Shown: in pieces, positions 1 to 32,000 of the stretch
Layout of the letters: the number at the start of each line of letters is the position of its first letter
Numbering within the stretch: the stretch's first letter is position 1
NCBI RefSeq assembly: GCF_000023205.1
Contig: NC_012803.1
Location: 30,001-62,000 of the forward strand
Length of the DNA: 32,000 bases
From: Micrococcus luteus NCTC 2665
GTDB lineage: Bacteria; Actinomycetota; Actinomycetes; Actinomycetales; Micrococcaceae
Reading direction: 5' to 3'
Notes under the pieces: generated by a model
What the model was told of the DNA's origin: nothing
The model's input: the letters and a program-made list of their open reading frames with translations, nothing else
Databases searched by the model: none
Made by a program: the position numbers and the translations under genes

Positions 1-589
1 GCGTCGGGCGCGGGTCAAGGAAGTCCCGCAACCGGTCCGAATCCAGCGTCGCCGAGGGGCCGGTGTTGATCTGCCGCACCCGGTAGCCGACAGCTCCACC
101 GTTGATGGACACCATCGAGGGTGGGAGGAGGATGTAGCCGCCACCGCCACGGAAGTCCACACCGGCACGCGCGGCCTGCCAGGACCGCTGCGCCCGGTCA
201 GGTGTCGCCGGGTAGTAGGCGTGCATCCCACCCGACGGCGTGGACACCAGGAACGCCCACCCCGACACGAGGCCGGCACGGTGGGCGCGCTCGAACGCCT
301 CGTACCCGTCGGTGGGGGCGTGGACATCGACGTCCACCACCACCATCCCGGAGGCGGCGCCGGTGGGGACAGCGAGGTTCGCATCCGGGTGCGTCCGCCA
401 CCAGGCCTCCACCTGGCCAGGATCGGTGGTGGCGTCGTGGAAGCCATGCTCGGTGAGCGGACGCTTCCCGCCCGGCACGCACGGGAACACCGGCACGCCT
501 GCGGCGGCGAGTTCTCGTGCTGCGGCGGAGGCCGGCCATGGCCCGGTCATCTGCGACAGCACACCCGCGAGCGCGTCCGTAGCGGCCAT
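1..589 (-). CDS. Bifunctional DNA primase/polymerase (Prim-Pol) domain protein, N-terminal part; the gene runs off the left edge
   Basis: Absent from the ORF track because it has no stop inside the window. My translation of the minus strand from the ATG at 589-587 gives MAATDALAGVLSQMTGPWPASAAARELAAAGVPVFPCVPGGKRPLTEHGFHDATTDPGQVEAWWRTHPDANLAVPTGAASGMVVVDVDVH...GMHAYYP...VDFRGGGGYILLPPS. This fits the Prim-Pol N-terminal domain pattern. GC3 is high. Its ATG overlaps the TGA (591-589) of the upstream ArdC-like gene (ATGA). Confidence 0.7.
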   Translation of the reverse strand, partial: MAATDALAGVLSQMTGPWPASAAARELAAAGVPVFPCVPGGKRPLTEHGFHDATTDPGQVEAWWRTHPDANLAVPTGAASGMVVVDVDVHAPTDGYEAFERAHRAGLVSGWAFLVSTPSGGMHAYYPATPDRAQRSWQAARAGVDFRGGGGYILLPPSMVSINGGAVGYRVRQINTGPSATLDSDRLRDFLDPRPT

Positions 590-943
590 CACAGATCCCG
601 TCCCTGCATCACGGCCGCGCTGGCCACCGGTCGGGGACCCGTTTCGGGCACAGCCTCGACCTGCCTGCCCGACGCTGCGCGTTCGGGTGCTGAGCGCTCA
701 TGGGATGGCTGGTTGCGCTGCGGCGTCTCACGGTCGAGCCCCGGTGGAGTGCCGTCACCGACCTGGGCGGTGTCGAGCTGATCGAGGATCGTCAGCGCCG
801 TCTTGCGGACCCGCTCGCCGGTGGCCTTGACGATCTCGACCGGTTCCTTGCCGTCCACCCGCGCCGCCCAGGTCGACACGTACGGGATCGTGTACCCGGT
901 CGTGTCCATGTGATGGGCGGCACCGATCATCAGCGCCACCGAT
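589..943 (-). pseudogene. 3' fragment of the ArdC-like gene, separated from its 5' part by IS256 copy 1
   Basis: The tail of track ORF 589..2328(-) reads ...ALMIGAAHHMDTTGYTIPYVSTWAARVDGKEPVEIVKATGERVRKTALTILDQLDT... It continues the frame of 2369..3143(-) exactly once the IS and one copy of the 8-bp duplication are removed (…GEVEAESV|ALMIGAAHH…). Confidence 0.8.
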
Positions 944-2368
944 AGTTGAGTCCCGCATAGTGGTGTAGCGCACGGTGACTGGGCACGTCGTTCCGGATGT
1001 GGACGCGGCCACCGTGTGATCCTTCGAGTCAACCTTCCACAGAATCCTCGAACGGAGTCATCACGATGACCGCTCCTCATATTGTCGACCCTGCCGGCCT
1101 GCTCGGCGAAGCCCTGTCCGAAGCATCCCCGGATTTGATGCGTTCGTTGCTGCAGACCGTGATCAACTCCCTGCTCTCCGCTGACGCCGACGCGGTGGTC
1201 GGCGCCGAATGGGGTAAACCCACCCCGGGCCGAGCTACCCAGCGCAACGGGTACCGGCACCGGGACCTGGACACCCGGGTCGGGACCCTGGACGTGGCGA
1301 TCCCCAAACTCAGGTCGGGCACGTACTTCCCGGAGTGGCTGCTCGAGCGCCGCAAAAGGGCCGAATCCGCGCTGATCACGGTGGTCGCCGACTGCTACCT
1401 GGCCGGGGTCTCGACCCGGCGGATGGACAAACTGGTCAAGACCCTCGGGATCAACGCGCTGTCGAAGTCCCAGGTCTCGCGGATGGCCACCGAGCTGGAC
1501 GAGCAGGTCGAGTCCTTCCGTCATCGCCCGCTCGGGGAGGCTGGGCCGTTCACGTTCGTGGCCGCCGACGCGCTGAGCATGAAGGTCCGCGAGGGCGGCC
1601 GGGTGGTCAACGCCGTGGTGCTGCTGGCCACCGGGGTCAATGGTGACGGCCACCGCGAGGTCCTCGGCCTGCGGGTGGCCACCTCGGAGACGGGGTCGGC
1701 GTGGAACGAGTTCTTCGCCGACCTGGTGGCCCGGGGCCTGACCGGAGTCCGCCTGGTCACTTCCGACGCCCACACCGGGCTCAAGGACGCCATCGCCGCG
1801 AACCTGCCCGGAGCGACCTGGCAGCGGTGCCGGACCCACTACGCGGCGAACCTGATGGGCATCACCCCCAAGTCCATGTGGCCGGCCGTGAAGGCCATGC
1901 TGCACTCGGTGTATGACCAGCCCGACGCCGCCAGCGTGGACGCCCAGTTCGACCGGCTGCTGGACTACGTCAGCGAAAAGCTGCCCGCGGTGGCCGAACA
2001 CCTCGATGGTGCCCGGGCGGACATCCTGGCGTTCACCACGTTCCCCAAGGACGTGTGGACCCAGATCTGGTCGAACAACCCGGCCGAACGGCTCAACCGC
2101 GAGATCCGGCGTCGCACCGACGCCGTGGGCATCTTCCCGAACCGGGCAGCGATCGTGCGCCTGGTCGGGGCGGTGCTGGCTGAGCAGACCGATGAGTGGG
2201 CCGAGGGCCGCCGCTACCTCGGCCTCGAGGTGTTGGCCCGCTGCCGCCTCACCACCGTGGACGACACCGGGAACGAGGTGAACGCCGAACCGGAAACCAC
2301 CCTCGAACTCAGCGCCTAACAGCACCAATGGAGGATCAGAGCGTTACACCACTACTCGGGACTTGACC
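944..2368 (+). mobile_element. IS256-family insertion sequence, copy 1 (1425 bp)
   Basis: Imperfect terminal inverted repeats: AGTTGAGTCCCGCATAGTGGTGTAGCGC at the left end, and the reverse complement of the right end GGTCAAGTCCCGAGTAGTGGTGTAACGC. The 8-bp target duplication CCACCGAT lies at 936-943 and 2369-2376. One transposase ORF. Confidence 0.92.
1066..2319 (+). CDS. IS256-family (Mutator-type) transposase, 417 aa
   Basis: MTAPHIVDPAGLLGEAL...TWQRCRTHYAANLM...NPAERLNREIRRRT is a typical IS256/Transposase_mut pattern. I take the start as ATG 1066 because copy 2 has ACG instead of the upstream ATG (997 in copy 1) yet keeps this start. Confidence 0.93.
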   Translation: MTAPHIVDPAGLLGEALSEASPDLMRSLLQTVINSLLSADADAVVGAEWGKPTPGRATQRNGYRHRDLDTRVGTLDVAIPKLRSGTYFPEWLLERRKRAESALITVVADCYLAGVSTRRMDKLVKTLGINALSKSQVSRMATELDEQVESFRHRPLGEAGPFTFVAADALSMKVREGGRVVNAVVLLATGVNGDGHREVLGLRVATSETGSAWNEFFADLVARGLTGVRLVTSDAHTGLKDAIAANLPGATWQRCRTHYAANLMGITPKSMWPAVKAMLHSVYDQPDAASVDAQFDRLLDYVSEKLPAVAEHLDGARADILAFTTFPKDVWTQIWSNNPAERLNREIRRRTDAVGIFPNRAAIVRLVGAVLAEQTDEWAEGRRYLGLEVLARCRLTTVDDTGNEVNAEPETTLELSA

Positions 2369-3143
2369 CCACCGATTCGGCCTCCACCTCCCCGATGCCG
2401 CGATGCTGGCGGGCGTCCTCCTGGTCGGGGCCGTGCATCAGGACGTGCCCGAGTTCGTGGGCGAGCGTCTTGACCTGAGCGGCGGGGGCCATGTTCTCCC
2501 GGACCGCGACCGTCTTCGCGGTGTAGTCCGTCATGCCGTTGGCGCCGTGGATCATGCCCTCGTGCGGCACCCGCACCACAGTGAACCCGCGATCCTCAAC
2601 CAGCTTGGCCAGACCATTCCACAACCCGACCGGTGCTTCGCCTTCCAGCAGCTTCGGTGCCGGCGGTTCCGGGATCGGGTCACCGGCAGTCTGCGAGGCG
2701 TCCCACACGTAGGCGGGCTTGGCGGTGATCATCTTCGAGCGCACGACCTCACCGGGGCGCGGTTTCTCGCCCTTGCCCAGCCGCCGCCACGACTCCGGGT
2801 CAGCCGGTGTCGCGGTAGCGAAACGGCCGGTGACCGGGGCGAGGATCATGTACCCCGACTGACCCTTCTCCACCTGCCGGCCCAGGGTCTGCCACTGGCG
2901 ATACCCGGCCGCATACGACGGCACCGGCTCCGGCACCCGACCCGCCTCGAAAGCCGCGGCATGCTGTGCCCAGATCAACAGGGTGTTGGAGAACGATCTC
3001 GCCCTGAACCGTGCGGCGAACGCGATCGCCCGGCCCCAGTCGTCGCCGGAGACGAGCTGTTCGACCGCGCCGGTCAGCCGCTCGTGAAGCTCATCGAGCT
3101 TCGCCTCCCGCGCGGCCTGGGTTTCCTCCCGTGTCGTGGCCAT
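2352..3143 (-). pseudogene. ArdC-like protein (N-terminal ssDNA-binding domain plus HExxH zincin), 5' part truncated by IS256 copy 1. Native sequence is 2369..3143; the last codons and the stop are IS-encoded
   Basis: ARSFSNTLLIWAQ...YRQWQTLGRQVEKGQSGYMILAPV matches the ArdC-N pattern. HELGHVLMH is a metalloprotease motif. The frame ends ...EVEAESVG-SSPE* immediately inside the IS. GGAGGAG lies upstream of ATG 3143. Confidence 0.8.
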
Positions 3144-3307
3144 CGTCGCTGTCTCCTCCCGGTACCCTGAACACCGGGCCGATCGGGCTCGGTGACCATC
3201 AGGTGCGCCGGGAACACCAGTGACGAGAGACGGACAACGACGGTGTGACCGTCAGTGCGCGGGGTGAACCCGACGAGTCCTACCGGATTACCAGCCCGTC
3301 ACCGGCG

Positions 3308-3341
3308 GCGGATCGCAGATCGAGCAAAGGTGCCGATCCGC
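3308..3341 (-). terminator. Weak hairpin downstream of the AraC-family gene
   Basis: GCGGATCG (3308-3315) pairs with CGATCCGC (3334-3341): an 8-bp stem with an 18-nt loop, 33 nt beyond the stop at 3374. There is no U-tract. Confidence 0.2.
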
Positions 3342-3373
3342 GTACCGCGGATGCACAGATGCGAATCGACCTC

Positions 3374-4324
3374 TCAGGCCACAGCGTTCTGGCGGCTGAG
3401 GTGGCGGTATCGGGTGGGGGTGATGCCGACGGCCTGGCGGAACAGGCGGGCGGCGTGGCCGCGGCTGTGCCAGCCAACTTCGCGCATCGCCTGCTCGATC
3501 GGCAGGTCGGTCTCGCGCAGCAGGCGAGCCAGATGCTCGGCACGCAGCGTCGCCAGGTAGGTCATCGGGGTCTTGCCGTAGGCATCGACGAAGACCCGCC
3601 CGAGCTGAGAGGGCGACAGGTGCACCGCGGCAGCCAGCTCTCCCAGGGTCCACCGGCGCGCGGGCTCATCGCGCAACAGGTGAGCCGTGTCGCGGGCTTC
3701 AGTCCGCAGCGGTGCCAGGCGCCGGAGGGCAGGTGCGGCGAGGCAGGTGGCCTTGTGCTGGGTCGGGGACTGGCGCGCCGCGGTGGTCGTCACAAACGGA
3801 GAGATCACATCCAAAACGGCGAACAGCAGGGCTTGCATCCGGTAGAACCGCTCTGGTGCGGGCCCGTCGAGGCTGAGCTGACTGAGTTCATCCAGCCACG
3901 GCATCAGGCACCCGGCACGGTCCTCACCGAGTCGAAGCACCTGCGCCGGCTCGGAGTAGCGGGCCGCGATGAAGTCCTTGGCCGCCAGCCGATCAGCCAG
4001 CACCGCGGCGTACTGCCAGAACACTTGGTCCACCACATAGTCCCGATCCAGGTACAGCGTGGTGACCGTGACCCAGTCCTCTGGTTCAGCCCCGCACAGG
4101 GTGTTCGCCGCCAGTAGTACCGCATCCCCGACTTTGACCGGGCGTTCGCCGAATTCGCTGAACAGCCACGCCGACCCCGCCCGCACGAAGATCAGTTTCA
4201 CGCAGTCATAGGCGATCGGCTCACGCCGCCGGTGCAAACACTCCGTCCGCGCCACCACCGGCGTCAATCTGAGGTCAGTCACCGTCTGCGACCGATGCTC
4301 GACGGGACCGCGCCGACCGTCCAC
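3374..4324 (-). CDS. AraC-family transcriptional regulator
   Basis: 316-aa ORF. The C-terminus ...WTLGELAAAVHLSPSQLGRVFVDAYGKTPMTYLATLRAEHLARLLRETDLPIEQAMREVGWHSRGHAARLFRQAVGITPTRYR is the double-HTH AraC domain. Confidence 0.85.
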   Translation of the reverse strand: MDGRRGPVEHRSQTVTDLRLTPVVARTECLHRRREPIAYDCVKLIFVRAGSAWLFSEFGERPVKVGDAVLLAANTLCGAEPEDWVTVTTLYLDRDYVVDQVFWQYAAVLADRLAAKDFIAARYSEPAQVLRLGEDRAGCLMPWLDELSQLSLDGPAPERFYRMQALLFAVLDVISPFVTTTAARQSPTQHKATCLAAPALRRLAPLRTEARDTAHLLRDEPARRWTLGELAAAVHLSPSQLGRVFVDAYGKTPMTYLATLRAEHLARLLRETDLPIEQAMREVGWHSRGHAARLFRQAVGITPTRYRHLSRQNAVA

Positions 4325-4558
4325 GTTCGCATGAGCGGCGTCATACCGGTCGCATCAACGAAAATGCGACCGAGCGGTTGTGCTCGGAGCTTCAGGCAGG
4401 ATGTCTCCTAAGCAAGTGGAGTGTTCGCGGCTCTCGAGGATGAGTGATTCGTCGCTTGCGACGAGTCACACACAGTCGGACATGATCGGCTGCGGTGCCC
4501 TCGTAGCAGCACCGGGTGGGGCTCCGGTGTCGCGGGCATGGAACGCTCACTGGGTTGG

Positions 4559-5776
4559 TCATGGGCTCTCGGGGCGGAGGCCAACGCCGATGATTCGTGC
4601 CACGGTCTTCTGCAGGAATGGCGAGTTTCGAATGATTTTCGCTGCCTTGGGCGTCTTGTAGGTTTCGTCAAGGCTCTTGGGGTACAGGTCAGCGAGTATT
4701 TTCACTTGGCCCGCCTGGATTATCCGCGCGGGCCATTCGCGGCGGCGCTGTACGTGTGCCAGTAGCTGCTCGGAAGGGCTCCCGCCTCGGGCGAGTGTCG
4801 GCGCGAGCATCCGTGCGGCAGCCACGGCATCCTGTATGGCGAGGTTGATGCCCACCCCGCCCGCCGGTGACATGGCGTGGGCGGCGTCGCCGATGCAGAG
4901 CAGTCCGGGACGGTGCCAGCGTCTGAGTCGGTTCACCGAGACGGCCAGCAGTTTCAGGTCATCCCAGGAGGTGATTTCCCCACGGAACCGTTCTGCGAGG
5001 ACAGGGAGCGCCTCGTGCAACCGTTCGGCCACGACGTCGGTGCTCTGTGACCGGAGCACGTCGTAGTCTCCTTTGGGGATGCAGTACGCGATCTGCCAGT
5101 ACGAGCCGCGGTCGACCGAGACGATGGTGAACCCCTTGCCGGTGCTGACAAACGGCACTTGGTCGTCTGGCTGACGGCTGATCCTGAACCACAGCACGTC
5201 CATCGGGGCGTCGCTCTCGGTCGGCGGGAGCCAGGCGCGGGCGCGGACGGTCGAGTGCCGCCCATCAGCGCCGATCACCAGGCGCGCCGAGAGTGTTCTC
5301 TCACCCTCGGGGGTCTTGTACCGGACACCGCGTGCCCGATCACCGTCGACAAGGAGTTCGGTGACCTGCGCTTCACGGATTAGCTCGAATGACGGATACG
5401 CTCGGGCTTCTTCAGCGATGAAGTCGAGGAAATCCCATTGCGGCATGAAGGCGACGTAGTTGTAGGGCTCGGAGAGTCGGGAGAAGTCGGCGAACACGGA
5501 CTCTCCGTCCGGGGCCGCGACGGACACGGTGGACATGCGCCGGTGCGGGATCGCGAGGAAGCGGTCGATGATGCCGAGCCGATCCATCACCCTCATAGTC
5601 GAGGGGTGGATGGTGTCGCCGCGGAAGTCACGGAAGAAGTCGGCGTGTTTCTCCAGGACGGTGACCCTGACACCGCGACGCGCAAGGAGCAGCCCCGCCA
5701 TCATGCCCGCGGGCCCCGCGCCGACAACGACGCAGTCGATGCTCGCCTCGCCTGCATGCTGGTTCGTCATGCTCAT
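4559..5776 (-). CDS. FAD-dependent monooxygenase/oxidoreductase, 405 aa
   Basis: MSMTNQHAGEASIDCVVVGAGPAGMMAGLLLARRGVRVTVLEK (GxGxxG Rossmann fold) ...LLCIGDAAHAMSPAGGVGINLAIQDA (FAD-binding GD motif). Start is ATG 5776, with GGAGG 8 nt upstream. The ATG overlaps the TGA of the upstream gene (ATGA at 5776-5773). Confidence 0.85.
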   Translation of the reverse strand: MSMTNQHAGEASIDCVVVGAGPAGMMAGLLLARRGVRVTVLEKHADFFRDFRGDTIHPSTMRVMDRLGIIDRFLAIPHRRMSTVSVAAPDGESVFADFSRLSEPYNYVAFMPQWDFLDFIAEEARAYPSFELIREAQVTELLVDGDRARGVRYKTPEGERTLSARLVIGADGRHSTVRARAWLPPTESDAPMDVLWFRISRQPDDQVPFVSTGKGFTIVSVDRGSYWQIAYCIPKGDYDVLRSQSTDVVAERLHEALPVLAERFRGEITSWDDLKLLAVSVNRLRRWHRPGLLCIGDAAHAMSPAGGVGINLAIQDAVAAARMLAPTLARGGSPSEQLLAHVQRRREWPARIIQAGQVKILADLYPKSLDETYKTPKAAKIIRNSPFLQKTVARIIGVGLRPESP

Positions 5777-6873
5777 CGGGAACCTCCGGTTCCTGCCTCG
5801 TGGGATGTCGGCTGGGTGCGACGGGAGATGAGCGCGAGCGCGATGCCGATGGCTGCCCAGCACGCCAGCACCCACCACGACACGGCGGCGGACGCTTCGG
5901 GGAAGTAGCCAACGACGCGGGTCAGGGTGCCGGTGGCTCCGGGGATCATCCACTGCCCGACGTAGCCGAGACCCGCAGGTAGGAATGCGTAGGGCACGGC
6001 GAACGCCGCCCACGGCATGGCAGCAAAGAGAGTGATCGCGGCGGCGATGCCGAGCCCGGCGCGACCGAGTGCGGAGTGCAGTCCGACGAACAGGCCGCTG
6101 GTCGCGGTCAGCGACAGTCCAAGGGTTAGCCACATCGCACCGAACGATCCGGGGTACACATCGAGCCAGGTGCCGAGCACGAGGGTGAGCAGCAGCCCGC
6201 CTCCAACGCCGAGGCCGAGGACTGCACTGATGCGCTGCCACCTACCGGTGAGGGTGAACGTGATCACGATGCCCGCGAGCAGCGCCCCGACCGTCATCGG
6301 GATTCCCGCCACGGTCGCGCCGACTCCGTTGGGGTCGCCGGCCGAGTACGGCACCACATCGGTGACCGTGATCTCGGGCAGCGCCTCGGGCGTCTGCGCG
6401 AGAGCGGTGGCAGGATCGACGCCCTGCTCGACCGCGCCCCGGACGCCTTCCGTCACGCCCGCATAGACCTGCGCGTCGAGCATGGCCTGGAGCCCGGAGG
6501 CCAACTCGCTCATGAAAGCGGCGGGCACCTGCCCATTCGCCGAAGCGGTCAGCACCTCGGGGGCATCGTGGGCGAGCACGATCCCGCCGATGAACTCCCG
6601 CGTCAGGATGCCCTCGTGCGCGTCGGCGCGCCCGTCCACCCGCACAAGGTCGACCACCTCGTCCAAGCCCTCTCCCGCACCAGCCATGAACTCGTCCACC
6701 AGTTCGGCATCCCCGGTCACCGCGATCGACAATCCCGTCGCCTCACCGCGCGCCCCCGGCCAAACGAAACTCAACACCAGCAGCGACAGCGCCACAGCCA
6801 CCAGCGCGACGACCCCCGCCACCTGCCCCCACCGGCTCCCCGCCGGCTGAGCCATCTCCTCGTTCTCCATCAT
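5773..6873 (-). CDS. Polytopic integral membrane protein (ABC-2 / YhgE-Pip-like permease type), 366 aa
   Basis: I chose the start at ATGATG 6873 (MMENEEMAQPAG...), with GAGGAGG upstream. There is one N-terminal TM segment, a soluble loop, then about five hydrophobic segments (TVGALLAGIVITF, VLGLGVGGGLLLTLVLG, AMWLTLGLSLTATSGLFVGL, ...). The family assignment is tentative. Confidence 0.6.
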   Translation of the reverse strand: MMENEEMAQPAGSRWGQVAGVVALVAVALSLLVLSFVWPGARGEATGLSIAVTGDAELVDEFMAGAGEGLDEVVDLVRVDGRADAHEGILTREFIGGIVLAHDAPEVLTASANGQVPAAFMSELASGLQAMLDAQVYAGVTEGVRGAVEQGVDPATALAQTPEALPEITVTDVVPYSAGDPNGVGATVAGIPMTVGALLAGIVITFTLTGRWQRISAVLGLGVGGGLLLTLVLGTWLDVYPGSFGAMWLTLGLSLTATSGLFVGLHSALGRAGLGIAAAITLFAAMPWAAFAVPYAFLPAGLGYVGQWMIPGATGTLTRVVGYFPEASAAVSWWVLACWAAIGIALALISRRTQPTSHEAGTGGSR

Positions 6874-6893
6874 GGCAACCTCCTCATATAAAA

Positions 6894-6917
6894 CGAATGA
6901 TCTTTCTCTATCATACG
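6894..6917. promoter_or_regulatory. Candidate TetR operator palindrome in the divergent promoter region
   Basis: CGAATGAT-N8-ATCATACG (7 of 8 positions complementary). It sits in the only AT-rich stretch of the 151-bp gap between the divergent membrane-protein/monooxygenase operon and the TetR gene. Confidence 0.4.
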
Positions 6918-7024
6918 ACATCCTCGACATGGTTCCACCCTGGACCTCGTGATCGAGTGCCGGGGCTTGAGTCGCGCGCGGTAGGCTTAGTGGAAGGTTC
7001 GTTCTAGTTGGTGGAAGGGGGCGC

Positions 7025-7624
7025 ATGCCGAAGGTCAGTGCGGAGCACATGCAGGCCCGGCGGGATCAGATTGGGCGCGCAGCCGTCGAGCAGTTCTCGC
7101 GCCGGGGCATCCACTCCACCTCGATGGCGAACATCATCGAAGCGTCCGGACTGTCGGCGGGTGCGATCTACCGGCACTTCTCGGGGAAAGATGAGATCAT
7201 CGCCTACGTCGCCCGCACCGCCATCGAGAGCGTGTTCACAGGCATCCGCGGACTCCTCGACGCTGAGCCCCTGCCGAGCCCGACCGCGGTGATGACACTC
7301 ATCGCGACGCGCCTGAACGAGTCCGATGTGTCACCCGGGTACATCGTGCAGGTCTGGGGTGAGGCCGCGACCAACCCCACCGTCCGGAGCATCGCGAACG
7401 AGTTCTACGACAGCGCGTTCGACTTCCTACGCGAGTACCTCACCGTCTGGCTCACCACCAGCCAGGGCATCGACCTGCGGGGGGCTCGGGAGCAAGCCGT
7501 ATCACAGGCCCGCCTCATGGTCAGCCTCGTCTACGCTCACATCCTTCAAGACGCCCTTATCGACGGTCACGACAGCCACGCCCTCGCCGACTCCCTCACG
7601 ACGCTCCTACCCGACCAAGCCTGA
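7025..7624 (+). CDS. TetR-family transcriptional regulator
   Basis: 199 aa. The N-terminal HTH is RRDQIGRAAVEQFSRRGIHSTSMANIIEASGLSAGAIYRHFSGKDEI. Confidence 0.88.
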   Translation: MPKVSAEHMQARRDQIGRAAVEQFSRRGIHSTSMANIIEASGLSAGAIYRHFSGKDEIIAYVARTAIESVFTGIRGLLDAEPLPSPTAVMTLIATRLNESDVSPGYIVQVWGEAATNPTVRSIANEFYDSAFDFLREYLTVWLTTSQGIDLRGAREQAVSQARLMVSLVYAHILQDALIDGHDSHALADSLTTLLPDQA

Positions 7625-7813
7625 GCAGAGCCGCGACCGCAGGCTGAATGTACGCGGGGATCACCCGCACGGACGAGGACGACGATGCGACCGTCAGGCG
7701 CGCCGGACTCACCATGCCGGGCTGCCACGCGTCTTGCAGGTCGAGGGAGCCACAGCGGCGGCGCGCTGGTCGTAGGCTGACACTCAACGACGAACGGGCG
7801 CTGAGGAGCGAGA

Positions 7814-9064
7814 GTGGGCAGAGGCGGGTTGTACTCAGGTTTCGAGGCGTACCGTGTCCTCACAGCGGAAGACATCAAGAGCGCGCTCCAGCACGGTGTC
7901 GTTGCCCTTGACACCAATGTGTTGCTGAATCTCTACCGGTACAACGAGAAGACTGTCGATGACTTGCTGCGCGTGGCCGAGGCTGCCGCAGAGCGCCTCT
8001 TCGTACCGCACCAGGTGGTCAGAGAGTTCTGGCGTAATCGCCAGTCGGTAATCGCGAGCCTAGGCAGCGCGTCCAGGGACGCCCAGGCAGCGCTGGCGAA
8101 GAACTCGACCTCAACGAAGGACGCGATAACCCGTTGGGCCAAGAGTGTTGCCCTTCCTGGCGAGGAAAGGGCCGACCTGACCAAGGAAGTGGACGACTTC
8201 TACGACGGGTTGCGTGAACGAGTAGGTGAGGAGCCCATCAGAGTCTCCGCTCACGCGCCCACGTCCGAGGACCTGTTGTTGGCACGACTGGAACAATTGC
8301 TTGAGGACTCTGTTGGCCCCGCGCTCTCGGAAGAGGACTGGAAGAAGGCGGTCGAGGAGGGCGAACGACGGGTAGAGAACTCGATCCCGCCTGGCTATAT
8401 GGATGTCGAAAAGCTTGAGTCTGACCTCCCGGAAGGGGCGTCAGGGGACTATCTCGTCTGGCATCAACTGCTTCTTGAGGGTGGTGAGCGTGGGGTCGAC
8501 TTGGTGCTTGTGACCGCAGACACGAAAGAAGATTGGTGGAACCGGGCAGATCGAGGGTCGATCATTGGTGCCCGCCACGAGCTGGTTGACGAGTACCTCC
8601 AAGCGACTGGGTGTCGGTTCTTTCTTCTCGAACCAGCGGACCTGATCAAGCACTCTTCGGCGCTGGGTGTTGGAACCAGCCTTGAGTCCGTCCACGACAT
8701 CGAACGTGTGCGTGACGAGGAACCAGAGCATGTCCCGTGGAGCGCTGACGCGGCGAGAGCAGTTCTGAGGGAACTCGATTCTCAGGGTCATACGCAGGCT
8801 GATGTGATCAGAGAAGCGATTGCGAATGGCGGAAGAATCTCGCGGGCGCGCGTCTATGAACTGGATAATCGTGACGAGAGCCAGATGCTGCGTGGATTCA
8901 CGCGGCCCGTCAAGCGCGTCACGGCCGAACTTCAAGCAAAGGGGGGCGTGCCATACGGCGTTGCCGCTTTGCTCGACGCCGTGTATGAGACTGGCGTGAA
9001 GTCGTCTCACTTTGCGGTACCCCATGAGGTCGTGGAGCTGCTCGGCGAGGAGCGCCCTATCTAA
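7814..9064 (+). CDS. PIN-like (DUF4935 / PIN_8-type) nuclease-domain protein with an extra C-terminal domain, 416 aa
   Basis: GTG start with GAGGAG 5 nt upstream. Acidic PIN-type positions lie in VVALDTNVLLNLYRY, VPHQVVREFW and VLVTADTKEDWWN, which is the DUF4935 consensus as I remember it. By eye it has more A/T-ending codons than the flanking genes. Confidence 0.6.
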   Translation: MGRGGLYSGFEAYRVLTAEDIKSALQHGVVALDTNVLLNLYRYNEKTVDDLLRVAEAAAERLFVPHQVVREFWRNRQSVIASLGSASRDAQAALAKNSTSTKDAITRWAKSVALPGEERADLTKEVDDFYDGLRERVGEEPIRVSAHAPTSEDLLLARLEQLLEDSVGPALSEEDWKKAVEEGERRVENSIPPGYMDVEKLESDLPEGASGDYLVWHQLLLEGGERGVDLVLVTADTKEDWWNRADRGSIIGARHELVDEYLQATGCRFFLLEPADLIKHSSALGVGTSLESVHDIERVRDEEPEHVPWSADAARAVLRELDSQGHTQADVIREAIANGGRISRARVYELDNRDESQMLRGFTRPVKRVTAELQAKGGVPYGVAALLDAVYETGVKSSHFAVPHEVVELLGEERPI

Positions 9065-9098
9065 TAGCTCCTCGAAGTGAGTCGCGCACCTGGGTGGT

Positions 9099-12000
9099 GT
9101 GACCGTCTCGATGCGGGTGATGAGCGCGGGCGATGGCTACAGGTATCTCCTGCGCACGGTCGCGGCTGCGGATGGCGACCGTGAGCTGTCCACGCCGCTG
9201 ACGAGGTACTACGCGGAGGCGGGCACACCACCGGGCCAATGGCTCGGCTCCGGCGTCACCTCACTCGGCAAGGGTCAGCTCGCGGTCGGTGATCGGGTGT
9301 CGGAGGCCCAGCTCCAGCTCTTGATGGGCATGGGCCGTGACCCGATCACCGGCGACCCGCTCGGTCACGCCTTCCCCGCCTACAAGTCCGTGCCGGAGCG
9401 GATCGAGTCCCGGATCGCCGACCTCGACCCCGGCCTGAGCCCAGGTGCCAAGGGCCAGGCGGTCGCGCAGATCGAGGTCGAGGAGACCGAACGCGGCAGA
9501 CGCCGGGCGGTAGCCGGGTTCGACTTCACCTTCTCGATCCCGAAGTCGGCCTCGGCGTTGTGGGCTGTCGCCGACTCAGGGACGCAGGCCCTCATCGGGA
9601 AGGCACATCACGCGGCGGTTGCGGAGGTGGTTGCGTTCATGGAGCGCGAGGTTGCAGCCACCCGCTCCGGCGCAACCGCCGGTGATGGAGCGGTTGCGCA
9701 GGTCGATGTGACCGGGCTGGTGGCGACGGCGTTCGATCACTTCGACTCCCGCGCCGGCGACCCTCACCTGCACACCCACGTCGTCATCTCCAACAAGGTC
9801 CAGACTGCCTTCGACGGCAGATGGCGCAGTCTGGATGGGCGTCCGATGCACGCCGCCGTGGTCGCCCTGTCGGAGCTGCACGAGGCGGTGTTCGCCGACC
9901 ACATGACCCGCACCTTCGGCGTCGCATGGGAGGCCCGCGACATGGGCCGAGACCGCAACCCCGCGTGGGCGATCAGCAGCGTGCCCGAGGAGCTGGTGGC
10001 CGAGTTCTCCACCCGTGCCCGACACATCGACGCCGAGAAGGACAGACTCATCGCCGAGTACGTCGCCAAGCACGGCCGCCAACCCTCCACAGCCACGATC
10101 ATCAAGCTCCGCGCCCAAGCCACCCTCGCCACACGCCCGGAGAAGGAAGTGCGGTCGCTGGCCGAACTGACTGCCGAGTGGCGCACCCGCGCCAGCGGGG
10201 TGCTCGGCCAGGACACCACCGCCTGGGCAAGCGCCGCGACGGACAACGACAAGCCGCTGCTGCTGCGAGCCGATGACGTGCCCCTGGATGCGATCGGCGA
10301 ACTCGGGCGGACCGTGGTCGGGGTGGTGGGTGAGAGGCGGTCCACGTGGCGGCGGTGGAACCTGATGGCCGAGGCGTCCCGGCAAACGATGGGCTGGCGC
10401 TTCGCCACCATGCAAGACCGCGAAGCTGTGGTGGGCATGGTGGCCGACGCCGCCGAGGCTGTGTCGCTGCGGCTGACGCCACCCGACTTCGCCACGAGCC
10501 CGGTCGCGTTCCGGAGGGTGGATGGCACCAGCGTGTTCCGGCCCAAGCACTCGACGGTGTTCTCCTCCGAGCTGCTGCTGGCCGCCGAGGATCGGCTGTT
10601 GGACCGCTCCCGCACCGCGACCGGACCGACCGTGCCGCTGGCCACGGTCGAGAAGGTCACCACGGAGCCTGATCGTGAGGGGCGGATGCTCGGTGAGGAT
10701 CAGGCCGACGCGCTGATGAAGGTCGCGGTCTCTGGCCGGATGCTCGATGTGCTGGTGGGGCCGGCGGGCGCGGGGAAGACGACGGCTATGTCGGCGTTGC
10801 GGCGTGCGTGGGAGAAGGAACACGGCGAGGGCTCCGTGGTCGGGCTGGCACCGTCCGCGGTCGCGGCGCAGGTTCTCGCTGACGATCTGGGCATTGCGAC
10901 GGAGAACACCGCGAAGTGGTGGCAGGACCACCTCATCCACGGCGAGAACTTCCGGGCAGGTCAGCTCGTCATCATCGACGAAGCCTCCCTGGCCGGAACG
11001 CTCTCGTTGGATCGGATCACGCACCTGGCCGAGCGGGCGGGGGCGAAGGTGCTGCTGGTCGGCGACTATGCCCAGCTCCAGTCCGTGGATGCCGGTGACG
11101 CTTTCGGGCTCCTCGTCGGTGACCGGGACGATGCGCCCGAACTGGTCGATGTGCACCGGTTCACCCACGAGTGGGAGAAGACCGCCTCCCTCGCACTGCG
11201 CCACGGGCGCACGCAGGTGATCGACGCCTACCTCGACCACGACCGCATCCGCGACGGTGACGCCGAGGCGATGACCGACGCCGCCTATACCGCCTGGCGC
11301 GCCGACCGGAGCCAAGGCTTGGTGTCGGTGCTGGTCGCTGAGACCCGTGACGACGTGAGCGCCCTCAACCAGCGCGCCCGTGCCGATCTGATTCTCGACG
11401 GCACGTTGAGGCCTGGTCGGGAGGTCGAGCTGAACGACGGCGTCACTGCTGGGGTTGGGGACACGATCATCACCCGCCGCAACGACCGCCGCCTCCGCAA
11501 CGGCAAGGACTGGGTCCGCAACGGTGACGCCTGGACCGTCACCGGTGTCCGAGACGACGGCTCGGTCACGATCCGCAAGGCCGGCCGTCGGTTCGGCGGC
11601 TCTCTCGTCCTCCCCACCGCCTACGTGACCGACCATGTTGATCTGGGATATGCGATCACTGCCCACAGGGCGCAAGGCGTCACCGTCGACACTGCGCACG
11701 TGCTGGTGGAGCCGACAACCACGCGGGAGAACTTCTATGTCGCGATGACCCGCGGCAAGCACGCCAACCGCGCCTACGTGATCCTCGACCGGCCCGACGA
11801 GCACGCCCACCCGCATCCGGGCGACAACGCCGACGCTACCGGCCGGTCCGTGCTATTCGGCGTACTCCAGCACGTCGGGGCGGAGTTGTCCGCGCACGAG
11901 ACCATCACCGCCGAACAGGAGCAGTGGGGTTCGATCGCCCAGCTCGTGGCGGAGTACGAGACCATCGCCGCCGCAGCACAACGCGACCGCTGGGCCACCC

Positions 12001-12644
12001 TGATCCGCGGCTCGGGCCTGACTGCCGAACAGGCCGAGGCCGCGATCGAGTCCGAGGCGTTCGGGGCGCTCACCGCGGAACTGCGCCGAGCCGAGGCCAA
12101 CCACCACGACCTCGACACCTTGCTCCCACGCCTGGTTGTCGCGCGCGGGTTCACCGACGCCGACGACATCGCCTCCGTCCTGCACTACCGGGTGGCCCGT
12201 GCCACCGCCCGCCCAGCCGGCTCGGGACGCACCCGCAAGACGCCACGGATGATCGCCGGACTGATCCCGTCCGCGGACGGCCCGATGACCGGCGACATGC
12301 GGCAGGCACTCGATGAGCGGCGCGAGCTGATCGAGACCCGCGCCGAGGCCGTGCTCGACACCGCATGCGACGCCGGAGAAGCATGGACGCGGCCACTCGG
12401 TGAGCCACCGCGCGAGCCGCGCACGGCAGCGGCGTGGCGACGGCATGGCCGCACCATCGCTGCTTACCGTGACCGGTACGGCATCACCGACGTGACGCCG
12501 CTCGGATCACCGGCCGAGAGTGACACACAGAAGATCGATCAAGCGCGAGCCGCCGCCGCGCTGCGGACCATCACACTGGCAACGCAGGCCCCGGAGCGTG
12601 AGAGCCAGCCCGTCAGACAAGTGACTCGCGGGCTCGGGCTCTGA
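9099..12644 (+). CDS. MobF-family conjugative relaxase (TrwC/TraA type) fused to a RecD-like helicase, 1181 aa
   Basis: N-terminus MTVSMRVMSAGDGYRYLL. Histidine triad FDHFDSRAGDPHLHTHVVISN. Walker A LVGPAGAGKTT. Walker B LVIIDEASL. C-terminus YAITAHRAQGVTVD. The GTG 9099 start is preferred over ATG 9111 by spacing to the conserved SAGDGY motif. Confidence 0.92.
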   Translation: MTVSMRVMSAGDGYRYLLRTVAAADGDRELSTPLTRYYAEAGTPPGQWLGSGVTSLGKGQLAVGDRVSEAQLQLLMGMGRDPITGDPLGHAFPAYKSVPERIESRIADLDPGLSPGAKGQAVAQIEVEETERGRRRAVAGFDFTFSIPKSASALWAVADSGTQALIGKAHHAAVAEVVAFMEREVAATRSGATAGDGAVAQVDVTGLVATAFDHFDSRAGDPHLHTHVVISNKVQTAFDGRWRSLDGRPMHAAVVALSELHEAVFADHMTRTFGVAWEARDMGRDRNPAWAISSVPEELVAEFSTRARHIDAEKDRLIAEYVAKHGRQPSTATIIKLRAQATLATRPEKEVRSLAELTAEWRTRASGVLGQDTTAWASAATDNDKPLLLRADDVPLDAIGELGRTVVGVVGERRSTWRRWNLMAEASRQTMGWRFATMQDREAVVGMVADAAEAVSLRLTPPDFATSPVAFRRVDGTSVFRPKHSTVFSSELLLAAEDRLLDRSRTATGPTVPLATVEKVTTEPDREGRMLGEDQADALMKVAVSGRMLDVLVGPAGAGKTTAMSALRRAWEKEHGEGSVVGLAPSAVAAQVLADDLGIATENTAKWWQDHLIHGENFRAGQLVIIDEASLAGTLSLDRITHLAERAGAKVLLVGDYAQLQSVDAGDAFGLLVGDRDDAPELVDVHRFTHEWEKTASLALRHGRTQVIDAYLDHDRIRDGDAEAMTDAAYTAWRADRSQGLVSVLVAETRDDVSALNQRARADLILDGTLRPGREVELNDGVTAGVGDTIITRRNDRRLRNGKDWVRNGDAWTVTGVRDDGSVTIRKAGRRFGGSLVLPTAYVTDHVDLGYAITAHRAQGVTVDTAHVLVEPTTTRENFYVAMTRGKHANRAYVILDRPDEHAHPHPGDNADATGRSVLFGVLQHVGAELSAHETITAEQEQWGSIAQLVAEYETIAAAAQRDRWATLIRGSGLTAEQAEAAIESEAFGALTAELRRAEANHHDLDTLLPRLVVARGFTDADDIASVLHYRVARATARPAGSGRTRKTPRMIAGLIPSADGPMTGDMRQALDERRELIETRAEAVLDTACDAGEAWTRPLGEPPREPRTAAAWRRHGRTIAAYRDRYGITDVTPLGSPAESDTQKIDQARAAAALRTITLATQAPERESQPVRQVTRGLGL

Positions 12645-12701
12645 GGGGACCGCATCGGCCTGTCATCCTTACTGGAGACGATTGGACGGAATGGTGACGG
12701 C

Positions 12702-13832
12702 ATGACACAAGCCGAGCTCGCGGCTGAGGTGGCGCGCCGCCTCGGAGTCGTCGCGCATCCCGCCACCACCCAGATCGCCGAAGCGGTCGCGTTGTTCGCC
12801 CCGTTGGGATGGGCGATGTGCGGTCGCTGGCACCAGGCCGGGACCGTTCGGGTCCTGCGGCTTGCTGCAAGTGGTGTTGAGTCCGCGGCGATCGATGAGG
12901 CGATCACCGAGGTCTGGAACTCTGACAATCAGGTTCTTCTCCGGCATGCAGCGGCACCGATACGGCGATGGTCGAACTCGCACTACCCGTTCAAGCAGGT
13001 GATTTGGGACCGCGTGGCTCTCATCGAGAAGGCGATTCAGCATCATCTCGCGGGAGCCTACGAGGCGTCGATCCCGATCATCCTTGCGCAGATCGACGGG
13101 ATGAGCCGCGACCTGACAGGGCAGTCGTTCTTTTCCAAAGCCAACGCGGACCCGTATCTTGATGACGCAACGCTGGCCGGGATGGAGGAGAACCTGCCGG
13201 TCGTCCGCCGAGTCTTCTCCAAGAACGTCGATGAGTCCGGAAGCTTCGGTCTCGTCTCACGCCACGGTGTTTTGCACGGTCGAGACCTTGGCTACGCGAC
13301 GCGTGTGAACTCGACCAAGACGATCGTGCTCGTCGCCGCTCTGGCGGAGTACTTTCCGCGTATCGCGGATGACGCCGGCGCTCGGCTACGCCGACTCCAC
13401 GAAGAGTCCGTTGCTGGCTCGCGGGAACTCGATGAGTCGGGTCGGCTGCTCGATGATCGACACCTCCCCGAGCTACTCAACTTCGCCTACGACTTCGACA
13501 CCGAGTACCTCAACGCTGTGCTCCTTCGTCCCGGCCCGTTCGATGTACACGCGACGCTCGCGGAGCTTGCCAGGAAGCACAACCTCGACCACGATACCTT
13601 TGTCGTCGGGCAAGATCGCGTCGGCTGCTGGTGGCACTACACAGTCCCCGCAGGCCAGACGCTCGGCTATGCGGCTCGGCCGACGACCAGCACCGAAAGG
13701 CGGCACCCCGACGTCTGGCGATGGGACACCTCCGACGCGCCCACCGGGCCGCCGTGGACGAAGGCGGAGGGGTGGCGATCGGACGATGACTTCCCGCGGT
13801 CACCCAATTGGGAGCGCGACCCCGTCATCTGA
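12702..13832 (+). CDS. Hypothetical protein, 376 aa, with a HEPN-like R-x4-H motif
   Basis: High-GC3 ORF 57 nt after the relaxase stop. The helical region AIQHHLAGAYEASIPIILAQIDGMSRDL is followed by GLVSRHGVLHGRDLGY (R187-x4-H192). I do not recognise a family. Confidence 0.55.
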   Translation: MTQAELAAEVARRLGVVAHPATTQIAEAVALFAPLGWAMCGRWHQAGTVRVLRLAASGVESAAIDEAITEVWNSDNQVLLRHAAAPIRRWSNSHYPFKQVIWDRVALIEKAIQHHLAGAYEASIPIILAQIDGMSRDLTGQSFFSKANADPYLDDATLAGMEENLPVVRRVFSKNVDESGSFGLVSRHGVLHGRDLGYATRVNSTKTIVLVAALAEYFPRIADDAGARLRRLHEESVAGSRELDESGRLLDDRHLPELLNFAYDFDTEYLNAVLLRPGPFDVHATLAELARKHNLDHDTFVVGQDRVGCWWHYTVPAGQTLGYAARPTTSTERRHPDVWRWDTSDAPTGPPWTKAEGWRSDDDFPRSPNWERDPVI

Positions 13833-13878
13833 CGATGTGACGGACGAAACGTATCGATAGCGGAGAGCGAGAGACGAA

Positions 13879-14520
13879 GTGAGTGAAGATCCGGTTGGTC
13901 GTGCCGAAGGCATCATCGCTGGGTTCGACGCGATACTGCCCGAGCAAGAACGGGTGCTGGAACAAGCTGCTGAGAACGTCAAGCTCGGTCTCGAAAGAGA
14001 CTCCGAGGTCTACCGAGGGTTCACGCAGCTTCAGTTCTTCATCCTCACGGTCGACTTTGATATGCGGGTCATGCTCCGCGCTCTGCTTGCCGACCCGCAG
14101 AATCGGCTCACCGCCGAGAAGTTCCTCGCCTTGACCCTCGAAGAGGCAGAAGAGTCGGCAGGGCGGATGGTCAATGCCGTATCCAAGGCGATGCGGACTC
14201 TACCCAATGACACCGGCATCCATCTGTTCGACATCACCAAGTTCGATGAAGCGGTGCGCGCATTCAAACAGGCGATGTCGGAGATGAGGGACGACAAGGA
14301 GTTCAACAAGACCCTACGTCTCATTCGGAACACGGTCTCCGGCCACATTGTCGGCGACGAGGTCGGTGTCCAGAACAGCGCAATCTGGGTCCTCACCCGC
14401 AAAGGCGTCCCACGCGACATCGACGGAGTCTTGCGGAGCCAGATCGTCTACTACGCCATCGCGACGTTGAAGGCACTGAGCGAGTTCGCGCAGGGGCTGC
14501 AACGAACCCTGCGCGCCTGA
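13879..14520 (+). CDS. Hypothetical helical protein, 213 aa, with an Abi/HEPN-like RNxxxxH motif
   Basis: GTG start 46 nt after the previous stop. TLRLIRNTVSGHIVGDE (R150-N-x4-H156) resembles the RN...H signature of Abi-type HEPN domains. Confidence 0.5.
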   Translation: MSEDPVGRAEGIIAGFDAILPEQERVLEQAAENVKLGLERDSEVYRGFTQLQFFILTVDFDMRVMLRALLADPQNRLTAEKFLALTLEEAEESAGRMVNAVSKAMRTLPNDTGIHLFDITKFDEAVRAFKQAMSEMRDDKEFNKTLRLIRNTVSGHIVGDEVGVQNSAIWVLTRKGVPRDIDGVLRSQIVYYAIATLKALSEFAQGLQRTLRA

Positions 14521-14714
14521 GTGCTTTCCACGACCGAGCGGAGGCGGCAGCGAGGGAGTCGCAGTGGAGGGGAGTGTGACAGCTCCGTCTGAATCGGTCC
14601 AGAAGCGACCGGTCCGTTGCCTGCGCCGAGCCAGCACATTGGCGACACGTACCGAGGTGTTGAGAGCGCGTCGCAGCAACGGCCTGTGTCAGACCGCCAT
14701 GGGAAGGTTGAAGC

Positions 14715-15239
14715 ATGGTAGCCATCTCAATCGTTGCCCTGGTCATCTCGGCCTTCGCCCTGCCATTCACCATCTGGGCAGCGCGGGCGGCCGCGAGGCA
14801 GGCGAAGGCGGCGCACGACCAGACGGAGATCCAACGCGAGCAGGTAGCCGCCGCGCGGGAGCAGACTCAACTACAACGCGATCTCGCTCATGAGGCACTA
14901 CAGCCCTACGTGTGGGCGGACATCCAGCCAGATATGCAACAAGGCACCGTGATGCACGTGGTGGTGGGTAACAACGGTCCCACCGTCGCACGCAACGTGA
15001 GGGTGACGTTCGATCCACCGCTTCCAGCCGGCCAGCAACAGTCGGACAAGGTCGAGAGTGTTCAGCGGGTGCTCGCCAGCGGACTCCGCTCACTCGCGCC
15101 GAAACGGGAAATCCGGTGGACGCTCGGTGCCGGCTACGACCTCCTGTCCAGCGAGGAACCACAGGTCCGCACTGTGCGTGTCGAAGGCGAGGGCCCGCAC
15201 GGTCCGGGTCAAGTCCCGAGTAGTGGTGTAACGCTCTGA
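14715..15239 (+). pseudogene. N-terminally membrane-anchored hypothetical protein, 5' part, truncated by IS256 copy 2. Native sequence is 14715..15206; the tail GQVPSSGVTL* is IS-encoded
   Basis: The TM segment is MVAISIVALVISAFALPFTIWAA. The frame enters the IS at 15207. Confidence 0.7.
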
Positions 15240-16631
15240 TCCTCCATTGGTGCTGTTAGGCGCTGAGTTCGAGGGTGGTTTCCGGTTCGGCGTTCACCTC
15301 GTTCCCGGTGTCGTCCACGGTGGTGAGGCGGCAGCGGGCCAACACCTCGAGGCCGAGGTAGCGGCGGCCCTCGGCCCACTCATCGGTCTGCTCAGCCAGC
15401 ACCGCCCCGACCAGGCGCACGATCGCTGCCCGGTTCGGGAAGATGCCCACGGCGTCGGTGCGACGCCGGATCTCGCGGTTGAGCCGTTCGGCCGGGTTGT
15501 TCGACCAGATCTGGGTCCACACGTCCTTGGGGAACGTGGTGAACGCCAGGATGTCCGCCCGGGCACCATCGAGGTGTTCGGCCACCGCGGGCAGCTTTTC
15601 GCTGACGTAGTCCAGCAGCCGGTCGAACTGGGCGTCCACGCTGGCGGCGTCGGGCTGGTCATACACCGAGTGCAGCATGGCCTTCACGGCCGGCCACATG
15701 GACTTGGGGGTGATGCCCATCAGGTTCGCCGCGTAGTGGGTCCGGCACCGCTGCCAGGTCGCTCCGGGCAGGTTCGCGGCGATGGCGTCCTTGAGCCCGG
15801 TGTGGGCGTCGGAAGTGACCAGGCGGACTCCGGTCAGGCCCCGGGCCACCAGGTCGGCGAAGAACTCGTTCCACGCCGACCCCGTCTCCGAGGTGGCCAC
15901 CCGCAGGCCGAGGACCTCGCGGTGGCCGTCACCATTGACCCCGGTGGCCAGCAGCACCACGGCGTTGACCACCCGGCCGCCCTCGCGGACCTTCATGCTC
16001 AGCGCGTCGGCGGCCACGAACGTGAACGGCCCAGCCTCCCCGAGCGGGCGATGACGGAAGGACTCGACCTGCTCGTCCAGCTCGGTGGCCATCCGCGAGA
16101 CCTGGGACTTCGACAGCGCGTTGATCCCGAGGGTCTTGACCAGTTTGTCCATCCGCCGGGTCGAGACCCCGGCCAGGTAGCAGTCGGCGACCACCGTGAT
16201 CAGCGCGGATTCGGCCCTTTTGCGGCGCTCGAGCAGCCACTCCGGGAAGTACGTGCCCGACCTGAGTTTGGGGATCGCCACGTCCAGGGTCCCGACCCGG
16301 GTGTCCAGGTCCCGGTGCCGGTACCCGTTGCGCTGGGTAGCTCGGCCCGGGGTGGGTTTACCCCATTCGGCGCCGACCACCGCGTCGGCGTCAGCGGAGA
16401 GCAGGGAGTTGATCACGGTCTGCAGCAACGAACGCATCAAATCCGGGGATGCTTCGGACAGGGCTTCGCCGAGCAGGCCGGCAGGGTCGACAATATGAGG
16501 AGCGGTCATCGTGATGACTCCGTTCGAGGATTCTGTGAGAGGTTGACTCGAAGGATCACACGGTGGCCGCGTCCACGTCTGGAACGACGTGCCCGACCAC
16601 CGGGCGCTACACCACTATGCGGGACTCAACT
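15207..16631 (-). mobile_element. IS256-family insertion sequence, copy 2 (1425 bp), inverted relative to copies 1 and 3
   Basis: Same ends as copy 1. The 8-bp target duplication ACGGTCCG lies at 15199-15206 and 16632-16639. Confidence 0.92.
15256..16509 (-). CDS. IS256-family transposase, 417 aa
   Basis: The protein, and all overlapping shadow ORFs, are identical to those of copies 1 and 3. Confidence 0.93.
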   Translation of the reverse strand: MTAPHIVDPAGLLGEALSEASPDLMRSLLQTVINSLLSADADAVVGAEWGKPTPGRATQRNGYRHRDLDTRVGTLDVAIPKLRSGTYFPEWLLERRKRAESALITVVADCYLAGVSTRRMDKLVKTLGINALSKSQVSRMATELDEQVESFRHRPLGEAGPFTFVAADALSMKVREGGRVVNAVVLLATGVNGDGHREVLGLRVATSETGSAWNEFFADLVARGLTGVRLVTSDAHTGLKDAIAANLPGATWQRCRTHYAANLMGITPKSMWPAVKAMLHSVYDQPDAASVDAQFDRLLDYVSEKLPAVAEHLDGARADILAFTTFPKDVWTQIWSNNPAERLNREIRRRTDAVGIFPNRAAIVRLVGAVLAEQTDEWAEGRRYLGLEVLARCRLTTVDDTGNEVNAEPETTLELSA

Positions 16632-16639
16632 ACGGTCCG

Positions 16640-16942
16640 CTGCCTGTCCTCGAAATTCAGATCGACATCTCAGAGTGGCGTCAGGCCAGGGACGCTCCGG
16701 ACGGCTCACTGCACCATGTACGTGGCGCGATCAAAGACCTCACCAAGGCCGTGGGTGGCGTAGACAAGACGATGAAGCGTGTTGTCGATCGCTTGGATTA
16801 CCCAGCGCCAGAGACGGTCGAACTCAATGAAATGAGCGACGCCTTCACCAGGCAGCAACTCGCACCGCCAGCACCCGAGGATGAGGCGGATTCCAGCACG
16901 GATCGAGCATCACTGCCACCGCCGACGGCGGAGGAACAATAG
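16640..16942 (+). pseudogene. 3' fragment of the membrane-anchored hypothetical gene interrupted by IS256 copy 2
   Basis: After the duplicated CAC GGT CCG (HGP) the frame continues LPVLEIQIDISEWRQARDAPDGSLHHVRGAIKDLTKAV...PPPTAEEQ* with TAG at 16940-16942. This matches the tail of track ORF 16589..16942. Confidence 0.75.
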
Positions 16943-16953
16943 CGCCTGCGGAA

Positions 16954-18378
16954 AGTAGTGCCCCATAGAGTGGTGTAGCGCACGGTGACTGGGCACGTCG
17001 TTCCGGATGTGGACGCGGCCACCGTGTGATCCTTCGAGTCAACCTTCCACAGAATCCTCGAACGGAGTCATCACGATGACCGCTCCTCATATTGTCGACC
17101 CTGCCGGCCTGCTCGGCGAAGCCCTGTCCGAAGCATCCCCGGATTTGATGCGTTCGTTGCTGCAGACCGTGATCAACTCCCTGCTCTCCGCTGACGCCGA
17201 CGCGGTGGTCGGCGCCGAATGGGGTAAACCCACCCCGGGCCGAGCTACCCAGCGCAACGGGTACCGGCACCGGGACCTGGACACCCGGGTCGGGACCCTG
17301 GACGTGGCGATCCCCAAACTCAGGTCGGGCACGTACTTCCCGGAGTGGCTGCTCGAGCGCCGCAAAAGGGCCGAATCCGCGCTGATCACGGTGGTCGCCG
17401 ACTGCTACCTGGCCGGGGTCTCGACCCGGCGGATGGACAAACTGGTCAAGACCCTCGGGATCAACGCGCTGTCGAAGTCCCAGGTCTCGCGGATGGCCAC
17501 CGAGCTGGACGAGCAGGTCGAGTCCTTCCGTCATCGCCCGCTCGGGGAGGCTGGGCCGTTCACGTTCGTGGCCGCCGACGCGCTGAGCATGAAGGTCCGC
17601 GAGGGCGGCCGGGTGGTCAACGCCGTGGTGCTGCTGGCCACCGGGGTCAATGGTGACGGCCACCGCGAGGTCCTCGGCCTGCGGGTGGCCACCTCGGAGA
17701 CGGGGTCGGCGTGGAACGAGTTCTTCGCCGACCTGGTGGCCCGGGGCCTGACCGGAGTCCGCCTGGTCACTTCCGACGCCCACACCGGGCTCAAGGACGC
17801 CATCGCCGCGAACCTGCCCGGAGCGACCTGGCAGCGGTGCCGGACCCACTACGCGGCGAACCTGATGGGCATCACCCCCAAGTCCATGTGGCCGGCCGTG
17901 AAGGCCATGCTGCACTCGGTGTATGACCAGCCCGACGCCGCCAGCGTGGACGCCCAGTTCGACCGGCTGCTGGACTACGTCAGCGAAAAGCTGCCCGCGG
18001 TGGCCGAACACCTCGATGGTGCCCGGGCGGACATCCTGGCGTTCACCACGTTCCCCAAGGACGTGTGGACCCAGATCTGGTCGAACAACCCGGCCGAACG
18101 GCTCAACCGCGAGATCCGGCGTCGCACCGACGCCGTGGGCATCTTCCCGAACCGGGCAGCGATCGTGCGCCTGGTCGGGGCGGTGCTGGCTGAGCAGACC
18201 GATGAGTGGGCCGAGGGCCGCCGCTACCTCGGCCTCGAGGTGTTGGCCCGCTGCCGCCTCACCACCGTGGACGACACCGGGAACGAGGTGAACGCCGAAC
18301 CGGAAACCACCCTCGAACTCAGCGCCTAACAGCACCAATGGAGGATCAGAGCGTTACACCACTACTCGGGACTTGACC
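16954..18378 (+). mobile_element. IS256-family insertion sequence, copy 3 (1425 bp)
   Basis: The 8-bp target duplication CTGCGGAA lies at 16946-16953 and 18379-18386. The interior is identical to copy 1, but the outermost 17 nt of the left end differ (AGTAGTGCCCCATAGAG versus AGTTGAGTCCCGCATAG). Confidence 0.9.
17076..18329 (+). CDS. IS256-family transposase, 417 aa
   Basis: Identical to 1066..2319. Confidence 0.93.
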   Translation: MTAPHIVDPAGLLGEALSEASPDLMRSLLQTVINSLLSADADAVVGAEWGKPTPGRATQRNGYRHRDLDTRVGTLDVAIPKLRSGTYFPEWLLERRKRAESALITVVADCYLAGVSTRRMDKLVKTLGINALSKSQVSRMATELDEQVESFRHRPLGEAGPFTFVAADALSMKVREGGRVVNAVVLLATGVNGDGHREVLGLRVATSETGSAWNEFFADLVARGLTGVRLVTSDAHTGLKDAIAANLPGATWQRCRTHYAANLMGITPKSMWPAVKAMLHSVYDQPDAASVDAQFDRLLDYVSEKLPAVAEHLDGARADILAFTTFPKDVWTQIWSNNPAERLNREIRRRTDAVGIFPNRAAIVRLVGAVLAEQTDEWAEGRRYLGLEVLARCRLTTVDDTGNEVNAEPETTLELSA

Positions 18379-18389
18379 CTGCGGAACTC

Positions 18390-21200
18390 TCAGTCGCTGG
18401 TGCTCTCGCGTGCAGCTTCGCGAATCTGTGCTGAAGGGTGCTGCGCGGCGATGGTCAGCAGTTGAGAAACGGCTGGCACCTCCGAAGGCGTGTGGAGCCC
18501 GGAAACGACCGCCGCGGCACTCCGCCTTCCGCCAGACTTCAGGACCTTCGACAGGATCGTCGCGACTCCCTCAGATGCGCGCTCGGCAACGACCAACCTG
18601 CTCAGCCCTCTGAGTGCCGCGTCACGTACGGCTTCGGTTGCGTCACCCGCTAGAGCGAGAAGGAGTTCGGACTCTGCCTTGTCTCCGAAACGTTCGATGA
18701 TCCGTGCACTTGCGGCACGGCGAACGGTGTCCCCGCCAAGAAGGTCCCGTATCAACGGTTCGCGCGCGGCCTCATCTGCGAGAGCAGCGAGCGCTTCGGC
18801 GGCGAGGCCTCGGATGTCCTCGTCGTCATCGAAGAAGGTCCGCACTGGCTCTCGGTTCCGAAGCGCTGACACGGCTTCGACAAGTTGTGTCTTGATTGGG
18901 TCGGCAAGCGTCGCTCCATGGATGGCGAGTACCTGCAATGCGCCAGACTGTTGCTGAGGTCGGACCCCGGGAGCCGTCAACAGAGCTTCGATACGATCCC
19001 ACCGCCCACTCGACGGGTGCCAGACACCGAGCAGGGTCATTGCATGGCCGGGGTCGAGACCGCCGACACTGTACGCCCCCTTGGCGGCATCCTCGATGAG
19101 ATTGTCGATGACGCTGCACAGTCGGTCAGTAAGAGCATTGACTGCATCGGAGGGCAGCGTTCGCACGTCGTCGATGGCTTCGAAGACGATCAACTCCCCG
19201 GCCCGGGCTCGTTGAAGGACTTGCTCGCGACTCTCGGCTACTGCAGGAGCAGCGACCCTCAAGAAGGCCTCGCGTAGGTAGGCGGCGTCGCCGTCAGATC
19301 GGTTCGCCGCGCGCTGACGGTCACTCTCACGCCACGCGGATGCGGGGATCGTATGGATCAGCCGGGCGAGTGTCTGCGCGGTTCCGTCGTCGGTGACCGG
19401 GGGCTGGTCGAGGAAGTAGTCGATCACGTTGTGAAGGGCGTCCTCGCTCAACGTCCACACCATGGCCTTCAGCAGATCGATGATCTTGTAGAGCACGATG
19501 AATGTAGGCCGAGCACGTTCCAGGTAGGCCTGTGGCTCTTGGAGCATCGCCAGCGCCCACGCACAGGTTTCGTCGGCGCGCGCTGGTTCGAGAACGTCGC
19601 CGGCGGCCGTCAGCAGTTCGATATCTGCCAAAGCGGTCGTTCGAGTCGATCGAGACAAGTCCACGCTGCTCGCCGCGATCCTGGCGGCCATCGTTGGACC
19701 CGTGCGCACGATGTGTCGAGTCGCGCGCCCAGTGCTCTTGCTGTCACCGGAGAGACGGAGAAGAGTCAGCCGGCCGGCGACCCTGTCGGGATCATCCGTG
19801 GGGCCGGTGGTGACAAGGAAGTGCTCCGCGAGAGCGCCAATTGCGCCACGCCACCCGTCGTGGTCACCAGCGCACGAGGCCAGCAACGCCGCGGAAAGCA
19901 GGCGCTTGTGGGCAGTGTCCGAGCCCCCGATCCGAATCGACGCATCCTCGCTCCATCTCCGGAACTCCTCAGAGAGATGAGCGGATAGCCCATAGGACAT
20001 CACCTGGGTTCTCCACCACGACGCTGGGTTGTCGCTGCGCTGGATGATGTTGGCGATGTCGCCCTGCATCCATCCGCTGGCCCTGAACGACGTCAGCGCA
20101 CACGCGCCCGCGATGGCCGCAGCCGTGACGTCCGACGGTGCCTCTCGATGGATTCGCTGGGTCTTCATCGCGAGGTCGAAAGCCTCCTCGTGTCGTCCGA
20201 CCTCCAGCAGCGCCCGTGCTCGTTGAGCTTCTAGCCATGCGTGATCCACTGAGGAGTAGTCGTCATGTGCCAGGGCGTCCTGAAGCACTTGGAGCGCCGT
20301 ATCGGGATCGTTCTCGTCGAAGTGATAGACGCAGCGGAGCACGGATGCCGCGGAGCGTTCACTCGGCGTGGAAGCTAGGTCGACAAGCTGAAGCAGGTCA
20401 GCGGGTTCTCCCTGGTAGTGCCAGAGATGAAGGGCCGCGGTGGCGCGCCAACACCAGTCATCGGCCTCACGTGCATCGTCGAGTGACAGCCCCTTCCGCT
20501 CGGCGTCATTCTCCCCTGCGAGCGCAGGAAGGCTCATCGGTTCCAGAATCCGTTCAAGGTCGTCCCGGAAGAGCACTTGCATGGCGAGGGCTTCGAGCCC
20601 GGAGATCGAATCTGGGACCAGGTTCGGGTGGGGTGCGATGAGCCGGGGAGTGATGAGGGCATGCCGAACTTCGTCGACCGGTGCAAGATGCACCGCGCCG
20701 GTCCACGCAGTGCCGTCCCAGGTCGGAGTCGGAAGCTGCGTCAGCGCGACGTCGGAGAGTGCTTCGTTGTGGTCCGCGTCAACGGTTTGGGAGGCCGGTA
20801 CAAGAATCTTGGCGCCCTTACCGGTCGAGACGACTCGCGCAGGGGTGACGTGAACCCAGAACGAGAGGTTTCTGTCTTGATCGCGCAGGATCACCACGTG
20901 GGGCAGCGCGTGGCGCAGCCAGTAGTCGAAGTGTTCACGGTCGTCCTCGGCAAACCACCACCCAGTGATCGTGCCCTCGGCGTCCTTCTGCGGGGTCTTG
21001 AAGTAAGACGACCCGGTCTTGACCTGGGCACCCATCACGGCGCCGAGTTCGTACCGGCGGGCATCTCGCGGCCGCAGATATAGATCGGTGCCTGTGTCGT
21101 GCCGGCTATCGATCACCCCTCCCCAGCCCAAGCGCTCGAACTGCGCCAAGACCTCAGACTCACCCGAGGTTCCCGTAGCTTCGTTCTTTGGCGCCCGCAC
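18390..21200 (-). CDS. Large orphan protein, 936 aa: DUF4365-like (PD-(D/E)xK / Mrr-type) N-terminal domain, long helical/TPR-like middle, C-terminal HEAT repeats
   Basis: N-terminus GESEVLAQFERLGWGGVIDSRHDTGTDLYLRPRD...GAQVKTGSSYF...HFDYWLRHALPHVVILRD. C-terminal repeats IRGLAAEALAAL, VRRAASARIIERFGD, VRDAALRGLSRL, IREAARES. I found no P-loop. The GTG start is directly after the TAG of the upstream gene, with GGAGGAGG at 21213-21206. Confidence 0.65.
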   Translation of the reverse strand: MRAPKNEATGTSGESEVLAQFERLGWGGVIDSRHDTGTDLYLRPRDARRYELGAVMGAQVKTGSSYFKTPQKDAEGTITGWWFAEDDREHFDYWLRHALPHVVILRDQDRNLSFWVHVTPARVVSTGKGAKILVPASQTVDADHNEALSDVALTQLPTPTWDGTAWTGAVHLAPVDEVRHALITPRLIAPHPNLVPDSISGLEALAMQVLFRDDLERILEPMSLPALAGENDAERKGLSLDDAREADDWCWRATAALHLWHYQGEPADLLQLVDLASTPSERSAASVLRCVYHFDENDPDTALQVLQDALAHDDYSSVDHAWLEAQRARALLEVGRHEEAFDLAMKTQRIHREAPSDVTAAAIAGACALTSFRASGWMQGDIANIIQRSDNPASWWRTQVMSYGLSAHLSEEFRRWSEDASIRIGGSDTAHKRLLSAALLASCAGDHDGWRGAIGALAEHFLVTTGPTDDPDRVAGRLTLLRLSGDSKSTGRATRHIVRTGPTMAARIAASSVDLSRSTRTTALADIELLTAAGDVLEPARADETCAWALAMLQEPQAYLERARPTFIVLYKIIDLLKAMVWTLSEDALHNVIDYFLDQPPVTDDGTAQTLARLIHTIPASAWRESDRQRAANRSDGDAAYLREAFLRVAAPAVAESREQVLQRARAGELIVFEAIDDVRTLPSDAVNALTDRLCSVIDNLIEDAAKGAYSVGGLDPGHAMTLLGVWHPSSGRWDRIEALLTAPGVRPQQQSGALQVLAIHGATLADPIKTQLVEAVSALRNREPVRTFFDDDEDIRGLAAEALAALADEAAREPLIRDLLGGDTVRRAASARIIERFGDKAESELLLALAGDATEAVRDAALRGLSRLVVAERASEGVATILSKVLKSGGRRSAAAVVSGLHTPSEVPAVSQLLTIAAQHPSAQIREAARESTSD

Positions 21201-22334
21201 CTACGCCTCCTCCGTTGCCTCGTCCGCAACAACGCGAACGTTGCGCATCGCAGAGCCAGTGAATATGAGCGGAATGAACGAGTCTCGAAACGCGATTCCC
21301 GCTGGCCGCCTCGCAGGCCCGCCACCGGGAGGAGTGGTGAGAGGGAACCTCATTCCCACCGGAGCCTTGCCGGAAACATGGTCAGGATGTGGGCCGCCCA
21401 CGGGATAACCGGGATGAGCGGGAGCGCCCAGATAGTCGGGAAGGTCTACCCGTCCTTCGAAGTGTTTCGTGGCCGCGACATGGAACATCGCCCCGTGGGC
21501 CCAGGCGATCATGTAGGCCTCGGCGAGAACGGCAGGGACATCCACCCTCAACTGCGTTAGCTCCAGCCCTTGTCGATGCCCGTCCACCTTGGGTGCCTGT
21601 GCGAGAACTTCGATGACGGGGCGGTCGAAGATGTCCACAGCGTCCGGGCCGGTCAGCACACCAACCGGGATGGTCCCATCTGCGCTGGGCGGAGTGGTGA
21701 CGAATGAGACTTTGAGATCATCACGAGCGCGGACTGAGAGACCGTGCTTGACCTTGTTGTGAGCAGCGTTGAGTTGGAGCTCATGTCCCACGAGTAGGTC
21801 GATAGCGAACTGGAGCCAGTCAGCGAACACGTTGGACGCCGAAGCAAGTCGCTCCGTCATCCCGCTCTGCAAGTCCTGCTCGCGGAGAACCAGACGGACG
21901 AACTGCATCGGGGCCTCCGCCGAGGAGAAGGACTCGCGGAGCTGGCTTACGACCTGATCGAGTTGGTTTCGCCCGGCCGACAGGGCTTCCCAAACGCACG
22001 ATTCGGCGACGTTCGTCCGTTGCGAGAGTGCCGCCGTCAACCGCACAAGCGACTCAGCCGCATGGTGCCGCAGGGCGTACGCGTCCGTGGCGACCTGTGT
22101 GGCAATGGACCTCGGCGAGGTCTCGGGTACGAAGCCCACCGGCCGACCAAGGAGGCGAGCGAACCGCCCACGGGTCTCGATCGCGTGCTGCTGTTCCGCG
22201 GATGCGGCCAGGGGATGCTCATCGCTGTCGACGTCCGACTCTGCCCACCGCAGCATCATGCCGATCCGAGCGCTGAAGTACCCGTACGGATCAGACGACA
22301 AAAAAGTGGCTCTCCTGACTGATCCGTGGGTCAT
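21201..22334 (-). CDS. Hypothetical protein, first gene of the operon with the DUF4365-HEAT gene. Its native 5' end has been displaced by ISL3. The present ORF begins with 9 IS-encoded codons (MTHGSVRRA)
   Basis: High-GC3 frame ...FLSSDPYGYFSARIGMMLRWAESDVDSDEHPL...LNAAHNKVKHGLSVRARDDLKVSF...ADEATEEA*. Native sequence ends at 22307 (the IS begins at 22308). The part of track ORF 21201..22865 above 22334 lies inside the ISL3 transposase gene. Confidence 0.6.
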   Translation of the reverse strand: MTHGSVRRATFLSSDPYGYFSARIGMMLRWAESDVDSDEHPLAASAEQQHAIETRGRFARLLGRPVGFVPETSPRSIATQVATDAYALRHHAAESLVRLTAALSQRTNVAESCVWEALSAGRNQLDQVVSQLRESFSSAEAPMQFVRLVLREQDLQSGMTERLASASNVFADWLQFAIDLLVGHELQLNAAHNKVKHGLSVRARDDLKVSFVTTPPSADGTIPVGVLTGPDAVDIFDRPVIEVLAQAPKVDGHRQGLELTQLRVDVPAVLAEAYMIAWAHGAMFHVAATKHFEGRVDLPDYLGAPAHPGYPVGGPHPDHVSGKAPVGMRFPLTTPPGGGPARRPAGIAFRDSFIPLIFTGSAMRNVRVVADEATEEA

Positions 22335-23704
22335 TTCCGGCCCGGTAGGACGGGTCGGTGGCCGCCGAGGTTGAGCATGGCCAGGGCGATGAGGGCTTCG
22401 GGGGACTTGAAGCCGAAGGCGACGCGGGTGATGAGCCGAATCTTCGTGTTCACGGACTCGATACGTCCGTTGGACAGGCCGTGCTCGATCGCGGCGAGGA
22501 TCGAGGCCTTGTGCTTGACGATGCGGCGTTGGAGCTCGACGAAGGCGGGGATGCGGCAACGTCGGGCCCAGCCGATCCAGCGTTCCAGGGCCGTCTCGGC
22601 CTCGTCGGCGGGTAGCTGGAAGACCAGGCGCAGTCCTTCCTTGAGCAGGTAGGCCCGGTGCAGGCGCGGGTCGGTCTTGGCGACCCAGGCGAGCTTGGCC
22701 TGCTGCCGGGTGGTGAGGTTCTCGGGGTTCTTCCACAGCGCGTACCGGGCGTGCTTGAGCGCCTTGGCGTGCCCGCCGGCCCGCCCGGCCCGGCGCTGCC
22801 GGACCGCGCCACGGGCCTCGTTCCACGCCTGGCGACGGACCTCGTCCAGGGCCTCGGTGGCCCACTTGACGATGTGGAACGGATCAGCGCACCGCACCGC
22901 GTTCGGGCACCGCTCGGCGACCACGGCGGCGATCCAGTCCGCCCCGTCGGCGCTGACGTGGGTGATCTCGGCGCACCGGTCGGGCCCGAGGGCCTCGAAG
23001 AACGCCGCCAGGGTCGCCTTGTCCCGGCCCGGGGCGGCCCAGACGAGCCGGCCGGTGTCGTGGTCGACCACGATCGTGAGGTAGCGGTGGCCCTTCTTGT
23101 AGGAGATCTCATCGATGCCGATCCGTCGCAGGCCGGCGAACCGGTCGCCGAGGGCCTCCACGTCGGCCCAGACCCGGGTGATGATCGCCCCGACGGTGCG
23201 CCAGGCGATGCGCATCAGCTCGGTGACCGCGGACTTGGAGCACTGCGTGGCCAGCCAGGCCACCTGCTCGTCGAACACCACGGTGTGACCGGCCCCGTGC
23301 CTGGCCCACGGGACGGCGGCCACCGTGGGACCGTGCTCGCGGCAGGCCACCCGCGGGGCGTCGGCCTCGAGGTAGACCTGCACCGTGCCCAGATCCAGCG
23401 CCCGCCACCGCCGCCGACCCTCGCCACGGTCGTACCCGGGCGACCTGCGCCCGCACCGCCCGCACCGGCCACGCACTCGAGCCCGGGGACGGACATGAGC
23501 CACCAGGAGCTGGTCGTCCTCATCGAACTCGATGCCCTCCACGACCGTCTTCTCGACGCCCAGCAAGGACCGCCATAGGCTTGCGTTCCGCACGCCGTTC
23601 TCCGCCCTTCAGGTAACTGACCTCAACAGCCAGAAACCTAGGCAGAGAGCGGCGTGCCCTCGTCAACGGCTCGCCAGAACACCCACGGAAGCGTCAGGAG
23701 AGCC
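22308..23704 (-). mobile_element. ISL3-family insertion sequence A (1397 bp)
   Basis: Terminal inverted repeats: GGCTCTCCTGACTGATCCGTGGGT (22308-) and the reverse complement of the other end GGCTCTCCTGACGCTTCCGTGGGT (-23704). The 8-bp target duplication AAAAAAGT lies at 22300-22307 and 23705-23712. Confidence 0.92.
22331..23593 (-). CDS. ISL3-family transposase, 420 aa
   Basis: N-terminal zinc-ribbon CGRCGRRSPGYDRGEGRRRWRALDLG, then ...GIDEISYKKGHRYLTIVVDHDTGRLVW...ADPFHIVKWA...SNGRIESVNTKIRLITRVAFGFKS. Confidence 0.92.
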   Translation of the reverse strand: MRNASLWRSLLGVEKTVVEGIEFDEDDQLLVAHVRPRARVRGRCGRCGRRSPGYDRGEGRRRWRALDLGTVQVYLEADAPRVACREHGPTVAAVPWARHGAGHTVVFDEQVAWLATQCSKSAVTELMRIAWRTVGAIITRVWADVEALGDRFAGLRRIGIDEISYKKGHRYLTIVVDHDTGRLVWAAPGRDKATLAAFFEALGPDRCAEITHVSADGADWIAAVVAERCPNAVRCADPFHIVKWATEALDEVRRQAWNEARGAVRQRRAGRAGGHAKALKHARYALWKNPENLTTRQQAKLAWVAKTDPRLHRAYLLKEGLRLVFQLPADEAETALERWIGWARRCRIPAFVELQRRIVKHKASILAAIEHGLSNGRIESVNTKIRLITRVAFGFKSPEALIALAMLNLGGHRPVLPGRK

Positions 23705-23712
23705 AAAAAAGT

Positions 23713-23772
23713 GTCGTCAAGCTCCTGACACTGCTCGGCCGTCAGGTCCGGCCCGGCTGGTGGCGGGTACAT
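23713..23772 (-). pseudogene. Orphaned native 5' end (20 codons, MYPPPAGPDLTAEQCQELDD) of the gene at 21201..22307
   Basis: Deleting the IS and one duplication copy joins ATG 23772 in frame to ...ACT TTT TTG TCG TCT GAT CCG (TFLSSDP...). An in-frame TGA lies immediately upstream of this ATG. An internal start (ATGATG, MMLRW) remains an alternative. Confidence 0.45.
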
Positions 23773-24038
23773 TCAACAAGCGTATGGTCGCGAAATCGGC
23801 CTGCCCAGTCGCCTCGCCGGGCCACCGGCACGCAGCATGATCCACGCCTCATACGAGAGTAGGGCGGACGACCAGTCGGAGCGCTCCAGGACCGCGACCC
23901 TGGCTGTCCAGCTTCTTCCTTCTGACAGGAATCACCCGTAGACTGCCTGATGAGGCGGATTTCTCCTCTGTAACGCGCCGGTCTCGGCAGACCCTCGGGT
24001 CATTCTTCAACGCACTGCCTCACCAGATGCACTGTGCG

Positions 24039-24449
24039 ATGGAGAGGAACAAGACCATGATCCGTCTGATCTGGACCGTCAGCGTCCACACCCGCTACTT
24101 CCTGCGGCGCTACATGCCCACCAACATCCTGCTGTATGCGATCCGAACCCGCCGACGCGGCTTGAAGTGGGGTATCCCCGCGATGCTGCTCGCAGTCCCG
24201 TAAATCCTGATCGCGAACGCCTGTGTCCAACTCATCGACGACGGCGCCCCCGGATGGCTCCACCTCGCAGTGCTGTGGGCGATCTGGAACATGCTCAAGA
24301 TGCTCTGGATCGGGCCGGTCAGCGCTGTGCTCCTAATCCGCGCCCGTGTCCGCGAGTCCATCACCGCCCGTCGCGAGCGCACCAGCTTGTCTTCCGAAGC
24401 AGACGACGCCGAAGAGCGTGCCGCGGTGGACGCAATAGGTATTCGGTGA
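24039..24449 (+). pseudogene. Small two-TM membrane protein with one in-frame TAA (24201-24203)
   Basis: My translation gives MERNKTMIRLIWTVSVHTRYFLRRYMPTNILLYAIRTRRRGLKWGIPAMLLAVP*ILIANACVQLIDDGAPGWLHLAVLWAIWNMLKMLWIGPVSAVLLIRARVRESITARRERTS...IR*. GC3 is high on both sides of the stop. The stop falls inside a hydrophobic segment. The two halves fall below the length range of ORFs listed in the track, and the second half also lacks an upstream start codon. Confidence 0.55.
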
Positions 24450-24460
24450 AGTGTGAGAAC

Positions 24461-24823
24461 TCAGGCACCGACCCGGCGACGACCGCCGGTACGGATCGTC
24501 CCGCCGCACGCGATCACCGCCGAGCGCACGGCCTCATGGCTGACTCCGAGTCGCGCGGCGACCTGAGCGAGCGTCATCCCACCCGCATAGAGTTGAGCGG
24601 CGTCCTGTCGGATCGCGTCCGGCAACTCCGGGCGACGCGCCGCCAAGCCCGCCTCCCGAGCTATCTCCCGCACAGTGCCGCGGTGCACGTTGAATCGCGT
24701 CGCCAGCTCCCGCACGGGCACACCATCGGCGTAACCGGCGACCAGCTCGGCTCGATTGGAGACGCTCAAACGGGTTTGAGACTGCCGCGAATTCTCACGC
24801 ACCGGACCGCGCTCATCGGTCAT
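24461..24823 (-). CDS. Small helix-turn-helix protein (two HTH-like repeats), 120 aa
   Basis: MTDERGPVRENS...ELVAGYADGVPVRELATRFNVHRGTVREIAREAGL...AAQLYAGGMTLAQVAARLGVSHEAVRSAVIACG. The longer track ORF (to 25156) runs into the IS3 end and reads as non-coding. Confidence 0.6.
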   Translation of the reverse strand: MTDERGPVRENSRQSQTRLSVSNRAELVAGYADGVPVRELATRFNVHRGTVREIAREAGLAARRPELPDAIRQDAAQLYAGGMTLAQVAARLGVSHEAVRSAVIACGGTIRTGGRRRVGA

Positions 24824-25112
24824 CCGAGCACCCCGAGCGCGCGGCTGACGAGCCCGAGAACCCCGTAGAACACGGGAAATCAGCGATCCGAGCGGCTTCC
24901 GGGGGTTTGAGAAGCTGCTACGGAGGTCCACCGCACGCACAAGGCTCGAACCCTTGCCAACGGAAACGTTGGTCGAGGTTCGGGCCTTGTTCGCGTCTGC
25001 GGCCCAGGTCAGAGCGTTGGCATTGACCTGCGGATCGAGGAGCATCTCGAAGGGTCGGTGTGCTCGACGCGCAGCTCGTTGTGAAGCGCCCTGAGTCTGG
25101 TGGAGACTCGCG

Positions 25113-25430
25113 TTATTTGATTCCCACCAGCTCGGTGCTCGTGGTTTGGCCAGCATAGAACGTCTGCTCGAACTCAGCGGGCGGGACGTCGCCGAGGTAG
25201 CCGTGGAGGCGCTGGGTGTTGTGCCAGTGCACCCATCCGAGGGTCGCGAGCTCGAGGTCCTCGACCGTCCGCCACGGTCCGGGACGGGCGGGGCCGCGGA
25301 CGAGTTCGATCTTGTAGTAGCCGTTCACGGTCTCAGCGAGGGCGTTGTCATAACTGTCGCCGACGGTCCCGATAGATGGCGTCGCGCCTATCTCGGCGAG
25401 ACGTTCGCCGTAGCGAATGGACGTGAATCG
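25113..25430 (-). pseudogene. IS3 OrfB (DDE integrase core), C-terminal fragment
   Basis: RFTSIRYGERLAEIGATPSIGTVGDSYDNALAETVNGYYKIELV... Confidence 0.85.
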
Positions 25431-26935
25431 GGCGGGTTCAACCGGTCGTTGCAACACCGTGCGTTGAGAGCGAGCGTAGCTGCTCGGCGAAGACCTCCGC
25501 GGGAGTCTTCCAGTCCAGGACCTTCCTGGGCCTGTTGTTCAGCGTGTACGCGACTGCTGCGAGGTCCTCGGCCGACCATCTCGACAGGTCCGTGCCCTTG
25601 GGGAAGTACTGCCGCAGCACCCCGTTCGTGTTCTCGTTCGTCGGCCGCTGCCACGGCGAGTGGGGGTCAGCGAAGAACACCTTCGTGCCCGTGGCCATCG
25701 TGAACTGGACATGCCCGGCCAGCTCCTTGCCCCGATCCCACGTCAAGCTCTGACGCAGCTGCTGCGGCACCGTCGCCATCGCCTTGATCAGGGCCGCGGT
25801 CATCGCCTCAGCCCCGTACCCACCCAGCGACGGCCCGTTCTTCACCGGCGGCCGCTCACCCCATCCCTCCAGGCGGGGCAAGTGGACCAGGATCGTGGCC
25901 CGGCTCTTGCGCTCGGCCAGAGTCCCGATCGCTGAACGCTCGGTCCCGATGATCAGGTCCCCTTCCCAGTGCCCGGGCACAGCACGATCAGCGGCCTCGG
26001 GTGGGCGCTTGCTGAACACCACGTCCTCGGTGACGTGGCCCTGGGGCTTGTTCCGGGTACGTGCCCGCGGCTCGCGCAGAGCCCGCCCGGTACGCAGGCA
26101 CGCGACGAGTTCACGCTTGAGCGCCCCACGCCCCTGGATGAACAGGGACTGATAGATCGCTTCATGAGAGATCCGCATGGACACATCATCCGGGAACTCC
26201 AGGCGCAGCCGGTGGCTGATCTGCTCAGGGCTCCACGCCGTGGACCACCGCCGGTCCGCCCGGCGCGGTTTCATCTTCCGCCCCTTGAAACCGGGCCCGA
26301 CCGGTCCCGGCACGGCCACGCCATCGGGGCCCAGGACCACCCCGTTCAGGCGTGCCTGGACGTAGTCGTGCAGTCGCTGGTTCGTGGCCAGCTTCGCCGG
26401 CTTGGGCCGCCTGGCAGCTTCCTGGGCCTTCCACTGCGCCACCGTGGCCCGGTACTCCTGCTTCCCGGAACGAGTGGCGCAGTTACGGCGCAGCTCACGG
26501 CTGATCGTGCCCGGGTCACGTCCCAGCGTGCGTGCGATCTGACGGACCCCCTGGCCCTGGGCATGGAGGATTGCGATCTCTTCACGCTCAGCGAAGGACA
26601 GATACCGGCCGGTGGGCTCGGCTAAGGACAGCGGGGTCATCCCGCCAGCGTGACGGAACCAGCGCGCCCCGACGGGCCAGGACACGCCCACAGTCAGGGA
26701 TGCCTCGACCGTGGTGACACCGGTGGCGATTACACGCCAGAACTGGCGTTGGACCTCCCGTGAGGGCTGCGGCCTGCCAGGAGAGCGCATCGGGGCCCGC
26801 AAGGCCCGATCCGCTCTCCACTGCCGACGTGTCCCCTCGGGCACGTCACTGATCTTCCTCGCCCAGTCCTTGCTTGCCATCGCCCATACCTCCAGTGATT
26901 CCGAGAGGGTGTTGCGACGACCGATTGAATCCACC
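25431..26935 (-). mobile_element. IS30-family insertion sequence (1505 bp) inside IS3 orfB
   Basis: Inverted repeats: GGCGGGTTCAACCGGTCGTTGCAACACC (25431-) and the reverse complement of the other end GGTGGATTCAATCGGTCGTCGCAACACC (-26935). The 3-bp duplication TCG lies at 25428-25430 and 26936-26938. Removing the element restores ...CHSDAGSRFTSIRYGERL. Confidence 0.88.
25438..26880 (-). CDS. IS30-family transposase
   Basis: HTH region ...LSFAEREEIAILHAQGQGVRQIARTLGRDPGTISRELRRN. DDE region ...PGHWEGDLIIG...FADPHSPWQRPTNENTNGVLRQYFPKG. The start is uncertain. I use ATG 26880 (MASKDW); the open frame reaches 26934. Confidence 0.85.
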   Translation of the reverse strand: MASKDWARKISDVPEGTRRQWRADRALRAPMRSPGRPQPSREVQRQFWRVIATGVTTVEASLTVGVSWPVGARWFRHAGGMTPLSLAEPTGRYLSFAEREEIAILHAQGQGVRQIARTLGRDPGTISRELRRNCATRSGKQEYRATVAQWKAQEAARRPKPAKLATNQRLHDYVQARLNGVVLGPDGVAVPGPVGPGFKGRKMKPRRADRRWSTAWSPEQISHRLRLEFPDDVSMRISHEAIYQSLFIQGRGALKRELVACLRTGRALREPRARTRNKPQGHVTEDVVFSKRPPEAADRAVPGHWEGDLIIGTERSAIGTLAERKSRATILVHLPRLEGWGERPPVKNGPSLGGYGAEAMTAALIKAMATVPQQLRQSLTWDRGKELAGHVQFTMATGTKVFFADPHSPWQRPTNENTNGVLRQYFPKGTDLSRWSAEDLAAVAYTLNNRPRKVLDWKTPAEVFAEQLRSLSTHGVATTG

Positions 26936-27559
26936 TCGAGACCCTGCGTCGCTGTGGCAGCGGAGATCGTCGTGGTGAGCGCCGCGGGACCAGCGCGCCA
27001 TCTCGATCGCGTCGAGGATCATCTCGGTGCGCATGTGTGATGCGCACCGCCACCCGACGATCATCCGGGAGAACGCGTCAACGATGAAGCAGACGTAAGC
27101 GACGCCCGCCCAGGTCGGCACGAACGTCAGATCTGTGACCCAGAGCCGATTCGGCGCGGTCGCAGTGAACTCCCGCTTCACCAGGTCCGGGATGCCGTGC
27201 CGCAGTCGGATCTGGCCGGGTCGTCTTCACCCGCTTCGACCTGGTCGCGCCCTCAATCCCTGCGGCGCGCATGAGCCGGCCCGTCTGATCTCGGCCGATG
27301 TCGCTCCCGGCGCAACGCGCGGTCTTCCGACGCGCGGTCTTCCAGAGCTTTCGGACCCCGTAGACGCAGTAGTAGTCCTGCCAGAGCGTCACCAGCTCCG
27401 GGGTCAACGCAGCGTCGCTCACCGCGCGAGCGGACGGGGCACGGTCTTTCGCGGCGTAGTAGGTGCTCGGAGCCACCTGCAACAGGCTGCAGATGGCTCG
27501 ACTCCAAGCGGGCGGCCTTCGACGACGTCGTCCTTATTCGCGTCGATGAACGCGACTAC
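26936..27559 (-). pseudogene. IS3 OrfB, N-terminal and middle fragment with frame changes
   Basis: VVAFIDANKDDVVEGRPLGVE (frame of 27559), then ICSLLQVAPSTYYAAKDRAP...RSKRVKTTRPDPTAARHP (frame of 27482), then DLVKREFTATAPNRLWVTDLTFVPTWAGVAYVCFIVDAF...CHSDAGS (frame of 27181). Confidence 0.8.
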
Positions 27560-27780
27560 TTCCGGTGTTGGCGGTCGAGCTCCGCCCCGAAGAAAGACGC
27601 GGCCCGCTTCACGATCTCGTTCGCCCGACGCAACTCACGGACCTCCTGCCGGAGTTCCCGCACGCGCCGCGCTTCCGCCGTGCTCACCCCAGCGACGTGA
27701 CCGTCGTGGATGTCGGCCTGCTTGACCCACATCCGCACCGACTCGACCCCGTACCCGAGCTGCGTCGCGACCCGATTGCC
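27556..27780 (-). pseudogene. IS3 OrfA, C-terminal fragment
   Basis: (G)NRVATQLGYGVESVRMWVKQADIHDGHVAGVSTAEARRVRELRQEVRELRRANEIVKRAASFFGAELDRQHRK*. Confidence 0.85.
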
Positions 27781-29206
27781 GGCTCTTCACGAACGAGGGT
27801 GTAGCGCGGGTCTGAACCCTCCGGCTTCGAGCAGTGACCGAGCGATGTAGTGGGTGAGGTTGCGGAAGCCGAGGGCGGAGCCGCGGAGGTGTTCGAGCCG
27901 CCCGTTGATGGCCTCGGTCGGGCCGTTGCTGGTGCCGGGGCGGTCGAAGAACGCGAGGATGTCGCCCGCCCGCTGCTTCATGGTCCGGCCGAGCTTGCGG
28001 ACCTCGACGAGCGCCGCGGGAACGCCGCTGCTGATCGTAGCGATCACCTCCTGCATCATCGCCTTCGCTTTCTTCTTGTCGGGCTCCCGGTAGGCCGCGA
28101 CGATGCGCTGGTAGATGCCCCAGGTCGCCTCGACCTCGATGTGCTCCTCGCTCGCGAACACTGCGTCCAGGCGTGCCCGCTGCCGGTCGGTGAGCAGGCT
28201 CGCCCCGGTGTGCAGGGTGCGGCGGGCTTTGTAGAGCGGGTCGCCCTTGAGCCCGCGGTGACCGGTGGTGTCTTGCTGGACCCGACGCCGGCAGACATCC
28301 AGCGCGTCGCCGGCGAGGCGGACCACGTGGAACGGGTCCATGACGGGGACGGCGTCGGGGAGTTCCTCGGCGGCAGCGGTCTTGAACCCGGCGAAGCCGT
28401 CCATCGCGACCACCTCGATCCGCTTCGCCCAGTCCGCAGGGCGGGCGGCGAGCCACTGCTTGAACACCGCCTTGGAGCGGCCCTCGACCATGTCCAGCAG
28501 CCTCGCCGGCCCGGTCTTGTTCCTCGCGGGGGTGAGGTCGATGATCACGGTGACGTACTTGTCGCCCAGCCTCGTGTGTCGCCAGACGTGCTCGTCGACA
28601 CCGATCGTGGTGACCCCGTCGAACCGGGCGGGGTCGTCGATCAGGCGCCGCTTGCCTTCCGCGAGGACGGCGGCGTTCGCGGCACTCCAGGACACCCCGA
28701 GACCTGCGGCGACGCGGGTGACGGTGAGGTGGTCGATGACGATGCCCCGCAGCGCCCACTCCAGGCCGCCGCGGGAGATCTTCGCACGCGGCGCCGCTGC
28801 CCGCGTCATGTCCTGCCGCCACGTGCGCCGGCAGTGTCCGCACCGGTACCGGCGCACCCGCACCAGCAGGGTCGTCGGCCGGTGCCCGAACGGCTCGTGC
28901 GCCAGTCGACGCGTGACCGTGTCCCGCGGCACGCCCTCGACACCGCACTTCCGACACCACGGGTCGTCCTCGACGACGCGGCATTCGATCGTGGCCCGAT
29001 CCGGCTCGATCAGCTGGCCGACGGCGACGAGGCCGAGCTCGTCAAGGCGGCAGAACGTGGTCAGGTCAGGGGTCGCGAAAGTAGGGTGGAGCACGTCGAG
29101 GTCTTTCGGGATGGCGAGCGTGAAGAACTTCCATCATCCGGGAGACCTCGACCCCTACCCGGCCACCGACGCGCTCAACCGACTACACCCTCGTTCGTGA
29201 AGAGCC
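27781..29206 (-). mobile_element. ISL3-family insertion sequence B (1426 bp) inside IS3 orfA; a different element from ISL3 A
   Basis: Perfect 24-bp inverted repeats GGCTCTTCACGAACGAGGGTGTAG at both ends. The 8-bp duplication CGATTGCC lies at 27773-27780 and 29207-29214. Confidence 0.92.
27787..29094 (-). CDS. ISL3-family transposase, 435 aa
   Basis: Zinc-ribbon CRKCGVEG...RRYRCGHCRRTW, then ...IGVDEHVWRHTRLGDKYVTVIIDLTP...MDPFHVVRLAGDALD...SNGPTEAINGRLEHLRGSALGFRN. Confidence 0.92.
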   Translation of the reverse strand: MLHPTFATPDLTTFCRLDELGLVAVGQLIEPDRATIECRVVEDDPWCRKCGVEGVPRDTVTRRLAHEPFGHRPTTLLVRVRRYRCGHCRRTWRQDMTRAAAPRAKISRGGLEWALRGIVIDHLTVTRVAAGLGVSWSAANAAVLAEGKRRLIDDPARFDGVTTIGVDEHVWRHTRLGDKYVTVIIDLTPARNKTGPARLLDMVEGRSKAVFKQWLAARPADWAKRIEVVAMDGFAGFKTAAAEELPDAVPVMDPFHVVRLAGDALDVCRRRVQQDTTGHRGLKGDPLYKARRTLHTGASLLTDRQRARLDAVFASEEHIEVEATWGIYQRIVAAYREPDKKKAKAMMQEVIATISSGVPAALVEVRKLGRTMKQRAGDILAFFDRPGTSNGPTEAINGRLEHLRGSALGFRNLTHYIARSLLEAGGFRPALHPRS

Positions 29207-29322
29207 CGATTGCCGGTCCCGAGCTCTGCTCGCAGCGTCCTCACCATCCGGACCGCGGCGGCCTTCTCCTCCGGCGAATACCGAGGCGTCGTCGGCTTCC
29301 CTGATGTCTGCTCGTTCGGCAT
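29207..29322 (-). pseudogene. IS3 OrfA, N-terminal fragment
   Basis: MPNEQTSGKPTTPRYSPEEKAAAVRMVRTLRAELGTG(N). It joins in frame to 27772 downward once ISL3 B and one duplication copy are removed. Confidence 0.8.
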
Positions 29323-29598
29323 AACCCCATCCTCGTTTCCAAGGTCAGGAGCCTCCAACAAACTCAGGGCGCTTCACTGTTCGTCAGGCAAATGACTTGC
29401 GAAATGTCTACGTGGGTCCATTCTGACGCGACAACGAGTTTCGTCTCGCGGACTCGGCCGGTGCCCGGCCGGGCAGCGCGAGCCGATGCGTCGCACGGTG
29501 GTTCGGCGACGCAGCTCGGTGGGGTCTACACCTCCGACCGTCGAACAATCATCGGCAGTGGCGGTATAGCGACTCAGCGTAAATGTGGAGGTGGTGAG

Positions 29599-29860
29599 AT
29601 GGTGACCTCATGTGCGGACCTGCCAGGCATCGACTCGGAGTCCATCGAGCTGGGTGGGCGGCCAGCCGATCACCGTCCGCGCGGTGAGCGGCCCAGTCCG
29701 CGACCGCCGGCGCGAAGTGGTTCACCGCCGAACGGCCCCCAAGGGCACTTCATGCGGCTGCTGGGCCTGGCGCCCGGCATCGACAGCGTCACCGCCAGCT
29801 GCAACCTGGGCGTCCTGCGGGTGGTGATGCCCATCGAGCGGCCCGCCGTCCGGAAAGATC
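29599..29860 (+). pseudogene. Hsp20/alpha-crystallin-like remnant with two apparent frameshifts
   Basis: ADLPGIDSESIEL (frame of 29599), then VGGQPITVRAVSGPVRDRRREVVHRRTAPKG (frame of 29612), then (T/H)FMRLLGLAPGIDSVTASCNLGVLRVVMPIE (frame of 29599 again). Together these follow the small-HSP core pattern. The N-terminal region is not recognisable. Confidence 0.4.
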
Positions 29861-29937
29861 CCCCTGAAGCAGCCTGCTTCCTGACTCTGGGCACTCAGCC
29901 CTGCGTCTACGCCGATCCTGGCGCGCTCTTTGACGAT

Positions 29938-30013
29938 CTATGTAATATATCTCACATGACAAAATTCGACGGCCCCTGTAACGTCTCTCATGTAGCGCGT
30001 CTCACGTGACAAG
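29938..30013 (+). promoter_or_regulatory. AT-rich dnaK upstream region with three copies of a CTCAYRTGA-like motif and a TAATAT -10-like hexamer
   Basis: CTCACATGAC (29951-29960), CTCTCATGTAG (29985-29995), CTCACGTGAC (30001-30010, containing the perfect palindrome TCACGTGA). The first two sit in an approximately 22-nt imperfect direct repeat CTATGTAATATATCTCACATGA / CCCTGTAACGTCTCTCATGTAG. TAATAT is at 29943-29948. Confidence 0.3.
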
Positions 30014-30028
30014 AAAGGAACAATCATC

Positions 30029-31894
<1,866 letters not shown>

Positions 31895-31912
31895 CACGGA
31901 GGGAGGATCGCG

Positions 31913-32000
31913 ATGGTCGAGGAGCAGAACGAGGACACGCGGGCCGTGGACCTGCTGAACGAGGACCTCACCGACGTGTCCCCGGAGGAGATCCGTGCCG
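31913..32000 (+). CDS. grpE: Nucleotide exchange factor GrpE, N-terminal 29 codons; runs off the right edge
   Basis: ATG 31913 lies 18 nt after the dnaK stop, with GGAGGGAGG upstream, giving MVEEQNEDTRAVDLLNEDLTDVSPEEIRA. The call rests mainly on the conserved dnaK-grpE order. Confidence 0.6.
   Translation, partial: MVEEQNEDTRAVDLLNEDLTDVSPEEIRA

What the first reader, a model, noticed from the sequence alone, without database searches (positions are those of the whole stretch)
12702..14520. Two adjacent orphan genes downstream of the relaxase, each with a HEPN-type R-x4-6-H motif
What the sequence shows:
- ORF 12702-13832 contains GLVSRHGVLHGRDLG (R187-x4-H192). The motif follows a helical segment, AIQHHLAGAYEASIPIILAQIDG.
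- ORF 13879-14520 contains LRLIRNTVSGHIVGD (R150-N-x4-H156).
- Both genes are on the same strand as the relaxase, with gaps of 57 and 46 nt. A membrane-anchored gene follows them.

Established knowledge: R[NHD]xxx(x)H in a helical context is the catalytic signature of HEPN RNases (Abi families, toxin modules).

Inference: a pair of divergent HEPN proteins plus a membrane protein on a conjugative element looks like an abortive-infection or addiction module. I cannot assign either protein to a named family.
Basis: partly seen in the sequence, partly recalled or inferred. Interest (0 to 1): 0.62.

Follow-up and report, generated by a model that had tools for sequence, protein, structure and literature searches.

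The report
Two independent HEPN-like genes after relaxase
Two genes just after the DNA-transfer (relaxase) gene of an actinobacterial mobile element each look like a divergent HEPN-type RNase of the kind used in phage defence, but they are separate single-gene units that merely sit side by side, not one three-gene system.

Summary
Both ORFs, both motifs, the 57- and 46-nt gaps and the membrane-anchored third gene are as described.

The genes are not orphans:
- **ORF1 (376 aa)** belongs to a wide, unnamed family found in Actinomycetota, Pseudomonadota, Bacteroidota, Chloroflexota, Myxococcota and archaea. R187, H188, H192, G193, R194 and D137 are invariant. Its central domain is specifically related to DUF4209, the C6orf70-type HEPN family that PADLOC lists as candidate PDC-S39. 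The top Foldseek hit in BFVD is a phage DUF4209 protein (E 1.7e-3). hhalign scores 38.5 over 119 columns with the motifs aligned, against 12-21 for controls.
- **ORF2 (213 aa)** is all-helical. Across 33 relatives down to about 17-20% identity, only N151 and H156 are invariant and R150 is at least 90% conserved. Its links to the AbiU2 and RiboL-PSP HEPN families are weak and below threshold.

The module idea fails:
- ORF2 follows ORF1 in only 8 of 25 ORF1 loci, all close relatives of the window copy.
- ORF2 relatives occur alone.
- The membrane gene recurs only in one 98% twin.
- ORF1 is often directly downstream of a TrwC relaxase (12 of 25 loci).

Best reading: two stacked stand-alone HEPN-type cargo genes, probably Abi-like RNases. 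No activity has been tested. An earlier first-reader note records the same ORF1-type gene after a relaxase in another genome.

The parts
9099..12644 (+). TrwC-type relaxase/helicase (1181 aa). Context gene, and a frequent upstream neighbour of ORF1 homologues.
   Evidence: Pfam TrwC E 9.6e-91 and AAA_30 E 1.6e-59. A homologous relaxase lies directly upstream of the ORF1 homologue in 12 of 25 loci.
12702..13832 (+). ORF1, 376 aa. Member of a wide unnamed family with three parts: an N-terminal helical region, a central DUF4209-like HEPN domain, and a C-terminal alpha/beta domain.
   Evidence: 64 homologues. Distant relatives of about 430 aa occur in many phyla. AF2 model pLDDT 84.5. No Pfam, NCBIfam or PADLOC hit.
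12984..13412 (+). ORF1 central HEPN-like domain (residues about 95-237). Helix hairpin 95-139 carries D132/D137. An insert spans 140-186, followed by the motif and helices 201-237.
   Evidence: hhalign of the ORF1 family against an 11-sequence DUF4209 alignment scores 38.5, E 6.4e-4, over 119 columns (ORF1 101-223). Reversed and shuffled controls score 11.8-21.1. The Foldseek BFVD top hit is a DUF4209 protein, E 1.7e-3.
13260..13283 (+). ORF1 motif R187-H188-G-V-L-H192-G193-R194 (R-x4-H with polar H after the R).
   Evidence: Translation. Invariant in alignments A1 and A4; 40-41 of 41. Aligned on the NLRNxxAHG motif of DUF4209.
13464..13811 (+). ORF1 C-terminal alpha/beta domain (residues about 255-370) with conserved P347, W358 and W370. 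Function unknown, possibly a sensor or target-binding part.
   Evidence: AF2 secondary structure shows strands 301-343. Conservation. This part is matched separately in other genomes.
13879..14520 (+). ORF2, 213 aa, all-alpha. Probable stand-alone HEPN-superfamily protein (AbiU2-like motif).
   Evidence: 40 homologues. 54 representative clusters among 1.84 billion. AF2 pLDDT 91.4, eight helices. HEPN_AbiU2 is the only recurrent Pfam family among relatives, 6 of 33, all below cut-off.
14326..14346 (+). ORF2 motif R150-N151-T-V-S-G-H156 (R-N-x4-H) at the C-terminal end of helix 140-158.
   Evidence: Translation. N151 and H156 are the only invariant columns and R150 is at least 90% conserved in A3. 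Aligned on the RRNKLYAH motif of AbiU2.
14715..15206 (+). 5' part of ORF3, a membrane-anchored gene cut by IS256. It is not a conserved partner of ORF1 or ORF2.
   Evidence: Found only in locus L020, a 98% twin, where an intact 263-aa frame exists. No family hit.

Best explanation
ORF1 and ORF2 are two separate, stand-alone HEPN-superfamily genes. They sit one after the other in the cargo region directly downstream of the TrwC relaxase of an actinobacterial conjugative element.

**ORF1.** It belongs to a widespread unnamed family whose central domain is a divergent relative of the DUF4209 (C6orf70-type) HEPN domain. That domain is flanked by an N-terminal helical region and a family-specific C-terminal alpha/beta domain.

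**ORF2.** It is a small all-helical protein whose only family-wide conserved feature is an R-N-x4-H motif at the end of a helix, as in AbiU2-type HEPN proteins.

**Shown here:**
- the genes and their conservation;
- which residues are invariant;
- the predicted secondary structure;
- the specific similarity of ORF1 to DUF4209;
- the lack of obligate co-occurrence of the two genes.

**Inferred:**
- each protein is a metal-independent RNase that probably acts as a dimer with R/H active sites, as in other HEPN proteins;
- each is kept inactive until triggered, by phage infection or another stress;
- each then cleaves cellular or phage RNA, giving abortive infection or growth arrest that benefits the mobile element.

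The membrane-anchored ORF3 is unrelated cargo.
For: **ORF1**
- R187, H188, H192, G193, R194 and D137 are invariant, from close relatives to homologues of about 16-20% identity in other phyla and in archaea.
- The top Foldseek hit in BFVD is a phage 'DUF4209 domain-containing protein': E 1.7e-3, probability 1.00, target-normalised TM-score 0.52, 239 columns.
- DUF4209 is listed as the C6orf70 HEPN family with a conserved Rx4-6H motif (PMC3710099).
- hhalign of the ORF1 family against DUF4209 proteins scores 38.5, E 6.4e-4, over 119 co-linear columns. AGAYEASIPIILAQIDG aligns on xGxYxAAxxxxPxIE, and SRHGVLHG aligns on NLRNxxAHG.
- Controls score 12.7-13.5 (reversed) and 11.8-21.1 (20 column shuffles).
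- In an hmmsearch with the ORF1-family profile against about 3,800 decoy frames, a DUF4209 protein is the best non-member.

**ORF2**
- N151 and H156 are the only invariant columns among 33 relatives, and R150 is at least 90% conserved.
- The motif sits at the end of helix 140-158. D59-x3-R63 lies in helix 43-71.
- HEPN_AbiU2 is the only Pfam family hit repeatedly by relatives: 6 of 33, best E 1.7e-4.
- hhalign against AbiU2 scores 23.6 at the motif, with shuffles at 6.8-16.9.
- hhalign against RiboL-PSP scores 17.5 on the helix-2 acidic motif, with shuffles at 7-12.3.
- True HEPN families score only 13-26 against each other by the same method.

**Independence of the two genes**
- Census; tree.
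- ORF2 occurs alone in L015/16, L018/19, L090 and L091.
- Distant ORF1 relatives have no conserved neighbour.

**Defence-like setting**
- Neighbours in related loci include CBASS (L012), a Gabija-like pair plus ApeA-HEPN (L014) and TIR genes (L015).
- DUF4209 proteins match the PADLOC single-gene candidate PDC-S39.
- GC3 of ORF1 and ORF2 is 0.76-0.77, against 0.85 for the relaxase.
Against: - No curated HMM (Pfam, NCBIfam, PADLOC) hits either protein or its close relatives at threshold.
- Foldseek against the PDB gives no significant match for either model and no HEPN structure in the top 50.
- hhalign 'probabilities' are low (about 25-28% for ORF1 against DUF4209, about 3.5% for ORF2 against AbiU2), because no secondary structure was used and the profiles are small.
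- In the ORF1 model the motif lies in a short helix after a loop, not at the end of a long helix 3.
- The UniProt name 'RiboL-PSP-HEPN' for an ORF2 homologue could not be reproduced.
- No RNase activity, toxicity or defence phenotype has been tested. PDC-S39 itself is only a candidate system.
- The tight link of ORF1 to relaxases could point to a transfer-related role instead.
Confidence: 0.55

Rival explanations
1. One reading: ORF1, ORF2 and the membrane protein ORF3 work together as one abortive-infection or addiction module, for example one HEPN protein as toxin with the other as partner or antitoxin.
For: - The genes share a strand with short gaps (57, 46 and 194 nt). No promoter-like or terminator-like site was found between them.
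- The ORF1-ORF2 pair is kept in 8 ORF1-seeded loci and 3 metagenome contigs across several actinobacterial families, including one without a relaxase (L017/L034).
Against: - 17 of 25 ORF1 loci lack ORF2, some with ORF1 84-89% identical to the window copy (L026, L027).
- ORF2 relatives at 47-66% identity stand alone in other contexts.
- ORF3 is seen only in the 98% twin L020.
- Distant ORF1 relatives have no conserved neighbour.
- ORF2 keeps its own catalytic-type motif, which an antitoxin need not do.
Confidence: 0.15
2. ORF1 is an accessory of the conjugation machinery rather than a defence gene. It would be co-transcribed with the relaxase and act during transfer or establishment, for example by processing RNA, countering recipient defences or stabilising the element.
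For: - A TrwC relaxase lies directly upstream on the same strand in 12 of 25 loci, in several separate branches of the ORF1 tree. One of these is a locus with a decayed relaxase.
- 8 of 14 plasmids carrying family members are typed conjugative.
- Another first-reader note describes the same arrangement in a different genome.
- No terminator-like site follows the relaxase.
Against: - Many family members have no relaxase nearby: L013, L027, L028, L034, L035 and all distant relatives.
- The twin locus L020 keeps ORF1-ORF2-ORF3 but loses homology exactly upstream of ORF1, so the block moves as cargo.
- GC3 differs from the relaxase.
- The nearest recognisable relatives (DUF4209, PDC-S39) are defence-island and R-M-associated genes.
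Confidence: 0.18
3. One or both proteins are not nucleases. The conserved R/H residues would serve ligand or nucleic-acid binding in a helical regulator or scaffold, as in HEPN-like proteins that lost catalysis, or the proteins have an unrelated helical fold.
For: - Foldseek against the PDB finds only generic helical bundles.
- No curated HEPN HMM is matched at threshold.
- The links of ORF2 to AbiU2 and RiboL-PSP cover only 22-30 columns.
Against: - Non-catalytic HEPN domains usually lose the Rx4-6H motif (PMC3710099). Here R, the polar residue after it, and H are the most conserved positions of both families.
- For ORF1 the similarity to DUF4209 spans 119 columns and two motifs.
Confidence: 0.12

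Closest known systems
DUF4209 (Pfam PF13910), the C6orf70-type HEPN family of Anantharaman et al. 2013; bacterial members match the PADLOC candidate system PDC-S39
   Same: - ORF1 shares the helix-1/2 signature (aGxYeAs..iP.Ie/d), the insert, and an R-[N/H]-x3-H-G motif that follows a loop after helix 3. The alignment is co-linear over about 120 residues.
- It is the best fold match in BFVD.
- Both are stand-alone genes on plasmids and mobile elements, in variable defence-like neighbourhoods.
   Different: - ORF1 and its relatives do not reach the Pfam DUF4209 or PADLOC PDC-S39 models at all.
- In DUF4209/PDC-S39 proteins (about 390-770 aa) the HEPN domain is C-terminal after a long helical region.
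- In the ORF1 family (376-445 aa) the domain is central and followed by a distinct alpha/beta domain with conserved Trp and Pro.
- ORF1 has H, not N, after the arginine, plus an extra invariant G-R-D after the histidine.
AbiU2 (Pfam PF18734, HEPN_AbiU2), the lactococcal abortive-infection HEPN family
   Same: - ORF2 is of similar size (about 210 aa), all-helical and stand-alone.
- It has the same R-N-x4-H spacing (RNTVSGH against RRNKLYAH) at the same relative position.
- 6 of 33 ORF2 relatives give sub-threshold AbiU2 hits.
- hhalign aligns the motif helix.
   Different: - ORF2 itself and most relatives do not hit the model.
- All hits are below the 26.8-bit cut-off.
- The profile built from ORF2 relatives does not retrieve true AbiU2 proteins.
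- Similarity is limited to about 22 columns.
RiboL-PSP-HEPN (Pfam PF18735)
   Same: - UniProt names one ORF2 homologue (67% identical) this way.
- D59-x3-R63 in helix 2 of ORF2 aligns with the E-x3-R of this family, above shuffles.
   Different: - There is no Pfam hit for that homologue or for ORF2.
- hhalign E is only 0.096 and the alignment does not include the R-x-H motif.
HEPN-MNT / HepT-MntA toxin-antitoxin pairs
   Same: A HEPN-type predicted RNase carried on a mobile element.
   Different: No nucleotidyltransferase (MNT) partner is present. Neither gene has any obligate partner, and no RNA antitoxin-like repeat or Rfam family lies in the region.

Membership tests
HEPN superfamily (ORF1) | Conserved Rx4-6H motif with a polar residue (N/D/H) directly after the R | tested here: met
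   R187-H188-x3-H192 is invariant in 27 close relatives and in the 33-sequence wide alignment, and 40-41 of 41 in the alignment. Definition from PMC3710099.
HEPN superfamily (ORF1) | Conserved acidic residue in helix 2, often as E-x3-[KR] | tested here: met
   D137 is invariant and D132 is present in 35 of 41 sequences, both in predicted helix 120-139. D132-x3-R136 aligns on the I-E-x3-R of DUF4209.
HEPN superfamily (ORF1) | Four-helix up-down core of two hairpins, an insert between helices 2 and 3, and the motif at the end of helix 3 | tested here: inconclusive
   The AF2 model has hairpins 95-139 and 201-237 and an insert at 140-186, but the motif sits in a short helix 187-191 after a loop. 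There is no HEPN hit in the PDB. The top BFVD hit is a DUF4209 protein, E 1.7e-3. Model coordinates could not be inspected.
HEPN superfamily (ORF1) | Profile-profile similarity to an accepted HEPN family | tested here: met
   hhalign against DUF4209 scores 38.5, E 6.4e-4, over 119 columns. Controls score 11.8-21.1.
HEPN superfamily (ORF1 and ORF2) | Metal-independent RNase activity dependent on R and H | not testable with these tools
   Needs biochemistry.
DUF4209 / PDC-S39 family (ORF1) | Match to Pfam PF13910 or PADLOC PDC-S39 HMM at threshold, with a C-terminal HEPN domain in a 390-770 aa protein | tested here: not met
   No hit for ORF1, for 27 close relatives or for 33 wide relatives. The architecture differs.
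HEPN superfamily (ORF2) | Conserved Rx4-6H motif with a polar residue after the R, at the end of a helix | tested here: met
   In R150-N151-x4-H156, N and H are invariant and R is at least 90% conserved across 33 relatives. The motif ends helix 140-158.
HEPN superfamily (ORF2) | Acidic residue in helix 2 (E-x3-[KR]) | tested here: met
   D59-x3-R63 in helix 43-71 is invariant among close relatives and appears as D/E-x3-K/R in most distant ones. It aligns on the E-x3-R of RiboL-PSP.
HEPN superfamily (ORF2) | Fold or profile similarity to an accepted HEPN family | tested here: inconclusive
   Foldseek against the PDB is not significant. AbiU2 hits are sub-threshold in 6 of 33 relatives. hhalign scores 23.6 against AbiU2 and 17.5 against RiboL-PSP. 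Both are above shuffles but cover only short stretches.
AbiU2 family (ORF2) | Match to PF18734 above the 26.8-bit cut-off | tested here: not met
   There is no hit for ORF2. The two relatives inspected score 13.6-14.2 bits, and the best of the six has E 1.7e-4.
RiboL-PSP-HEPN family (ORF2) | Match to PF18735 above cut-off | tested here: not met
   There is no match in the window's own genome at E up to 10, and none for the homologue that UniProt names this way.
Multi-gene Abi / toxin-antitoxin module (ORF1+ORF2+ORF3) | The genes co-occur as a unit across loci | tested here: not met
   ORF2 follows ORF1 in 8 of 25 ORF1-seeded loci. ORF1 precedes ORF2 in 4 of 8 ORF2-seeded loci. ORF3 occurs in 1 of 25.

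The most novel reading that the evidence does not exclude
The ORF1 family is a new, widespread single-gene immune or addiction RNase family: a DUF4209-like HEPN domain fused to a novel C-terminal sensor domain. In Actinomycetota it has become a habitual passenger directly behind MOBF/TrwC relaxase genes and is co-expressed with them. It would therefore be switched on as soon as the element enters a new cell. In the window's clade it may additionally pair with the ORF2 HEPN protein as a heteromeric nuclease.
Probability: 0.2. Interest if true: 0.55.

Novelty: new member of a known kind. Interest (0 to 1): 0.36.

Why it matters
- The work gives a first handle on two protein families that no curated library names. 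One of them (ORF1) is spread across bacterial phyla and archaea and sits on many conjugative plasmids and integrative elements.
- Placing ORF1 next to DUF4209/PDC-S39 links it to a defence candidate that is itself untested, and to the eukaryotic C6orf70 HEPN family.
- The recurrent position right after a relaxase suggests a cargo hot-spot, or co-expression with transfer genes, which is easy to test.
- The result is incremental. HEPN domains are already known to be extremely diverse and common in defence islands, and nothing here points to a new mechanism.

Tried and rejected
**Searches that found nothing**
- Pfam, NCBIfam and PADLOC scans of ORF1, ORF2, their close relatives and ten distant ORF1 relatives gave no meaningful hit.
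- Profile searches of the PDB sequences with A1, A2, A3 and A4 gave only designed helical proteins or noise.
- Foldseek against the PDB for both models gave nothing significant.
- Rfam and tandem-repeat scans for an RNA antitoxin found nothing.
- The promoter and terminator scan found nothing.

**Ideas tested and rejected**
- ORF1 and ORF2 as paralogues: hhalign of A1 against A2 gives probability 0.3%.
- The UniProt label 'RiboL-PSP-HEPN' for P0086: not reproducible with Pfam, so it was treated only as a lead.
- The ORF2 family against DUF4209, and the ORF1 family against AbiU2: no signal. These served as negative controls.
- A conserved partner gene for distant ORF1 relatives: none was found across phyla.

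**Underpowered or unavailable**
- A first four-sequence AbiU2 profile was too small to be informative.
- Sampling 400 genomes of the class for both families returned too few matches for a census.
Full report
**1. Observation**

The two frames exist as described: ORF1 at 12702-13832 (376 aa) and ORF2 at 13879-14520 (213 aa), both on the + strand.
- They follow a 1181-aa protein that matches Pfam TrwC (E 9.6e-91) and AAA_30. The gaps are 57 and 46 nt.
- The motif stretches translate to RHGVLHGR (R187-R194) and RNTVSGH (R150-H156).
- ORF3 (14715-15239) begins with a hydrophobic segment and runs into an IS256 copy.
- A bare R-x4-6-H means little. ORF1 has ten such pairs against 3.8 expected. The strict form with N/D/H after the R is expected 0.55 and 0.05 times in the two proteins. 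The case therefore rests on conservation and structure.

**2. Not orphans**

- ORF1 has 64 cluster-level homologues and ORF2 has 40, nearly all unnamed.
- In 27 ORF1 relatives, R187, H188, H192, G193 and R194 are invariant.
- In 29 ORF2 relatives, R150, N151 and H156 are invariant.
- No Pfam, NCBIfam or PADLOC model matches either protein or its relatives.
- AF2 models built on these alignments are confident: pLDDT 84.5 and 91.4.
- ORF1 has a helical N-terminal two-thirds and a C-terminal four-stranded alpha/beta domain. ORF2 is eight helices.

**3. ORF1 belongs to a wide family related to DUF4209**

A scan of species-representative genomes found 67 loci.
- Full-length relatives occur in many actinobacterial families.
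- More distant proteins, typically about 430 aa (275-510), occur in Brevundimonas, Bacteroidota, Chloroflexota, Myxococcota, Bacillota and archaea.
- Across these, D137, R187, H188, H192, G193, R194 and K206, and G36-W37, stay invariant in the 33-sequence alignment A4. R104 is 41/41 in the alignment and at least 90% in A4. P347, W358 and W370 are nearly invariant. The whole three-part protein is therefore the family unit.
- These distant members have no Pfam or PADLOC match. They share no conserved neighbour across phyla.

Foldseek against the PDB was uninformative. Against BFVD the top hit is a phage 'DUF4209 domain-containing protein': E 1.7e-3, probability 1.00, 239 aligned columns, target-normalised TM-score 0.52.

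The HEPN superfamily paper lists DUF4209 as the C6orf70 family, with a conserved Rx4-6H motif, found in R-M-related operons (PMC3710099).

I collected 11 DUF4209 proteins from genomes and plasmids, several annotated as such by NCBI.
- hhalign of the ORF1 family against them scores 38.5 (E 6.4e-4) over 119 co-linear columns (ORF1 101-223).
- AGAYEASIPIILAQIDGMSRD aligns on xGxYeAAxxvxxPxIExxxRx. SRHGVLHG aligns on NLRNxxAHG.
- Controls: reversed profiles score 12.7-13.5 and twenty column shuffles score 11.8-21.1. The ORF2 family against DUF4209 scores 12-17.
- For scale, bona fide HEPN families score only 13-26 against each other by this method.
- In both DUF4209 and ORF1 the motif follows a loop after helix 3, a shared departure from the textbook position.
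- DUF4209 proteins match the PADLOC single-gene candidate PDC-S39. ORF1 does not.

ORF1 is therefore a relative of the DUF4209 HEPN domain, not a member of that family. Its architecture also differs: the HEPN domain is central and followed by a novel C-terminal domain.

**4. ORF2**

An exhaustive profile search of 1.84 billion representatives found only 54 relatives.
- In an alignment of 33 of them, down to about 17-20% identity, the only invariant columns are N151 and H156. R150 and W170 are at least 90% conserved. The consensus is VRNxVAAHH.
- The motif ends helix 140-158. D59-x3-R63 lies in helix 43-71, and two helices are inserted between.
- This matches the published HEPN description: acidic residue in helix 2, an insert between helices 2 and 3, and the motif at the end of helix 3.

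Family-level links are weak.
- HEPN_AbiU2 is the only Pfam family hit repeatedly: 6 of 33 relatives, best E 1.7e-4, all below cut-off.
- hhalign against seven AbiU2 proteins scores 23.6 on the motif helix, with shuffles at 6.8-16.9.
- hhalign against eleven RiboL-PSP proteins scores 17.5 on the acidic motif, with shuffles at 7-12.3.
- The UniProt label 'RiboL-PSP-HEPN' on one homologue is not reproduced by Pfam.
- Foldseek against the PDB gave only generic bundles.

I rate HEPN membership of ORF2 as probable but not shown.

**5. The genes are not one system**

- Among 25 ORF1-seeded loci, ORF2 lies directly downstream in 8. All are close relatives of the window copy, with ORF1 77-98% identical. 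ORF2 is absent from 17, including loci with ORF1 84-89% identical.
- Among 8 ORF2-seeded places, ORF1 is upstream in 4.
- ORF2 relatives at 47-66% identity stand alone: next to TIR genes in Microbacterium aurum, and inside an integrase-bearing element next to a kinase.
- ORF3 appears only in L020, a 95-98% identical block in a Brevibacterium genome. There it is intact (263 aa) and the block's homology starts exactly upstream of ORF1, without the relaxase.

What is recurrent is the relaxase.
- A TrwC homologue lies directly upstream of ORF1 in 12 of 25 loci from several branches of the tree. One of these is a decayed copy.
- A first-reader note on another genome records the same arrangement.
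- Family members are on 14 plasmids, 8 of them typed conjugative. ORF2 is on none.

**6. Setting**

- Related loci carry CBASS, a Gabija-like pair plus ApeA-HEPN, TIR genes, and methylase/helicase genes next to these genes.
- In the window the neighbours are a PIN_8 protein and a DUF4365 nuclease-repeat protein. Earlier notes read these as defence candidates.
- GC3 of ORF1, ORF2 and ORF3 (0.75-0.77) is below that of the relaxase (0.85).
- No RNA family, tandem repeat, promoter-like site or terminator-like site was found in 12400-15300.

**7. Verdict**

The HEPN idea is supported for ORF1 through DUF4209 and is plausible for ORF2. The three-gene module is not supported.

The most likely picture is two independent stand-alone HEPN-type predicted RNases stacked in the cargo slot behind a relaxase, acting as Abi-like or addiction functions for the element. 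RNase activity, triggers and phenotypes are all inferred.

These are new family-level members of a known superfamily, of moderate interest. The most useful leads are the breadth of the ORF1 family and its habitual position after relaxases.

Noticed in passing
L020:9001-10131 (Brevibacterium sp. p3-SID960, 98% twin of ORF1): The closest ORF1 homologue has a stop at codon 367. This removes the last 10 residues, including the nearly invariant N369-W370. The same locus carries an intact 263-aa ORF3 and no relaxase upstream.
   Followed up: partly
L012 / L021 (Brevibacterium sp. 239c), 9106-13348 of L012: Directly after the ORF1-ORF2 pair lies a CBASS-like operon on the opposite strand: SMODS cyclase, ThiF/E1, and JAB-TIR-SAVED. 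This shows that the slot behind the relaxase collects defence cargo.
   Followed up: no
L014 / L044 (Actinomycetaceae bacterium L2_0104): Here the ORF1 homologue follows a frameshifted, decayed TrwC relaxase. It is flanked by an OLD-family ATPase/nuclease plus UvrD-type helicase (Gabija-like) and by an ApeA-type HEPN gene.
   Followed up: partly
L026, about 16.1-16.5 kb (Microbacterium sp. CGMCC 1.60115): A distant ORF2-like frame (profile E 5.4e-9) lies about 6 kb downstream of an ORF1 homologue that has no adjacent ORF2.
   Followed up: no
L015 / L016 (Microbacterium aurum), 4312-6660: A stand-alone ORF2 relative (56% identity) sits divergently from a three-gene set that includes a DUF1883-TIR protein and two unknown proteins of 380 and 130 aa. 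This could be another candidate defence unit.
   Followed up: no
window 7814-9064: The gene just upstream of the relaxase is a clear PIN_8 (PIN-like) protein (E 2.3e-62). It has the lowest GC3 (0.68) of the genes checked in the region.
   Followed up: no
P0086 (Populibacterium corticicola, UniRef100_A0ABW5XGL1): UniProt names this ORF2 homologue 'RiboL-PSP-HEPN domain-containing protein'. The current Pfam PF18735 model gives no hit to it even at E up to 10, so the name may be a machine-predicted label.
   Followed up: yes
L100-L108 (plasmid DUF4209 proteins): DUF4209 proteins of about 390-770 aa from Rhodococcus, Streptomyces, Xanthomonas, Bacillus and Natrinema plasmids match the PADLOC candidate PDC-S39. 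They sit next to other HEPN genes (Swt1-type, HEPN/Toprim-associated), an 'immunity 49' protein and transposases.
   Followed up: partly

Follow-up and report, generated by a model that had tools for sequence, protein, structure and literature searches.

A DREN(DUF4365)-alpha-solenoid protein from a Micrococcus luteus mobile element as a candidate single-protein immune effector-sensor with a lineage-specific partner

Does a large nuclease-like protein encoded directly behind a second gene depend on that partner, or can it work alone? The question is raised by a locus of Micrococcus luteus NCTC 2665 in a stretch of 32,000 nucleotides (the whole of the DNA analysed, hereafter the window), where the gene for a 936-aa protein, 100% identical to a protein of this strain (P0121), follows that for a 388-aa partner. 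A first-pass annotation had described the two as a nuclease effector fused to a repeat sensor, with no NTPase and an obligate partner. The nuclease head, the solenoid and the lack of an NTPase stood up to closer analysis, but the obligate partner did not. Our preferred reading, held tentatively and with slightly less than even confidence, is that the 936-aa protein alone constitutes the functional core, a single-polypeptide immune effector-sensor, and that the partner is a lineage-specific accessory. The large protein is probably best regarded as a candidate one-protein anti-phage or anti-plasmid weapon.

The operon, at ~0.63-0.65, is lower in G+C content than parts of the window (0.68-0.70) and lies, as previously proposed, in a mobile-element setting rich in insertion sequences (IS) and defence-like orphans, which includes a TrwC relaxase, an ArdC-like gene and a PIN_8 orphan. 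The name "conjugative element" is only partly borne out: there is a relaxase, but no transfer apparatus was found in the window. The GTG (21200-21198) of the 936-aa ORF stands immediately 3' of the partner's TAG (21203-21201), and a Shine-Dalgarno-like sequence sits within the partner's final codons, 5 nt 5' of the GTG; translational coupling of the two genes is confirmed for this lineage (Table 1).

Table 1. Coordinates of the operon and its context in the window
Feature	Position	Strand	Basis
936-aa DREN(DUF4365)-alpha-solenoid gene, intact	18390..21200	-	GTG 21200, stop 18390-18392; ORF list
DUF4365/DREN nuclease domain, aa 12-151	20748..21167	-	Pfam, Foldseek, family profile
Conserved linker, ~aa 152-239	20484..20747	-	Family conservation
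Alpha-solenoid body, ~aa 240-936, TPR-like helices then HEAT/ARM-like repeats	18393..20483	-	Predicted structure, Foldseek
PBS-lyase-type HEAT repeats, aa 784-913	18462..18851	-	Family profile, Pfam
Shine-Dalgarno-like GGAGGAGG	21206..21213	-	Partner stop codon abuts 936-aa gene start codon
Partner 3' part, codons 23-388 and stop	21201..22299	-	Sequence, family alignment
ISL3-family insertion sequence, after partner codon 22	22308..23704	-	Pfam, repeats, duplication
Partner native 5' end, ATG 23772, MYPPPAGPDLTAEQCQELDDTF...	23705..23772	-	N-terminus conserved family-wide
Convergent 264-aa-protein gene, context, outside operon	14715..16942	+	L005 colinearity, reconstruction, tblastn

The interruption of the partner is well delimited. 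The ISL3 transposase (22331-23593) matches DDE_Tnp_ISL3 in Pfam at 5e-75, and the element also matches HTH_Tnp_ISL3 and Zn_ribbon_ISL3; its imperfect terminal inverted repeats begin GGCTCTCCTGAC, and a direct 8-bp target duplication, ACTTTTTT, lies at 22300-22307 and 23705-23712. Removing the IS and one duplicate restores an in-frame gene of 1167 nt from ATG 23772, encoding 388 aa. This rebuilt partner is real: an uninterrupted copy from Brevibacterium pityocampae (L005) matches it at 99.7% identity along its full 388 residues, and the L005 copy (99.8% identical) has no ISL3. In this window the insertion knocks out the partner and cuts off the native promoter from the nuclease gene. The convergent 264-aa gene remains as two parts (14715-15206 and 16632-16942) with an IS256 copy (15207-16631) between them, and a second IS256 (16954-18377) lies in the short gap that separates the stop of this gene from that of the 936-aa gene. 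Its product has no match in Pfam and carries a hydrophobic N-terminal stretch that is likely a membrane helix. Among the loci compared, the gene is kept downstream of the 936-aa homologue in L005, L006, L007, L008, L009, L015, L019 and L052, and is missing from L011, L016, L055 and L132.

The N-terminal head had been assigned in the annotation to DUF4365, a PD-(D/E)xK-type module, and the domain searches bear this out. Pfam places PF14280 there at E 3.7e-24, Foldseek relates the model to SPARDA DREN chains 9qcc_M (E 8.6e-6), 9vx6 and 9jt2, and the family profile matches 9qbq_A at 4.3e-5. The catalytic motif, D35-x-G37-x-D39 ... Q59-x-K61, is intact, with D35, G37, D39, Q59 and K61 invariant across an alignment of 54 homologues. 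Its counterparts are D41/Q60/K62 in NbaSPARDA (PMC12205087), Q62/K64 of TmuRE for the QxK residues (PMC10810196), and the DxGxD...QxK motif of EAT16 (PMC11297309), and mutation of these residues abolished activity or toxicity in each case. Judged by this likeness, the 936-aa protein would have nuclease activity. Isolated DREN is a monomer with undetectable activity; tetramerisation activates it (PMC12205087).

Beyond the head, the AlphaFold model (pLDDT 88.8, pTM 0.79) consists of an alpha-solenoid of ~780 aa with PBS-type HEAT repeats at its C-terminal end. The linker is conserved, motif PRLIAPHPN (aa 185-193) being near-invariant and G163, W166 and R179 invariant; its model confidence is mixed (block-mean pLDDT ~52-95), and it may serve autoinhibition or oligomerisation. 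The middle region, earlier described as helical and TPR-like, is all-helical by DSSP after ~aa 240 and gives weak TPR_19/TPR_12 matches at aa 291-352, while the predicted C-terminal repeats were recovered as HEAT_2 at aa 791-866 (Pfam, E 1.3e-6). The family profile further matches alphaRep/HEAT_PBS designed repeat proteins (E 1e-26 to 1e-9), MTH187 and YibA. Foldseek aligns the solenoid with importin-beta/Kap121, the PP2A A subunit and CAND1 (E 1e-5 to 1e-4); non-immune proteins also use solenoids as scaffolds. In agreement with the earlier reading, neither a Walker A motif nor a relaxed P-loop pattern occurs in the 936-aa protein or the partner, and Foldseek found no NTPase fold in the predicted structure of the former.

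This architecture resembles several known systems without coinciding with any of them. SPARDA (NbaSPARDA, XauSPARDA, TmuRE-Ago) has the same effector domain by PF14280 and predicted fold (9qcc, 9vx6, 9jt2) and identical catalytic D...QxK residues, and its output is probably alike, namely collateral DNA degradation once several nuclease heads assemble. However, SPARDA joins DREN/DUF4365-APAZ to a short prokaryotic Argonaute, whereas this locus contains neither APAZ nor an Argonaute gene and the DREN head is fused to the solenoid, which makes guide-directed nucleic-acid recognition an unlikely trigger. The defence-associated sirtuin DSR2 has a like design, with ~1000 aa, an N-terminal effector enzyme, helical/HEAT domains and no NTPase, and binding of a phage tail tube protein in its solenoid cavities switches the effector on (PMC11263360). 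Its effector, though, is a SIR2 NADase rather than a DREN nuclease, and no sequence relationship between the two solenoids is detectable. Divona, encoded by a single gene of Vibrio sedentary integron cassettes and validated as an anti-phage protein (bioRxiv 10.1101/2024.07.02.601686), also combines an N-terminal DUF4365/Mrr-type nuclease with a non-NTPase C-terminal domain; it is likened here by description, and it differs in phylum and in its C-terminal part, which is crr6 (PF08847) instead of a TPR/HEAT solenoid. Avs/NLR-like STAND proteins follow a similar plan, an Mrr-type nuclease head with a TPR sensor of a phage protein and activation by oligomerisation, but a central STAND NTPase is their defining feature, while the 936-aa protein has no P-loop or NTPase fold. 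EAT16, whose motif is required for toxicity, is a secreted effector linked to a contractile injection system (eCIS), which is missing here, and its C-terminal region is unlike that of the 936-aa protein. No model for the pair exists in PADLOC 2.0, as the annotation had anticipated, nor in NCBIfam or Pfam. Judged against these three collections, the 936-aa effector-sensor is a candidate undescribed one, and a recently named system could cover it.

The comparison of loci decides how much weight the partner can bear. Both genes occur in 20 of 133 loci: 19 of these belong to a single clade (at least 59% identity), and the remaining locus is an independent case with the order reversed. Throughout the paired clade, at 59-100% identity, the partner abuts the start of the 936-aa homologue (for example in L005, L009, L011, L015, L016, L052, L055 and L132), and partner/936-aa identities vary together: 99.7/99.8, 83/85, 69/69 and 59/63. 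The independent case (L036, Phytoactinopolyspora) has the genes on the same strand with a gap of at most 48 nt, and the reversed pairing rests on this single locus. The abutment of stop and start with an internal Shine-Dalgarno sequence, here and in all paired-clade loci, the correlated divergence and the second adjacency are what could be expected of an obligate two-gene defence system, in which the DREN-solenoid protein needs the partner as its sensor or activator and is non-functional without it. That reading is nevertheless improbable. HMM searches found the 936-aa gene without the partner in 79 of the 99 loci holding it (in about 45 of these solo loci the upstream sequence extends for at least 1.3 kb) and the partner without the 936-aa gene in 34 of 54. 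The 936-aa homologues at 30-45% identity occur without the partner, partner homologues at 35-51% identity lack the 936-aa gene within 10 kb in more than 30 loci, and the closest relatives of both L036 genes are solo. Even within the paired clade one gene outlives the loss of the other (L007, L012, L014, L017, L018 and this window): in L007, L012 and L014 the partner is intact and the nuclease gene degraded, and in this window the reverse holds. Losses in both directions fit independence as well as cooperation. Outside the paired clade and the unrelated L036, the homologues prove largely not syntenic, the outcome named beforehand as counting against a two-gene unit. The partner accompanies the 936-aa gene only in one lineage and is not obligatory.

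The same solo distribution would suit a travelling defence islet, in which two genes, each an autonomous defence or mobile-element gene, are simply stacked in a shared transcription unit and do not interact. The two families, both mostly solo, keep company with different defence genes. Around 51 non-redundant solo 936-aa loci, the neighbours, given as descriptive lists, include four AAA_21 genes, OLD/AriA-like, Schlafen, PIN, MADS, JetA, a type I MTase, PD-T4-6 and PDC-S01/S06; a solo homologue in Mycobacteroides abscessus adjoins a type I R-M system and an SMC_N/AAA_21 gene, and housekeeping genes (gyrA, MMPL, polyprenyl synthase) occur around 936-aa homologues too. The defence genes in this company also speak for a defence function of the 936-aa protein under the preferred reading. 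Partner homologues are found near Avs2, GajB, Drt9, DolA/B, CHAT, AbiEii and integrases. Plasmid pGnC15 carries, in this order, AbiTii, the partner, the 936-aa homologue and AbiEi/AbiEii, and the L055 pair is likewise flanked by AbiTii and AbiE genes. Although a serious contender, mere stacking is still rather unlikely: the abutting stop and start with the internal Shine-Dalgarno sequence are maintained from 100% down to 59% identity, and this, together with an independent tight adjacency in the other order in L036, would be unusual for two rare, functionally unrelated families.

A toxin-antitoxin or toxin-immunity pair, in which the partner neutralises the DREN nuclease and the mobile element is thereby stabilised, is the least probable of the readings. 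It would account for the coupled layout of upstream antitoxin and downstream toxin, for DUF4365 being a bona fide toxin in EAT16, and for the plasmid position beside AbiE toxin-antitoxin genes. But in most lineages the presumed toxin and the partner each occur solo, and the former is intact here despite the ISL3-disrupted partner; furthermore, 388 aa with many invariant His, Lys and Arg residues (family alignment) resemble an enzyme or binding protein and are atypical of an antitoxin.

Very little probability is also given to a non-immune role in DNA processing or in the maintenance of actinobacterial plasmids and integrative elements, with the solenoid as scaffold, for instance in entry exclusion, replicon competition or as a telomere- or partition-associated nuclease. 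Some 936-aa homologues are indeed carried by relaxase-bearing elements and by linear and circular plasmids, with solo copies on Rhodococcus and Streptomyces plasmids; on linear plasmid pREL1 one lies close to the end, near a telomere-binding protein gene. Many chromosomal loci, however, adjoin R-M, OLD, MADS and Wadjet-type genes instead of plasmid maintenance genes, and the locus comparison revealed no neighbour conserved across the loci that hold the 936-aa gene.

If the 936-aa protein is a self-contained effector-sensor, its DREN/DUF4365 head would be a Mg-dependent, non-specific DNase, likely inactive as a monomer, as in SPARDA, and activated once several copies come together. The TPR/HEAT solenoid would provide sensing and scaffolding: by binding a phage- or plasmid-derived protein, or by losing a host ligand, it may change its oligomeric state, assemble the nuclease heads and cause DNA degradation that stops the invader or kills the cell (abortive infection). 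Such a scheme would need no NTPase step and would follow the logic of DSR2 (SIR2 plus HEAT solenoid) or Divona (DUF4365 plus C-terminal domain). The oligomerisation model is borrowed from SPARDA, whose scaffold is an Argonaute filament rather than a solenoid.

The partner would have become translationally coupled to, and co-inherited with, the nuclease gene in one lineage found in Micrococcales and relatives, where plasmids and integrative elements carry it. Its role is most likely accessory, as a second sensor or modulator, or as a synergistic second defence protein. It has a confident predicted structure, yet no match in Pfam, PADLOC, NCBIfam, PDB or BFVD, and belongs to a separate actinobacterial family that is usually solo in defence or mobile-element neighbourhoods. 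Its N-terminal MYPPPxGxxLTxEQxxELDDTFL is among the best-conserved stretches of the family alignment, and the family is small, making up ~300 clusters (50% identity) in a set of 1.84 billion proteins.

Inspection of the sequence confirmed the layout proposed in the first-pass annotation, in which a 936-aa reading frame (the big gene) starts with a GTG directly abutting the TAG of the upstream (partner) gene, with zero spacer. The Shine-Dalgarno-like GGAGGAGG lies 5 nt before this GTG, still within the 3'-terminal codons of the partner gene. The partner gene is split by an ISL3 element, and excision in silico of the element and one duplicate gives a 1167-nt frame from the ATG at 23772, encoding 388 aa, the size estimated earlier. 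This repair is not hypothetical, because Brevibacterium pityocampae (L005) carries an uninterrupted copy, with 99.7% identity to the window in the partner and 99.8% in the big protein. The two regions are colinear, with 99.8% DNA identity after removal of three insertions (ISL3 and two IS256), and the big gene is intact though these insertions surround it. The two IS256-family copies within positions 14715-18377 are inverted relative to each other, and the 264-aa gene convergent to the nuclease gene has a hydrophobic N-terminal stretch.

The partner as encoded in the window lacks its first 20 residues, which are conserved. An ATG (22335-22333, minus strand; aaATGAcc) in frame with the truncated partner overlaps the stop codon TGA of the ISL3 transposase, with MTHGSVRRATFLSS as the putative fusion start. 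Read-through from the transposase could therefore allow synthesis of a partner with a changed N-terminus and, through translational coupling, of the nuclease, so ISL3 may provide a route for continued operon expression. A sigma-70 promoter scan of 18250-24500, a method uninformative for high-G+C Actinobacteria, found none.

Features of the locus and its surroundings (window coordinates)
Feature	Coordinates	Strand	Remarks
ArdC-like gene	2352-3143		
PIN_8 protein, 416 aa	7814-9064	+	Full-length PIN_8, E 2e-62; just upstream of TrwC relaxase
TrwC relaxase-helicase	9099-12644		
IS256 copy 1	15207-16631		Splits convergent 264-aa gene; 8-bp duplication
IS256 copy 2	16954-18377		In short spacer between convergent stop codons of 264-aa gene and nuclease gene
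Big gene, 936 aa	18390-21200	-	ORF, 100% identical to M. luteus NCTC 2665 protein
ISL3 element inside partner gene	22308-23704		Imperfect terminal inverted repeats; 8-bp target duplication ACTTTTTT
ISL3 transposase	22331-23593		DDE_Tnp_ISL3, HTH and zinc-ribbon domains

The N-terminus of the big protein belongs, by sequence and predicted structure, to the DUF4365/DREN nuclease family, and nuclease activity is predicted. PF14280 (DUF4365), expected earlier at about residues 10-130, was found at residues 12-151 (E 3.7e-24; score 85.8 bits, cut-off 24.3; covering model positions 3-138 of 139). The DxGxD...QxK motif is present as D35, G37, D39, Q59 and K61, all five invariant in 54 homologues. The AlphaFold model built with these homologues is confident (pLDDT 88.8, pTM 0.79), and a Foldseek search with its first ~165 residues retrieved the DREN nuclease domains of filaments of SPARDA, a short prokaryotic Argonaute with a DREN/DUF4365-APAZ effector (9qcc_M at E 8.6e-6, aligned over 167 columns, besides 9vx6 and 9jt2). 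The family profile also matches the DUF4365 chain of XauSPARDA by sequence (4.3e-5). Residues D41, Q60 and K62 of NbaSPARDA coordinate magnesium and are catalytic (PMC12205087), the Q62A/K64A mutant provided the inactive TmuRE control (PMC10810196), and the toxicity of EAT16 requires three of the four motif residues (PMC11297309). DREN domains are monomers without detectable activity until several are assembled (PMC12205087).

The rest of the protein is an alpha-solenoid in the predicted model, with helical repeat throughout past residue 240. Among the Foldseek matches of this part were importin-beta/Kap121, the PP2A A subunit and CAND1, all of them long alpha-solenoids. Pfam placed HEAT_2 at residues 791-866 and a weak TPR at 291-352, and the family profile strongly matched PBS-lyase-type HEAT repeat proteins at residues 784-913, down to 1e-26; both the C-terminal HEAT/PBS-type repeats and the TPR-like helical middle of the first description were thus recovered. 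A Walker A pattern, searched for in the big protein and the partner, was absent from both, in line with that description, and the big protein has neither a P-loop pattern nor an NTPase Pfam match. The linker between nuclease and solenoid contains a near-invariant PRLIAPHPN (residues 185-193) as well as invariant W166 and R179, for which no known counterpart was found.

Several characterized systems share parts of this design. SPARDA fuses APAZ to its nuclease, whereas the big protein lacks APAZ and its remainder is solenoid; neither the window nor the related loci examined contain a short pAgo (MID-PIWI) gene, the other SPARDA feature. Avs and other STAND NLR-like proteins carry a central STAND NTPase with Walker A/B, unlike the big protein, which is all-helical repeat past residue 240. 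DSR2 is alike in design only: it has an N-terminal SIR2 NADase, in contrast to the DUF4365 N-terminus found here, which has no SIR2 match, while its HEAT-repeat C-terminal region binds a phage protein; the big protein has HEAT repeats, with a putative role in ligand binding. DSR2, an effector plus HEAT solenoid without NTPase, directly senses a phage structural protein (PMC11263360). Divona, a DUF4365 fusion that protects as a single gene (bioRxiv 10.1101/2024.07.02.601686), shares the DUF4365 N-terminus but ends in crr6 (PF08847), for which the big protein has no match at E up to 1. In PADLOC-DB 2.0.0 there was no full-length or two-protein match: the big protein matched Aga_REase-PNTD1-PNTD2 through its nuclease part only (model positions 6-144 of 429), besides weak matches at E 0.01-0.07, and the partner matched nothing. 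No system model of that database applied to the pair, as had been expected, and no described system covering this architecture was found in the tools and literature searched. The architecture joins a known effector to a known design principle, and its function is predicted.

The first-pass annotation had also regarded the partner as obligate and had proposed gene neighborhoods as a check on co-occurrence. When 185,579 species genomes were scanned with the partner profile, 47 loci were recovered, with flanks of 10 kb. A big gene immediately downstream is confined to loci whose partner shares 59% identity or more with that of the window (ten loci, L005 among them); the big gene is degraded in three others and absent in two, and at partner identities of 35-51% it is absent in 30 or more loci. 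In the reciprocal scan of metagenomes with the big-protein profile (80 loci), the partner was present only where the big protein was at least 64% identical, and it was missing from all loci in which big-protein identity was 30-45%; in about 45 of these, the upstream sequence extends for 1.3 kb or more. An HMM search of all ORFs in the 133 loci found both genes in 20, the big gene alone in 79 and the partner alone in 34. Since each gene so often stands alone, the claim of an obligate partner is unsupported, and an obligate two-gene system, however well the abutting genes would suit it, is improbable.

Synteny did hold in the paired clade, that is, the loci at 59% identity or more in which the partner directly precedes the big gene, and in Phytoactinopolyspora limicola (L036); it was absent at lower identity. 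Within the paired clade, the stop/start abutment persists across the identity range of 100% to 59%, with correlated divergence of the two proteins. In P. limicola the genes lie on the same strand in the opposite order, the big gene first, and 48 nt at most separate them. The closest relatives of both of its proteins are all solo (four further contigs were checked for the partner), so this single locus represents an independent juxtaposition. These observations argue that the pairing is more than an accident. Pure stacking of two unrelated autonomous genes, a reading that accommodates the many solo loci, is accordingly rather unlikely. The pair is a lineage-specific elaboration, and the single gene would be the basic unit. 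Adjacency would also suit a toxin-antitoxin or toxin-immunity pair, which we consider highly improbable; type II toxin-antitoxin pairs are expected to co-occur conservedly, and here both genes share only 20 of 133 loci.

Other candidate components were set aside. The convergent 264-aa downstream gene was not counted as a third conserved component, as some loci of the paired clade lack it and Pfam returned no match for it. A 387-aa gene in L124-L130, examined as a hidden distant partner of solo big genes, is cutinase-like; hhalign (probability 0.1) showed it to be unrelated. It is flanked in the metagenome contigs L124, L126, L127 and L130, and partly in L125, by two diverged DREN-solenoid paralogues, 25% identical to each other's lineage, with all genes on one strand (e.g., L124 5749-13025), which constitutes a different three-gene arrangement. 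A pairing of the partner with a pPIWI-associated nuclease in three Nocardioides loci proved to be one element sampled three times, with a spacer of ~210 nt and a separate SD, and is not coupled.

A long solenoid is a standard device for binding protein ligands and building oligomers. Because DREN monomers show no detectable activity, solenoids have this role, and DSR2 and Divona provide precedents, we propose that a ligand would drive the assembly of nuclease heads. The assembled heads would then carry out collateral DNA degradation. Most economically, the big protein would be an autonomous effector-sensor and the partner an accessory of one mobile lineage, where it would serve as co-sensor, modulator or synergistic second defense. 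This combined model is held tentatively, with slightly less than even confidence, while the big protein itself is rather probably an anti-invader nuclease. If so, the SPARDA effector domain would have been re-used without Argonaute and wired to an NTPase-free protein-repeat sensor, and one-protein immunity of the DSR2 type would gain a nuclease-based counterpart. The protein would also be a compact collateral DNase under ligand control in Actinobacteria, Mycobacteroides abscessus and Rhodococcus among them, for which plasmid engineering and phage therapy lend defense inventories practical relevance.

The partner is interesting in its own right, as a rare family with a confident predicted structure, no PDB or BFVD match, and recurrent proximity to defense and mobile-element genes. 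A profile search of 1.84 billion representatives gave 299 clusters at 50% identity, all of ~360-390 aa and single-domain, with no informative domain fusions. The named members found are all Actinomycetota, except two oddly labelled records. Near-identical partner proteins labelled 'Bacillus subtilis' and 'Pseudomonadota MAG' probably reflect contamination or mis-binning. The alignment shows a conserved N-terminus, the invariant polar clusters R100-H101-H102-x-x-E105 and (H203)-N204-K205-x-K207-H208-G209, and many more conserved histidines and arginines, a sequence pattern that may point to an enzyme or a phosphate/nucleic-acid binder. The AlphaFold model (pLDDT 88.3, pTM 0.87) predicts a helical N-terminal half, then a small beta region and a long helix, and at the C-terminus a Pro/Gly-rich wrap.

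Searches with the partner returned no relative of known function: scattered singletons when all 50 aligned members were scanned against Pfam with E values up to 5, no match in NCBIfam or PADLOC, odorant-binding-protein noise among PDB sequences (E 0.67), and nothing significant with Foldseek (best E 0.43 in PDB and 0.14 in BFVD). Judged from the predicted model, this absent fold match is the most unusual element of the locus. As candidate leads, HNKVKH was compared with a degenerate HEPN Rx4-6H motif and H203-x-K205 with the PLD HxK motif; no HEPN structure was among the fold-search matches, and the spacing does not fit PLD. A CapK/CapS-type regulator upstream of immune operons was rejected on comparison with its description, which is of a gene pair comprising an anti-sigma-factor-like kinase and a STAS-domain repressor (PMC13373217); the partner is a single 388-aa gene that matched no solved fold. 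A more ambitious reading, speculative and unlikely in our estimate, is that the partner founds a new fold and a new actinobacterial immune-protein class, with the invariant RHHxxE/HNKxKHG as a catalytic or ligand-binding site, acting solo in most genomes and, in a Micrococcales mobile lineage, licensing the DREN-solenoid nuclease or extending its trigger range. If true, this would be an undescribed two-component kind, in which a novel-fold sensor or enzyme is joined to an NTPase-free nuclease-solenoid executioner.

The surroundings of the pair are mobile. Besides the tabulated features, the window holds several unannotated ORFs and remnants of IS30 and IS3, followed by dnaK; the PIN_8 gene is, on its sequence, another orphan nuclease-like cargo gene. 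Positions 10910-24933 are 89-99.8% identical to loci in Brevibacterium, Georgenia, Arsenicicoccus, Desertihabitans and Micrococcoides, which indicates recent intergeneric transfer. In Brevibacterium and Georgenia, large parts of the element are found again with 89-98% identity, so it moves horizontally. Of the conjugative element described at first, the relaxase and the mobile element stand, and no mating apparatus was seen in the window. A search of 50,697 phage genomes found practically no members of either gene family.

In 51 non-redundant solo big-gene loci, ORFs within 3 kb included AAA_21 (four times), OLD-TOPRIM/AriA-like, Schlafen, PIN, SMC_N and type I methyltransferase genes, MADS components, JetA, PD-T4-6, PDC-S01 and PDC-S06, along with some housekeeping genes. 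The neighbors of 31 solo partners comprised integrases (five times), a relaxase, a resolvase, Avs2, GajB, Drt9, DolA/DolB, CHAT (twice), DUF5677 and AbiEii. These descriptive counts fit residency of both families in defense islands. Solo big genes occur in M. abscessus and on Rhodococcus and Streptomyces plasmids; the latter location would suit a plasmid-maintenance nuclease, which beside such defense-rich neighborhoods is highly improbable. On the 15-kb Glutamicibacter plasmid pGnC15, an AbiTii-domain gene, the partner, the big gene, AbiEi and AbiEii follow in this order, which is a compact abortive-infection gene cluster.

In the paired-clade branch with a big protein ~64% and a partner ~71% identical to those of the window, an AbiTii-domain gene precedes the partner (L132 2697-3641; L055 3299-4603). 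In three M. abscessus loci (L001-L003), a solo homologue with 35% identity has as neighbors a gene for a 943-aa SMC_N/AAA_21 protein and an entire type I restriction-modification operon (hsdR, hsdS, hsdM). The long minus-strand ORF at 30002-31897, antisense to dnaK (30029-31894; HSP70, E 9e-250), matches NAD-GH (PF10712, E 3e-158), a match that is an antisense shadow of dnaK and not evidence of a gene. In Microbacterium sp. Bi121 (L047 11203-15372), a 1389-aa NACHT protein is encoded 147 nt downstream of a solo partner homologue, and the Avs2 model match of the pooled neighbor scan (E 3e-266) probably belongs to this NACHT protein.
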